Positions 1-64,000 of a DNA stretch of 64,000 bases are shown here, piece after piece. Where the stretch lies: contig NC_086123.1 in assembly GCF_963921235.1 (NCBI RefSeq), forward strand, positions 1,550,001-1,614,000. The letters run 5' to 3'. The translations under genes were made by a program, and so were the position numbers. Each line of letters begins with the position of its first letter. Position 1 is the first letter of the stretch. Below the pieces are notes generated by a model. That model was not told the origin of the DNA. It worked only from the letters and a program-made list of their open reading frames with translations, and did not search any database. The stretch is from Mobula hypostoma. Lineage: Eukaryota.

Positions 1-759
1 TACTCTTTTATACCAGAGCCAAAACATTTCAATTAGGTTATTTCTGCAAAAACAGAAAAGACCTTAAAAATCAAAGGTATTTTCCTCATTTACCTAGTTA
101 TGAACATTGATCCAAATTTTAATTTGCCCATACGTCCAAGTATGGAAAGGACTGGACAGTTCTTTGCTGAAGCACTTCCAAACCATATTCTGCAGTCTAT
201 GGTGTTCCAGTACCAGTCACAAGAGAGGACTAGAAGGAATACATGGTTATCAAGGAGAAAAATAGAAGTTATGAGAACCTTATATACTGAGTTGATAAAA
301 CAGCCAGTCAAATGCCGTCTAATACTTGCTCAGCTAATGCAGTACATAACCCAAGAAACCAACAGAAAACAGTGGAAACAGTCATCTGGTCTGTCAGCAT
401 CTGTAGAAAAGAAACTAATGTTTCAAGTTGAAGACCCTTCATCAGAACTGGCAAAGTATGAAAAAACACAAAAGTTTACATTTGCTGAGAGGATGGTAAA
501 GGGGTAAATAAGACAAAGGAAATATTTCTGATAAGGCCAGGCCTTGGAAAGTCAGGGTTAAAATCTGCTCGTCTTTTCATAAGACATTGCCAACTTCTAT
601 AGTGTTTCCAACATTTCATGTTTTATTTCAGATTTCTGCCATTGACAGTTTTATATTTCAATAAATAGCCTAGACCCACCAACATTCAGATTAATCTACC
701 TCCCCTCCAAAAGCAGCCTTACTCCAAATCAATTCAAACCACGCTTGAGGTCTTGTGTG

Positions 760-3560
760 CATAGAGTGAACTGCAGAACACCCTAATGGCTCAGAAAGGA
801 AGGGGATGGGGAGAGAAGAGATGACAGGAGGTTCGTTTGTTAGGGGAATAGAAAGGAGGTTCTATGGACAAGAATGAATTTCCTGGATGGTTTGTCGTCT
901 CCCAGGTCAGCAGCATCTTGGATCGAGTCCTCAGCATTCTCAGCAAGAGGGAGGGTGAGCACGCAGAGATTGTGGTCCACATCAATACCAATGACATGCG
1001 TAGGATGGGTAACAAGGTACTGCAAACTGAGTTCAGGGAGTTAGGTGCTAAAGGATAGGTTATCCAGGATTGTGATCTTAGGATTGCTATCCATGTCTTG
1101 TGCTAGTGAGACCAGAAATAGGAAGATCATACAGTTTAACATGTGGCCAAGGAGTTGTGCAGGAGGGAGGGCTTTAGTTTTGTTTTGGATCCTTGGGCTC
1201 TTTTCAAGGGAAGGTGGAATGTGTACAAAACAGATGGTTTGCACCTGAACTGAGGGAGGGAGCTAATATCCTCGCAGGAAGGTTTGCTAATGCTGCACGG
1301 TGGGGGGGGGGGGGCCGTTGGTGGTGAGGGAAACCGAGTGCCAGAACAGATAGTGAAGAGGTTGTGGAGAAAGATGTTGTTAAGCCTACATACACCGTCA
1401 GGTATCGAAAGGTTGAGCGTGGTGGGGCAAATATTCTGAACCACATATATTTAAATGCAAGGAGTATTGTAGGAAAGGCTGACAAGCTTAGGGCATGGGT
1501 CAGCACATGGAATTACGGCATTGTAGCCATTAATGAGACTTGGTCGCAGGAGGGGAAGGACTAGCAGCTCAGTGTTTCACGGTTCTGTTGTTTTAAACCT
1601 GAGAGAGTGGGAGGGATTAGAGGGGGAGGAGTGGCATTACTAGTCAAGAAAAATAGCACAGCAGTGTTCAGACAGGGCAGACTGGAGAGTGCATTTAGTG
1701 AGGCTTTATGAGTAGAACTGAGGAATAAGAAAGGTATGACTACAATAATAAAGATTATACTATAGACCACCCAACATTCCACAGGATTTAGAGGATCAAA
1801 AACATAGGGTTGTGATAGTAGGTGATTTTAAACTTTCCATATATTGACTGGTACTCCCATACTATAAAAAGACTAGATGGGATAGAGCTTGTCAAATGTG
1901 TTCAGCTAAGTTTCCTTAATCAGTACATAGAAGTCCCAATGACAGAGTGTGAAATACTTTGTCTACTACAAGGAATGAGACAGGGCAGGTGACAGAAGTT
2001 TGTGTAGGGGAATATTTTGCATCTAGTGACCACAATGCCATTAATGTTAAAGTAAATATGCAAAAAGATTGGTCTGGTTTGCAGGTTCAGATTCTAAACT
2101 GGAAAGGCCAATTTAGATGGTATCAGAAAAGACCTGGCAAGTGTGAATTTGGACAGGTTGTCTTCTGGCAAAGACGTACTTAGTAAGTGGGAGGCCTTCA
2201 AAAGTAATATTTTGATAGTACTGTCAAAATAAAAGGCAAGGATAACAGATTTAGGGAACATTGGCTTGAGAGATATTGAGGCCCTGGTTGAGAAAAAGGA
2301 GGTGCATAGCAGGTACTTGAGGAGAAGAAGAAATGCAAGAGAACACTTGAGGAAATCAGGAGAGCTAAAAGAAAACATGAGGTTGCTCCAGCAGACAAGT
2401 TGAAGGAGAATCCTAAAGGCTTCTACAGATATATTAAGAACAGATGGACAGTAAGGGACAAAATCGGTGCTTTGGAAGATCAGAGTGATAATCTATGTGT
2501 GGAGCCAAAATAGATGTGCGTGATCTTAAATTGATTTTTTGCATTCTATATTTACTCTGGAAATGGACACAAAGTCTATTGATGTGAGGCAATCGCAGTG
2601 GTGAGGTCATGGACCCTATACAGATTTCAGAGAGGTGTCTGCTGTCTCCAGACAAATTAGGGTGGATAAATCCACAAGGCCTGACAATGTGTCTCCCCAA
2701 GACCCTGTAGAAGACTAGTGCAGAAATTTAAAACCTCCTTAGCCACAGGTGGGATGCTGGAGGATAATGTTGTTCAGTTGCTTAAGAAAAGCTCCAAGAA
2801 TAAGCCAGGAAATTATTGGCCAGTGAGCCTGACATCAATTGTGGGAAAGTTATTGGAAAGTATTCTAAAAGACTGAGTATACAAGTACTTGAAAAGACAG
2901 GGACTGATTAGGGATAGTCAACATGGCTTTATGCATGGCAAGTCATGTTTAACCAATCATATAGTATTTTATGAGGAAATTACCAGAAAAGTTGATGGAG
3001 GCAAGGCAGTAAATGTTGTCTACATGGGCTTGAGCAAGGCCTTTGACAAAGTCCTGTATGGGAGGTCGGTCAAGTAGGTTCAGTCACTTGTCATTCAAGA
3101 TGAGATAGTAAATTGGATTGGACATTGGCTTCGTGGAAGAAGCCAGAGAGTTGTAGGTCGTTGCCCCTCTGACTGTTAGTTGGATGGGAGATTTGATACA
3201 GGTATACAAAATTATGAGGGGTATAGATTGGGTAAATACAAGTAGGCTTTTTCCATTGAGATTGAGTGAGACTAGAACTAAAGGTCATGGATTAAGTGTG
3301 GAAGTTGAAATGTTTAAGGTAACATGAGGGGAAACCACCTCACTCAGAGGATGGTGAGAATGTGGAATAAGCTCTCAGCGCAAATGGTGGATGCAGGGCC
3401 GATTTCAACATTTAAGAAAAATTTGGAGAGGTACATGGATGGGAGGTGTATGAAGGGCTATGGTCCCAGTGCAGGTCAATGGAACTAGGCAAATTGATAG
3501 TTTGGCATGGACTAAATGGGCTGAAGGCTCAGTGTCTGTGCTGTAGGGTTCTATGAATCT
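760..3560 (+). mobile_element. Decayed CR1 LINE (ORF1 SGNH-esterase-like remnant, ORF2 APE and RT, internally deleted, 3' tail)
   Basis: IYLNARSIVGKADKLRAW..VAINETW, SDHN, SQHGFMHGKSCLTN..KAFDKV; many stops and frameshifts; boundaries approximate. Confidence 0.9.
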
Positions 3561-4367
3561 AACCACAAATCTCAGCAAGGTTAAGGATTTTAAGGATCTT
3601 AGTGCCAACAGTGTAATCTTTGAGTTTTTTTAGAAGAACAAATGCTAACATTAGGCACCCCAGGTACCAGAAGTCATGGCACTATTTGTTCTGGGTTCTT
3701 TGGCCCACCAACTATACAATTTATAGTTCCACCTCTGAGCAAATCTGCTAACTCCATTCGACCTAAACCAAAACCAGTGAGATAATGTTCTGGTTTTACT
3801 AAAACAGGAACAATATTCAGATTAACCAAGTTTAAATAGTATTCTCTTCCTAGAAGAGGAAATTTCATCATCTTGGGGTTATATTTGTTTTTAACTTCCT
3901 TTAATTACCTTAAAGCTTGGTATGCAAAGGCGTTCATAAACACAGATTTTCATAACATGGTGCAAATCATAAATTACCTTTCGATCAACTATTGCACTTG
4001 ACCTTTATCTAATACTCAAAAATCTCTGCTTTTCAAGAAAAAAAACCCTGTACATTAGTTTTACTGTTCCATTATAAGAATTTTAGGCAAAGAACAGAAT
4101 GGTGCTGGGTCCTCAGCAGCAGATTCCATCTCTCTTACAAAGATTACTCCAAATGTTTTAATGATAAATCCACTGTCCTTGCAATTTAACTTAATTAAAA
4201 TTTTACTTCATAATATTGCAATGCTGGCAGACACCAACATGATAAAAATGCTTGATGCCAGCAATTCTATTCAGATTGGTAAAAGCACCTTCTTCAGAAA
4301 ATGGCTAGTTAACATTTTAAGGCAGCTTTGGCCAAGTTATACAACTTAAACCTAGATGTCAAAGTAC

Positions 4368-4897
4368 TCAGAAATCAACCACTCTTAACTTCTTCTTCTC
4401 TGCCTCAGTGAGTGGTTCCTTGTTTAGAAGTCGGCTATGCAGTTTTGCATGCTTGCCAATACCAAGTTTGGGAAGCCCACGGTTCAGTCCCTCCAAAAGA
4501 ACACAAGCCTTGCAGAGCCCCTGACTAGAAATGTAACCACAGCGCACACAGGTGCCTTGCTTGGGCATCTTCACATCCTCTTTCACAGACAGGTTTTCAC
4601 CAGAGTGAATCACATCCATAATAGCACTTGGTCGGATTGATTCCAGGTCTTTCAGGAAAGTACGGGCATAGCCCCGATATGCATTAGGAGAATACACACA
4701 TTCAGTGGAGAAGTAGTCCAGTTTCTTGAAGTAAGCATACAGCACAATCTCTTTCTCATAAGCATATTTCAGTGGTTTGCAACGAGGAATTGCCCCTTCA
4801 CTACCTGTAGTAATCGCAGTACAGCGACGTAGGCGAGCAATATCTCCTCGCAGGAAATTCATCAAGACTGTCTCAGCAATATCATCTGCGTTGTGAC
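4368..4897 (-). CDS. CTU1: Cytoplasmic tRNA 2-thiolation protein 1, last coding exon (join 6322..5827, 4897..4368; 341 aa)
   Basis: Translation (G)[18 protein letters not shown]...[20 protein letters not shown]...[33 protein letters not shown] matches CTU1/Ncs6; CAG acceptor, phase 1 matches upstream exon; TGA at 4370-4368. Confidence 0.97.
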
Positions 4898-5826
4898 CTG
4901 GGTGTGAAGGGAATAAAAGGGTTATCTTCAACACACAGGCATGCTTGTTACTGAATGAATGTGCACGTCAGAAGTTCACAGGCTCATCCTTGAATTAAGA
5001 CCAGCCAGACAACCAAATTATCACATTAACAAGGCAGGTTATGTAGAACTTAGGGAAAGCAGTGTTGGTGCAAAACATTGAATTAGCTGAGGATTGCCAG
5101 ATTAATTGAATGTGTCCAAAATCATTTAAAAAATTCTCAAAAGCCTATTTGCTCAAATAACTTTTGTTGTGGCTATGTTAAAAGTTAACTGTGGAAAAAC
5201 TTCATTAACCTTTGACAATTTTCTAAGTCTGTCCATTAATGCATAAACACTTACAAAGCTTTATATTATTCCTATTTATTCTTATAACACTATTTTCTCT
5301 AATCCAGATTTAATCCTTGTTCAATATCATGAATGATTTTCCAAAGTAAATCAAGTGCAAGATACCATTGTTAATCAATGGTCATTGGGTGTTGGATTTA
5401 TACCAAAAAGCTTCTGAACAGCTGGTTTCCATCCACTTATGTGGGGAAGGAGTAAGCAAAGTGCAAGACAAAGGATGAGAATGATTTTTCCAATGAGCTT
5501 GGGAGTAAATCAAATAACTCTACACATTGAGTAGCTAGCATAAAATGAAAACCAGCAGAAATGTAGCTGATTATATTAAGAACAATAAGTCTGAACTAAT
5601 AACAAAATATAAATGCTTTGGAACACTGATGGAGGAGAAAATGTATGCTAAGTCAATTATTCTGGGCTGAATCTTCTGAACAGAGAAGTGGATTTGATCA
5701 AAACATTTGAGAGGTAGAGATGGGTGAAATATTGCATTTCTTTTACGGTGAATATTTTGAAGTCATTTACAATGTATGTAAGTTTGTATGAATAGGCTGA
5801 GGTAAATATAGTTAGTTTTGCATTAC

Positions 5827-6322
5827 CTGTGCAGACCTTGTCCACTTTTAGCATCATGGCACCACGATCAAGTGCTTGCCGTCTGAAGACCCCGCAGAAT
5901 GTGCAGTTGTTCTTTAAACCAACTTTCTTCACAATCTGATCCATTGTCCAGCCATATAGCTCTTCATAGGAAATAATCTTGAGTGGCAGATCATACTGTT
6001 GTTGGTTTCTCTTTACCGTCTCTAAGGAGTCATCACGATAGCCACTAATACCTTCGTCCACAGAAAGCAACATCAGATTTAACCCATAATTATATCGATC
6101 ATTTAAGACTTTCAAAATATGAGCCAAAACAGTTGAGTCTTTCCCACCAGAAGCCCCAATTCCAATAGTCTCTCCCTTCTGGAAAAGCTTTGCAGATATG
6201 ATTGTTTGATGAATCTCCTCTTCAAAAGCCCAGAAAAAGCATTCTTTGCAAAGAGAATGTCCTGTTTTGGGACGCCTAAGGACTGCTGCCTTCTTTCCAC
6301 AACTGTTGCAGTAAACAGGCAT
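5827..6322 (-). CDS. CTU1: CTU1 first coding exon (exon begins at 6334, ATG at 6322)
   Basis: [23 protein letters not shown]-loop [36 protein letters not shown]; polypyrimidine/TTTCAG acceptor and GTAATG donor; 496+530 nt = 342 codons including stop. Confidence 0.97.
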
Positions 6323-9300
6323 GTTGAAGCTGATCTGAAAGAACAAAAAAAAACTTATCAAAGTAAAATGGAGGTGGATTGCAAACACAATCATTTCCCA
6401 TTCTATTACCAGCATTATTTTTATTGCAGACTATAATAACTAAAGTGATACAAATCTGGATTGTGGTCCCAGTATTCTTTAAACTTCAGATTAAGGAAAA
6501 GGCTAGGAAACCAAACAAAACAATTTATCCATTTTTGCATTTTGATCCAAGAAAAACCAAAAGAGGCTTGCTTTCCAAAATTTTGGACTAAAATTTGATT
6601 TGTTTGATATGGTGATCACTTTCGTGAATCAGTTCTGAATGTTATTTGCTTACTTTTATGTTTCTTTCCCTACATATTGGGTATTTGAGTTTTCTTTTCA
6701 TAATGGGTTTTGTTGGGTTTCTTTATTCTATATATATATATATCTATATTTCCTATATTCAGTTTGTCCTATCTACCCCTCCCCCACTCTCCCTGCAATT
6801 TAAAACTGATTTATTTTCTCTTTTCACAGTTCTGACCAAGGGCCTTTGATCTGAAATGTTAACTTGATTTTTCTTTCCAAAGATACTGTCTGGTCTGCTC
6901 AGTTTCTAGTTTTTCTTTATTTCCTCAAAACCACCGCCACTCAAAAGCACAACCCTAATGTGTGGGCATTTTAATATTCAGTATTTTTATGAATGAACTA
7001 CACAACCAATTAAACGACATAATCTAGACCCTAATCATAACTTTTTGTAAGAAACTGATTTTACTGGAAAATCTGTCAGGAAAACTGAGCTCTAAAAATC
7101 ACAAAAATCATCAGATCTAAATGGCATAACAATTGGTATCAAAATGAAAAGAAATGCATTTCTAATCAACACTACAAGAAATCCCATTTTACCATTGGCA
7201 ACCAACAATCCTAGATGCTGCAGAGAGCAGCAATAACATATAGAAATATATTAAAAAATCAAAACACATAACCTACAACATTGACTAGTTTTTGACAACT
7301 TCAGAATCAGGTTTATTATCATTGGCATGTGTCATGAAATTTGTTAATTTAGCAGCAGCAGTACAATGTAATACTTAATAATAGTGAGAAAAAGTAAAAG
7401 TATATACATCTATATGAATAGATTAAAATAGTGCAAAAACAGAAATAATATATATTTAAAAAGTAAGGTAGTGTTCAAGGGCTCAATGTCCACTTTAGGA
7501 ATCGTACAGCAGAGGGAAAGAAGCTGTTCAGAATTGCTGAGTGTGTGCCTCCTTCACGACTGTAACAATGAGAAGAGGGCCTGCTCTGGGTGTTGGGGAT
7601 CTTTAATAATGGATGTCTCTGAGGCACCACTCCTTGAAGAGATCTTGGATAACCAATCGATCAAAAACCAAAACAATACTGGAAGCAGCTAAAATATGTA
7701 AAATATTTTTTTAAAATATTAATTGCTTCCAAGCTTTCTCCCTGACATGCTCATTACTTTCAGCATTTTCTGCTTATGTCATTGAATCTTTAGTCAAGGC
7801 TACGATGCCCATCAAATCCTGCAAAGTGTTTATTAATATTAAAGGGATATGAGAAAATGGGAAAACACTTTAGATTAAGGTTACTACTCAAATTCTGTCT
7901 CAATTTGTGATATTATAATGAAATGATTATAGACTAAGGAATAGACTAGTAGTGAATACTTCTAATGGAAGCAGTTTTCTTGCAAATCACATTTTAAAAT
8001 ATACTTTACTGGGATAAATTTGCATTTTTCATATTAAAAGATGAGGACAGCTATGCAATTGATACAAAGAGGAAATGATCCTCTGATTTGCAATTCACTA
8101 TCAGTGCTCATCCTTGGGATGAGTATAATAAATAAACGAGGAACCTTGGCATATGCTCCATATTACGGGCACCAAAACTCATGCTCAAAAATTCCTAACT
8201 TGATTTACACACTAAATTCAACATTTATTGTTATATGCTGGGGATATACAACAGCATGAAATTCCAAAGATCCACAAACCTCAGAACGAATTCCTTTTTG
8301 CCTCCATTATATAAGCAATTTGTTATGTTGAAACTACACTCCTTACTTCTTGGTTCCTCTACGAGGGGAAACACTGTCAGCACCTGTCAAACAGAATCTT
8401 ATTGTTTCAATAAGATCACTTCTTGTTTTTCTTGACTCCATTAAGTGTAAACCTAATCTGTTCCAGCTTTCTGCTCAATTCAACCCATGCACTCCAGAAA
8501 TCAACCATAAACTTTTAAAAGTGCCTTCAGTAAGAGTATAAATCTCTACATAGAGTCTATGTGTAGTCTCATCAATGTACAGAGCAAACATCCTCAGTTT
8601 CAAACTCCATGTTACAATAAGCGCCAACATTACATTTTGCCATCTGAACTTTGTGCTTCTTATACAAATAAAGTCACTGATGTCTTTCTGTAAACGTTTT
8701 ACAATCTCTCTCTATTTAAACAAAATTATATTTTACTTTTCTTATTCTTCCTTCCAAAGTAAGTACTTGTATTTTCCTGTATTACATTCTATCTGCCTAC
8801 TCTTTGCCAACACTAACCAAATATTCCCTCTGTATCCTTAATTTGCATTCCTATCTATCTTTATATCATCAGCAAATATGGCTTTAATACACTTGGTCTC
8901 TTCTACCATCATTAATATAAATTGTAAATACTCAACGTGGATTATAACTACCCAACTCTACTTTGTCAATTTGCTAACCCTCCATTATCCTATCTTGTGT
9001 CATAACCAACTTCTTATTTTTGAAGTGTTCTAAATTCAGCCCAAGTTTCTCTTTAAATACAGATGGAACATTTTTTTCCTGAGATCGTGAGTCTTTGCAA
9101 CTTGCTTCCGCAAAAGGTGAAGGAAGCAGAACCTCTGCCTCATTTTGAAAGAGATTAACGATAAGCAAGGTGATGAAAAGTTGCTATGGATGGACAGGAT
9201 GCGAATTGATGTTACAAAGAGATCATTAAACGAGGAAGCAGACAGAGCCCTGTTTTTAATTTGTACATGTTTGTACAAGCTTCAACAAAATTTATCAGAA

Positions 9301-9939
9301 ACCATTCCTTTCCATGAAAGCACTACTTCACTGTACTATAATTTTCTAAAATACCCCACTATCACTTTTTTTAAAATAATGAATTTCAACATTTACCCTA
9401 TTACAATGCCAAGCTAGGTGGTCTATAGTTTCTTGCTCTCTATCCTTTTTACTTCATTATTCATGAGTGCTTACATTCACAATTTTCCAATTCATTCAAA
9501 CTTTGAGGATTGGAAGATCATGACAATTGCATCTACCATCTCCAAAGCCATTAATGCCCAAGGACGTGGGTCACTGGTTCGGAAGGCCTCACCCCATTAC
9601 TTTTATATTTTTATCTTTCAATCCTATTACCCTTTACAGTAATGATAGTGATTTTATTTATTTATTGAGATACAACACAGAATAGGCCCTTCAAGCTGTG
9701 GCATCCAGCATTCCCCCCATTTAACCGAGCTCAGTGATTTCCCAATGGGGGCAGCACCCTCCCCCCACCAAGGGGGCATTAGGGGAAATAGAAGTCTTTG
9801 GGGTGTGTTCAATATTCTTGGGGGTCAGGGAGGGTGGGTGGTAAGCAGTACCCTAACTGAGGCATGAGACCTGGCTGACCATTAGTACAGCAGGCACTTC
9901 CCCAAAATAATAGAGGAAGAGCCCACTGGAACACAGAAA

Positions 9940-10470
9940 GAACCATAGCCTCCTCTACTGTCAAGCTGAAGCCACGTTCAGGTTGGAGGAACACCTTATA
10001 TTCTGTCTGGGTAGCCTCCAACCTGATGGCATGAACATTGACTTCTCTAACTTCCGCTAATGCCCCACCTCCCCTTGTACCCCATCTGTTATTTATTTTA
10101 TTATTATTAATAATTTTTTTTTCTCCCTCTGTCCCTCTCACCATACTCCTTGCCCATCCTCTGGGCTTCCCTCCTCCCCCTTTCTTTCTCTCTAGGCCTC
10201 CTGTCCCATGATCCTCTCATATCCCCTTTGCCAATCTACTTTCCAGCTCTTAGCTTCATCCCTCCCCTTCCTGTCTTCTCCTATCATTTCGGACCTCCCC
10301 CTCCCACTTTCAAATCTTTTACTATCTCTTCTTTCAGTTAGTCCTGACGAAGGGTCTCGGCCCAAAACATCGACTGTACCTCTTCCAATAGATGCTGCCT
10401 GGCCTGTTGCGTTCACCAGCAATTTTTATGTGTGTTGCTTGAAATTCCAGCATCTGCAGTTTTCCTCGTC
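9940..10470 (+). mobile_element. Penelope-like element 3' end (GIY-YIG C-terminus plus pLTR with degenerate hammerhead)
   Basis: LEEHLIFCLGSLQPDGMNIDFSNFR-stop, pyrimidine-rich UTR, GTCCTGACGAAGGGTCTCGGCCCAAAACATCGAC at 10341-10374. Confidence 0.8.
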
Positions 10471-12220
10471 TCTACAGGCGGTGAGCACTCGTTGTTAAAT
10501 GCACCTGAAACTCAGCAATCTCATCTGACCTTACCAACCAATAGACAACCAGGGTGCTCAACAGTTCCCATCACTCGTGCAAAGAACGAGTTCATGCAAT
10601 TTAACAGTTGGTAAGTTGATTACACACTCGCAACAGATCTACAGAAAACAGGTCATACAATAATACAGTGCTGGTCAGAACCAAATGGAGGAACACAGCC
10701 AGTGAACCTGCCAACCCCGAGATTCCTCTTCAGGTGTTCAAAGTGACCTTGGCTTCACATCTGCAGTCAGGAACCATCTTTGGGGATTATGAGACCTTAC
10801 ATGATTGGTCAATCACACTAATTGGAATAGTATAAAGGCAGCTTGCTGAACACCAGCTCTATTCCAATCTGAATCCTTGTCAACATAATTTTTGCTGTTA
10901 TGATAGTCTTCATCTTTGCCTCGCTTTTCCTTTGCGTGCCACTACCATTGTACAATCCACGTCAACTTGCTACTGTCGTCAACATCCGATAGGCATTCCC
11001 AGTTTGTGTTAATTTTTAAATTTAATTTAGCTCTGTTAATGATGGATAAGTATGTATGCCGCGATCTCTGTGAGCCTGAAGGCAGTGAAGCCTAGAATTC
11101 TAATCTTGCTAAGGAAAAGAAACTACAGAAAGTGCATAAATACAACGTTACACACCTGGAGTATGGTTTTATTCTGTTCCTGTCAGATCAGCAATGCCCC
11201 ATGTTTCTTATTTGTAATACTGTACTGTCTAAAACTATCAAGATTGCAGGAACACTTCCGTAAAAGACACCCTGAAAAGACTACTCATGGTATTATTCAG
11301 CTCCAGAAGATGAAAGGAGCATTTGAATAGTATTGCACATTTGAGTCATTTGCCAAGAAAGCTAAAAAAAAGACCTTGATAGTGGTCTCACTGCTTCCTA
11401 TAATATTTCCAAAATGATAGCAAATTGTGGAAATCTCATACAATTGGCGAAAGATTAATAATGCCTGCTGTATCAGAAGTGCTCAACACTGTTCTCATAA
11501 TGGATATCAGTACTTTAAAAATCAATTCCTCTGAGTAATAACTCTACAGCTGGTCATATTGATGAAATGAATGAAGACATTGAGTATTAACTATGCACAG
11601 AGCCACAAAAAACAGAATTTGGGATACAACTGGATGAGTCAACTATGCGAGATGAAGTAGTGCTAATGGCATATGTATGGTTTATCAAAAACAGAAAAGT
11701 TATGAAGAGGTTCCCTTTTGTAAAAAGCTAAAAACAGATATTAACGGAGAATCGATTTATGACAAGCTTAAAATGTCCTATGTTGAGGATAAAAGTATTC
11801 TGATTAGGAACGTGATTTCTCATGCAACAGATGGCGCACCATATATTGCAAGTCACCATACTGATTTAGTGGAATTTCTTTTTTCCATAAATGCCAAGAC
11901 TGTTTGCAATCCATTGTGTAATTCATCGTCAACATCTTGCTGCCAAAAACTACAGCCAGAGACTTTTTTTTCAAGCATGACTTGTAATATCTATCAACAA
12001 AATTAAAGCAATTCCAGTAAAGAGCAGATTATTTTGTCAGTTATGCCAAGGTAATGACGAAGAATGTGAACAGTTGATGATTTGACAGCAGCTGTCAAAA
12101 GGCTGCTGCTTAAAACATTTATTTGATCTTTAGACACAGTGGGTGAAGTTTTGCTCGAAGTCAACAAGAGCTTGGGAAACAAGATTGAACTTCTACATGG
12201 AGATGTGGTATACCTAGCCC

Positions 12221-13430
12221 CAGGGGTCCCCAACCATTTTTGCATTGTGGACCGGTTTATTATTGACAATATTCTTGGACCGGCCGATCGGGCGGGGGGG
12301 GGGGGGGGCGTGTAGGGTTGCCAACGAACAAGAGTAGCTGTCAAATATATTGGGTTTACCCAAAGAATGACTACAATGACCATGAAGCCTTGCACGGGCA
12401 CCAGTGCACATGCGTGACTTGTGCATGTGTGTACGTGCCCATTTTTTTCTACAACTCGTCTTTTGTGATTCTGTTCGGGGGGGGGGGGGGTGCTGTTAAT
12501 CACAACCGGAATATAGGTGATAAGTGGCTAATACACTTCAATTTCATTCCTAAAAGGGTTTATCTAACGAATTTAATATTAAACACACAGCACATATTTT
12601 CCTCGCATGAACATAGTGATAAGTCAATTATCAGGGGAGGACAGGGGAGCTTGAAGTAAGTGTTGAACAAACTTCCAGTAGAAGTGGCAGAAGCAGGTTC
12701 GATATTATTATTTAAAGAAAAATTGGATAGGTATATGGACAGGAAAGGAATGGAGGGTTATGGGCTGAGTGCAGGTCGGTGGGACTAGGTGAGAGTAGCA
12801 TTCGGCACGGACTAGAAGGGCTGCGATGGCCTGTTTCTGTGCTGTAATTGTTATATGGTTATATAAGTAAGCAATAGCAGCATAACATTTTAAGTAACGT
12901 TTGGATATTAAACTCACAGCACATATTTTCGCCGTATGAACATATAAAATCATTGCAACGCACCAATATCGCTGAATCAGTGGGAGCCCTGGGCTTGTTT
13001 TCCTGCAACAAGATGGTTCTATCGAGGGGTGACGGGAGACAGTGATACTCGAAGGGGGTTGCATACGTCCAGTCTATTCTGCAATTTAGTTTTCGTTGCA
13101 TTCATTGCAGAGATATGTTGGAAATGGAAACAACGTTTTCAGTGCTTTTGCGGCTATCTCAGGATATTCAGCCTTGACTGCGATCCAGAATACCGGCAGA
13201 GATGTTATGTCAAACATACTTTTCAGCCCGCCGTCATTTGCAAGCTCGAGGAGTTGATCTCCTTCCCACGCTGATATGGATGACGTGCGGGTAATGGCTT
13301 GCGTGTGTTCAAGCTCAACAGGGTGTGACAGGGAGTGAGGAAAGGTGCAGCTGACTCATATCACCAAATCATATCGTTTCCTCGCGGCCCGGTAGCGCAT
13401 GCTTTGCAGCCCGGTAGTTGGGGACCGCTG
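12221..13430. mobile_element. Non-autonomous hAT (Charlie-type) element containing a CR1 3' fragment (~12650-12860)
   Basis: TIRs CAGGGGTCCCCAAC / GTTGGGGACCGCTG; 8-bp TSD ACCTAGCC at 12212-12219 and 13431-13438 with central TA. Confidence 0.85.
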
Positions 13431-14317
13431 ACCTAGCCTATCTATACGACAAAGTGAACATTCTAAATATGAAACCGCAAGATGAGAATTTCAATTTAAT
13501 CCAGACAAAAAGTGCAGTGTCCACTTTTATCAGAAAATTGGAAATATATAAGCAAAACATTAGGAGAAGAATATATTCATTGCATAGAAAGTATGGCATT
13601 CTTTCACAGATGGTGATTTGCAAGAGTGCTGCTTACACCTGCTATCACTGAAGGATTTTCAGAATCGATTCAAGGATTTGAATGATCTCGAAATTCTGGA
13701 CTGGGTAACTACCCCATTTCTTTGCAAGGTAGAAGAACAAGAAGAGAGCTTGCAAGAAATAATTATCAAAAATGCTTTTCAAAAATGTTGGCTTTTGTGG
13801 TATGTGGCTACATTGTCTTACAAAGCTTCCTGGTCTTTAGAGAAGAGCCAAATTGCTCTTCATTGCATTTCCATTCTCCTACCTTGTCGAAAAAGGCTTC
13901 AGTGCAGTGAATCACATACTCACAAAAAACAGAAACTGCTTGGACATTGTTACATGTGAGGACTTAAGGCTTTTGCTGTCACAACTTAAACCAGATATTT
14001 CAACTCTTGCTAAAATCCATCAAGCTTAAGGATCATAATGATATTGAAGCTGCTGTACAGCGTTCAGGTACTGTGTAAGCCAGTTTAAAGACAAATAAAA
14101 ATTTAAAGCAGGATCATTTTTATCATGTTAGCATATCGTAGACATACTTTTACACAATGGGAGCACTGGAAAGTATATTGTGCCTAAGAGGGGCATTGGC
14201 AATATGAAGGTGCTTTAGGGGGCATTGGGCTAAAAAAGATTGGGAAACACTTAATCATGGGACAATTTACAATGACCAATTAACCTACAAACTGTTAAGT
14301 CTTCGTTGTTTTAAATT

Positions 14318-14572
14318 ACCCTCTAGACTGTAGCCCTTCATACCCTCCCAGACTGTAGCCTTCATACCCTCCTAGACTGTAGCCCTTCATGCCCCTCCTA
14401 GACTGTAGCCTTCATGCCCCTCCTAGACCGTAGCCCTTCATGCCCCTCCTAGACTGTAGCCTTCATGCCCCTCCTAGACTGTAGCCCTCATACCCTCCTA
14501 GACTGTAGCGTTCATACCCTCCTAGACTGTAGCCTTCATACCCTCCGAGACTGTAGCCCTTCATGCCCCTCC
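14318..14572. repeat. Minisatellite, ~10 copies of 24-25-bp CCCTCCTAGACTGTAGCCCTTCAT(A/G)
   Basis: Directly visible tandem units running into a - strand CR1 3' fragment. Confidence 0.9.
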
Positions 14573-16056
14573 CATCCATGTATCTAACTAGATTTCTCTT
14601 AAATGCTCATTCCGCACTCTTACCACTCTCAGAATGAAGATCCCCTTCATGTTCACCTTAAACATTTCACCTTTCACCCTTAACCAATGACCTCCACAGT
14701 GGAAAAAGCCTGCTCACATTTTTCTTGTTTATAGTCCTCCTAATTTTGCACAGTTCTATCAACTCTTCTACACTCTGCAGAATAAAGTCCTAACCTATTC
14801 AACCTTCCTCTGTACCACTGAGAGCAGACTCACCAACTGCATCTCAGTGTGGTATGTCAATTGTCCCGTACCGGACCGCAAAGCACTCCAACGGATTATC
14901 CGCACCCAATTGTCCACCATTGAGAACATCTACCATAAACGCTGCCTAGGCAGGGCGAAAAGCATTATCAAGGATGCATCTCACTCTAACCATGGACTTT
15001 TTACTCTCCTCCCATCCAGTAGGTGCTATAGGAGCCTCCGCTCCCGCACCAGCAAGCACATGAAAAGCTTCTTCCCTGAGGCTGTGACTCTGCTGAACCT
15101 CACATCACAGCACTAAGCAGTATTGCACCCATATTGGACTGTCTCAGTACTTTTATATTTGTGTGCTGTAGCACTTACTTTTTATTTGTAGTTATTTTGT
15201 AAATAATACTATTCTTTTGCACTTCTGGCCAGACGATAATTGCATTTCATTGGCTTTGTATATGTACATGGCATAATGACAATAAAGTTGAATCTAATCT
15301 AATCTAATCACTCAGGTGCTCAAATCCTGGCAATATCCTTCTAAATTTTCTCTGTACTTTTTCAATCTTGATGATATCTTTCCTGTTGGTAGATGACCAG
15401 ATACTCCAAATTAGGCTTCACCAATGTTTTATAGAACTTCAACATAACATCCTAACTCCTATGCTTAATACTTTGATTTATGAAGGCCAATGAGCCAAAA
15501 GCTCTCTTTACCACCCTATCTACATGTGATGACATTTTCGAAGAAGTAAGGATCAATATTCCTCGGTCCTCTTCCACCACACTACTCTGCCCTACCGCTC
15601 ACTGTGCAAGCCTATCCTGGTTTGACAACCCCCCTCCCCCACACCAATACCTCACACTTGGCTACATTAAATTCTATCTGCCACTTTTTAGCCCATTTTT
15701 CCAACTGGTCCAGATTCCGCTGCAGACTTTGATAGCCTTCCTCGTTGCCCACTTTGCCCCCAGTCTTTGTTTCACCCGCAAATTTATTACCACATTATCA
15801 TCCAGATCACTGATTTAGATTACAAACAATGGACCAAGCACAGATCCCTGCAGCACATCACTGTTCACAGGCCTCCAGAAAAGCAATGATCAACTACCAC
15901 ACTTTGGACTACCACACTTTGGCTTCTACCATGGAGTTAATGTCCAATACAATTTACTACCTCATCTTGAATGCCAAATGATTGAACTTTCTTGACTAAC
16001 CTCCCATGCGGGACCTTGTCAAAGGCCTTGCAAAAGTCCATGTAAATAATATCCAC

Positions 16057-16269
16057 NNNNNNNNNNNNNNNNNNNNNNNNNNNNNNNNNNNNNNNNNNNN
16101 NNNNNNNNNNNNNNNNNNNNNNNNNNNNNNNNNNNNNNNNNNNNNNNNNNNNNNNNNNNNNNNNNNNNNNNNNNNNNNNNNNNNNNNNNNNNNNNNNNNN
16201 NNNNNNNNNNNNNNNNNNNNNNNNNNNNNNNNNNNNNNNNNNNNNNNNNNNNNNNNNNNNNNNNNNNNN
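16057..16269. other. Assembly gap (213 N)
   Basis: Run of N. Confidence 1.
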
Positions 16270-16505
16270 TCTTTTTCATGGCTTTTTTCAAGGCGCGGAG
16301 CGACAGAGAGAGATCATGTGATGCACCACTCCTCACACAGACATTTTTGCAGGTTTTTCCCCTTTATTTTACGAGGTCAAGTTGCGATCTCGACACTCAA
16401 CCTGGCACAGATGGAAAGCGTACTCGGGAACGGACCTGACTGCTTTCGAGCCTGGGAACCTCCGCCCCTGGGTCCAGCGCCGATGTCATTGCGCCACCAG
16501 CTGGG
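16270..16505 (-). mobile_element. tRNA-derived SINE (same family as 40652-40905)
   Basis: Reverse-complement similarity to the 40652-40905 copy; A/B-box-like head. Confidence 0.7.
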
Positions 16506-19500
16506 CCTCCCTTGCCTACTTCAACTTTTTTGGTAACTTCCTCAAAAAACTCTTCAGATTGGTAAGACACCACACCCAAAGCCACGTTGACGATCCCCAA
16601 TCAGCCCCCACCTACCCAAATACTTAAATATCCAGTCCCTGAGAATACCTTCCACTAACTTAACCACTAAAAGTCTATCATTTCCCATTTTATACAACGG
16701 ATATACAGAGCCTTTCTTAAACAATGGAACAACATGAACTGTGGTCTAGTCCTCTGGCACCTCACCCGTGGTTAAGGACGTTTTAAAGATCTCTGACAGG
16801 GCCCCTGCAGATTCTGCACTGGCCTCTCACAAACTGCGAGGGAATATATTGTCAGGACATGAGGCTTTATTGAGGGGCTTGGTATTTTTTCTTAAAGAAC
16901 CCTTTGGCTACACAATGCAAAAGATCTTCAGGTTTCATAGCCTCCTCATGTTCTAAACTCAGCACTTCAACAATTTTAGGTGGACTCACTTGTACATTTG
17001 TACCTCTACTTTTGACCACCATTGCAGCTACATGGCCACACACACAAATAGCATTGTTCTAAACAGTTGTCCTTATTTCAATCAGCCCTGCAATCTGAAT
17101 GACATTTAACTGCCCTCCAAAAAGTCTGCACAAGCCACTCAGTTGAAAAATAAAAATAAAACTGAACAGATATCCCAGCAAGAGCCTAGGCACCAAATTC
17201 GGAAACACAAAGGCACGCCTAACTCAATTTAGACTGCCATCTAAATTAGGAGAACGATCTCACAGACTGGAAAAGCAGCAGCTTCATCAGCTCCATTGTG
17301 ACCCCTGCATCCATCCTGTCTACTGCATGTCAGAATTAAACACATGTATTCATACAGCCCTCAGTATCAACTCTGAAGGCTCAAAGTATTGTGTTAGATA
17401 CAGCTAAGGAAATTTTAGTTGATACCACTCTTCTTCCTTTAGCTGATGTACTGGTACTCCATGTTGGAGGAAGCACTGAAAGCAGTGAGGGCACAAAACT
17501 GCATTTTGGATGGGAGACCTAATAGTGTACAGTAAACACCATAAACACAAGAGATTCTGCAGATGCTGGAAATCCAGAACAACATACACAAAATATTGGA
17601 AAAAATTCAGGCAGGCAGCATCTATGGATAAAAACAAAGAGCCAATGTTTTGGGCTGCAACCCTGCATCACGACTGCAAACCTGATGAGGTGTGTCAGCT
17701 TGAAATGATGACTGTTTGTTCCTCTCTGTAGGTACTGCCTGACTTGCTGAGCTCCTCCAACGTTCAGCAGCACCAAGTGGCCTGGACCTGAACAACAATC
17801 AGCCCAGCCTGGGCTGCAGGCAAGGGATGACAGAACCAACTCAAGGGATAAACATGGAAAACACTTCCCTCACCAACATAGCTGCGGTAACTACACACGT
17901 TGGTTGGCGTAGCAATAAGTGTAGGCAAAGCCCTACCTTCACACAACACTTCATTGTGTTCTGTTGCATTACTATTGTATTAAAGGGAAAACATTTAGAA
18001 CAGATTTAGCAGCTTGAAACTGGGAATTCACTGGTCAGCAGGATAAATGCAACCTCAAGGCCTCACAAAACCCAAAACCTACCATTACTGTGCCTTGGTT
18101 CAATGTGGAGTTGAAAGGAGCACATCTGGAAGAAAAAAGTTGTTCCACCCAAGGGGGAGGAAACAAGAAACAGGGTGACAGTCAGGAAGGGGAAAGGGGT
18201 TAAGGAGTAGAGCGGAGTACCCCTGTGGCCATCCCCCTCAACAACTTTATACCACTTTGGATACTGTTGGGGGTGGGCGTGAATTACCCAACAGCTGTTG
18301 GGTCTCTGACACTGAGTCTGGCTCTGTGACTCAGAAGGGTCACGGGAACGGTGGGGGGGGGGAGCGCGGTGAGCTGTGGTGATAGGGGATTCATTAATTA
18401 GAAAAACAGAAAGTAGGTTCTGCAGGCGAGAATGAGATTCGCAGATGGTATGTTGCCTCCCAGGTACCAGGGTCTAGGATATTGTGGGCTGAGTCCTCAG
18501 CATTCTCAAGTAGAAGGTGAACAGCTAGAGATCATGGTCCATGTAGGTACCAAAGACATGGGTAGGACGAGTGATGAGGTTCTGTAAAGGGAGTTCAGAG
18601 AGTAGGTGCTAAGTTAAAGGACAGAACCTCTAGTGTTCTGATCTTAGGATTGCTACCCATGTCATGTGCTACTGAGGCCAGAAATAGGAAAAATTATACA
18701 GTTTAACATATGGTTAAAGAGTTGGTGTAGGAGGGAGGGCAGAAGATTTTTGGATCATTGGGCTCTCTTCCAGGGAACCTGAACTGGAAGGGGAGAAATA
18801 TCCCAGCAGGAAGGTTTGCTAATGCTGCATGGTGGGGTTTAAATTATAGCTGAAGGGGAATGGGAACCAGAGTGCCAGAGCAGACAGTGGAGCAGTTGTG
18901 GAGACAGATGTTGCTAAGACATCAGACAAAGTCAGGAGTCAAAAAGTTTAGTATGGTGGAAGTAGTGTCCTGAGCTGCATACGTTTCGATGGAAGAAATA
19001 TTGTAGGAAAAGTGGCTGAGCTCAGAGCATGGACCAACGTTTGGAATTATGATAGTGAGATTTGGCTGCAGAAGAGGCAGGACAGGCAGCTCTATATTCC
19101 ACGGTTCCATTAGTTAGGAAAAATGTTACAGCAGTACTCTGTCAGGACAGACTGGAAAACTTGTCTCGTGAGACGTTATGGGTGGAACTGAAATAAGAAA
19201 GGGATGACCATGTTAATGGGGCTATATTACAGACCACCCTACAGTCTGAGGGATTTAGAAGAACAAATTTGTGCAGAGCTCGCAGACTTTTGCAAGAAAC
19301 ATGATGTTGTTATAGTAGGTGATCTTAACTTTCCACATATTGACTGGGACTCCTATTCAATAAAAGGACTAGAAGGGATAGGTTGTCAAATGTGTTCAGG
19401 AAAGTTTTAAAATCAGTACATTGAAGTGCCAAAGAGAGAGGGTGCGATACTCAATCTGTTATGAGGGAATGACACAGGGCAAGTGGCAGAATTTGCTGTA

Positions 19501-19766
19501 GGGGAACATTTTGCACCTAGGCAACACAATGTCATCAGTTTTAAAGTAAATAAGCTAAAAAAAAAGGTCTGGTCTGCAGGTTCAGATTTTAAGTTGGAGA
19601 AAGGCCAATTTTGATGGTATCAGAAATGATCTAGCAAGTGTGGATTGAGTGTTTTCTGGCAAAGGTGTACTTGGTAAGTGGGAGGCCTTCAAAACTGAAA
19701 TTTTGAGAACACAAAGCTTGTATGTGCCTGTCAGAATAAAAGGTAAAGATAACTAGTGTAGGGAAC

Positions 19767-19895
19767 AGGAATTCTGCAGATGCTGGAAATTCAAGCAACA
19801 TACATCAAAGTTGCTGGTGAACGCAGCAGGCCAAGCAGCATCTGTAGGAAGAGGTGCAGTCGACGTTTCAGGCCGAGACCCTTCGTCAGGACAGA
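19767..19895 (-). mobile_element. 129-bp Penelope-pLTR-derived mini-element with hammerhead motif and 13-bp TSD
   Basis: TAGTGTAGGGAAC at 19754-19766 and 19896-19908; removing the insert restores the CR1 sequence. Confidence 0.85.
19859..19892 (-). ncRNA. Minimal type I hammerhead ribozyme motif, core intact
   Basis: GTC-CTGACGA-AGG GTCTCGG CCT-GAAA-C-GTC-GAC on - strand; stem I only 3 bp. Confidence 0.7.
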
Positions 19896-21124
19896 TAGTG
19901 TAGGGAACCTTGGTTTTCAAGGTATTTAGGCCCTGGCTGAGACAAAAAAAGGAAGTGCATAGCAGATGTAGACAGAAAGGAACAAATGAGGTGCTTATGG
20001 AGTATAAGAAATATAAGAGAACAATTAATAAATAAATGAGGAGGGCTAAAAGAAGGCATGAATTTACTCTAGCAAACAGGGTAAAGGAGAATCCTAAGAG
20101 ATCCTATAGATATATTAAGAGCAAAAGGAAGCCAAGACAGATGAGGGGAGATCATAAGTAATTTTTTTGTATCTATATTTACTCAGGAGACAGACACAGA
20201 GTCTATAGAAGTGAAGCAAAGTGGCATCAACTTCAGATTACAGAAGAGGAGGTGTTTCTTACCTGAGGAAAATCAGGGTGGTTAAATCTCCAGGGCCTGA
20301 CAAGGTGTTCCCTCGGACCCGATGGGAGGCAAGTGTAGAATTGCTGGGGCTTGAGAAGAGATACTTAAAACATCCTTAGCAAAGGGAGAGATACCTGAGG
20401 ATTGGAGGATAGCCAATGTCATTCCGCTGTTTAGGAAAGGCTCCAACGTAACCAGGAAATTATAGGTTCATGGGTCTGACATGAGCTGTGGGAAAGTTAT
20501 TGGAAGGTATTCTAAGGGACCAGATATATTTATAATGACATGGACTAATTAAGAATAGTCAGCATGGCTTTGTGTGTAGTTGGTTATGTCTAACCAACCT
20601 TATAGAGTTTTTCGATTGAGTTACCAGGAAAGGAGATGAAAGCAAGGCAGTGGATGTTGTCTACATGGACTTCAGCAAGGCATTTGACAAGGTACCACAT
20701 GGGAGGTTGGTCAAGAATGTTCAGTCACTTGGCATTCAAGATGAGGTAGTGAAAGGACTAGACATTGACTTTGTGGTAGATGGTTGTGCTTCTGACAGGA
20801 GGTCTGTGACAAGCAGTGGGCTGCAGGGATCGGTGCTGGATCCTTTGTCATCTGTATCAATGATTTGGATGATAACGTGGATAACTGTATCAGCAAATTT
20901 GTGGATGACACCAACATCTGGGGTGAACTGGACAGTGAGGAAGGCTATCATGGCTTGCAGAGGGATCTGCATCAGCTGGAAAAATGGCAGAAGAAATTTA
21001 ACGTAGATAGTTACGAGGTTTTGCACTTTGGTAGGACCAACCAGGATAGTCTTACACAGTGAGGATTATGGCAATGAGAAGTGTGGTAGAACAAAGGGAT
21101 TTGGGAGTACAGGTCCACAATTAA

Positions 21125-21262
21125 TTGAAAATGGTATCACAAAACTACTGTGACATAGCAATGGCCTTTGGAACTGCTTGATGAAGGAAGCCATTGAAAT
21201 AAAACTAGAGGAAAAGAATTTTAACAAAGACGAAAGTCTCCCTCTAAGTAAGAACCGGAATT
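21125..21262 (+). mobile_element. Fragment of a second Penelope-like lineage (GIY-YIG C-terminus)
   Basis: LMKEAIEIKLEEKNFNKDESLPLSKN resembles the KEAIEI...FNRDxG..LS motif. Confidence 0.6.
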
Positions 21263-21699
21263 CCATAAGACATAGGAGCAGAATTAAGCCTTTTGGCCCA
21301 ACAAGTCTACTCTGACAATCAATCACAGCTGATCCTCCCCCTCCCCCCCACCGGCCTTCTCCCCGTAACCTTTGATACCGTGGCCAATCAAGAACCCCTC
21401 AATCTTCACCTTAAATACACCCAATAATCTTATTTTGAAATTAATGTTAGCATTGGTCCACATTCTGTGAATAAATAAGAATCAAGACTAATCGTTGAGA
21501 GCATTGCATGAAGGTAGTCCATTATGTGCACTAGATTTCCCCGCTGATATTATTCATTTACAGTCAAAAGCATAGATTGGAGGAATATCTCAGTCAAAAA
21601 CTATTAACTAATACAATTTTATAGTACTGTAGTAGAATTGATAGCATCTAATTTGCTTTGTATTTCACTTAAACAGAGCTTTGACTAGCAGCCAATCCG

Positions 21700-24600
21700 G
21701 ACATTTAGAGAGGAGGGGACTTCAATCAGGTCCACTGCGGGCGGACAAAAGGCAGGAGCAGGTCGCAACAGCGTCAAGGAGCTTTGACCAGTGACCAGTT
21801 GGCGCAGCGCCCATCGAGTGGACATAGTCAGAGTGGTGTACTTAAGGCTTTAGCTTTTCGAGGCCTCGGTGAAGAAAAGCTTCACTCAGAGAAAGCAAAG
21901 GAAAGAAAAACTCTTTTTTCCCCATTCTCTTCTTCCTATCTGCTCAGCTAGGACAATAGAGATGTCAGGAAGGCCAGCGCAGTGCTCCTCTTGCAGGATG
22001 TAGGAAGGCAGGGAGATCTCCAGTTTCCCTGATGACTAGAACTTCAACAAGTGCATCCAGCTGCAGCTTCTAACAAATGACGGTAAGGAATTAGAGCTGG
22101 AACTGGATGAACTCCAGATCATTCAGGAAGCTGAAGGTGTGATAGATAGGACCTACAGAAAGGTAGTTACACCCAAAGTACAAGACACAGGAAACTGGGT
22201 GACAGTCAGGAAGGGGGAAGTGGTTAAGAGCCAGTGCAGAGCTAAGGACCCTTGTGGCCATCACTCTGAATACTATCGGGATGAAGTGGGGGGGGGGAGC
22301 GGCCAAACAGAGAAAAGTTGCAGTTGGTGAGTCTCTGGTACGGAGTCTGCCTCCGTGACTCAGAAGGGAAGGGGGCAGGGGTGGGGGGAAGAGAAGAAGA
22401 GGCATGCTGTGGTGATAGGGGATTCATTAGTTAGGGGAACAGACAGGAGTTTCTGTGGCCAAGAACAAGATTTCCAGATGGTATGTTGCCGGGATATCTC
22501 GGATTGAGTCCTCAGCATTCTTAACAGGGAAGATGAACACCCAGAAGTCGTGGCCCATGTAGGTATCAATGACACGGGCAGGACGAGTGACGAGGTTTGG
22601 CATAGGGAGTTAGGTAATCCCAGAGCTCCAGGATTGTGATCTCAGGATTGTTACCCATGTCACTTGCTAGTGAGGCCAAAATAAGGAAGATTATACAATT
22701 TAATACATGGCTAAGCAGCTGGTGTAGGAGAGAGGACAGAAGGCTTTTGGATCTTTGGGCTCTCTTCCAGGGAATGGTATGGCTTGCACCTGGACTGGAG
22801 GGGGAACTAATATCCTAGCAGCGAGTTTTGTTAATGCTGTATGGTGGCATTTAAACTAGAGTTGCAAGGAGATGGGAACCTGAATGCCAGAACAGACAGT
22901 GGAGAGGTTGTGAAAGCAGATGTCGGAAAGACCCCAGACAAAGTTAGGAATCAAAAGGTTGAGCATGGTGCAACTACTGTCCTGGGCTGCATGTATTTCA
23001 ATACAAGTAATATCGTAGGAAAGACAGATAATGGTGCTGAAGATAAGGTAGCTGGTTTACAAACAGAGACATTGTGTAGTGAGGAAACGCTGTTGATACG
23101 ACAAAATTGCAGTCACCAGGATGAGTTGCAATGTAAAAGGTGGACAAAGTCGAAAAGGATGACTGCAGGACTGGAAGCGTTGTATCTGAATGCACACAGT
23201 ATATGGAATAACTTGCAGCATAGTTGCAAACTGGCATGTATGATGTTGTAGGCATCACTGAATCACGGCTGAAAGATTACAGCTGGGAGCTTAAAGTCCA
23301 ATGATACACAATGTATCGAAAGGATAGCCGGGAAGGCAGAGGGGGCAGTGTTACTCTGTTGGTAAAAAATGAAATCAAATCATTAGAAAGAGTTGACATA
23401 CGATCGGAAGGTGTTGAATCGTTGTGGATAGAGCTAAGGAACTGCAAAGGTAAAAATACCCTGATGGGAGCTGTACACAGATCCGCAAACAGTAGTAAGG
23501 ATGTGGCCTACAAATTGCAACGGGAGATAGAAAATGCATGCCAAAAGGGCAATGTTACAATAGTCATGGGGGATTTCAATATGCAGGTAGATTGGGAAAA
23601 TCAGGTTGGTGCTGGATTACAGGAGGGGAAATTTCTAAAGTACCTATAAGATGGCGTTTTAGAGCAGCTTGTACAAATGTAGATGAGCCCACTAGGAGAT
23701 CAGCTATTCTGGATTGGGCGTTGTGCAATGTACCAGAATTGATCAGAAAGCTTAAGGTAGAAGAACCCTCAGAGGGACATGTTCATGACTGAACTCACTC
23801 TGAAATTTGAGGAGGAATAGCCAAAGTCAGACGTACGAGTATTATAATGGAGTAAGGGGAACAACAGAGGCACGAGAGAGGCTAGAAATGATTGGAAAAT
23901 GACACTGACAAGGATGACGGCAGAACAGCAATGGCTGGAATTTCTAGAAGCAATTCAGAAAGCACAGGATATATACATCCTAAAGACGAATAAATATTTT
24001 AAAGGAAATAGTACTGGGAAGCTCAGAAGGCAACTAAAAGTAATTAAGGTAAAGATGGAATACAAAAGTAAGTTAGTCAACAATATTAAAGAGGATACCA
24101 AAAGTTTGTTTAAGCACATAAAATGTAAAAGAGAGACGAGAGTGGACATCAGACCGCTGGAAAACGATGCCAGATAGGTAGTAATGGGGGGACAACGAAA
24201 TGGTGGATGAACAGTCTTCATGGTGGAAGACACTAGCGGTAGAGTGGAAGTTCCAGGTGCTAGGGGGATGAAATGTGTGAAGTTACCATAACTAGAGAAG
24301 GTTCTTGGGAAACTGAAAGGTCTAAAGGTAGATAAGTCACCTGGTGTACAGCAAAGAGTTCTGAAAGAAGTGGCAGAAGTAATGATCTTTCAAGAATCAT
24401 TAGATTCTGGAATGGTTCCGGAAGACTGGAAAAGTTCAAATGTCACTCCACTCTTCAAGAAGGAAGAGGGAGAGAGGCAGAAGAAATGAAACTACAGGCC
24501 AGTTAGTCTGACCTCAGTGGTTGGAAAGATATTGGGAGTCGATTATTAATGATGAGGTCTCTGGGTACTTGAAGGCACGTGATAAAATAGGCCGTAGTTA

Positions 24601-27400
24601 GCATGATTTCCTCAAGTGAAAATCATGCCTGACAAATTTCTTGGAATTCTTTGAAGAAAAAGTCATAGTCATACTTTATTGATCCCGATGGAAATTGGGT
24701 TTTGTTACAGTTGCACCAACCAAGAATAGAGTATAAAAAGCAGGAAATAACAAGCAGGATAGACAAAGGAGAATTGGTTAATGTTGTGTACAGGTGTCCC
24801 CTGCTTTTCGAACGTTCGCTTTACGAAACCTCACTGTTATGAAAGACCTACATTAGTACCCTGTTTTCGCTTTCAGAAGGTGTTTTCACTGTTACGAAAA
24901 AAAATCAGCGCACACCCCGAGCAGCTGCTCTCCCCCGGATTTGAAACTGCATTCTTGCCGGCATTGCTTAAACACGTGCCTGTGAACAGCCGTTTGCAAG
25001 ATGAGTTCTATGGCATCGGAAAAGCCTAAAAGAGCTCGTAAGGGTGTTACACTTAGCGTAAAACTAGACATAATTAAGTGTTTCGATCGTGGTGAACAAA
25101 GGAAGGACAAAGTGAGTTTGGCTTGTGAAAGCTAACGAACATGACGTTGAAGAGGTTTTGGCATCCCATGACCAAGATCTGATAGATGAAGAGCTGATGC
25201 AATTGGAAGAAAAAAGGATAACAATTGAAACCGAATGAGTAATGATAAAATATGACTTTAATTTTGAAAGGGTACATCGGTTTATTTGCAGGATGGTTTG
25301 AGTCCTTACAAAGAACTGTGTGATAGAAAAATGCGCGAGGCTCAGCAGTCAAGCAAGCCTTCCACATCAGCCACAGCAGATGACGAACCTCGACCTTCGA
25401 CATCGAGGAGGGCAGAGATAGAAGATGACCTGCCTGCCCTAATGGCAACAGACGATGACGAGATGACACCCCAGTGTCCCACCACCCCAACCCCCAGGCC
25501 ACGGACAGATACCGATTCGCGGAGAATGCAACGGCAGCCGGGAGGCACACAGCACGTCTTCAAGAAAAAAGCCGAAATAAACATGCTAATTAATTACGTG
25601 CTGGGCGGCACCTAATTAATTAGCATGTTTGTTTCGCTTTTTCTTAAAGATGTACTGTGTGCCTCCCGGCTACCGCTGCACCCCTGCATGCTTCGCGGCA
25701 ATGTATTGCTCAGTGGCCTGGAGGGTGGGGGCCATTACACCACCCAAACTCCGACTCAGCCTAATACACCGTCATCAGTGTGCTTGGTGCTGTCTTCCTG
25801 ATTCCGGTAAGTGATACTACACTGTACATACATTATTTCTACTTTATATAGGCTGTGTATTTTTATGTGTTATTTGGTATGATTTGGCAGCTTCATAGCT
25901 TAAAGGTTACTGGAGAGCGCTTGCGCCGTGTTTTTGCCAACAGCGCTTGCGTGAGATTTTCTGCTGATGGCGCCAGCGTGAGATTTTCACTACGGAGAAC
26001 AGTGCAGTAATGGTTGTGGAAAAGTATTTCTACTTTATATAGGCTGTGTATTTATCATATCATTCCTGCTTTTACTATATTTTACTGTTATTTTAGGTTT
26101 TATGTGTTATTTGGCATGATTTGGTAGGTTATTTTTGGGTCTGGGAATGGTCACAGAATTTTCCCATATAAATAAATGGTAATTGCTTCTTCGCTTTACG
26201 AACCGTTTCAGAGAAACGCTCTACCTTCGGATGGCAGGGGAAACCTGTACTTGGATTTCCAGAAGGCCTTTGAGAATGTGCCACGAGGCTGCTTACAAGC
26301 TATGAGCCCATGGTACCACAGGAAAGATTCTAGCATAGATAAAGCAAGAGGCTGATTGGCAAAGGCAATGATTGGGAAGAAAGGGAGCCATTTCTGGCTG
26401 GCTGCCAGTGACGAGTGGTGTTCCACAGGTATCTGTGTTGGGGCTGATTCTTCTTAACGTTATACGTTAATGATTTGAATGGTGGAATTGATAGCTCTGA
26501 TGTAAACTTTGCAGGTAGGTGAAGACAGGTCGAGGGCAGGTAGTTTTGAGTAAGTAGAGGGGCTACAGAAGGACTTAGATTAGGAGAATGGGCAAAGAAA
26601 TGGCAGATGGAAAACAGTGTTGGGAAGTGTATGGTCATGCACTTTGCTAGAAGAAATGAAAGCGTTGACTATTTTCTAAATGGAGAGAAAATAGAAAAAG
26701 CTGAGGTACAAAAGGACTTGGGAGTCCTTTTGCAGGATTCGTTAAAGATTAATTTGCAGATCGAGTCTGTGGTAAGGAAGGGAAATGCAATGTTAGCATT
26801 CATTTCAAAAGGACCAGAATATAAAAACAAGGATGTTTATGTTTAAACTTTATAAAGCACTGGTGTGGCCTCACTTGGAGTACTGTAAGCAGTTTTGGGC
26901 CCCTTATCTTAGAAAGGAAGTGCTGAAACTGGAGGAGGCTCATGAAAATGATTCCAGGATTGAATGGCTTGTCATATGAAGAGTGTTTGATGGCTCTGGG
27001 CCTGTACTCACTGGAATTCAGAAGAATGAGGGGTGACCTCATTGAAACCTATCAAATGACTTTGACAGAGTGGATATGGAGAGGATGTTTCCTGTGGCAG
27101 GACAGTCTAAGACCAGAGGACCCAGCCTCAGAATAGAAGGGTGTCCTTGTAGAACGGAGATGAGGAGGAATTTCTTTAGCCAGAGTGGTGAATCTGTGGA
27201 ATTTGTTGCCACAGGTAGCTGTGGAAGCTAAGTCTGTATGCATATTTAAGGCAGAGGTTGGTAATTCTTGATTGGTCAGGGCATGAAGGGATACAAGGAG
27301 AAGGCAGGAGATTGGGGTAGAAAGGAAAATGTATCAGCAAAGATGAAATGGTACAGAAGACTTGATGGGCCAAATGGTCTAATTCTGCTCCTATATCTTA
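21700..27400 (+). mobile_element. Near-full-length decayed CR1 LINE (possibly two subfamilies joined near 23020), interrupted by a Tigger element
   Basis: ORF1 remnants, RGGSVTLLVK..ESLWIEL..IVMGDFN, KSCLT, KCMVMHF, LYSLEFRRMRGDLIETY, 3' tail. Confidence 0.9.
24791..26247 (+). mobile_element. Non-autonomous Tigger/pogo-type DNA transposon
   Basis: TA|CAGGTGTCCCCTGC...GCAGGGGAAACCTG|TA inserted in the CR1 VVY-LDFQKAF codons; HTH_psq remnant (TLSVKLDIIKCFDRGE). Confidence 0.85.
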
Positions 27401-28289
27401 TAGCCAGTCACTCACTAAAGTGATAGTGTCTTTTTTTAAAATACTTTTTAAAACTATTTCCATGAAACTTCAGCTAATTAGACCATAAGCCTGATACAGG
27501 AGCAGAATTAGGCCACTTGGTCCATTGACTCTGCTCCACGATTTCATCATGGCTGATCCATTTCCCTCTTAGCCCAAATTTCAGAATCCTTTTTTAAAAC
27601 CAGAATCCACTGTAGATATAAACAAGTAGTGCAAAGAGATGTCAAAAACAGTGAAGTGGTGCTCATGGACCATTCTGAAACTGACAGAGGGGAAGAACGC
27701 TTTAAAAAAAAAGAGCGTCTCTCTTCAGGCTGCTGTACTTCCCTGACGGCAGTAATGAAGCCATGAGAATGGGGGCGGGTCGGGGAGTCCTTCATGATGA
27801 TGCCACCTTTGTGAGACACTGTCTTTTGAATATATTCTTGATGCTGGGGAGGCTACTGCCTGTGATAGAGCTGGCTAAACTTTGCAGATTTTTCCCATTC
27901 TGTCCAGTAAGTTATCATCCGGTATGGAGGGGCCAATCAGTTAATATGCTTTCCAAGGTACATTAGTACAAATCTGCTAGCCTTTCGTGACATATTAAAT
28001 CTCTTCAAATTCCCAATAAAATGAATGCCTTGTAACGCTTTGTTACAGTTAACTAACGCCTAGCTCTTCTGGCCAAGCTAGGCATGGTTCTTTCTGGTAG
28101 CTAAGCCAGTACGTTAATTAGGCCAATCTGGAACCGTGGTTCCTGATGGCTGGGAATACACATGTGAGGCGCTGTCAAGGACTGATCAGTCATGTTAAAC
28201 CTTTCTTAGCGTTTCCACGTGGCAAATTGGATGCAACATCAACTTTATTTAACATTCAGAGATGAAAGCAGCACAAATCCAGGCTCCCT

Positions 28290-28500
28290 ACTTACTCGAA
28301 ATGCTGGAGAAACTCCGCAAACTAGGCAGCATCTATGGAAAAGAGTACAGTCGACGTGTTGGGCCGAATCCTGCTGAAGGGTCACGGCCCGAAACGTCAA
28401 CTGTACTCTTTTCCACAGATGCTGCCTGGCCTGCTGAGTTCCTCCAGCATTTTGTGTGTGCTGCTCGGATTTCCAGATCAGCAGATTTTCTCTTGTTTGT
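28290..28500. mobile_element. Inverted pair of Penelope-pLTR-derived repeats, hammerhead core mutated (CTGCTGA)
   Basis: 28290-28367 is approximately the reverse complement of 28385-28460. Confidence 0.75.
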
Positions 28501-28517
28501 GACCCTTACTTACTCAC

Positions 28518-28640
28518 CCAGGCCCGCGTCGTAAGATTCCCTCGATTCTTCCGAAGCGCTTTTAACAATCTGCCGGCCTCACTGGCGACCGGCACCCACG
28601 GGCACCATTCCTCAGATTTCCCAGCGGCCCCTCCCGAGGG
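28518..28640 (-). other. CTU1: Probable non-coding exon 1 of CTU1 (TSS approximate); implies ~22.2-kb intron 1
   Basis: Consensus donor G|GTGAGTAA at the edge of a GC/CpG-rich patch upstream of CTU1; the coding exon has an acceptor just before its ATG, so an upstream exon is required. Confidence 0.6.
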
Positions 28641-28790
28641 TGACTTTCCACTGGCTGGCAGGACGTCACGTGATTCAAACCGCTCGGCCAATGGCAGCGG
28701 CCGAGCCGTCGCGGTGGGTGCTGGAAGTTGTAGTGTTTTTGTTATTTCAGCTTCGGTTCGCAGCTGGTCGGAGGTTGCTGCTGGCGAAGG
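28520..28790. promoter_or_regulatory. Putative bidirectional CpG-rich promoter shared by CTU1 and SIRT4
   Basis: CpG-rich; GACGTCACGTGAT (CRE-like plus E-box/CLEAR-like) 28662-28674; CCAAT 28688-28692; ACTACAACTTCCAGCA on - strand 28734-28719 (ZNF143/THAP11-type); outward-facing splice donors on both strands. Confidence 0.7.
28735..28789 (+). other. SIRT4: Probable non-coding exon 1 of SIRT4 (TSS approximate)
   Basis: AAG|GTCAGT donor at 28789/28790; the SIRT4 ATG sits directly after an acceptor AG, so an upstream exon is required. Confidence 0.55.
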
Positions 28791-29052
28791 TCAGTTTCTG
28801 ACAGTTGTGTGAAGAAGGGTCGGTCTCCGGACAGAGCATGTCACTTAATCTGACGTCTCCGGAGAGAGCATCTCACTTAATCTGACTTTAAAAGGTGCTA
28901 TTACTGCGATCAGAGAGAATATATTTTGGTTATGTAATCAGAACCGACAAGGCTTGGTCATAATACGGTGGGTGAGTTTAGGGGAAGGGGCTGTTAGCAA
29001 TAATTTGGGATGGCAATGAGAATTTGAAGGCATGCATTGGAGGGCAAATAGG

Positions 29053-32000
29053 CAGGGGTGCAGTGCTAATTTTTTAGGTGCCGGAGCTGACAAAATGCTT
29101 GCCATTTCCTATATCCTCTCTCTATATTTATGTCACACCCGATTTGTGTACCTGCTCATTTCATGTACTAGGCAACTTCCTTGCCCCATTCATGTAATGA
29201 GCAGGTACACAAATTGGGTATTGGGTGTGACTAAATAAATAAATAGATAGATAGATATTTAAATAGCTTCTTATAATGTCAAGCACTAAAGGATGAAAGA
29301 AATATATGAATTCCAAAGCTCCACAGAAATATAGTGACAGTTAAGACATTAACAAGATTATAGCCTGTCACAACATTTCAGTGTATAACTGGTACAATAA
29401 AACATATTAATTTATAACATGACAAAGTATTGCACAGTTGCACTCACTAATTATCATAAAATATAATTATCAAGCAAGTAAAGAAAAAAATGGTAATCAT
29501 GTATTTTACCAATTTAAAAGTAATTACCTACTTACCAAATGCCACCAATGAGAAGTTTCACAATAATTTCCACAAAGGGTCGGGTGTAATATGTGTTGGG
29601 GGGTCTGAAGAAACTCTTGTCCTGGTGTCATCTGCTGATCTGTGGTACTGCAGCCATGATGTGACATACAGCTCAGGATTCCACTGAACTAAAGGAGGTC
29701 CATGTAGTTTAACAAACATAAGTGATGATACATAATTTATGAGAATTCTTGAATGTGTTGTTGTTATTATCAAGTTCATGTGACTGAATCCTCGCTCACT
29801 CAGCAGTACTAATAGGAATAACTTGTGAACAGCTCAGTAATGGGCATAAATCTTGGGGGATGCGGCGTCCACGCTCCTCCACATAATCTCTGAAGGCATG
29901 TATTACAGAGGAAGAAGAAAGCTTAAACCTCTTACAGAGAGATGATATTGCAGCTTCTCCATAATTAGGCAGTGTTTCTCCAGGCCAGTTATCTTTATCA
30001 AGGACACACATTTCATTTAGCAGGGATTTATACATACTTTGAGGTTTAGAAGTTTGAGAACCTTTCAAGGATGTTGCCGTGAACGTTCAGTGCTGAAAAT
30101 TGTTTATAAGACTAGTAAGAAACTGTAGATAATTAATGGAGACAATTTTGTTGTTGCTTGTTAAGGTAATTTCTCCAAACTTCCCCTTTTCAATTACCTC
30201 TTGAGCTTCTAGAGTTCTTGTACCAGGTTGCTCTTTCAGTCCGTGCAGTGATCTTATGCTCCGTTGGATCAATTTGTCAGCATAAACAATCGTAGTAGTG
30301 CGTTTCTGTAACATTCTGACAGTAAACCAAGTTCATGCAACGTGACATACATTAGAGTCCAATAGAAACTGTTCTGAAGAGTCTTTTCAACAGACCTTCA
30401 CAGGTTTTTCTGTCACTCCCAGATCTTGTTTCATCCTTCATTGCTTTTTCAAAATGAAAACACAGTGCTTCATAATTTTGCACACTGCTGCAACTGTTCG
30501 AAACAAGCTAGCTACCCACCCACCTGGTGCTTGTTTTGCAAATTTGTTGTTCTAGCTGAGAGGCACATTCAGACGGTTCCTTTTGATCTACTGTAAACAG
30601 AGTACAATTTGTCCATAAATGATTGAAAATGATTTATTCCATGAACTTCTGTCACCAAATCACCTACTGCAAGTTGTAATCTGTGATTAAATCAGTGCCA
30701 AATTATCACATCAGGGTAATGTTCCTTGAGAATTGTAGCAACACCAGATTTGACACCAAGCACTATGCTCACTCCATCACTAGCAAATGCTACAAGGTTC
30801 TGTTTCAAGTAAGAGTCATCAAACCCATGGTTATTGAGACAGTTCAATTGATGCTAGCAATAGTTGCAGCTTTCTGATCAGGCAGTTCAATTAGATCTAA
30901 AAACCTAAAATGGGGATCTCCTTCCTTATTACTTTCACATTTCAAATAAACTCTTAATACTCAGGCTTATTGACTCATCAATGAGAACAGAAAGTTTGCT
31001 ATTTATCTGCTTGATATGCTGGCAAATTTTCTTTTTCATATTAATGGCTATGTGATTAATTATCTCTGTAGCACTAGTGTGGGAATGCAGTCCAATTCCA
31101 ATGTCAGTACCTTTTTTTTGAAGTTCCAATAAGCCATAGTGATCAGAGTATGGTCTGTCACTCTGAGCTAAATAATATGCAGAACGAAAAATTGAACAAG
31201 TTACCTTTAGAAGTGAAGCATTCATAGTGTCACATAATTTTCCAAGAGCATCTTAACTAGCTATATTTTCAACACTTAGAGCAGCAGTGTGAGCTTTTGA
31301 TAGTTTGTGATCAACAATTTATTTTCCAAGAGACTTCAAGCGTGTACTTCGATCAGCTCCATAATTGGATACTTGGTACATCTGCCCTGCCAATTCTCCC
31401 GTGGTCTTTAAGTTCTTGGGGCTGTAGCACTTTACATAGCTAGCCAGCCATCCCTTACTAGCCTTAAACTCCTTCCTCTTGCTCTCCTCAACCCCCTCAC
31501 AGTAGTGCTCATAGAGGCTCAGTGCTTTTTCATGCATAATTTTGCCATCAACAGGGATATGCTTCTGTGACATGTCCTCCAGCCATACACTTAACGCTTT
31601 CTCAGTCTTTGCAGGCACTTTATCATGAACCAGAGAGACCAGTTTTGCCGTTGTAGGGGTAACACTAACACTTCCAGGAATTTCAGCTTCTTTCTGCTTT
31701 ATTGTGTGAATGCTTGATTCGTTCTTACCGACCTTACGGCCCACTTTGGCAAGCAACATGCCACTTTTCAAAAGATCTAAGATTTTAATTTTCTCGGCGA
31801 ACAATACTCAAACAACGAGTGCTGGAGAGATACTGAGGATCTGTGAAATGGCGGGAGGCTACAGCAGGGTATGCTGGGACAATGGGTCGAAAACAGTCAC
31901 AGCTCCAGGATTTCACCAAAAACGATCAAATATCCCAATGTTATTAGTGATATTTTCCCCACCAGCCACCACCCCCTCTCCCCAACCCCCACTTCCGTAA

Positions 32001-32117
32001 AATCCCCTCTATTTAATATGCGGCTGCTGTTAAATTCCCCGCTTGTTTATTTTAACGTTTTTTTTACAGAGTTGCCGGAGCAGTGCTCCGGTGAGCTCCG
32101 GCATCACTGCACCCCTG
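29053..32117 (-). mobile_element. Decayed hAT transposon with KIAA1586/ZNF862-like transposase
   Basis: TIRs CAGGGGTGCAGTG / CACTGCACCCCTG; perfect 8-bp TSD CAAATAGG (29045-29052, 32118-32125); IFRSAYYLA..RPYSDH, VLIDES, IPISTAE, MFVKLHGPPL. Confidence 0.9.
31375..31804 (-). mobile_element. Tigger transposase N-terminal fragment (HTH_psq plus CENP-B-type HTH) inside the hAT
   Basis: EKIKILDLLKSG..VGRKVGKNESSI..EKALSVWLED..EFKASKGWL. Confidence 0.85.
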
Positions 32118-32483
32118 CAAATAGGTCTCAGAGAGGAACACAATGCCTCACAAACTAGCCAGCTACCTTCTGTGGAAGAGTTCACCAGCCACGGTAGAAC
32201 CTGCAAAATTTACAAGCAAGCAAGCTATCCTAATCCCAAAGAGACAGGCAATGGCCACTCTATTAGTCATCACTCCCATTGAATAGCATTATCACCACCG
32301 AATCACTCCGCCTTGAATAGCCAAGGAGATTGTTCTGGTCACCAGAGACTGGCTGTACAAATAGTGTTTTCCAGTCCTGATGAAGGATCTCGGCCCAAAA
32401 CATCAACTGTTGACTCTTTTCTATAGAAGCTGACTGGCCTGCTGAATTCCTCCAGCATTTTGTGTGTGTCCTATAAATAGTGT

Positions 32484-32774
32484 TGGGGCATGGCCAAGTG
32501 GTTAAGGTGTTGGACTAGAGATCTGAAGGTCGTGAGTTCGAGTCCCAGCCGAGGAGGTGTGTTGTGTCCTTGAGCAAGGCACTTAACCACACACTGCTCC
32601 AGTCCACCCGGCTGAGAATGAGTATCGGCAAATGCTGGGGATTACCCTCGCGATAGACTGCCATCCTATCGGGGGGGGGGGATTCTCGTACTCTCGGTGG
32701 CTTCACACCACGGAAATCGGCATAAACACTGGCCTGATGAGCCTATAAGGCTCGGGACAGACTTTAACTTAACT
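32484..32774 (+). mobile_element. tRNA-derived SINE with (TTAAC)n tail
   Basis: A box TGGCCAAGTGG, B box GAGTTCGAGTCC; ~12-bp TSD TATAAA(T/C)AGTGT. Confidence 0.85.
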
Positions 32775-34273
32775 TATAAACAGTGTGTCTGTGGGAGCAA
32801 GTTATCAAGTTATGTACTGGAAAGTGATTTAACTCCTGCCTCCCAGGACCTTTCAGGCATATCAGGGATGTCAGAATATTCTCCACTATACTAGTGAACA
32901 TGAAGCTGCTTAACATTATCAGGGATAAAGCCCAACTGACTTGCACACCATCTAGTGCTGTAAATATTGATGGCCTCCATTTCGGGCACACCCTTGCTTC
33001 CGGTCTATACCTTCCATAAACTCAACTACAAATCACCAACCACAGGAACAGGCCCTTCAACCATGATGTTGAGAAACTGATTCAACTGGTATTTAAACAC
33101 TTCACTGAATAATCTCTTCTGCCTGCACATACCCATATCTGTCCCTTTTCTATGTTTGAAGGATCATCACCACCCACGTCAGTGTGCATGAGCAAGTTGC
33201 ACTGGAAGGGTTTCACACCAGCAGCTTAGATCTCCTTATCACTCAGCAGTTGTCCTTCAGGCTGCAGACTCTCAGCCTCGTGTGTGCACTTCAGGGATGC
33301 CAATTCCTGCTCAAGCCGTGAAACCAGAGTCTGATCTCTTCCAGCTGACGACATTGTGGTTTTTCAATAGTAGAAACATCTTGTGTTGTTATATGTCACA
33401 GGAAGTGCATTGGACAAGGTGGAGTGCCCTCCCGTGTCAATATGAGTAAAATTAAAGAACAAAAATAAAACAACTGCATTTTAGGAGAATCGCTTTCGTC
33501 CAATTTTCCAAAATAACAGTAGCTAAAATAAATAAGGTTTTTCTTTGATCTGAATGACAAGGAAAATACAAAATCACCATTCCTTCCTTTCCATTGTGAT
33601 CATGAGGATCTTTCTTAATGTATCTCTCCTGAAGCCATTGTGGCTCTCTGATTACGGTCTTCATTTAAAGCTGATGTACAATTCAATTCAGCTGATACAG
33701 CTATCAGAATTCAGGATGAAAATGCTTAAAAGGGCAATAGAGATAATAACTGGTGCAAAGTGACCTTGTATGTTCCAGAGGGCTTGCATTATATGTAAAT
33801 GTTTTCAAGCTTTAATGTAAACCAAGCAATAAATTATTTAAATTAAACCCCAAAACTATAAACTAAGTTAATTAAATACAAAACCTTTAAAAGAGCCATT
33901 AGAATTAAGGCCACAGTGATCAGGAGAATCTTATCAGATCAAAAATAACATGCGGTTGAAATAAGTAGGACTTACCCTGAGCAGCACACACAAAATGCTG
34001 GACAAACTGTGCAGGCCAGGCAGCGTCTATGGAAATGAGTACAGTCAATGTATCAGGCCGAGACTTATCCTGGTTCAGACAACAAAAAAAGATGCCAGCT
34101 ACTAATCAATCAAATTCTTCCTTTGCACTGACACATCCCTTTATATAAATTTCTCCTGGTTTTTGAGGCCTTAACTTTGATTCTTTATCCTAAATACTTA
34201 GATATTCTTTACTCTTTTGTTTTTAGAAACCATTTAGAAAAAAAATAGTGATTCTGCATGTGTTTATTTCTAG

Positions 34274-35059
34274 ATGCAGTTTCTGGCCACTGCAGAGAAA
34301 TGCCTCTTCTTGAAGCAAATCCGCAAGAGCTACTGTTCAGCCAATGCCTCTAACTTTTCATTTGTTCCTTCTTGCCTTCCTTTGGACACCATTGAGTTTG
34401 AGGATCTCCAGGAATTTCTCTTGCGGTCCAAGAAACTGTTTGTGCTAACTGGAGCAGGAGTGTCAACGGAGTCAGGTATTCCCGATTATCGCTCTGAAAA
34501 TGTGGGACTTTATGCTCGGACGGCAAAACGCCCCATTCAACACTCTGAATTTGTCCGCAGTGCCGAGGGCAGGCAGAGATACTGGGCACAAACTTACGTT
34601 GGCTGGCCACAATTTAGCTCTCGCCAGGTAAATGAAGCACACAAAGCTCTAAGTAAATGGGAGACAATGGGAAAACTGCATTGGCTGGTGACCCAGAATG
34701 TGGATTCATTGCATACGAAGGCAGGAAGCCGGAACCTGACTGAACTTCATGGCTGTTCGCACAGAGTGATTTGTCTTGGCTGTGGGGAGATAACCGCTAG
34801 GAGTCGCCTTCAAGAAGAATTTACAGCTCTGAATCCAGCTTGGATTGAAGAAGCACATCAAATAGCTCCAGATGGAAATGTTTTGTTTGCCGATGAGCAA
34901 GTCAAACACTTCAGCGTTCCCCCATGCAAGAATTGTGGTGGAGTCCTGAAACCTGATGTCACCTTTTTTGGAGACACAGTGAGCAAAGAGAAAGTGAATT
35001 TTGTCTATGAACGTGTGGCGGAGTCTGATGCGGTTCTAGTCGCTGGCTCTTCACTACAG
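34274..35059 (+). CDS. SIRT4: NAD-dependent mitochondrial sirtuin-4, first coding exon (join 34274..35059, 38322..38474; 312 aa)
   Basis: [20 protein letters not shown], catalytic ELHG, Zn ligands [23 protein letters not shown]; class II sirtuin loop APDGxV; basic N-terminal presequence-like region; CAG|GTGAGG donor. Confidence 0.97.
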
Positions 35060-38000
35060 GTGAGGGGCTGAGATTATCAAAGAGGTTGTCACTCGATCAG
35101 GATTAAAAGTGGCAGATCGAATTGTCTGATTTTTCACTTTTTTGACATCTTCTCACCCTGCGGACATCAGGTGTGGTTAGCTGCTAACTATCCAAGTAAC
35201 TATTGTTTACATTAATGTAGTCATCGCAATTTAAATTGCAGGACAGTGGAAGGAAACCCAGCTGAGAATTTACAGAGATCTGTGAAAAGCTTTCACTTAA
35301 GATAAATATCATTATGAGAAGAACAAAACTCTACTTTGCATTGAGCAACCATTCGTAGGATCTTCAAAATGGGGGCTTTCGTGAATCTTTGAAATTCTCA
35401 CTACCATAATTCTCCATACTTTATGGTTTGCTCTTTTCCTGTTACTGACATTTTAAAGAGAATAGTAACAGCGTTTTGGATACACTTCAGTTACTGGAAT
35501 CTGAAATTCAGTGTCTAAAAAGGTGGTAGAAGAGCATTCAATCATAGCATGAATTAAATTCAGTTCAAACTGCCTGTAAGGACAACATAGCTTGTCCCAT
35601 TCCACTGCCTATTCTCTGGAACTCTGATTCCTTTTTTAATCCATTCCTCTTTCTGAAAATCACATTTGAATCTGTTGCTGTGACCACAGCAGGTAATGCA
35701 TTCTAGGAGTGGACCGGCCACTCTATAAAAGGAAGCTTTTCTGCATATAGATATTGTTTCTTTTGCCAAACACTTCAAATCTCTGTTCTTTAGCTCTTGA
35801 CTCAGTTTCTCTCTACCTGGTTAATGGACTCCTCATTTTAAACACGTTTATCACATCTTCTCTCAATGCCCTCTGCTTGAAAAAAAGAGGGTAGGGAATG
35901 GGAGGTGACCAGACAAAATATTAAGTCTCCAAGAATAGGTGTATCTGTTCATGTCATTCTCAACTGTTTACTTCAACTGAAATGTTGTTCTGTGACTGTA
36001 ATTTATTGGAGACCAAACCATGTAAAATCTAACTGTGTGATTGATATCTTTATATTTCTGTCCTTAAGACTTTCCCAAATCCTACATTTATATTCTCAAT
36101 TTACTCAGTTCTGAATTTGATAAAAGCCACTGCGTACTTTCTGAAACATGAGATTCTGCAGATGCTGGAAATCTGAAGTAACTCACACATAATGCTGGAG
36201 GAACTCAGTTGGTCAAGCATTGTCTATGGAGAGGAATAAAGAAGCGATATTTCAGGCCTGGACCCTTCATCGGGACTGGAAAGGAGGCTAAAGGCAGAGT
36301 AAAGTGGAGGGGGAGGGAAAAGGGCTAGAAAGGAGTATACTTTCAGGGAGCATTCACCCTGCACCAAAAGATACAAGCAGAAAATACTAAACTGCACCAA
36401 TTTTGTGTTGTCATACACCACATTCCGTAATGACAGAACAACTACACATCCAGAATACTGCTCTGCAGTTATCAGGCAGTATTCCTTGTTCACATTTCCC
36501 ATCAAACAATTCTTATAAAAGGCTTGTAGGATTGCCACTGAAACTTCATATTCTAACTAGGTTGGAATATTAAGTCAGATTATGGACACCACATTTTAGG
36601 AAGCATGTTCAAAACTTGGATCACATGTGGAAGATTATCTTCTAGAATTATATCAGGGATAAGAGAAAATAGTTACCTGGAAGAATAAGAAAACCTGCTA
36701 TTGCTTTCCTTAGAGCTGCAAAGGCTACGAAGAGCTTTATTAGAGGTGTCCAACATGAAGGAATTTTTATAGAGCTGTGAAGAAAATAGGTGATTTTATT
36801 TTGAATGCTGAATTGTGATTTGTAAGGCACGGCCTAAAAAGGAGACAGTAGCCAACTATTCTTGAAAACTTTCAAAACTATAGCAAGATATTTTTAAGGG
36901 TTTAAAGTTATGCAGAGTGGAGCTAATTGGTTAGCTCAAAAAGGTCAAGTGATGTCCTTATGTGCTGCATTATGTTTATAATAATGTGTCTAGAGGATAT
37001 GTTAGTCCTCACAATGGTATTTCCTCTTCCTAGTAATTTGGATCAACATGCCATTTTTTTTTATACATGTTTCAGACTCAGTCTCTGAGGTAATGCTTAA
37101 AAACAGAGTGGACATAGTGCCTTTTACATTTGAGGAAATTAGGAAGGACGCCTCTTTTCCTGAGGAGCAGGCACTCTGTTTGGCTGCAGCAGATGTGAGG
37201 AAGACCCTAGCCCGGGTCAATCAATGTGAAGCTGTGGGGTCTGATAAAGTACCTGGTCAAATATTACTGAAATATTAAATACACAACACTCCTCCCTGTA
37301 TAGCTACAATCTCCAGCTCAACTACTATATACACATCCACAGCACAGAGGATTTTAAATTGTCCCGTTCAGGCGTAAGAATTTAATCACTGTGAAGAATT
37401 TATTAATCTAGTGAGATAAAGGCTTTCCTGACCAGCGAGGTCACTCTGCTCGGCAGGTTAGACTTGCGGCTGCGAAACAAATTCGAGTGCTTGTAGAGTT
37501 GACTCCAAGTGCAGGGAGTGGTCTGGCAGCTCTGGACACCTAACAATTGACACTGCTCTCCTCAGCTGATCGAGGTGTTGTCTCTGGGTGACATCAGACA
37601 CAATCTCTGCTGTGTAGGAGAGTGGTCCAGTCTGGTCCTTAATTTTGCCAAGTAGTCCCTTGTCCAGGGGTGAAACATCAAACCTCCTTGTTTGAAGAGC
37701 CCTCAATTTGTTTCAGTTGTTTGTCCTGCACACTCCTTCCGAGATTGGGTTTGCGCAGTTCGAAGGGCGAGTGTAAAGGACAAACCAGGAACAGCGTAAC
37801 TGGTGAATTGTTGGTTGTGCAGTATGCTGCATTGCGTTATGCATGGAGGAAACTGGTGTGCTCTGCTGACATTGTTTGCAATGTGTTTTTCACACTCTGG
37901 ACGAACCTTTCAGCCAAGCCATTCGTAGCTGGGTGGTATAGTGCAGATCTAATATGCCTTATTCCATTCATTTTCAGGAATGACTGAAATTATTCCCATA

Positions 38001-38321
38001 CGAACTGTGGCCCATTGTCACTAACACCAGTCTTAGAGAAGAGGATTCTCAACACATCAGCTGACTAGGAGACTATTGGAAACACTTCAGGCAACTTTGT
38101 AGATGCTCCTACTATACCAAGAATTTTGTGCCCATGAATGGCCTGGCAAAATGTACATGAATCCTCTGGAAGGACAATGCAGGCTTTTCTCAGTCGGGGG
38201 GGGGGGGGGTGAAAGGCATTAAGCTGCTGTCTTAGTGTTGGGTTCAGATACATGATGGATTACACCTGCCTGGGCAGTTTATCAATTAAAGTATTTAACT
38301 ATTTATGTTTTCCATTACTAG

Positions 38322-38474
38322 GTGTACTCAGGATATAGATTCATCATTGCAGCCTATGAGAAGAAGTTGCCAGTTGCAATACTAAATATTGGGGAGACCA
38401 GAGCGGATAAACTGGCCACCCTGAAAATCAGTGCTCGATGTGGGGAGGTTCTGCCAAGCATTCTTCCCTTTTAA
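38322..38474 (+). CDS. SIRT4: SIRT4 last coding exon
   Basis: TAG acceptor, then [53 protein letters not shown] in phase 0; too short for the ORF track. Confidence 0.96.
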
Positions 38475-39787
38475 CATTGTAAACGAGGAAGCTCCCAGTG
38501 TTGGTGAAATGTGATTCTGTGGATAAATAGATTATCCTAATAGATTAACAATAATGTAACAGCTTTTACCTCTTATTTCTCATTCACTGGTATATTTTTA
38601 TATATGCAGGCTGCATAGAATGTCTGTAGAGATCCAAAAAAAAACTTAATTGAGAAATTATATCTTCAATGCTTTTCCCGAGAAAGGGAATGCAACCACG
38701 ACCCAGTTGTTGTATTTTACTCAAAGGAATATTTACAAAAATGCGTGCCTCATCAACTCTATTATTTCAAGAAGTCACCTCTGACTCACATCATGTATGA
38801 TCACCTGCACTCAAAAAACAAGATGTACTTAAACAATCTTAAACACTTTTTCAAAGAGGAAAAAATGTAAATTCCTTAGTGGTCCTAAAGGGCAAAACAG
38901 AAACAACGCTTTATTCACTTGTTGCATTTCACCAATCATCGGCCTACAATATCTCCTGATAATAATGTTCCTATCCTGAAAAGTATTTGATCAAACTCTG
39001 CTTATCATTTTCAATAATATCGGCCAATATGTAATGATAGAATTGTCTAAATCATCCAGAAATAACCCCTAATGTGCGCAGAAAGAGCAAATAATTTTCA
39101 TGTCTTTGGTAACCTGGAGAAATGAACATACTTACCTACAGCAAAGCTTGGGATACTTCAGAACAATGTTCATATCAAAATCTTTCAACTACTCCCAAAT
39201 GTAAAATATGTCACCACAAACATAGAGGAAGGCTATCAACTCTATGTCATACCCATTATCTAACTATTTTATTCATACCACATTGTTATGGAATTATTAT
39301 TTTTGGTTTAAATAATTCTCTTGCAAAAATCAATGTTCTTTTGCTATGATTTCCTGATTTCCAGTTGGTATGTAAACACACAGAGAAGACACAAATAAAT
39401 GATACAGTTGCCTTTGAGCATGTTCTACATCCAACATAATTTAATCAATGATTCAGTGAAGATTGATTTTGAAAGGATCAATGGCCAAGTTGTGTAGTTG
39501 AGAGTTCAGCTACACACATAGTATGTGGTACCTGATTTGTCAAGAGGAACAAAGGCAAATTCTAGCCCTACAATTTATTTCAAGCCTGCAGTCAGCTAAC
39601 TGTATTTGGTCCAGTAATCCTCATATTATAAAGGAGTTATTAACTTTTAACGAAGATCAGCAAATTGCAAAAAGAGCACTGGATTGCTAAACAATGAGAT
39701 AAAAACAGTTGAGAGTAATGATTGGGCTCAAAAAATCATTAGCAGAATCAGTTTGGGTAGAGTTAAAACAGGCAGAGAACATTGGAG

Positions 39788-40005
39788 CAACACACATCAA
39801 AGTTGCTGGTGAACTCAGCAGGCCAGGCAGCATCTCTAGGAAGAGGTGCAGTCGATGTTTCAGGCCGAGACCCTTCGTCAGGTCTCAGCCTGAAACGCTG
39901 ACTGTACCTCTTCCTAGAGATTCTGCCTGGCCTGCTGCGTTCACCAGCAACTTTGATGTGGGTTGCTTGAATTTCCAGCATCTGCAGAATTCCTGTTGTT
40001 TGAGC
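39788..40005. mobile_element. Inverted (fold-back) pair of Penelope-pLTR mini-elements with 11-bp TSD
   Basis: GAACATTGGAG at 39777-39787 and 40006-40016; ~87-bp inverted arms. Confidence 0.85.
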
Positions 40006-40651
40006 GAACATTGGAGGGAGCTTGCTGTAGGTTCTGATGTAGTAGTAATGTAGGGGATGATATAAATTAGGAAATTGGAGACTCTTGTAGCAAGGATAAT
40101 GCAGTAACCAATAGGGACTTTCATCTACCTGTAGATTACATAAACCAAGTTATCAATAATAGTCTGAGCTGCAATCAGGAATGTTAACAGATAGTTACCC
40201 AGATCAATATTTTGAGGATTCAGTGAGGTATGGACTATTTTAGTCCTAGCAACATGCAATGAGAAAACAAGTGTTAAGGCAGGTTTTGGGAAAGAATGAT
40301 AACAATATGGTAGAACTTTACATAAAGATTGAAAATAGTTTAGTTTAACCTGAAATGAGGGTCTTAAATCTAAATAAAAGCAAACAGTCAGCTGAGAATG
40401 TAAATCTTTCATGTTTGTTTAGGTGCCAAAGAAAAACCATAGAAAAAAAAATCATCTCAAGTCTTTCATTCCCCCAATAGGATTATTTAATATTTTTTTC
40501 AGGAAACAATGCCATGAATAAAACATTTAGATCGGGGCATGACATGGGCCTCCCTCTTTGTTTTATACGAACCTATGGTCACACATTTGAGAACATTGGG
40601 TTTTGACATTAATGTTAACATTGTCCTGAAGTATCCTAAGTGGTTATGGTC

Positions 40652-40905
40652 GGATCGACATCAGCGCTGGACTCTGGAACGGAGGTTCCCGGGTTCAAGT
40701 CCAGTTGGGCCACTCCCGAGTATGCTTTCCATCCGTGCCGGGTTGAGTGTTGAGCTGGCAACTTGGCCTCGTAAGATAAAGAAAAATACTGCGAAATGTC
40801 TGTGTGAGGAGAGGCGCCCCACACAGCTTCCGATCCGTGCCTTGTAAGGCATGAAAACGCCCGATGTTGGCCTCTCAGGCCTGAGTCGACATCATCACAT
40901 CATCA
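40652..40905 (+). mobile_element. tRNA-derived SINE with (CAT)n tail
   Basis: B box GGTTCAAGTCC; 8-bp TSD TTATGGTC; second copy at 16270-16505. Confidence 0.75.
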
Positions 40906-43900
40906 TTATGGTCCATGGGGCAAGTCCATTAAAAGCCATTTAATGTGTACGGTTTAATTATAATTACATAGTAAACATTCACATAAAATATTAGAATATA
41001 AAATTATTTATTCTGAGAAAGTTAGATAAAGCAAAATTCTAAATTGCCTGAAAATATACATTAGGAGAGATTTCATTTGAATCACGGTACTTGTACAACA
41101 TTACCAGCTAGCAGAACAGAGACATTTCATGTGGTTGTTTGCAGAGTTCATATACAACCTATCAAACCCAAAATCCAAAAGATTAAAATTAAAGGTTGTT
41201 CTTGCAGCATGTTCAAAATGCTTTGATAAATGCTTAGGTACGAGGAAGAGGAAAAACTACACACCAGTCTTGTTTGTCTCTGCAATTGAAATGCTTCTTC
41301 TAACTATTATCAAGTTAAAGAAATAAATTGGCTTTAAAAATTTAACAAATTTTAATATCAAAATAACATTAATGAAAAAAGCAATTTCAGTCACCAAATT
41401 GATTCCTAATCCACCTGCTTAAACAATATAAAATAAAAACTATAAATGTATAATTTTGCCCCTTTCACTACACACTAAACTGGGTACTAAACCCAGCAAG
41501 GATCAAGGCAATGCACTGCTGAAAGAATAACAAAATAGAAACTTTAATTCTCAACATTATGTAGTCAACACAAGTAAACAAAAAAAACTTCTTCAAAAAT
41601 TGCCCTGATGCTACCCAGCAAACTGACCCATATACAGTATTGAGCAAATGTCTTGTTATGGAAAGCACCTACATTTGTCTTGATGCAGAAATTCATACAT
41701 CTCATAACAGACAATTGATTGAAGCTTTTACAGAATTAAAATGATCCAATTCCACTTTTCAAAAATTGAATAAAAATAATAATCTTATAACCGTAGAATT
41801 TGTCTTGTACTTAGTCAGCACTTAACTGTTACTTAGAGGCCTTGACAAGCTTACAAACACCTAACGTGTACAACCGATATACGTGAATTAGCACTGGGGA
41901 GACTGGTGGGACAGATTTGTCAGCTGCTATGGGGCTGCAGGCACTTTCTGCTGCCTGGGAATTCAGTTTGAGGCCACATTTCTGACTGGTGTAATATTCA
42001 CAGGAATGAAATCCTGTCCTAAACTGAGGAAGGACCTGTAGCTGTGGAAAAGATTCACAGATGACAGATGGGATAAGTGATCAGTAGATTTAATTTTGGT
42101 GATGATGATTAAAATTGTTAAAGGCAGCTGCAGAACCTTTAAAACCACCATGGGAATCTTTCATGCACATCTTGACAGGTAGATGGAGGGGGAGCATGGG
42201 CTCATTCTAACATCTCTTCTGAAAAACCTTTTCCCAGTTACTGTTGTGCTTTCTTAATTCCAACAGCAAAATACTTTAATCCCCTGAGATTTCCATATTT
42301 TTCATTTCAAGTATCCAGGTATGTTATTCTCTTAAATAATTTTCTTTGCATCAATAGCCATTTGTGCTTTGGTTTCTATGTTGTATTAATTTTCTAAATA
42401 CTGTACTTTCTAACATCCCCATTGAGCTTTAATGTCTCCATCGTATCCTTATCTTTTCTGTGTTCAACATGTACTCCAGAAAGAGTAATGACCACAAATC
42501 TGAACTGACAGTTTACCAAAACCCTACTGAAAACCTACATACATTTGCCTATGTATTTCATTCAAAACCTTCGATAATTTCCCCATCAACCCAAATCAAA
42601 GTTTCATTGTAACAAACTTTAATTATTACTGTAACTCCAGTAAATCCTTTGTTACTGACCATGATGTTAAGAGAATAAAATCAGGGCTGACATAACAAAA
42701 ATGTTCTGTTCTCCTTCAAATTTGCAATGGTTTTTGTGAAGCACAAGGCTTTCTAAACTGAAGACCTGCTTCAGAGAGACTGCCACCTTTTCTTTTATAA
42801 TTACATCTCATCAGCAAACCAAATGAACCTGTCACTTTTACAAATGTTAATCACCAAAATAATTTTCAAAATTGGGACACAGTTTTCCCCCCCCCCCTTT
42901 TTAGATCATTAAAAGTCGACTTGTACATATCGGGGACGTGCACAAATCACAACTATGCAGCAATTAGCATTAGGATCCGGGCCACAAACCAACAGATCTA
43001 CAAACTATATTTCCCAGCTCACAGAAACCTCAATCTTTGCCATCTGCCAGTAGGGATACTTTATACTTTACATTCAAAAGGAAGTCCTTGTTTTTAATCA
43101 TGGGTTGATGCAAAGATCATAATTTGTCACTTACTGATCTAATTTCTGTCACCAAGTACAAACGTTTCTAATTAAAATGAGCCACATCAGGTGGCACCAC
43201 AATTTGTGTGAAATATTGCTGTGATATGATACCAGCACAGGAAGAATTGTAACAGGAATTGTATCTGGTCCAATTTCTCAATGTATGGGATTGAAGTGGG
43301 AATTGGGTACAAGCACTTCAAAATGAGTGCATAGCAAACAGGTACATTTGACCCACTTCCTACATTACATTCATCGCTAAAGGGCATCACAGTATTTCTC
43401 ATACTTCAACTGATGCAGGAAAAGTGCTTCAAATACAAGCTGTATCCCTGCATAGCAAAATGTGAAGATCATTGCTTTTACATTTGTTTGGAAACCATGT
43501 AATTTGAGATATGCAGGGAGTGATTTTTCACAGATTTGTTCAGGACATTTCCAGTTTTGTTATTTTCAAAATCCAAATTCTCTCTCATATTCTGTACCTC
43601 CAGATGATTATATCTACAATAAACAGTCGAAAACTTAAATCGGGATGTTTCCAGATGCAATCCATTTCTTCACGTGGCTGCCTGATTCTCAAAAAACAAA
43701 TCTAGTAAATATCAAGCATTGTAGACAAATATATTGGAACTAGATAAAACACTGTAAAGTAATAAGACGGTTCTGAAATCTAGCAATGCTCGCTGAGATA
43801 TGAAACCATTGTCTTTTGTTAAGTACAGATGTTGCTGTATTACCTGTAGATTATATTGTACTAAAAATAAGGATTTTTCCCTTACTTTTTGGACTTCTGC

Positions 43901-44010
43901 AGTAATAATTGGTTCCATGATGTGTACTCACACCTGCTTAATGCAAAGATCAGACAAAACATGATTCCACTGATTCAGCAGGATTCTTTGGTCAGAGGAT
44001 GATGTCCCCA

Positions 44011-44215
44011 TCATGGGCTCCCTGGAGGGGTGGCAAATCCAGAGCTGTCACTGTCAGTGTCACTGGGGGTTGGAGATTGTGGAGTGCTCTCATCAGGGCT
44101 CTTGGTATTTCGAAATTTATTTAATAAAGTCATGTTGAAAGAAGATGCAGGAGAGTTCATTTCCCCTTGTTCTGCCTTGACCTTGGGGGTTTTGGATGGA
44201 GTCCCACCTGGAGAT
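44011..44215 (-). CDS. PRR11-like/NEMP-motif gene, last coding exon
   Basis: Polypyrimidine TTTTAG|(R)SPGGTPSKTPKVK...FNMTLLNKFRNTKSPDESTPQSPTP...GFATPPGSP-TGA; matches the PRR11-family RSPGGTP and LxxKF pattern. Confidence 0.85.
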
Positions 44216-46473
44216 CTAAAAGAGGAGGAATTGGAATTTAGGGAAGTACAGTTAGGAATGGGGAGTATTTACTGATAAGATGCATGCATAAAAGCAATCT
44301 GACCCCGCACAGTCGCTGAACACCAGGGGAGGCAAGCTTATTGACTCAGTCCGGCCTGGCGACCATCCAAATTAATAGCTATTTTAAAACAGAGCTACAG
44401 ATCAAATCTAACCCATGGCAACTCTGCACTTAACCCACTGGATATTCCACAATCTCCTGCCAGTGTGAGGGGTGTAGAGGAAGTGAACTGGGAAAGACAA
44501 TTGTGCGGGCTGAGGTGGAGGAGGCAGACGAGAAAGGGGTGGTGAGGACATGGGCAACAGTGCGTGGAAGCGACCAGTATCCATGGAAAGTTAAAGACTG
44601 CATCTTCCCAGAGGGATGCAGATGAATACCCCTTTATCTCCATCAGTGAACCAAGGTGGATGGATGAGCTGTTAAATTAATAGCAAAGCAGGCCTCCATC
44701 CTTCAGTTATGATCAACTCTAGTGCCCTCATGGCTCTTGCATGCACAGTGAAACTCAGCACAAGGGACGTGCGGCAAAAACAAATCTGCACGGTCTGTTC
44801 AATGGCTTCCCAGAGCCAGCACTTCACCTGCCTTGTCGCGACAGCAACCAACCCCAGCCTGTGGTTTTCTCTATCAAACTCCAACCACCTGGAGATTCAT
44901 TTTCTTGCAGGCATTTACAGGAAAAAAAGAAACAACAGAATTTTATGCGAAACTCTACATAAATAAAGATGGACAAACAGCCCATGTGAAAAATAAGATA
45001 AACTGTGCAATTAATAAAAAAAATACTGAAAATATGAGTTGTAAAGAGTCCATGAAAGTGAGTCTGTGTGCAAAATCAGTTCAGGAAAATGGCGATTGAA
45101 GTTATTCTGTGATTGTCAGGTAATAACTGTTCCTGAACCTGGTAAACACAAAATAATCTGCAGATGCTGGGGTCAAAGCAACACTCACAACATGCTGGAG
45201 GAACTCAGCAGGTCAGGCAGCATCCGTGGAAATGATGGTGTGGGACCAAAGGCTTCTGTATCTCTTACCTGAGACAAGCTTATTGCGAAGATAGTAGGGA
45301 TCTCTGATGACGACTGCTGTTTTCTTGTGACAATGCTTTATGTAAATGGTGGGGGAGGGCTTTGCCTGTAATGAACTGGGCTATATGCACCACTTTCTGT
45401 AGCCTTTTCCATTCCTGATTTCCCATACCGGTTAGGATTCTCTCCACTGTGCATCTATAGAAGTTTAATTGTTTTTGGTGACATCTATGAATCTATGCAA
45501 ACTTCTAAGAACGAAGCCACACTGTCATGGCTTCTTTGTGCTGGCACTTATGTGCTGGTCTCAAGATAGATCCACTGATATGATAACACCAAGGAATTTA
45601 TAGCTACTGCCATTTTCTACCTCCGTTCCTTTAAGAGAAGCCTGGTTCATGGACCTCTGGTTTCTTCCTCCTTTGCTTGACGATCCACTCTTCGGTTTTG
45701 CTGAGGCATCGAAAGCATTTCTGTTGCTTGGGTTCGCTTTGTACAGGCAATGACATTAACGACCTGCCACAGCTGTCAAGCATCTGTCTGTGATTCAAGT
45801 TTAGACTGATTTGCCACTTTTCATGTCAGATTGCTTTCCGGGTGTCAAACCTGGACCTCTTGTACTTTCCTGGAATGCCAGTCCAGAGCGACACCAGGAG
45901 ATTGAGTCTCCTGCTTCATCCAGGGCTTCTGACTGGGGAAGATTGCATGATTTTGTGAGGATGTACTTGTCCATGGGCATATTTATAAGGCCATGACAAC
46001 TGTAGTGCATTCATTCAGGTTCTCAGATGAGTCCTTGATTATAGCCCAATCCACCGACTCGAAACAATCCTGTAACCAGTCTACTGCCTCCCACGACCAT
46101 CTCTTTGTTGTCCTTGCCTCTGCTGCCTTGCTGTCTATCTCTGCCTATACTCAGGTAGGAAGAGGACAGCTAGATGATCAGATTTCCCAAAATGCAGCCG
46201 AGGGATGGTACGGCAGTCATTCTCGACGGTCTCAATCCTCTGCACCAGGTAGGACGTCTTTCAAAGGCAGTGCAAGGAGGCATCGTCCATCATTAAGGTT
46301 CCTACGTACCCTCTTCTCATTACTACCATCAGAGAGAAGGTACAGGAGTCAGAAGAACCACATTTTTAGGAACAGCTTCTTCTCTTCCACCACCAGGTTT
46401 TTGAATAGTCCTTAAACCCAAGAACACTACCTCAACTTTATTTTTGCACCATTCCATTTTTTATTGTAAATTG

Positions 46474-48050
46474 CAATGGTGCTAGAAAGTTTGTGAACCC
46501 TGTAGAATTTTCTCTATTTCTGCATAAATATGACCTAAAATCTGATCAATTTTTCATACAAGTCCTAAAACAAGATAAAGCGAACCCAATTAAATAAATA
46601 ACACAAAACATTATATTTGTTCATTTATTTACTGAGGAAAATGATCCAATGTATTTGTTGGAAGAAGTATGTGAATCTCTGGGGTAATGCCTTCTACAAA
46701 AGATATTTGGAGTCAGGTGTTTCAATCAATGAGATAAGATTGGAGATGTGGGTTGTAGAGGTGCCCTGCCCTACAAAAAAAGACACACAAAGTCAGGTTA
46801 CTGACAGAGCCTGTACTTTTAAGAAAGCCCTGTTTATGTGCACCATGCCTTGATCAAAAGAACTTTCTGAGGACCTTAGAAGAAGAATTGTACAGATGTA
46901 CGAAGCTGGAAAAGGCTACAAAAGCATTTCTAAAAAGACCCGAGTGTTCATCAGTCCACAGTAAGAGAAACTGTCTACAAATGGAGGAAACTCGGGACTG
47001 TTGCTACCCTCCCTAGGAGTGGGCAATCTGCAAAGATCACACCAACAGCATAAGGTGCAATGCTGAAGGAGGTGAGCCTGCAGAAATCTCTACAACTTGC
47101 TAAAGTCTCTGTTCATGTGTCCGCTATGAGAAAAACACAATAAGAATGGTGTTCACGGAAGGACACCGTGGAGGAAACCACTGCTCTCCAAATAAAAACA
47201 TTGCTGCACGTCTCAAGTTTGCAAAAGGCCACCTGCATGTTCTACAACACTTCTGGGACAATGTCGTTTGGATAGGTGGGACAAAAGTTGAACTTCTTGG
47301 CAGAAATGCACGTATGTTTGGAAAAAAAGGGGCACTGCACGTCAACAGCAAAACCTTACCCCAAACGTGTAGCATGTTGGAAGCAGCATCATGGTTTGGG
47401 GCTGCTTTGCTGTCTCAGGACCTGGACAGCTTGCAATTGTTGAGGGAATAATGAATTCAAAATTGTATCAAGACAGTTTACAGGAGAATGTCAGGCTAGT
47501 GATCTGTCACCTGAAGCCTAATTGAAGTTGTTTAATGCAACAAGACAATGATCTGAAAGACAAGAGGAAATCAAGAACATAATTGTTTAAAAAGAAGGAA
47601 GTTTGTGTTTTGGCATAGTCAAGTCAAGATCCCGACCTTAATCCTATAGAAGTGTTGTGGAAGGACCTGAAGCAAGCAGTTCATGCAAAGAAGCCCACCA
47701 ACATCCCAGAGTTGAAACAGTTTTGTAAAGAGGAACAGTCTAAAACACCACCAAGCCGATGTGCGGGACTGATCAACAGTTACCGGAAACATTTGGTTGA
47801 AGTTATTGCTCTAGAAGGGAGTCACACCAGTTACTGAAAGCAAAGGTTCACATATTTTTTACAACAAATACAACAAATACTTATTGGATCATTTTTCTCA
47901 ATAAGTAAATGAACAAGTGGCGTTACTTTTTTAATTGGGTTCTTTTTATCTAGTTTTAGGACTTACACAAAGATCTGGTCACATTTTAGGTCATATTTAT
48001 GCAGAAATAGAGAAAATTCGACACAGTTCACAAACTTTTTAGCACCACTG
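46474..48050 (+). mobile_element. Full-length decayed Tc1-like transposon with long TIRs
   Basis: CAATGGTGCTAGAAAGTTTGTGAAC / GTTCACAAACTTTTTAGCACCACTG|TA; ~200-bp inverted ends; transposase remnant ~46844-47837 (SKELSEDLRRRIV, QQDND, DLNPIEVLWKDLK). Confidence 0.92.
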
Positions 48051-48406
48051 TATCGTAACTTTTTTAAAGTCTTGCACTAGACTGCTGGCCCAAAACAGCA
48101 ATTTTCACAACATGAAAGCGTTGGTAAACCCAATTCTGATTCTCGAATGTGATTTCATCAGGGCTTTACATATCTTAAGAAAACAGCAACACACATTTCT
48201 GTGGACAGTTCTATCCCCTATTTAACGGAAAGAAAGTAGCTGTCTATTCATTTTTGCAACTCATGGACTGATACAGCACCTACAGAGGCTCTTTGGCCCA
48301 CCATGTCGATGCCAGCCGCAGAATATCCACCTATACTAATCCCACTTACAGCAGTTGGTCCCTTGCCTCTCATGGCCCCGTTTACACCAGAAATGCTTTT
48401 ACGTAC

Positions 48407-48523
48407 CTGTCAACCCCTGTTGAACGAAGCCTCTTAAAATGGTTTGCAGCCAGTAGCTCAGAGTGAATGCTCTTGACAGGATGAAGACTGTGCAGACTTT
48501 CAGGGTCTCTCAGATCGCCAATA
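48407..48523 (-). CDS. PRR11-like/NEMP-motif gene, coding exon 5 (WH2-like segment)
   Basis: TTTGTAG|SIGDLRDPESLHSLHPVKSIHSELLAANHFKRLRSTGVD+AG|GTACGT; 117 nt, phase 2-2; joins the next exon to give LRSTGVDRSPGGTP. Confidence 0.78.
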
Positions 48524-49984
48524 CTACAAACAGATCAGTTAACAAAGTAAATTAGAGCAGCTGCTATTATCATCAGTGATATTTCATTTCAGAAACCCCT
48601 GTTTTAATCCTCATTGTTTTGGACAAGAAAATGCAACTCATTGTCAGCAGCAACAATTTTTAGATCAGGTACAATGAGAAACAAAGTAAACCTCGACACC
48701 ACTGTGTCAGATTATTTATTTACCCCACAAACTAACTTGTATATCAAGTGAGGAGACAGGGCCTAGATTCTAGAGTTCAGAACAATGAGAGGTGTATAAA
48801 AAGCGTTGAAGGTTTTGACAGCTGATATTTCCCTGGACATCAGTGTTTCTAGGATCATGTGTCACAGTCTCAGTATATTATCATGGAGGTGAGAAGAAAT
48901 ATCCACAGAGTTTTTGGAATTCACAATCCAAGAGGACCTGAAGAAGGAAGAGGTAATCACAGCAGAGCAAATCTCCACCTGGAATTTATACAAGTTCCCC
49001 TGGCAGTAAATGACTCCAGATTATATTAATCAAAAGGTTCTGAGTGTAATTCTAAATACTATTAATAGAAGATTACTCCCCCAGTATGCTGGAATTTGGT
49101 GAAACTCCCACAGGAATCAGGAATCTTGGAAATACTGATCCAATTCAGTCTGCAAGATCTTCAGAGTATCTGAGGATCCAACTTTTCCACGTTTGGCTAT
49201 GATATGGATGCATCATTAGGACATTAGAAAGTTTTTGACATGAACAGACTATTCGGCCCAATAAAGCTTGCCAAATTCCCATTCACAAAGTGTGTTGAAG
49301 TAACTATCGAGTTTAGATTGGAAAGTCTCCAAAGTACAACTCTCAACTACACAGCAAGGTAGTTTGTTCCGTGTGTCCACAACTCGCTGTGTAAAGAAAT
49401 GCTTTCTGATGTTGGTCTGAAATCTCCCCTTAACCAGTCTCTGTGTCCTCGATGATGGATTAATTTTGAAGAGCAGCTGGCATCCATTTTATTTACACCC
49501 CTTAATGATTTTGAAAACTTCTATCATATCTCGTTACATTTACATCTATTACCCAAGTAAATTAACAAATAACTAGGTGTATTTACAACACAAGTTACAA
49601 AGTAAACAGTATAATGCCACCAGCGCTTCATGCGTGATGAGACCTTAGGTAGTGGCAGTGAGTTCAGTAGTCTTACGGCCTGGGGGACCTCCAAGAGAAC
49701 CACAAGCCTGTTGTTTGGGTTGGAGGCTTGCATACCTCAATGACCTGGAGAACTATGTTGGATGCGGTTAAAGCCTTGTGCTTTGATCTGGTAGAGGCCA
49801 GACTAACGGTGGTCCACTGCTCCTCCAGGTTCGGGGTTCAGCTCAGGACTAACAACCCTGACTGGTCAAAAAATTTGTTACGGAAACAGCAGTGAAGAAT
49901 CCTGTATCTGTGTGAGACAGTATTTCTAAGTCTCCACCTGCGATTTGTAGGACCGACAGTAGTGAACACCGAGAGGAAGCTGCT

Positions 49985-51305
49985 GGTCCTCACAATCCTT
50001 TGTAGCAACTAGCAGTTAGATGCCTTGCCAGACAGTGATGTAGCTGGTCAGGACATTCTCGATGGTGCTCCTGTAAACGTCTGTTAAAGGGGGGGTGGGG
50101 GAGCCTCACTCGTCTCAGGGACTGGAAACGCTCTGTGCTTTTTTGACCAAAGAGGTGGTGCTGAGGGACCAGGTGAGATCATCCATATGAGCACTCCCAG
50201 AAACCTGGTGCTCCTAACTCTCTCTACAGAGAAGCTGTGTATGTGCAATGAGGAGCAGTACGCCTGCACCTTCCTGAGGTCCACAATCACAGACATCCCA
50301 CCTCTCCCGGAAGTTCCAGGAGTCTCCTGCATATTGATAGCGGCTCCCTGATGCCCAGAAATTATATACAATATCCCGGAAATCGATTTTTTTGAGAGGG
50401 AGAGGGAGAGGGAGAGGGAGAGTGAGCATCCTGACTGGTCTCTCTTCGTGCTCAGTAGACCTATCAGTTCTCACTGTGGGCGGGCTTTACAGTCGACATC
50501 AAAAATAGTGACAGTGTTGCTCGCTGCACTGTTTGCAACAGTGACTTTTCTATTGCCCATGGCGGGTTAAAATGTAAAAGACATGTTGAGGTGAGTTTAA
50601 CAGGTGTCATTCGTTCATTAGTGTAGCTAATGTTATTTAAACTAGTTGGCTGGCTGCTAAGGAGCTACGCTATTGATGTCCTACGTGATGACACCAAACT
50701 CCCTGTAGACTTGCTTAAAGTTGTAATAGAATAAACATGTTAATATACACTTTGTAGTATAATGTAAGTACATATTTTAATGTCACATTTTCTGCATATA
50801 CCGAACTTGGTTTACAGATTAGACAAAATCACTAAACAAAGTATTACATACACCCTTGGAGGTCGACGGGGGGAGGGGGATATGGGTTTGAGAGGGGCAG
50901 GGGTGCTACCTCCCTGAAATGAGTTTTTGCAGGGTGGGAAGTCCACAATCATCTCATTGCCTTGTCCACACTGAGACTCAAGTTGCTGTGCTCGCACCAT
51001 TTTACCAGCCATCCTACCTTCTCTCTGTACGCCACCTCTTCCTCGTTGTCCATGAGGCCAGCCACTACAGTGTCATCAGGGAGCTTGTTGACTGGGTTTG
51101 AATTGGACCTGGCAGTGCAGTCTGGCTGAGCACGGAGCCCTGGGGAGCACCACTGTTCGGCATCAGTGATATTTCTGCCAACACGCACTGACTGTGGCCT
51201 TTCAAGAAGTCCCGGATTCAGTTACAGAGAGAGGTGTTGAGAACCAGCAAGGACAGTTTACCCACCAGCTTCTGAGGAATGATTACATTAAAAGCTGAGC
51301 TGAAG
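49985..51305 (-). mobile_element. Rex1/Babar-like LINE fragment interrupted by a hAT derivative
   Basis: DDTVVAGL..EEVAYREKV..WCEHSNLSLSVDK and FLGV remnants. Confidence 0.75.
50290..50943 (+). mobile_element. Non-autonomous hAT element retaining a BED zinc-finger fragment
   Basis: 8-bp TSD CACAATCA (50282-50289, 50944-50951); CAGACATCCCACC / GGTGGGAAGTC ends; ARCTVCNSDFSIAHGGLKCKRHVE at ~50517-50590. Confidence 0.75.
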
Positions 51306-51459
51306 TTTGAGTCTCATTTTCTTTTGAAAAATTCAGATATACAGTACAGTATAATCTTGATGCCTCACATCCAATTACAGTGCTCCATACCACAATCTAA
51401 TCTCCAAATTCTTCCCTCTACGTAACTGTACTCTCCAAATTCTTTGCTGAAGACTACTC

Positions 51460-52640
51460 AAAGTTCAAAGTAAAGTTTATTATCAGAGTACATACACATC
51501 ACCATATACAACCCAAAGATTCTTTTTCCTGCGGGCATACACAGCAAATCTATAGAATGGTAACTGTAAACAGGATCAATGAAAGAGCAAGAGCATAGAA
51601 GACAACAAACCATTGAAATGTTAATATAAGTAAATAGCAATAAATAATGAGAGCATGAACTGACAAGATAAAGAGTCCAGAAAGTGAGATCATTGGTTGT
51701 GGGAACATCTCAATAGATGAGTGTAGTTATCCTCTTTTGTTCAAGAGCCTGATGGTTGAGGGGTAGTAACTGTTCTTGAACATGGTGGTGGGAGCCCTGA
51801 GGCTCCTGTGCCTTCTGCCTGATGGCAACAGCGAGAAAAGAGCATGGCCTGGGTGGCGAAGATCTTTGATGATGGATGGTGCTTTTCCACGACAGCGTTT
51901 CATGTAGATGTGGTCATTGTCTTGGACTGCTTTAGCTGTGATGTATGGGGCCGAATCCACTATGACCTTTTGCAGGATTTTCCAGTCAAAGACACTGGTG
52001 TTTCCATAGCAGGCTGTAATGCAGCCCGTCAGCACACTTTCCACCAAACTTCTATAGAAGTTCTCAAGGTTTTCAATTACATGCCGAACCTCCACAGACT
52101 CCTGAGGAAGTAGAGGCGCTAACTTGCTTTCTTCGCAATTACATTTATATGATGGGTCCAGGACAGGTCCTCTGAGGTAGCGACACCCAGGAATTTAAAG
52201 TTACTGACCCCTCTACCTCTGATGAGTCTTGGCTCATGGACCTCTGGTTTCCCTTTCCTGAAGTCTTGGTCTTGCTGACATTGAGTGAGAGGTTGTTGTT
52301 ATGGCACCACTCAGCCAGATTTTCCATCTCCCTCCTGTATGCTGATTCATCACCACCTTTGATGCAGCCCACAACAGTGGTGTCATCAGCAAACTTGTAG
52401 AAGGTGTTGAAGCTGTACTTAGCCACACAGTCATGGGTGTAAAGTGAGTAGGGTTGGGGGCTAAGCACACATCCCTGTGGTGCACCTGTGTGAATGGGGA
52501 TTGTGGAGGAGATGTTTTTGCCAATCTGAAATGACTGGGGTCTGCAAGTGAGAAAATCCAGGATCCAGTTGCACAAGGTGTTATTGAGGACCAGGTCCTA
52601 AAGTTCACAGATCAGTTTTGAGGGAATGATGGTATTCCTT
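51460..52640 (-). mobile_element. Rex1/Babar-like LINE 3' portion
   Basis: [48 protein letters not shown] and FYRSLVESVLTGCITA..HPGHALFSLLPSGRR. Confidence 0.88.
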
Positions 52641-53121
52641 TACTGCCCATCCCTTTATTCCTACAGAATATCTAACACAAAAGATTTGCTTTTGATTCAA
52701 AGTAGGTGAATATATTTATTTATTTGTTTGTTTGTTTGTACCACAACGCACTGCCCCCAGGTCCTTTTACTAAAACACAATAGTAAATATTGGCTCACTG
52801 GTGAAAAAACCCTCTGTTCAGAGTAGTACCAAGATCTGATGGCATAGAAAGTGAACATCAACACTTTCTAAAGTCTGCACACAGCTATTGTGGCTCTGTG
52901 GAATAGTTGGATGCACTCCTGCAGCTTGCTCTTGTTAAAGTATCCACTCAGTGCTTCCAGGCAGTCAGAACTGGTCAACGGTGTAAGATGGCTCACATAC
53001 AACTAGACACTAATATATCTAAACACTGGGCAACCTGGAGACAGCAGTGAGAAACGCTTACAACGTTCGGCATCAAAATTCACATGTACGATGCTTCAAA
53101 TTTAATGTTTCACTCTCTCAC

Positions 53122-53198
53122 CTTTTTGAACGTCGATTCAGTCTGGCCAGTCCATAACTCTCCAGCAGATCGGGGGTTGCCAAGACCATTTGTTCTTT
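53122..53198 (-). CDS. PRR11-like/NEMP-motif gene, coding exon 4
   Basis: TTGCAG|KEQMVLATPDLLESYGLARLNRRSK+AG|GTGAGA; phases 0 to 2. Confidence 0.7.
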
Positions 53199-53798
53199 CT
53201 GCAAGTTTAGGGAAAGGCAGTGTGAATTTAGACCATAGGACACAAGAGCAGCATCAAGCTATTTGGCCCATTGAGTCTGCTCCACAACAGCGCAGGCACT
53301 TGAAATTTACTGAAGTAATTGTGAAACACTTGTTTCAAAGGACACGTTTCTATTTTTTCTTTAGAAAAGGGACAAAATACACAATCTTCCCACTCCTTTT
53401 GGTAACTTGTACATTCCTTTCCAATGGGTTAGTTTTCCCTGAACATACTAGAAACTTCAGTTTGTCAGTAGTGGCAACCTGTGCTAAGTGGCCATTTGGG
53501 TCATGGAAATGGGCTCTTACAGAATTCACAAATCACTACCCAAAAATTTGAGATACTAAATAGAGTTTATTTGCACTGTATTTTTTGGGGGAAATAAAAT
53601 AAAATAAATCTACTTTTTCTTTGATCTATGCGTAGATTATGTAGTTTTGCACAGCACAATATCGTGATTGGGACCATTTCTTAGGGAAGTAACACCTCCT
53701 CCCCCATAACATCAGGCTGAATGCATCTCTCCCTGTAGAGCAGACCTCCAGCCGCCAGCAAGCACAAAAACACACAAACCTGCAGTTCAGCTACTTAC

Positions 53799-54004
53799 TG
53801 TGCAGAGGTTGGACTTGTCTTTCAGAGGGGTTTTAAGAGGCAGTTTGCTGGAAGATGGAGGCGGTGGTGGTGGAGGAGGAGGAGGTGGAGGTGGTGGTGG
53901 AGGAACAGCAGATGTAAGAGAGGAACTGGCCCTTGTAGGACTCTCACTCTGTTCCTTCAGCCTTTTTTCAGCAAGTCGCTTGGAAGTTCTTTGTCCTTTT
54001 GCCT
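53799..54004 (-). CDS. PRR11-like/NEMP-motif gene, coding exon 3 (P16 tract)
   Basis: TTCCTAG|EAKGQRTSKRLAEKRLK...AV-P16-SSSKLPLKTPLKDKSNLCT|GTAAGT; phases 1 to 0; mixed CCA/CCT/CCG codons argue for coding constraint. Confidence 0.85.
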
Positions 54005-57002
54005 CTAGGAAACACAAACATCTCAATGAGCTCTTTTTAACTGGCGCTTAGATCAACTAATGGTGGCCTTGACTCTGATGAGGTCATGCAGAAGTGTGAA
54101 GATACAAACTCAAGGGGCAACTATCCCATAAATCATTTTGGCCAGAGGACAACAGAAGAGTAAGTGAATTATTATTTTTACAGTTCACATTAGCAACAAG
54201 TAACTTGCCTTCTCAAGAATTACAGAAGCAGAGGAGGGGCAGCGTGGCGTGGGGCGAGAAAGAATTCAATATTATTTAAAGCAGGGAATGTCTATCTGAG
54301 TTAAATGTCTCTCGTCCTCTTTGTTAAAATTATCTTACAACACCCTCAAAAGAGCAGGCACTAATCAGTAAGTTTATCCAGAGCAATATACATAAAATGC
54401 TGGAGGAACTCAGCAGGCCAGGCAGCATCGATGTGAAGGACTAAACAGTCAACGTTTCAGGCTGAGAATGGAAAGGAAGCGGGGAGAAGTGGTGGGGTGG
54501 GGGGAAGGAGGTAAGGAGCACAAGCCGGCAGGTGATTGGTGTAACTAGGTGAGGGGGTGAGAAACTGGGAGTTGATTGGTGGAAAAGGCAACAGGCTGAA
54601 GAAGGCGGCATCTGATAGGAGAGGACAGTGGACCATGGGAGAAAGGAAGAGAGGGGCACCACAGACAGATGATAGGCAAATGAGAAGGGTTTCTCAAACC
54701 AAGTGAAACTGTAAATTCAGTTCAGGAACAATGATTAGTTAAGGCTTACTCTCATTAAGATTAAGAATGCTGATAATTTCTAAAAATAAATTTCAAGTGT
54801 CTCCTTACAAATGGGAAAAATGGAACACTCTCACTCAGGCCCTTATTGTTCAACATCGCTGCCCAACAACATAAACACTAACCACTTTGTAAATCTTCTG
54901 ACAGAAGTTGTCTGAGCCATTATGGGACAGTGTGACAGCGTTCCATTGTCAATCTTTCTCACTATCTAGACTTACGACAGTTTAATAAAATGCTTTATTA
55001 GTCATACCTTTTCTCGAAAATGATCACTGCGATCAATAGCCTGCAGCTTCCCTTTCAGAGTTGAGCTTTTGAACCACCTGTACGACCTGGCATTTTGTGG
55101 CATGAGCAGAAGCCTAGAAGGTCCGGGACAGCTACGGCATGGTATGTGCATGCAGCGGGGCCCAGGTCCCAGAGCGGGGAGTAAGCGAATGTTTGGCTGC
55201 TGGAGAGGACTTGGAGGCGATTTGAAACAGCAGGGCCTGGGCCCGAGAGCAAGAACAAGCTGACGTTTGACCGATTAAAGCAGCTGGGTACAGGTCAATT
55301 CAAGATGGCGGGTCCTGAGCCCAACAGCGTACTGAAATAGCAGAGCCCGGGTTTGAGAGCGAGGAATTAGCTGCTGTTTGGCCATTTTAAACACCAGGCC
55401 AGATCGAAAAGGTCAGTGTGTTGGGGCTGGAGGCGAGGGACAGGCCGGTGCTCAGCCCGGTGAGGGTCAGTCATCTCTGCACTGAATTGAGGCTGTGGGC
55501 GGCCTGCAACTAACCGGCTCCTAGAGAGGCTGTGACCTCACTTTCATGAACTTCAGTTCTGAATGTTATTGGCTCACGATCACATGATTAGTTTTTTTTC
55601 TTGCACATTGGGTGTATGAAGGTTTTTTAAATGGGTTCTATTGGGGTTCTTTGTTTTGTGGCTGTCTGTAAGAAGGTAAATTTCAAGGTTTGAATTATTT
55701 CTCTCCATATTGCTGGCAATTATCTATAAGAGAGTGCACACTTGACCTCTTTCTCCATCACTTTGAACAATGTTTCCTCTCTGCAATTAAGCTTTCACTA
55801 ACAATATTTGGAAAGGAAGTGATCTGTCACGGGCTCTGCACATCCTTTGCGTATTGGAATAATTGGAAGTTGAGCTAATTTAAAGGCAAAGTGCAACATG
55901 TGGTCACTGGCCTGTCAGTTTTCTCCACTAAGTTATGCTAAAATATTCTTCCTATAGGAAGCCCAGGGAAGTATCATTGTCACTTCCTTACTGGGTAGTG
56001 GGGGTTGCAACTTTAGCACATCAAAATCCCACAAAATCAATCAAGTGTCAGGGAGAAATAAATTGTACAAACAGGGGTTTATGATTGCCAAACTCAGCGG
56101 GTTTCCTGTGACTTTTTGCCAATCGGCTGAAGATGATGACCATCATAGACAAAGAAAAAGTAAGAGGAGATACTAATTTGAATCGTCAGCTTCAGCTATG
56201 CTAGTGTAGACTCTAAATTCGCTTCTCTTCTATTGTTGCGAAGGCTCCTATAACAGGACCCACTATTTTTTTTTTGAGTAGAAGATTGCCTGTAGCAGTG
56301 GTAGTAACTGATTCAGACTGACAGTTGAACAGTAATATTTCCACTTCCCTACAACAACACTGTTCGACAGCCAAGATAGTCTGCAAACCTGCTCCTCACT
56401 GGAAACTCTACTTGTTGCGAGAGGTTCTCCAAAAATGTCAACCTGCAATGACATAAATGATCAGGTGGAGAAACAATCCACCTTCAGCGTGCCTGACAGA
56501 GATGAGGGGCAGCTGAGAGATCAGAGCAGCACGTATTCCAAAGCATGACGCCCAGCTGATGAGCAGCCAGGGGTTAGAAAAATGTTGGAGAGATGTACAA
56601 GGACAGGCACGGCCAGACTATACTGTAACCCTGCATCGGTCCTGAACCAGTAGATACAGCATTAGTTATACACAGTGAGCATCAGCAAACCTCAAGGGGT
56701 GGGGGTGGGGAAATTAACTACCCTAGATGCCAGTTGAAACAAACTGTGTTCCTCCAAGCATTGCCTGCATATTTCCTTTTATTTAATTAGACATACAGCA
56801 CAGAACAGGCCCTTCCGGCCCAATGAGCTCTCTGCCCAGTGACCCACCCATTAACACTAGCCTAATCACAGGACAGTTTACAATGACCTACTAACCAGTA
56901 CGTCTTTGGAATGTGGGAGGAAACCGGAGCACCTAGAAGAAATCCACATGTTCACGGGGATATTTGACTGACTCGGGGTTGAAAATTTGGCAGTGGACTT
57001 AC

Positions 57003-57126
57003 CACATGCATAAGTCTGCACTTTCATCATCTCATCCTTCAAACACTGTAGCCTGCCTCGCAACTCGTCCATTTTAACAGCATTACAGCGATTCATCCCA
57101 CCATCTATTGCTGAAAAGAACTTAGC
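57003..57126 (-). CDS. PRR11-like/NEMP-motif gene, coding exon 2 (predicted helical/coiled coil)
   Basis: TTTGCAG|AKFFSAIDGGMNRCNAVKMDELRGRLQCLKDEMMKVQTYAC+G|GTAAGT; phases 0 to 1 fit neighbours. Confidence 0.82.
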
Positions 57127-57545
57127 CTGCAAAGAAAATATTTAATAGTACATTACCCGCTCCACATTTATCATTTAGCTTAAAACATTTAAGTATTTAG
57201 TTTAGGAAACCGACACACGAATGTGTTAAATAACTTTAGTGATCTAACCTCTGCAGAGGTCTGGATATTGAGAATCAGGTTTGTTGTGTACTTAATATTT
57301 TAGTTATAATTGAGTAATATATATATATATAGATTAAGCATTCCTGTTGTCTAAATAATTAATTACAGGTTATATGCAAAAATACATTAATTGCATACGT
57401 CATCACACTACCACGTGATAGATGCATGCCCTTTTTAAAGTGAACTCGAACTAGACCCGTATTTCAGACTGCCCACGTCCTCATTTGAATTCATTTAATG
57501 TTTTGAAGTTATAAAATGTGCAAGGCTGATTGTTAAGGCTGAAAT

Positions 57546-57589
57546 GTGCAGTCCTGACGAAGGGTCTCGGCCTGAAACGTCGACTGCAC
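57546..57589 (+). ncRNA. Minimal type I hammerhead ribozyme motif, core intact, 8-bp stem I
   Basis: GTGCAGTC-CTGACGA-AGG GTCTCGG CCT-GAAA-C-GTC-GACTGCAC; predicted cleavage after C57581. Confidence 0.78.
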
Positions 57590-58949
57590 CTCTTCCTACA
57601 GATGCTGCTTGGCCTGCTGCGTTCACCAGCAACTTTGATGTGTGAAGGCTGATTATTTATTTTATTTGTATTTACTCAGTAGTACAGTTTGGAACAGGCC
57701 TTTCTGGCCCAACAAGCCACACTACCCAGCAGTCCACTTATTTAACACTAGCCTAATCACAGGACAATTTACAATGACTAATTAACCTGCTAGCTGGTAC
57801 GTCTTTGGACTGTGGTTGGGAACCCACCCGATCACAGGAAGAACATACAAACTCATACCAGAAATGAACTACAAAACTCCAACGGCCCGAGCCTGAACAA
57901 ACTGCTAGACTACCCTGGCGTCCCATCATCACCTACGCATGCCATGAAATTTGTGGTTTCATGGCAGCAGTACAGTCAGTACATTAAACATACCATAAAT
58001 ACAATAAGAAAATACGTACAGTGAATTCCAGTTAATTGGGACACATCAAGACCAGTACATTTTGGCCCAGTTAAGTTGCTGCCCCAATTAACTGAAGTTT
58101 CATGAATGTATAAAAAAAGACTAACTGCCATTTAACTGAATAACAAATTATGCATTTAAATGAGATACTGAACAAATTAGAGCACTAGCAATACCACTAC
58201 AGTACTATAAAACTGTGTAATAGTTCCTAATAGTTATCCTTGGAGGAATTTATCCAGTGTACACTGCCGTGTTCGTTTGTTCGACTGTAAATCAAAAAAT
58301 CAGTGGGGCACCTAGTGTAGATAGTGGACTGCCTTCATACGATGCTTTTGACAACTGCATCCTCCAAATCTTCATTTTCACTGTAACATTCAAGATGATT
58401 GTCAATGCCTTCAAATTCTTCATGTTCCTAATTTGCTGAGGCAGCAAAATCATTTAATTTTTACTCCCTGCCAATTCCGCCATCTTCAAGCCCAAGTGCT
58501 TCAAACTACAGTCAACAAAACAGTTCTGAAGGGTAATAATTAGATAAGAAAAGGGTAATAAAAAGGGATAAACAGCAACAAAAACGTATTTAAGCAGCTT
58601 TTATGACAGTAAGATGCCTCAAGGCACTTCATTGGAGTATTATTGATACTTGGCACCCAAGACATCTGATACCATTGCATATATTGAAGTCCTTGGAATG
58701 CTCCAGCCTACATGGGACATGGATAAGAGTTTTTGTTTACTATACGTACACTGTGCCTTCCTAGAAAAGGTAAGAATAGGATTCGATTGAGAGGTTTATA
58801 ATGTTGCCAAATAGTTCTTTAAAATATCAGCAAAAGATTTACAAGAAACTGATAACTAAAAATATAACAGGGAAGTGCACGAGCAAGAAATTTGATTAGG
58901 TTACATAAAACAAGTAATGGAAGATTAAGGCAGAAGAAGATATTACTAA

Positions 58950-60030
58950 TATCCGCTACTACGATGCTGCCTCACCTGTATCTCCTCCATTGTCCACATG
59001 TATACCCCCCCCCCATGACATAACAGGGACAGGGTTGTTCGCATCTACAACCCCAGAGGCCTCTGCACGCAGCACATCATCTTCTGCAACTTCCAACAGG
59101 ATCCCACTGCCAGGAACATCCTTCACAACCCTCACCTCCACTTCCTTTATCGACCACTCTCTTGGCAACTCCCTTGTCCATTCATCCCTCGCCACCGATC
59201 TCCCTTCTGGCACTTATCTCTTCAATTATAACAAATGCTACACTCGTCCCAACACTTCTTTCACCAGCATTCAGGGTCTTAAACAAGGGCTTCACCTGCA
59301 AGTCTGCTGGGTCATTTGTTGCTTCCAGTCTTCCCAACGGGGTCTCCTCTAAATCAGCGAGATCCAATAAAGGCTAGAGACCCCTTGTCAAACACTTTAA
59401 CTCTGTCTGCCATAACAATCTTGATTTCCAGGTGAACACCCATTTCAGTTCCACTTCCCATTCCCCCATCAACATGTCTGTTCACAGTCTCATTTACAAT
59501 CACAATGAGGCCAGATGCAGGAGGAGCAACACATCATATTCTGTATTGGTAGTCTCCAATCTGATGACATGAACATTGATATCTCTAACTTCTGGTAACC
59601 AGTCCCCTCTGTTTCTGCACACACACCTCCACACCACCAGCTTTATGTACCCTTATTCTGTTGGCCCTGTCAACCCTCATGGATCTGCCCATCATCTCCC
59701 TCTGGTTCCCCATGATCTACTATATTCTCATATTAGATTCCTCCTTCTTCAGCCCCTTACCTCTTCCACCTCTCACCTCCTAACTTCTCATTCCTCCTCC
59801 ACCACCCACCCGCCTTCCCCTCACCTGGATTCATCTATCAGCTTATCCTCCTCCCCTCCACCCCTCGCCTTTTTACTCTGGCTTCTGCCCTCTTCCTTTC
59901 AAACCCTGATGAAGGGTCTCAGTCAGAAACATCGACTGTTCACTTCCCTTCATAGATCCTGCCTGACCTGCTGAGCTCCCCCAGTACTTTGTGTGTGTGT
60001 AGCTTAAGATCTCCAGCATCTGCAGAATTT
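58950..60030 (+). mobile_element. Decayed Penelope-like element 3' part with degenerate hammerhead (~59905-59937)
   Basis: GIY-YIG C-terminal remnant similar to 9960-10060; CTGATGAAGGGTCTCAGTCAGAAACATCGAC. Confidence 0.75.
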
Positions 60031-60295
60031 TATATGACTAAAATCTCATGGTCTACACCAAAGGGATTTAAAAAGTCATAGCTACCGATATAATGGATGG
60101 AATTGTCACATCTTCTAAAATGGTTAAGGTTTAGAATTCTGACTATATTTTGGAAGGTAGTGAATCAGACTGTCAATAAAGGAAGGAGAGATAGAAAGGA
60201 GAGGCTTCTCAGCCACATTTTAGAATAATAATTCTTTCTGTGGCTTCTGGTGAAACCAGAACAACACGCCAACCAGATTCTGATTTCCATCTTAC

Positions 60296-60517
60296 CTTAA
60301 TAAAAGATTTCAATCCAGCCTTCTCCAGTTCCGCTTGTTTGCGTTTGCGCACCACCTTCTCACACAGCGATGGGTTCTGATCCATGGCGTGGAACAAGTC
60401 CTCCAGTGCCTTTTCTGTGTAAGTCAGTCCTTCAATCTCAAATTCTTCTTTACTCAGGCGCTTACAAAACATCTTACTCAGAGGATACTCTTGGTCAAAT
60501 TCTTCCAGAGTTTCCAT
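60296..60517 (-). CDS. Uncharacterised PRR11-like/NEMP-motif protein, coding exon 1 (join 60517..60296, 57126..57003, 54004..53799, 53198..53122, 48523..48407, 44215..44011; 951 nt, 316 aa)
   Basis: CAG acceptor (exon starts 60524), Kozak GCAATGG, METLEEFDQEYPLSKMFCKRLSKEEFEIEGLTYTEKALEDL...KSFIK, AAG|GTAAGA donor, phase 0. Confidence 0.85.
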
Positions 60518-62183
60518 TGCGGGCCTGTGGGGATAAAGATAAAAGAATAAAAAACATAAAAATGATTGATTGAACATTAGCTTTACACATTCTCATAGAT
60601 TTAGTTTTGCATCAAGCTTCTCCAAATTATGGTGACTTAATAAAGGGCTGGGAAGGTGAGAGAAGCACTTGACCAGTTGGTACATTTGTTGGAAGTGGTG
60701 GTTCCAACATACCGTAGGTCTCTGACCAGTGCTCTGGAAGGACAAAAAGACAATGCACTATTGTTCATTTTTTGCAAAAACAAAATTATCTAAATCCTGA
60801 TGAAGGGTCTCAGCCCAACTCTCTTCCACAGATGCCTGTTCAGCTGAGTTCCTCCAGCATTTTGCGTGTGTAGCTTGGATGTTCAGCATCTGCAGATTTT
60901 CCTGTGTATGATCTAAACCGTTCCTGAAAAGGCTTGACAGGTTTGCATGTGGGATTAATAATATTTAAAACAGGAAGTTTCTGAAACCCTGAAGATTAAA
61001 ATAGTTGTGGAAGGTAACTTGAAACAGAGCATGATTAACAAAAGCTCAACCTCCAGCTGCAGAATGTGGTAGGAAAATAACCGAAGATGACATTTAGTAT
61101 ATTCAGCCATGAGGAATTTTCAAAACATAAATTGACAGATTCATAAGTATTACAAACTAGAGTAGTTCTACAGTAATGTATGTGTTAGGTCCCATGAAGT
61201 GGGTGACGAGAGGTGAGTAAAATTACTTGGGGAACATTGTTCCTGACTGGGTGAAGTTTTGAAATGTGCAAGCTGGGGTATATTTTAATTTCAATCCAAT
61301 GAGCCCAGCAACTTTGCAAGAGATGAACTGAACAATGCCCTTGAACAGGAAAGTCTGGAGGATGTTGAGTCTGTGATTTGATTGGAAATGCTGAAGAATG
61401 CATACTCTGGGGAGAGCTGAGTGTGCAGCTGTGGCAAGCTTTGCAGAAAAAAACAGCACGATTTCAAAACATGAACATGTTAAAAGGAGAGCACAAAATA
61501 CACTCTGGTGAATTACGATGAGATGGAATGCACTGATTTCCTACTCCACGGTGAGTTGACTTGAGTTAGAAACTTTGGCTGGAGATTAAATTGTACCTAC
61601 AAATGAATGGGTGGGAACCTGGGGGAAGGGCCCAGAATGTAAAATGATGTCATTTTGAAAACACCTGCAAGAGTAATTTATATTTTAATAGCACCTTCAA
61701 CATAGACAATATCCCAGATACTTCACAAGATTCTGTTAGCCTCCAACCATTGCGAGTCTCATTTTAAGCTTCAAAGTTCATCAGTGTGTTATAGCTTTGA
61801 GAGTTTTGGCTCCAAAGTTTGTGTTTTGTTCAGACTGCATTTGAAATCCAGACTTAATTTCTACCTGCTCTGCTGAGATTGTTGAACTTAAAAGTTCATG
61901 ATCATGAACTTCAACTCTCTTCATCTACTTTTAAAAAATCTATTCTTTTGATTAAACTTTGCACCAACCGCCAGATCATCTTACTCACTGATGGTAATTT
62001 CTAGGACTTTGCAGCAGTGAGCAACTTCTTCTAACATTGACAAAGGTTCGACAGAGATTTTCTGTCTCACTGAATAGCAACGTGTTTCTGGCTTGAGTAA
62101 CACTCCACTAAGGGATGGGATCTCTGCTTCATTCCAGGACTCTAAAGTGGGGACTAGAAAGTCTTTGACAACAAATTTTAATA

Positions 62184-62337
62184 CAGGTCGACCTTCACTA
62201 ATCCGGCACCATTGGGACATGAAGAGTGCCAGATTAGTGAAAATGCTGAATTACAGAAGGATCACATTGAGCATAATCAGTGCCCGATTATCGAAGGAAC
62301 CGAATTACAGGTAGTCCGATTAGAGAAGGTCGACCTG
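62184..62337. mobile_element. 154-bp Tigger-type MITE
   Basis: TA|CAGGTCGACCTTC...GAAGGTCGACCTG|TA. Confidence 0.88.
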
Positions 62338-63020
62338 TATTCCGATGACTTTGGTGTACCCTGGAATTATCCGAACTAACACTGTACACTGCATGAAGTT
62401 TCTCCTTGTTCACTTCGAAACAAATGTTTACTTAAATCGAATCAAATGTAATTTTCGCGTTAGAAAGACCACCATACTGTATGATTATCAGTGCTGAGTT
62501 GCAGGAATGACTCTTACCAGTAGTTTCAAAATTTGGCATATTATGCCCATAAGTGACTGAATGTTAAATTTTAATAATAGCATTGCGTAGCATCTTGGGA
62601 TATTTTCTATGTTGAAGTTGCTGTGTATGTTTAAATCACTGTTGTGCGTGTGCTCTTTTAGAAACGACATCATTTTACATCTTGGGAAACAACCAGCCGG
62701 TCCTACTCCAGATCAAACAGCACTACTGAAAGTGTTTGGAGCCGAGCAGAATTTTAAGAGACTACACTGTATCAATGCTGAGATAAGGAGCCACGGAGAT
62801 AAGTTATGCAGCAGAAAAATGTGACAGCGGTCAGATTACTTGGCCAAGGTATCATACAACACTGTTGCACGAGGACGCAGGCTCAACATAAACCACCAAG
62901 GTTGCGGAAATAAGTGACAGCAAACAATACACACAGTAGGCCCAATCACTTTGATGTTCTGAACGCCAAACATTTCACTGGGCATGAAGTTTGCAATTGC
63001 AACTTTACTACTTCACTTAC

Positions 63021-63340
63021 AAACAGTCCGCCGTGGATCAGTGAGTCGGAGGCGGCCGTGTAGACCCCGCTGCCCGGACAGGGTGATTCTGAGCGCCTTT
63101 CCCGGAGTTCAAGGCAGTGGCGGGAGCTGATCACAGACCACGGCCGGCTCCCATTGCTCTCCGGCCCGAAGAGGGAAGGAGCGGTGCGGCCGGGAGCAAT
63201 CGTCCCGTTCGCGGACACAAACCACTGCAGATGCTGGGGTCACAACACGCCGGCGGAGCCCTGAGGGGGACGGGGGACGGGGGACGGGGGACGGAAGGGG
63301 CAGAACCCTCCCGCCCGCAGGTTCACCGCTCTCGGCTCCG
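63021..63340 (-). other. Probable non-coding exon 1 of the PRR11-like gene (TSS approximate)
   Basis: GTAAGT donor at 63020 at the edge of a CpG island. Confidence 0.6.
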
Positions 63341-63550
63341 GCGCTGCCTCCAAACGGCAGAAAAGTCAAATCCCCGTCCTTCCACAACGAACCAATCCGG
63401 CTTGTCGGCAATTCAACTGGCCAATCAACTGCCGTCTTCTCGCAAATCAGCCAATTGACTGAGAGTTTGCCGGGAGTTTGACAGAGAGAGTGGCTAATCG
63501 GAAAGCGCCGCGACTCACGCTGATCCCGCCTCCCAACATGCGGTGCGGAT
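63030..63550 (-). promoter_or_regulatory. CpG-island promoter with three evenly spaced CCAAT boxes and MYB-like sites
   Basis: CCAAT at 63392, 63421 and 63451; CAACTG at 63414 and 63426; AAACGG near 63352; high CpG density. Confidence 0.7.
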
Positions 63551-64000
63551 AACGTTCTGTTAGTTTGTGTGTTAAAATACTGGAAATACTCATCTTTCGT
63601 TACATTTAATGTGGCATCAGATCAATGCATTTTCTTCCAAAATATTGAACGCCTCGTTACACAAAGTCCAGACCCTCTGTACAGTGGCTGTAGGGCCCTT
63701 CCTCACAACTAATTCCTGAATCCTGATGCGGGGTTTCGACCCCAAATTTCGACATTTCCTTTCCCCACCCCAACGTGGGGACGTTGTTTTTTTATATTGT
63801 TACTGCTCGAGATTCCAGCAGTATCTGCAAGTTGTGTTGTTTGGCTGTCCTAGGGAGTCTATAGCACATCCGGCTGGTGTACAGCTGTAGAGTTGTGTAG
63901 CACAGAAGGCAGCCATTCAGCGCATCACGTTTTTGCCAACTACACTCATCCCATTTTCACACATATTCTTCGTGTTTATTCAACGTCCTGTCTGAAATGT

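What the first reader, a model, noticed from the sequence alone, without database searches (positions are those of the whole stretch)
34580..34879. SIRT4 with a rewired acyl pocket: YWARN->YWAQT and APDGD->APDGN
Seen: TAC TGG GCA CAA ACT (Y103-W-A-Q106-T107) and GAT GGA AAT (D200-G-N202), plus QPN->QVN. NAD-binding, catalytic His159 and Zn motifs are intact, so this is not general decay. Recalled knowledge: human SIRT4 Tyr105/Arg108 (YWARN) is the pair proposed to recognise carboxylated acyl-lysines (HMG, methylglutaryl), Arg-to-Gln at that site has been used as an activity-impairing mutant, and the SIRT4-specific APDGD loop contacts this site. Inference: losing both the Arg and a loop Asp looks like a coordinated, charge-neutralising specificity shift. 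This would be notable in an elasmobranch with ketone-body, amino-acid and urea-centred mitochondrial metabolism.
Basis: partly seen in the sequence, partly recalled or inferred. Interest (0 to 1): 0.75.

Follow-up and report, generated by a model that had tools for sequence, protein, structure and literature searches.

The report
Stingray SIRT4 lost a conserved salt bridge
The devil-ray copy of the mitochondrial enzyme SIRT4 is intact and expressed, but it and all other sequenced stingrays have neutralised both halves of an otherwise almost universally conserved Arg-Asp salt bridge that ties a SIRT4-specific loop to the active site, a real but probably modest, lineage-specific change rather than a rewired substrate pocket.

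Summary
Window 34274-35059 (+) is the large coding exon of SIRT4 of Mobula hypostoma (100% identical to XP_062890215). It reads YWAQT, QVN and APDGN where 130 of 130 other vertebrate SIRT4 sequences have Arg and Asp.

- **Not an error.** Gln106 and Asn202 are shared by M. birostris, Hemitrygon and Hypanus, and a spliced RNA contig matches the exon exactly.
- **Not an elasmobranch trait.** Sawfish, skates, electric ray, sharks and chimaera keep Arg and Asp, so the change dates to the stingray stem.
- **What the two residues are.** They match Arg107 and Asp203 of Xenopus Sirt4. In that crystal structure (Pannek 2017) they form a salt bridge between helix α5 and the Sirt4-loop and line the extra channel. 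Arg107 points away from the acyl pocket.
- **Expected size of effect.** Alanine mutants raised the HMG-peptide Km only 2.5-fold and 1.3-fold.
- **Selection.** The gene is under purifying selection (ω 0.30 against a background of 0.26; ω=1 rejected). No branch-site signal was found. The loop motif evolves about six times faster in stingrays (p=0.0006).

Best reading: a paired replacement of a salt bridge that loosens the loop tether, with modest kinetic effects. A shift in substrate specificity is untested.

The parts
28691..28789 (+). Upstream exon of the annotated SIRT4 model. It carries an in-frame upstream ATG and is probably mostly 5' leader; the exact boundary is approximate.
   Evidence: tblastn of P0124 residues 1-33 against the window. 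A homologous N-terminal extension is present in Hemitrygon isoform X1.
34274..35059 (+). Main SIRT4 coding exon, codons 1-262: targeting peptide, NAD-binding motif, helix α5, catalytic His159, zinc module and Sirt4-loop.
   Evidence: ORF; Pfam SIR2 E 1e-49; 100% identical to M. hypostoma XP_062890215; RNA contig with no differences.
34565..34567 (+). Glu98 codon (GAG). This is the stingray-stem change K98E at the N-terminal end of helix α5.
   Evidence: AAG in Pristis, Amblyraja and Heptranchias. No other vertebrate among the 130 sampled has Glu here.
34580..34594 (+). YWAQT in helix α5. Gln106 (CAA, 34589-34591) replaces the salt-bridge Arg (xSirt4 Arg107, human Arg108). Thr107 (ACT, 34592-34594) replaces the Asn that points into the acyl channel (xSirt4 Asn108); this second change is Mobula-only.
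   Evidence: Structural roles from PMC5686155.
34625..34633 (+). QVN. Val119 replaces Pro, through Ala in the other batoids.
   Evidence: CCA in shark and chimaera, GCA in sawfish and skate, GTA here.
34748..34750 (+). Catalytic His159 codon (CAT), intact.
   Evidence: invariant column.
34859..34900 (+). Sirt4-loop motif, residues 196-209 ([14 protein letters not shown] against the canonical G(L/V)APDGDVFL(T/S)(D/E)EQ). Asn202 (AAT, 34877-34879) replaces the salt-bridge Asp (xSirt4 Asp203).
   Evidence: Motif definition and salt bridge from PMC5686155.
38322..38474 (+). Last coding exon (codons 263-312) plus the TAA stop. The acceptor AG is at 38320-38321.
   Evidence: The splice joint 35059|38322 is seen in RNA contigs of two species.

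Best explanation
This is the single, intact, transcribed SIRT4 orthologue of Mobula hypostoma. In the common ancestor of the sequenced stingrays (Dasyatidae plus Mobulidae), both partners of the Arg-Asp salt bridge were replaced by their neutral amide counterparts. In canonical SIRT4 this bridge clamps the SIRT4-specific loop onto the centre of helix α5 and lines the extra SIRT4 channel. Arg became Gln by a CGA>CAA CpG transition, and Asp became Asn by GAT>AAT.

Shown here:
- The pairing, the dating to the stingray stem, retention in four species, and intact catalytic residues.
- Expression and correct splicing.
- Gene-wide purifying selection.
- Faster evolution of the loop motif in stingrays only.

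Inferred:
- A Gln-Asn pair can still form a hydrogen bond but no longer an ionic clamp. The loop is therefore held less tightly, and the channel mouth loses one positive and one negative charge.
- By analogy with xSirt4 R107A, D203A and the loop-deletion variants, the enzyme should stay catalytically competent. Its affinity for HMG-type dicarboxyl-acyl peptides should be a few-fold weaker, and loop autoinhibition may be relaxed.
- In Mobula the further changes N107T, R85K, A145S and F204L should push in the same direction.

Whether the change was adaptive or a compensated, near-neutral pair is not resolved.
For: - Identity and integrity: (E 4e-125, gapless alignment to xSirt4 5oj7).
- Fold: the AF2 model has pLDDT 92.5 and superposes on 5oj7 at 0.7 Å over 281 columns.
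- Salt bridge, channel lining and kinetics of R107A, D203A, N108A and loop deletions: PMC5686155.
- Conservation: Arg and Asp are invariant in 130/130 other vertebrates, and both changed only in the stingray sequences (six database proteins plus the window's own; four species). The Arg/Asp pair is present in 132/140 sequences of the class II alignment.
- Chance: with 13 stem substitutions placed uniformly on 281 core sites, hitting both named sites has probability (13×12)/(281×280) = 0.002 (my arithmetic).
- Selection: ω is 0.30 on the Mobula branch against 0.26 background (p=0.55), and ω=1 is rejected at p=1.5e-6.
- Loop acceleration: 4 of 13 stem changes fall in the 14-residue motif (p=0.0015). 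Across 16 chondrichthyans the stingray clade has 9 loop and 49 other changes, against 8 and 270 elsewhere (odds ratio 6.2, p=0.0006).
- Expression: spliced RNA contigs, identical in the same species. A second, roughly 93.5% identical stingray keeps the Gln106 codon.
- Single copy: no second SIRT4 cluster from any of the four annotated stingray genomes appears among the top 120 hits.
Against: - No assay or structure of a stingray enzyme exists. The loop-untethering effect is an inference from alanine mutants of a frog enzyme, and those effects were small.
- AF2 still predicts the loop docked, although it may simply follow its homologues.
- The branch-site test (LRT 0) and the test for a foreground shift in site class (p=0.35) find nothing, so codon models give no support for any special regime. 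Power is low: five taxa and one long foreground branch.
- The loop enrichment test is post hoc, although the motif boundaries come from the literature.
- The Asn202 codon could not be read in the extra stingray run, because the table was cut off after 34819.
Confidence: 0.58

Rival explanations
1. Adaptive re-specification. Loss of the Arg and the loop Asp, plus N107T in Mobula, was selected to change which acyl-lysines SIRT4 removes. The shift would be away from carboxylated acyls (HMG, methylglutaryl) and towards neutral or longer acyls.
For: - The changed residues line the SIRT4 channel and border the acyl site. R107A, N108A and Y104F/R107A each raise the HMG Km 2.5- to 3.3-fold.
- All six Mobula deviations at ultra-conserved sites (R85K, R106Q, N107T, A145S, D202N, F204L) lie around the channel, loop or nicotinamide site.
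- G196Q needed two nucleotide steps.
- The new states are retained in four species.
Against: - Arg107 points away from the acyl pocket in the crystal structure.
- The branch-site test gives ω2 = 1 and LRT 0.
- The metabolic rationale fails, because all other cartilaginous fishes keep the canonical residues.
- Mutant effects are only a few-fold and leave vmax unchanged.
Confidence: 0.15
2. Functionally silent compensated drift. A frequent CpG transition removed the Arg. The now unpaired buried Asp was then neutralised, or the two happened in the reverse order. The Gln-Asn hydrogen bond restores the original geometry, and nothing measurable changed.
For: - CGA>CAA is a CpG transition and GAT>AAT a single transition.
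- Gene-wide ω is unchanged and there is no positive-selection signal.
- AF2 predicts the same docked loop.
- D203A is nearly neutral in vitro.
Against: - The pair is kept from bacteria-like class II sirtuins to mammals, which argues that the charged form matters.
- The loop motif speeds up specifically in stingrays after the change.
- R107A is not neutral for HMG Km.
Confidence: 0.25
3. Artefact or decay: an assembly or sequencing error, a pseudogene, or a divergent paralogue alongside a canonical copy.
For: None found.
Against: - The same residues occur in four independently assembled species.
- The RNA contig is identical and correctly spliced.
- The reading frame and all catalytic motifs are intact.
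- ω=1 is rejected.
- The same CTU1-like upstream neighbour is present here and in Hemitrygon.
- No second stingray SIRT4 cluster was found.
Confidence: 0.02

Closest known systems
Xenopus tropicalis Sirt4 (PDB 5oj7, 5ojn; Pannek et al. 2017, PMC5686155)
   Same: 64% identical with a gapless alignment over 281 residues. The AF2 model superposes at 0.7 Å. It has the same Sirt4-loop insertion, the same Tyr of the Tyr-X-X-Arg motif, and the same catalytic His, zinc site and NAD motif.
   Different: Arg107 is Gln and Asp203 is Asn, so the salt-bridge partners are gone. Asn108 is Thr. The loop motif differs at 5 of 14 positions (G196Q, D202N, F204L, L205F, T206A). Arg86 is Lys.
SIRT4 of non-stingray batoids and sharks (Pristis pectinata XP_051888291, Amblyraja radiata XP_032899480 and others)
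   Same: They are orthologues, 74-83% identical, with the same two-coding-exon structure. Background ω is similar.
   Different: All keep YWARN and the Asp of the PDGD motif. Skates and Narcine vary only at loop positions 198-199.
SIRT5 Tyr-X-X-Arg carboxylate-recognition motif (Tyr102/Arg105 in human, Tyr98/Arg101 in zebrafish)
   Same: SIRT4 carries a Tyr-X-X-Arg in the same helix α5, and both enzymes act on dicarboxyl-acyl lysines.
   Different: In SIRT4 the motif is shifted by one helix turn. The Arg points away from the acyl channel and bridges to the loop rather than to the substrate carboxylate. Losing it is therefore not equivalent to the SIRT5 Arg105 mutants.

Membership tests
SIRT4 (class II sirtuin) orthologue | Sir2 catalytic domain with the GAGxSxxSGIPDYR NAD-binding motif and the catalytic His | tested here: met
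   Pfam SIR2 E 1e-49. G60-A-G, S64 to R73 and H159 lie in invariant columns.
SIRT4 (class II sirtuin) orthologue | Zinc module with two CxxC pairs | tested here: met
   C167, C170, C218 and C221 are invariant.
SIRT4 (class II sirtuin) orthologue | SIRT4-specific extended loop between α8 and α9 (about 12 residues) reaching the active site | tested here: met
   The loop is present at full length with no indel against 5oj7. It is modelled at pLDDT 90-92.
SIRT4 (class II sirtuin) orthologue | Best hits are SIRT4 of related species, with conserved gene neighbourhood | tested here: met
   100% identical to M. hypostoma SIRT4, 96-97% to M. birostris and 89-91% to dasyatids. The CTU1-like neighbour is the same as in Hemitrygon.
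SIRT4 (class II sirtuin) orthologue | Conserved loop sequence G(L/V)APDGDVFL(T/S)(D/E)EQ, called strictly conserved in higher eukaryotes | tested here: not met
   The window reads [14 protein letters not shown], which differs at 5 of 14 positions. This is a conservation statement from 2017 data rather than a functional definition.
SIRT4 (class II sirtuin) orthologue | Arg107-Asp203 (xSirt4) salt bridge between α5 and the loop | tested here: not met
   The window has Gln106 and Asn202. Arg/Asp is present in 130/130 other vertebrates and in 132/140 sequences of the class II alignment.
SIRT4 (class II sirtuin) orthologue | NAD-dependent de-HMG-ylase, lipoamidase or deacylase activity, and mitochondrial location | not testable with these tools
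   This needs recombinant enzyme and localisation assays. An N-terminal presequence-like extension of about 29 residues, modelled at low confidence, precedes the core.

The most novel reading that the evidence does not exclude
Stingray SIRT4 is a natural 'open-loop' SIRT4. Dismantling the α5-loop clamp releases the SIRT4-specific loop and neutralises the side channel. This changes acyl preference (weaker on HMG and methylglutaryl, better on longer or neutral acyls such as lipoyl or octanoyl) and/or removes loop- and NADH-dependent autoinhibition. It would be a lineage-specific retuning of a mitochondrial regulator, taken further in Mobula by N107T, R85K, A145S and F204L.
Probability: 0.2. Interest if true: 0.6.

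Novelty: new variant of a known kind. Interest (0 to 1): 0.4.

Why it matters
SIRT4 is the least understood mitochondrial sirtuin. The role of its isoform-specific loop and extra channel was left open by the only crystal-structure study, which suggested a regulatory switch with an unknown trigger.

Stingrays offer a natural, long-lived double mutant of the one salt bridge that anchors that loop, in an enzyme that is otherwise conserved, expressed and under selection. Comparing stingray and sawfish enzymes, with reciprocal swaps at two residues, would test directly whether the clamp controls loop dynamics, acyl selectivity or NADH sensitivity.

The finding is not a general feature of elasmobranch metabolism. 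Existing mutagenesis predicts effects of only a few-fold, so the significance is moderate.

Tried and rejected
- **Stingray coding DNA.** I tried to fetch it for Hemitrygon, Hypanus and M. birostris for a clade-level dN/dS. The places were found, but no DNA was served because the files were too large. One isoform was not on record and one look-up timed out. The codon tests therefore use a single foreground branch (stingray stem plus Mobula lineage) and five taxa.
- **Codon models.** Branch-site model A, in my own implementation, gave ω2 = 1 and LRT 0. Model A-null against M1a gave p=0.35. There is no support for positive selection or for a shift in site class. Power is low, so this is not evidence against either.
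- **Count of deviations.** Mobula has 6 deviations at 131 ultra-conserved sites. That is high but not unique: lungfish has 9, Polypterus 7, and some probable mis-models have more. I rejected the count alone as a signal.
- **Channel-lining residues.** Enrichment among the 11 channel-lining residues was 2 hits, p=0.086, not significant.
- **Literature.** Searches for a SIRT4 Arg108Gln or Tyr105 mutant found nothing. Anderson 2017 (PMC5444661) is not held. No SIRT4 paper on elasmobranchs surfaced.
- **Reads.** The read laying difference table was truncated after 34819, so the Asn202 codon in organisms C and D was not seen. Differences private to run X17 were hidden by its low depth.

Full report
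**What is there**

Window 34274-35059 (+) is one open exon of 262 codons with a GT donor at 35060. Together with 38322-38471 and a TAA stop (acceptor AG at 38320-21), it encodes an intact 312-aa protein.

- Pfam assigns the Sir2 family at E 1e-49.
- The protein is 100% identical to the annotated SIRT4 of Mobula hypostoma, 96-97% to M. birostris and 89-91% to the dasyatid stingrays Hemitrygon akajei and Hypanus sabinus.
- The annotation adds an upstream exon at about 28691-28789.
- The NAD motif, His159 and the four zinc cysteines lie in invariant columns.

**Is it real and expressed**

A run of the same species holds a contig that matches 34272-35060 with no differences. It also holds contigs joining 35059 to 38322 across a GT..AG intron, so the run contains spliced RNA.

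A second run comes from a different stingray. It is about 93.5% identical and carries the 9-nt N-terminal insertion inferred for the dasyatids from the protein alignment. It is spliced in the same way, keeps the CAA codon of Gln106 and GTA of Val119, and has AAT (Asn) at 107. Its codon 202 was not visible, because the difference table was cut off after 34819.

**Who has the changes**

- In an alignment of 136 vertebrate SIRT4 sequences, Arg106 and Asp202 are invariant in all 130 non-stingray sequences. Both are replaced in every stingray sequence.
- Sawfish, two skates, an electric ray, seven sharks and a chimaera keep YWARN and the Asp of the PDGD motif.
- The stem of the sequenced stingrays carries L42F, K98E, R106Q, A119V, R154N, P175A, G196Q, D202N, L205F, T206A, I280V, A287E and C308S. 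N107T, R85K, A145S and F204L are Mobula-only.
- QPN was already QAN in all batoids.
- Across the wider family (an alignment of representatives of 50% identity clusters, plus the window protein and five vertebrate references), 132 of 140 sequences have the Arg/Asp pair. The only other Gln is a metagenomic Sir2 protein that keeps the Asp.
- No second SIRT4 cluster from the four annotated stingray genomes appears among the best 120 hits.
- The upstream neighbour is a CTU1-like gene both here and in Hemitrygon.

**What the residues do in known SIRT4**

The protein aligns without gaps to Xenopus Sirt4 (5oj7, E 4e-125), so window numbering is xSirt4 minus one. The AF2 model (pLDDT 92.5) superposes on 5oj7 at 0.7 Å. 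Pannek et al. 2017 (PMC5686155) report the following.

- An Arg107/Asp203 salt bridge connects the centre of helix α5 to the Sirt4-loop.
- Both residues line the additional SIRT4 channel.
- Arg107 of the Tyr-X-X-Arg motif points away from the acyl channel, unlike the SIRT5 Arg.
- Asn108 points into the acyl channel.
- The loop motif G(L/V)APDGDVFL(T/S)(D/E)EQ is strictly conserved.
- Km for HMG-peptide is 6.8 µM for wild type, 17.2 for R107A, 9.0 for D203A, 19.3 for N108A and 8.5-10.1 for loop deletions. vmax is roughly unchanged.

If 13 stem substitutions fell uniformly on 281 core sites, the chance of hitting both named sites is about 0.002 (my arithmetic).

**Selection**

I extracted coding sequences from the window and from Pristis, Amblyraja, Heptranchias and Callorhinchus loci. 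I then fitted GY94-F3x4 models written for this purpose.

- Background ω is 0.26 and the Mobula branch 0.30. This is not different (p=0.55), and ω=1 is rejected (p=1.5e-6).
- The Mobula branch is longer than that of Pristis (0.31 against 0.13 substitutions per codon).
- Branch-site model A gives ω2 = 1 and LRT 0. The foreground-shift class is not significant against M1a (p=0.35).
- At the protein level the loop stands out. Four of 13 stem changes fall in the 14-residue motif (p=0.0015).
- Fitch counts on 16 chondrichthyans give 9 loop and 49 other changes in the stingray clade, against 8 and 270 elsewhere (odds ratio 6.2, p=0.0006).
- R106Q is a CpG transition (CGA>CAA), D202N a single transition, and G196Q needs two steps.

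**Reading**

The gene is a functional SIRT4 orthologue whose α5-loop clamp was turned from an ionic pair into a neutral Gln-Asn pair in the stingray ancestor. After that, the loop evolved faster while the rest of the enzyme stayed constrained.

By analogy with the frog mutants, I infer a loosened loop, a channel mouth without the two charges, and affinity for HMG-type substrates that is a few-fold weaker. Mobula's N107T should add to this. Catalysis should be retained.

Whether this was adaptive, or a compensated pair fixed by drift, cannot be decided from these data. The claim of an Arg-to-Gln mutant could not be verified.

**Comparison and novelty**

The gene itself is annotated and known. 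The paired loss of a nearly universal class II sirtuin salt bridge in one vertebrate order is a new variant of a known enzyme. Its interest is moderate: it is a ready-made natural experiment on the function of the Sirt4-loop.

Noticed in passing
window 37978-38098 (+): RNA contigs of the same species also join 35059 to about 37978, including an extra exon. That exon reads E-stop immediately in frame, so this minor SIRT4 transcript would lack the last 50 residues. It is probably a non-productive or poison-exon isoform.
   Followed up: partly
window 36146-36270, with further patches at 37120-38176, inside the SIRT4 intron: A short interspersed repeat reaches summed contig depths of 4,000-36,000 in the RNA-like runs of all four ray species laid. 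Many contigs run on into unrelated sequence, so this is a very abundant transcribed repeat family shared across stingrays.
   Followed up: no
window 4368-6415 (-): Two ORFs carry PP-loop ATP_bind_3, a TtuA-like N-terminal zinc finger and zn-ribbon_14, which makes a CTU1-like tRNA thiolation gene. A gene with the same domains lies directly upstream of SIRT4 in Hemitrygon. In Amblyraja the upstream neighbour is paxillin. In Mobula the gap to the SIRT4 5' exon is about 22 kb.
   Followed up: partly
window 31319-31804 (-): A 161-aa ORF with a Tc5 transposase DNA-binding HTH domain (E 1e-9) lies in the first SIRT4 intron. It is a DNA-transposon remnant.
   Followed up: no
proteins P0011 (Narcine), P0126 and P0127 (skates): Other batoids also vary at the otherwise fixed loop tip. 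Narcine reads GADGD (A198G, P199A) and has R86K. Skates have Phe or Leu at 198. All of them keep the Arg-Asp pair.
   Followed up: partly
window 34274-35059 and 38322-38471 (the coding sequence): The Mobula/stingray branch is about 2.3 times longer than the sister Pristis branch (0.31 against 0.13 substitutions per codon) at similar ω. This indicates a generally faster rate rather than relaxed constraint.
   Followed up: partly

What the first reader, a model, noticed from the sequence alone, without database searches (positions are those of the whole stretch)
44011..60517. Uncharacterised 316-aa protein combining a NEMP1-like nucleoplasmic motif, polyproline, a WH2-like segment and a PRR11-type C-terminus
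Seen: six GT-AG exons with fully compatible phases (0,1,0,2,2) give a 951-nt ORF that the ORF track shows only in pieces. It has no obvious hydrophobic transmembrane stretch. Recalled knowledge: KRLSKEEFEIEGLTYTEKALEDL aligns without gaps to RLLTEEEYRIQGEVETRKALEEL in the conserved nucleoplasmic C-terminal region of NEMP1/TMEM194A (11/23 identical by my count), a region reported to bind RanGTP and BAF. KRLRSTGVDRSPGGTP...LLNKFR matches PRR11 KLLRKVDVERSPGGTP...LRRKFQ, and PRR11 has been linked to Arp2/3 and F-actin. I know of no named mammalian gene with this combination. Inference: a soluble PRR11/MTFR-family paralog that may couple Ran, chromatin or nuclear-envelope cues to actin assembly in mitosis or meiosis.
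Basis: partly seen in the sequence, partly recalled or inferred. Interest (0 to 1): 0.82.

Follow-up and report, generated by a model that had tools for sequence, protein, structure and literature searches.

The report
Stingray ortholog of mouse Todr1
The six-exon gene is real and is the ray version of mouse Todr1 (2610318N02Rik), an ancient, little-studied animal gene that humans lack; its front end resembles part of the nuclear-envelope protein NEMP, but what the protein does is still unknown.

Summary
Six GT-AG exons on the minus strand (60517-44011) give a 951-nt ORF of 316 aa with phases 0,1,0,2,2. An RNA-seq contig from a related elasmobranch aligns to the window in six blocks that end at those exon ends. 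dN/dS against that cDNA is 0.20, and 0.09 in the N-domain.

The gene is not unnamed. It is the single-copy ortholog of mouse Todr1 / 2610318N02Rik, known only because DROSHA cleaves its mRNA in haematopoietic stem cells. Published work reports no human homolog. Orthologs run from a sponge to mammals, nearly all annotated as "uncharacterized LOC". Ray, Hypanus and kiwi all have the gene tail-to-tail with SIRT4.

The NEMP-like motif is supported at family level: 25 of 41 N-domains hit the last quarter of Pfam NEMP, best E 2.5e-4, in one register, but all below threshold. The ray sequence itself gives no hit. AlphaFold2 predicts a confident four-helix N-domain (aa 23-117) followed by a disordered tail.

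The PRR11/MTFR-type C-terminus could not be tested against real PRR11 or MTFR sequences. Pfam gives no WH2 hit. Roles for Ran, BAF or actin remain speculation. This is a new member of a known, poorly characterised family, of moderate interest.

The parts
63021..63185 (-). Probable non-coding first exon (5'UTR); the 5' end is approximate
   Evidence: The 5'UTR of cDNA contigs L005/L006 gives collinear weak matches at about 63182-63025 (E 0.014, 0.27, 0.10). A GTAAGT donor starts at 63020.
62751..63750 (.). CpG-island-like stretch, the probable promoter
   Evidence: GC is 0.53-0.62 and CpG observed/expected is 0.8-0.94, against 0.15-0.4 in the flanks.
60296..60517 (-). Coding exon 1 (aa 1-74): start codon, most of the N-domain, and the NEMP-like segment at aa 19-61
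   Evidence: cDNA block 60517-60295 at 88.8% nucleotide identity. 123 representative homologs found.
57003..57126 (-). Coding exon 2 (aa 75-115): helices 3 and 4 of the N-domain
   Evidence: Best-scoring GT-AG candidate. cDNA block 57128-57003. AlphaFold2 helices 69-82 and 93-117.
53799..54004 (-). Coding exon 3 (aa 116-184): conserved R-x-SKRLAEKR basic motif, an 18-residue proline run, and the TPLKDK motif
   Evidence: cDNA block 54005-53798.
53122..53198 (-). It is present in jawed-fish orthologs, the coelacanth and lamprey, and is altered in the caecilian
   Evidence: cDNA block 53197-53122 at 90.8% identity. Alignment. No Pfam hit.
48407..48523 (-). Coding exon 5 (aa 210-248): the S-I-H-S-E-L-L ... 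K-R-L-R-S-T motif, a short predicted helix followed by a basic motif
   Evidence: cDNA block 48525-48407. Family consensus.
44011..44215 (-). Coding exon 6 (aa 249-316 plus stop): the RSPGGTP motif (its R codon is split across intron 5), the AFN..L..KFRN.(R/K)SP helix, the S/T-P cluster and the GFATPPGSP end
   Evidence: The cDNA block begins at 44217.
43547..44010 (-). 3'UTR; this is the minimum extent
   Evidence: The L005 cDNA alignment runs through the stop codon to 43547.
34274..38462 (+). Neighbouring SIRT4 gene, convergent (tail-to-tail) with the gene; used as the synteny anchor
   Evidence: Pfam SIR2 E 4.8e-50. Kiwi SIRT4 exons match 34283-35062 and 38322-38462. Kiwi and Hypanus show the same arrangement.

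Best explanation
SHOWN. The locus encodes the batoid ortholog of mouse TODR1 (Target of DROSHA 1, 2610318N02Rik). This is a single-copy gene family found from a sponge to mammals. The product is a soluble, basic protein of 35 kDa (pI 9.1).
- Residues about 20-118 are predicted to fold into four helices. This is the best-conserved part and is under strong purifying selection.
- Residues 19-61 show weak but family-wide similarity to the segment that follows the membrane domain in NEMP proteins.
- The remaining 200 or so residues are predicted to be disordered and carry short conserved motifs: R-x-SKRLAEKR, a proline run, TPL-D, S-I-H-x-E-L-L...K-R-L-R-x-T, RSPGGTP, AFN..L..KFRN.RSP, and a terminal GF-x-TP. 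There are 13 Ser/Thr-Pro sites.

INFERRED (about 0.25 likely in this form). The protein works as a phosphorylation-controlled adaptor. The helical N-domain docks on a partner, for which a ligand of NEMP's nucleoplasmic region such as RanGTP is the obvious candidate. The tail recruits proline-binding proteins (profilin, SH3, WW or EVH1 domains). Through the helix-plus-basic motif it recruits either G-actin (WH2/thymosin-like reading) or importin-alpha (bipartite-NLS reading). Proline-directed kinases would switch the RSPGGTP site.

Mouse data place it in stem cells and spermatids and show that excess protein blocks myeloid differentiation.

My confidence that this is the Todr1 ortholog with this architecture is about 0.9. 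The number given for this field covers identity and mechanism together.
For: Identity:
- Mammalian hits to the family include a mole-rat ortholog whose UniRef name is 'RIKEN cDNA 2610318N02 gene', and mouse LOC70458 and mCG15632.
- BLASTP of Hypanus against mouse gives 47% identity over 117 aa, E 8e-36.
- The N-domain tree broadly follows the species tree; the second gar sequence sits directly beside the first, and no other species in the tree has two.
- PMC8784585 equates 2610318N02Rik with Todr1, describes a 918-nt ORF and a 34-kDa protein, and finds no human homolog.
- SIRT4 lies tail-to-tail with the gene in the window, Hypanus and kiwi.

Architecture:
- Conserved blocks from sponge to shark.
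- AlphaFold2 N-domain with pLDDT 88.5 and helices 23-47, 49-66, 69-82 and 93-117; the tail has pLDDT mostly below 60.
- No transmembrane stretch; 13 S/T-P sites.
- dN/dS 0.09 in the N-domain.

NEMP link:
- PF10225 is hit by 13 of 31 full-length proteins and 25 of 41 N-domains, best E 2.5e-4, always profile positions about 181-246 against window-equivalent aa about 19-61.
- NEMP1 region B binds RanGTP directly (PMC4422613).

Tail:
- NCBI auto-names several orthologs 'mitochondrial fission regulator 1-like' or '2(-like)'.
- Weak Pfam Mito_fiss_reg hits (4/31) and Thymosin hits (2/28).
- One PDB hit to the importin-alpha-binding GM130 N-terminal peptide, E 0.26.

Mouse biology.
Against: - Every NEMP match is below Pfam's gathering score. 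The ray protein and its closest homolog give none.
- I could not obtain a NEMP sequence, so I made no explicit alignment or profile-profile test.
- Whether the matched NEMP segment lies inside the Ran-binding region B rests on my memory of NEMP1. In NEMP1, neither half of region B binds Ran alone.
- There is no Pfam WH2 hit.
- The GM130 hit is not significant.
- Foldseek finds no solved structure like the N-domain: best E 5, TM-score at most 0.34.
- Amniote orthologs have LNPGGF in place of RSPGGTP, so that site is not essential everywhere.
- No clupeocephalan teleost, frog or anthropoid primate was seen among the hits listed, and published work finds no human homolog. This argues against a core housekeeping role.
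Confidence: 0.5

Rival explanations
1. The protein is a true mitochondrial fission regulator (MTFR1/MTFR2/MTFR1L type), as NCBI names several shark orthologs. It would sit on the outer mitochondrial membrane with MIRO, ARMC1 and TMEM11.
For: Automatic names 'mitochondrial fission regulator 1-like', '2' and '2-like' on orthologs. Weak PF05308 hits on 4 of 31 members, best E 0.018. From memory, the order coiled coil, polyproline, K-L-R...RSPGG, L..KF is shared with MTFRs.
Against: The best PF05308 score is 15.7 bits against a gathering score of 26.3, and the matches lie mostly on the proline run. The MTFR contacts with MIRO (F76 / LADI motif) and TMEM11 (K29, R35, R39) lie in the MTFR N-terminal part. 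That part is replaced here by an unrelated helical domain conserved since sponges.
Confidence: 0.08
2. The gene is simply the ray ortholog of PRR11.
For: PRR11 also has proline-rich regions and is linked to Arp2/3.
Against: Mouse and many other mammals have their own orthologs of this gene, and mammals also have PRR11 (background knowledge). The gene lies next to SIRT4 in ray, Hypanus and kiwi. I did not search the window for SKA2. The N-domain is found in a sponge and in echinoderms, molluscs and annelids.
Confidence: 0.02
3. The NEMP resemblance is compositional or convergent (Glu/Lys-rich helices). The N-domain would then be a generic helical or oligomerisation module, and the protein a cytoplasmic profilin/actin adaptor of the WH2/verprolin kind.
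For: All NEMP hits are sub-threshold and the ray sequence gives none. The same profile also picks up unrelated helical proteins such as PhoU, coronavirus S2 and TPR proteins at similar scores. UniProt labels one ortholog 'WH2 domain-containing protein', and NCBI auto-names others WIPF3-like or WASL-like. Echinoderm orthologs give Thymosin hits at E 0.029.
Against: NEMP is the top Pfam family by a wide margin (25/41 against 6/41) and is always hit in the same register. Compositional bias alone does not predict that. The Pfam WH2 model hits none of about 60 sequences scanned. The WIPF/WASL names most likely come from the proline run.
Confidence: 0.2
4. The conserved K-R-L-R-x-T-x3-R-S-P-G-G-T-P-(basic) motif is a bipartite nuclear-localisation or importin-alpha-binding signal gated by CDK-type phosphorylation, like the GM130 N-terminus. 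It is not an actin-binding element, and the protein is nuclear.
For: The only PDB match of the C-terminal profile is the GM130 peptide of entry 6iw8, aligned over K-K-L-R-E-Y-Q-Q-R-N-S-P-G-V-P. Many orthologs have a second basic cluster a few residues after the motif, such as TPKKP, PKKKPRSR or TPRK. Further basic clusters lie at aa 57 (RKRK) and aa 129. The NEMP segment it resembles is nucleoplasmic.
Against: E 0.26 is not significant. The importin-alpha and CDK1 roles of that GM130 peptide are from my own knowledge, not a tool result. From memory, MTFRs carry a similar motif yet are mitochondrial. Amniote orthologs have lost the S-P site.
Confidence: 0.2
5. The gene model is an artefact or a pseudogene.
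For: None found. The Pfam scan of the single exons found nothing significant.
Against: A cross-species cDNA matches all six exons. dN/dS is 0.20. Alignment to ten orthologs shows no gap at any junction. 123 representative homologs were found.
Confidence: 0.01

Closest known systems
Mouse TODR1 (Target of DROSHA 1; gene 2610318N02Rik, LOC70458) and its 'uncharacterized LOC' orthologs in other vertebrates and invertebrates
   Same: Orthologous. The N-domain is 47% identical over 117 aa, E 8e-36. The tree is species-like with a single copy per lineage. Size is similar: 35 kDa here against the published 34 kDa. The ancestral position beside SIRT4 is kept in the kiwi.
   Different: The ray protein keeps the ancestral tail (long proline run, K-R-L-R...RSPGGTP, KFRN.(R/K)SP, GFxTP end) that invertebrates also have. 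Amniote proteins have LNPGGF and a diverged tail. The mouse gene lies between Sdf2l1 and Ppil2, and the koala gene lies next to TOP3B. What is published about Todr1 concerns its mRNA (DROSHA cleavage) and an overexpression phenotype, not the protein's biochemistry.
NEMP family (NEMP1/TMEM194A, NEMP2; Pfam PF10225, formerly DUF2215): the nucleoplasmic segment after the last transmembrane helix
   Same: About 40-65 residues of the N-domain match the last quarter of the Pfam model in a constant register. 25 of 41 members match, best E 2.5e-4.
   Different: There is no signal peptide and no transmembrane region. Only part of the model is matched, and always below the gathering score. Binding of RanGTP and BAF is shown for NEMP1 region B only and is untested here.
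MTFR1 / MTFR2 / MTFR1L (Pfam PF05308 Mito_fiss_reg)
   Same: Shared overall layout of helical segment, proline run and C-terminal basic/SPGG and KF motifs (from memory). Automatic naming of orthologs as MTFR-like. Weak PF05308 hits.
   Different: Matches are below the Pfam threshold. The N-terminal domain is different, and the MIRO and TMEM11 contact residues described for MTFRs lie in the part that is not shared.
PRR11
   Same: Proline-rich regions and, from memory, a very similar ...ERSPGGTP...L..KF C-terminal module. PRR11 is linked to Arp2/3-dependent F-actin assembly.
   Different: PRR11 is a different gene: mammals have both, and the N-terminus and genomic neighbourhood differ. No tool-supplied PRR11 sequence was available, so I did not measure the similarity.
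WH2 / beta-thymosin actin-monomer-binding motifs
   Same: A short amphipathic helix followed by a basic L-[KR]-x-[TV]-type motif. Echinoderm orthologs give Pfam Thymosin hits at E 0.029-0.09.
   Different: The Pfam WH2 model hits no member, including the two ray segments in question. By my own reading, the spacing is one residue shorter than in the classical motif.

Membership tests
TODR1 / 2610318N02Rik orthologs | Significant full-domain similarity of the N-terminal ~118 aa to the mouse protein | tested here: met
   BLASTP of Hypanus (90% identical to the window protein) against mouse P0231: 47% identity over 117 aa, E 8e-36. phmmer of window aa 1-120 against mammalian members gives scores above 100 bits.
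TODR1 / 2610318N02Rik orthologs | Orthology rather than paralogy: one gene per lineage and a tree that follows the species tree | tested here: met
   IQ-TREE on 39 N-domains. Jawed vertebrates form a clade (96/92 support) with lamprey as its sister, inside a vertebrate clade (99/96), and invertebrates lie outside. The two gar entries sit side by side.
TODR1 / 2610318N02Rik orthologs | Conserved genomic neighbourhood | tested here: inconclusive
   Tail-to-tail with SIRT4 in the window, Hypanus and kiwi. In mammals the gene lies elsewhere: next to TOP3B in koala and between Sdf2l1 and Ppil2 in mouse. From memory, these human 12q24 and 22q11 segments are linked on chicken chromosome 15; I did not test that.
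NEMP (Pfam PF10225) | Match to the family model at or above the gathering score (28.7 bits) | tested here: not met
   The listed scores are 10.6-19.4 bits. The best E-value is 2.5e-4, whose score was not printed. Window exon 1 and P0131 give no hit.
NEMP (Pfam PF10225) | Signal peptide and multi-pass transmembrane region (region A) | tested here: not met
   The highest 19-residue hydropathy mean is 0.55. The protein starts directly with the helical domain.
NEMP (Pfam PF10225) | Conserved nucleoplasmic segment after the last transmembrane helix | tested here: inconclusive
   25 of 41 N-domains hit profile positions about 181-246 in one register, and NEMP is by far the top family. All hits are sub-threshold, and no NEMP sequence could be fetched for a direct profile-profile test.
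NEMP (Pfam PF10225) | Binding of RanGTP and BAF through region B | not testable with these tools
   Shown for NEMP1 only (PMC4422613). It needs pull-downs or complex prediction.
MTFR (Pfam PF05308 Mito_fiss_reg) | Match to the family model at or above the gathering score (26.3 bits) | tested here: not met
   Best 15.7 bits, E 0.018. 4 of 31 members match, mostly over the proline run.
MTFR (Pfam PF05308 Mito_fiss_reg) | N-terminal MIRO-binding (F76 / LADI) and TMEM11-binding residues | not tested
   Described in PMC11980836. No MTFR sequence was available to align. The N-terminus here is a different, NEMP-like helical domain.
PRR11 | 1:1 orthology (PRR11-type N-terminus, position next to SKA2) | tested here: not met
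   Mouse and many other mammals have orthologs of this gene that are distinct from PRR11. The neighbour is SIRT4. The window was not searched for SKA2.
PRR11 | Shared C-terminal ...RSPGGTP...L..KF module | not tested
   This rests on recalled PRR11 sequence only.
WH2 / thymosin-beta actin-binding motif | Match to Pfam WH2 (PF02205) or Thymosin (PF01290) | tested here: not met
   No WH2 hit in any scan. Thymosin hits 2 of 28 tails, best E 0.029, below the cut-off of 24.8 bits. The one score printed is 13.0 bits, for the sea star Patiria; the species behind the other hit was not listed.

The most novel reading that the evidence does not exclude
TODR1 is a soluble relative of the nucleoplasmic domain of NEMP, fused to the tail module that also occurs in MTFR proteins and PRR11. 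Its N-domain would bind RanGTP or another NEMP region-B partner. Its CDK-gated tail would recruit profilin-actin or importin-alpha. That would make it an ancient metazoan link between the Ran/nuclear-envelope system and the cytoskeleton in germ and stem cells, and it would explain why excess TODR1 blocks myeloid differentiation in mouse. A corollary is that PRR11 and the MTFRs arose from a TODR1-like ancestor by replacement of the N-terminal domain.
Probability: 0.12. Interest if true: 0.7.

Novelty: new member of a known kind. Interest (0 to 1): 0.4.

Why it matters
Todr1 is one of only two mRNAs whose cleavage by DROSHA is reported to be needed for mouse haematopoietic stem-cell function. 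Its protein has no known domain, partner or location, and it has been treated as having no human counterpart.

This work shows that the gene is ancient, running from a sponge to mammals. It has a well-folded N-domain under strong purifying selection that resembles part of NEMP, a protein family required for fertility. That turns an orphan gene into one with testable hypotheses: binding to Ran or other NEMP partners, a phospho-regulated tail, and a germ-cell role.

For annotation, elasmobranch genes now labelled 'mitochondrial fission regulator 1-like' would be better called Todr1 orthologs.

For the scan itself, the finding is a correct gene model of an already catalogued, poorly studied family, not a new kind of system.

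Tried and rejected
1. Pfam on the six exons one by one gave nothing significant, only a proline-driven Mito_fiss_reg hit at E 0.079.

2. PDB sequence searches found nothing real. I tried exon 1, the N-domain profile A2 (PhoU at E 0.0044 and coronavirus S2 helices, which I judged to be chance helical matches) and the tail profile A3 (only the GM130 peptide, E 0.26).

3. Foldseek of the confident N-domain model against the PDB gave a best E of 5 and TM-scores of at most 0.34. No solved structure resembles it.

4. The profile search with full-length alignment A1 was swamped by proline words and scored only 8000 candidates. It found no PRR11, MTFR or NEMP, although it did reveal the first mammalian homologs.

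5. I tried to fetch a NEMP1 exon from metagenome contigs, once with a degenerate pattern for K-A-L-E-E-L-R-E-F-C-N and once with the published NEMP1 RT-PCR primer. Both returned zero matches. No explicit alignment or hhalign between NEMP and TODR1 was therefore possible.

6. Three hits of the representative search (P0096, P0098, P0109) looked like proteins with a repeated N-domain. They proved to be TPR, LRR or other repeat proteins, that is, false positives.

7. I looked in the window for a homolog of the short-chain dehydrogenase gene nested in the kiwi ortholog. There is none.

8. I considered and rejected PRR11 orthology, true MTFR membership and a pseudogene or artefact (see the rival explanations).

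Full report

Yes. I rebuilt the model from the sequence. Stop-free segments on the minus strand gave four obvious coding pieces, and their splice sites fix the phases.

The two missing exons were found by listing every AG...GT open segment of the right phase and total length. Of 1682 pairs, one stood out clearly: 57126-57003 with 53198-53122.

The six exons are 60517-60296, 57126-57003, 54004-53799, 53198-53122, 48523-48407 and 44215-44011. They sum to 951 nt and encode 316 aa, with phases 0,1,0,2,2.

Independent support is strong.
- Two RNA-seq assembly contigs from a related elasmobranch, L005 and L006, carry an uninterrupted 324-aa ORF.
- They align to the window in six blocks that are consecutive in the cDNA. 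The block ends match my exon ends to within 1-2 nt, and the alignment runs on into a 3'UTR down to at least 43547.
- The protein aligns with ten shark, ray and chimaera orthologs with no gap at any junction. It is 90% identical to Hypanus sabinus LOC132404282, so the window comes from a stingray-like batoid.
- dN/dS against the cDNA is 0.20 overall and 0.09 for the first 118 residues.
- No transmembrane stretch exists: the highest 19-residue hydropathy mean is 0.55.

That stretch ends in a GTAAGT donor and lies in a CpG-island-like region. The start codon is preceded by a polypyrimidine tract and a CAG acceptor. The gene therefore probably has a non-coding first exon.

**2. What is it?**

A HMMER scan of exon 1 against 1.84 billion representative proteins gave 123 hits. 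These were mostly proteins of about 300 aa with the match at the N-terminus.

Named members are almost all 'uncharacterized protein LOC...' or carry automatic names driven by low-complexity sequence: MTFR1-like, MTFR2-like, WIPF3-like, WASL-like, extensin-like. They come from:
- a sponge, echinoderms, a hemichordate, molluscs, annelids and a nemertean;
- lampreys, chondrichthyans, sturgeon, gar, bowfin, bichir and osteoglossomorph teleosts;
- coelacanth, a caecilian, a newt, lizards and ratite birds;
- many mammals.

Among the mammalian entries are a mole-rat ortholog whose UniRef name is 'RIKEN cDNA 2610318N02 gene', and mouse LOC70458 and mCG15632. The literature equates 2610318N02Rik with Todr1, 'Target of DROSHA 1'. 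It has a 918-nt ORF, encodes a 34-kDa protein and lies between Sdf2l1 and Ppil2. [quoted passage not shown] The authors found no human homolog.

Other papers add three points. The human ortholog is listed as 'N/A'. A mouse knockout has a bone-density phenotype. Expression in the testis rises toward the tubule lumen together with Prm2 and Odf1.

Orthology rests on the following.
- BLASTP of Hypanus against mouse gives 47% identity over 117 aa, E 8e-36.
- The N-domain tree broadly follows the species tree, with one gene per lineage.
- The gene lies tail-to-tail with SIRT4 in the window, in Hypanus and in the kiwi. In the kiwi the order is MSI1, PLA2G1B, the gene, SIRT4.
- Mammals have moved the gene: it is next to TOP3B in koala and between Sdf2l1 and Ppil2 in mouse.

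**3. Anatomy**

The family alignment shows conserved blocks from sponge to ray:
- an N-domain of about 118 aa;
- R-x-SKRLAEKR;
- a proline run;
- TPL-D;
- S-I-H-x-E-L-L...K-R-L-R-x-T;
- RSPGGTP;
- AFN..L..KFRN.RSP;
- a GF-x-TP end.

AlphaFold2 with the family alignment predicts four helices (23-47, 49-66, 69-82, 93-117) with pLDDT 88.5 for the isolated domain. The tail is low-confidence apart from two short helices at the SIHSELL and LLNKFRN motifs.

The ray protein is 35 kDa, has pI 9.1 and carries 13 Ser/Thr-Pro sites.

Amniote orthologs keep the N-domain but have LNPGGF where other lineages have RSPGGTP.

**4. The NEMP claim**

Across the family the picture is different. PF10225 is the top Pfam family by far. 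It is hit by 13 of 31 full-length proteins and 25 of 41 isolated N-domains at E<=1, with a best E of 2.5e-4. The next family is hit by only 6 of 41.

All scores are below the gathering threshold, because only the tail of the model is matched.

I rate a shared, probably homologous module as likely, at about 0.65. Membership of the NEMP family fails outright, because there is no membrane domain.

NEMP1 region B binds RanGTP directly, and neither half of it suffices alone. Whether the matched segment lies within region B rests on my memory of the NEMP1 sequence. I could not obtain a NEMP sequence to check.

**5. The PRR11/MTFR and WH2 claims**

Orthology to PRR11 is excluded. Mouse and many other mammals have orthologs of this gene as well as PRR11 (background knowledge), and the neighbourhood is SIRT4.

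True MTFR membership also fails. The best Pfam PF05308 score is 15.7 bits against a threshold of 26.3. The MTFR residues that contact MIRO and TMEM11 lie in an N-terminal part that is not shared.

The similarity of the tail motifs to PRR11 and MTFR is plausible from memory and from NCBI's automatic names. I could not measure it.

The WH2 idea gets no Pfam WH2 hit in any of about 60 sequences scanned. There are only two sub-threshold Thymosin hits; the one that can be traced belongs to the sea star Patiria.

The only PDB hit of the tail profile is a GM130 N-terminal peptide (entry 6iw8), aligned over K-K-L-R...R-N-S-P-G-V-P at E 0.26. From my own knowledge, that peptide binds importin-alpha and carries a CDK1 site. 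The hit is not significant, but it suggests a different reading: a phospho-gated bipartite nuclear-localisation signal.

**6. How it most likely works**

Shown: this is a soluble protein with one folded helical domain under strong constraint and a disordered tail built of short conserved motifs and many proline-directed phosphorylation sites.

Inferred, at about 0.25 in this form: the protein is a phosphorylation-controlled adaptor. The N-domain docks on a partner, for which RanGTP or another ligand of NEMP's nucleoplasmic region is the candidate. The tail recruits proline-binding proteins and either G-actin or importin-alpha.

The mouse data (stem-cell and spermatid expression, and harm from excess protein in haematopoietic progenitors) fit a dosage-sensitive regulator and not an enzyme. 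No anthropoid primate, frog or clupeocephalan teleost was seen among the listed hits, which argues against a core housekeeping role.

**7. Novelty and verdict**

The gene model is right. The protein is indeed biochemically uncharacterised. But it is the ortholog of a named mouse gene, and related species already carry predicted entries for it. That makes it a new member of a known, poorly studied family.

None of the 16 papers in the library that mention Todr1 or 2610318N02Rik appeared, from their titles and the passages I read, to describe three things: the family's depth (back to a sponge), its NEMP-like N-domain, or a tail shared with MTFR and PRR11. I read only six of those papers, and only the passages around the gene name.

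Noticed in passing
window 4368-6415 (-): Two large ORFs with PP-loop ATPase, zinc-ribbon_14 and TtuA-type LIM matches. This is most likely the CTU1 (cytoplasmic tRNA 2-thiolation protein 1) gene.
   Followed up: partly
window 34274-38462 (+): SIRT4 gene (Pfam SIR2, E 4.8e-50). Its exons match kiwi SIRT4 at 34283-35062 and 38322-38462. It is convergent with the Todr1 ortholog, with about 5 kb between the 3' ends.
   Followed up: yes
window 31319-31804 (-): A 161-aa ORF with a Tc5/pogo-type transposase DNA-binding domain (HTH_Tnp_Tc5, E 1e-9). It lies just upstream of the SIRT4 ORF and is a Tigger/pogo-like element or a domesticated copy.
   Followed up: no
window 45000-52600, introns 4 and 5 of the gene: The introns are full of repeat-derived ORFs. 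One is a reverse-transcriptase fragment at 52145-52576 (-) (RVT_1, E 2e-11). By eye there are transposase-like remnants at about 47146-47837 (+), but Pfam gave no hit for the 47146-47451 ORF.
   Followed up: partly
window 16057-16269: The only run of N in the window (213 bases). It lies outside the gene and I left it untouched.
   Followed up: no
window 100-507 (+) and 63117-63458 (+): Two ORFs of 135 and 113 aa with no Pfam match. The second lies inside the CpG-island-like promoter region of the gene and is probably a by-product of GC-rich sequence.
   Followed up: no
L003 10001-10918 and L004 6278-7195 (mouse DNA): The full 305-aa mouse protein (mCG15632) is encoded by one uninterrupted 918-nt stretch of genomic DNA, with an L1-type fragment nearby in the metagenome contig. 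The record's accession and length (89.3 Mb) suggest to me chromosome 18 and not 16, but I did not confirm this. Orthologs elsewhere have introns. This may be an intact intronless retrocopy. No poly-A run of 12 or more bases was found.
   Followed up: partly
L002 12427-16680 (-) (kiwi): A short-chain dehydrogenase gene (adh_short, 290 aa) is called on the opposite strand inside the kiwi ortholog. The ray window has no counterpart.
   Followed up: yes
P0004, P0008, P0026, P0034, P0160, P0161 (amniote orthologs): Amniote proteins keep the N-domain but have LNPGGF in place of the otherwise near-invariant RSPGGTP site and have a diverged tail. The tail's function may therefore have changed or relaxed in amniotes.
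   Followed up: partly
family distribution: The distribution looks patchy. No clupeocephalan teleost, frog or anthropoid primate appeared among the listed hits, and all named bird hits were ratites. Strepsirrhine primates, a colugo and a tree shrew do have the gene. This is consistent with the published failure to find a human homolog, but only 120 of the 191 mammalian-query hits were shown.
   Followed up: partly
tail profile A3 against PDB entry 6iw8 chain A: The K-R-L-R...RSPGGTP motif aligns with a GM130 N-terminal peptide (K-K-L-R-E-Y-Q-Q-R-N-S-P-G-V-P) at E 0.26. From my own knowledge, that peptide binds importin-alpha and holds a mitotic CDK1 site. The hit is not significant, but it is a lead for a phospho-gated nuclear-localisation signal.
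   Followed up: no
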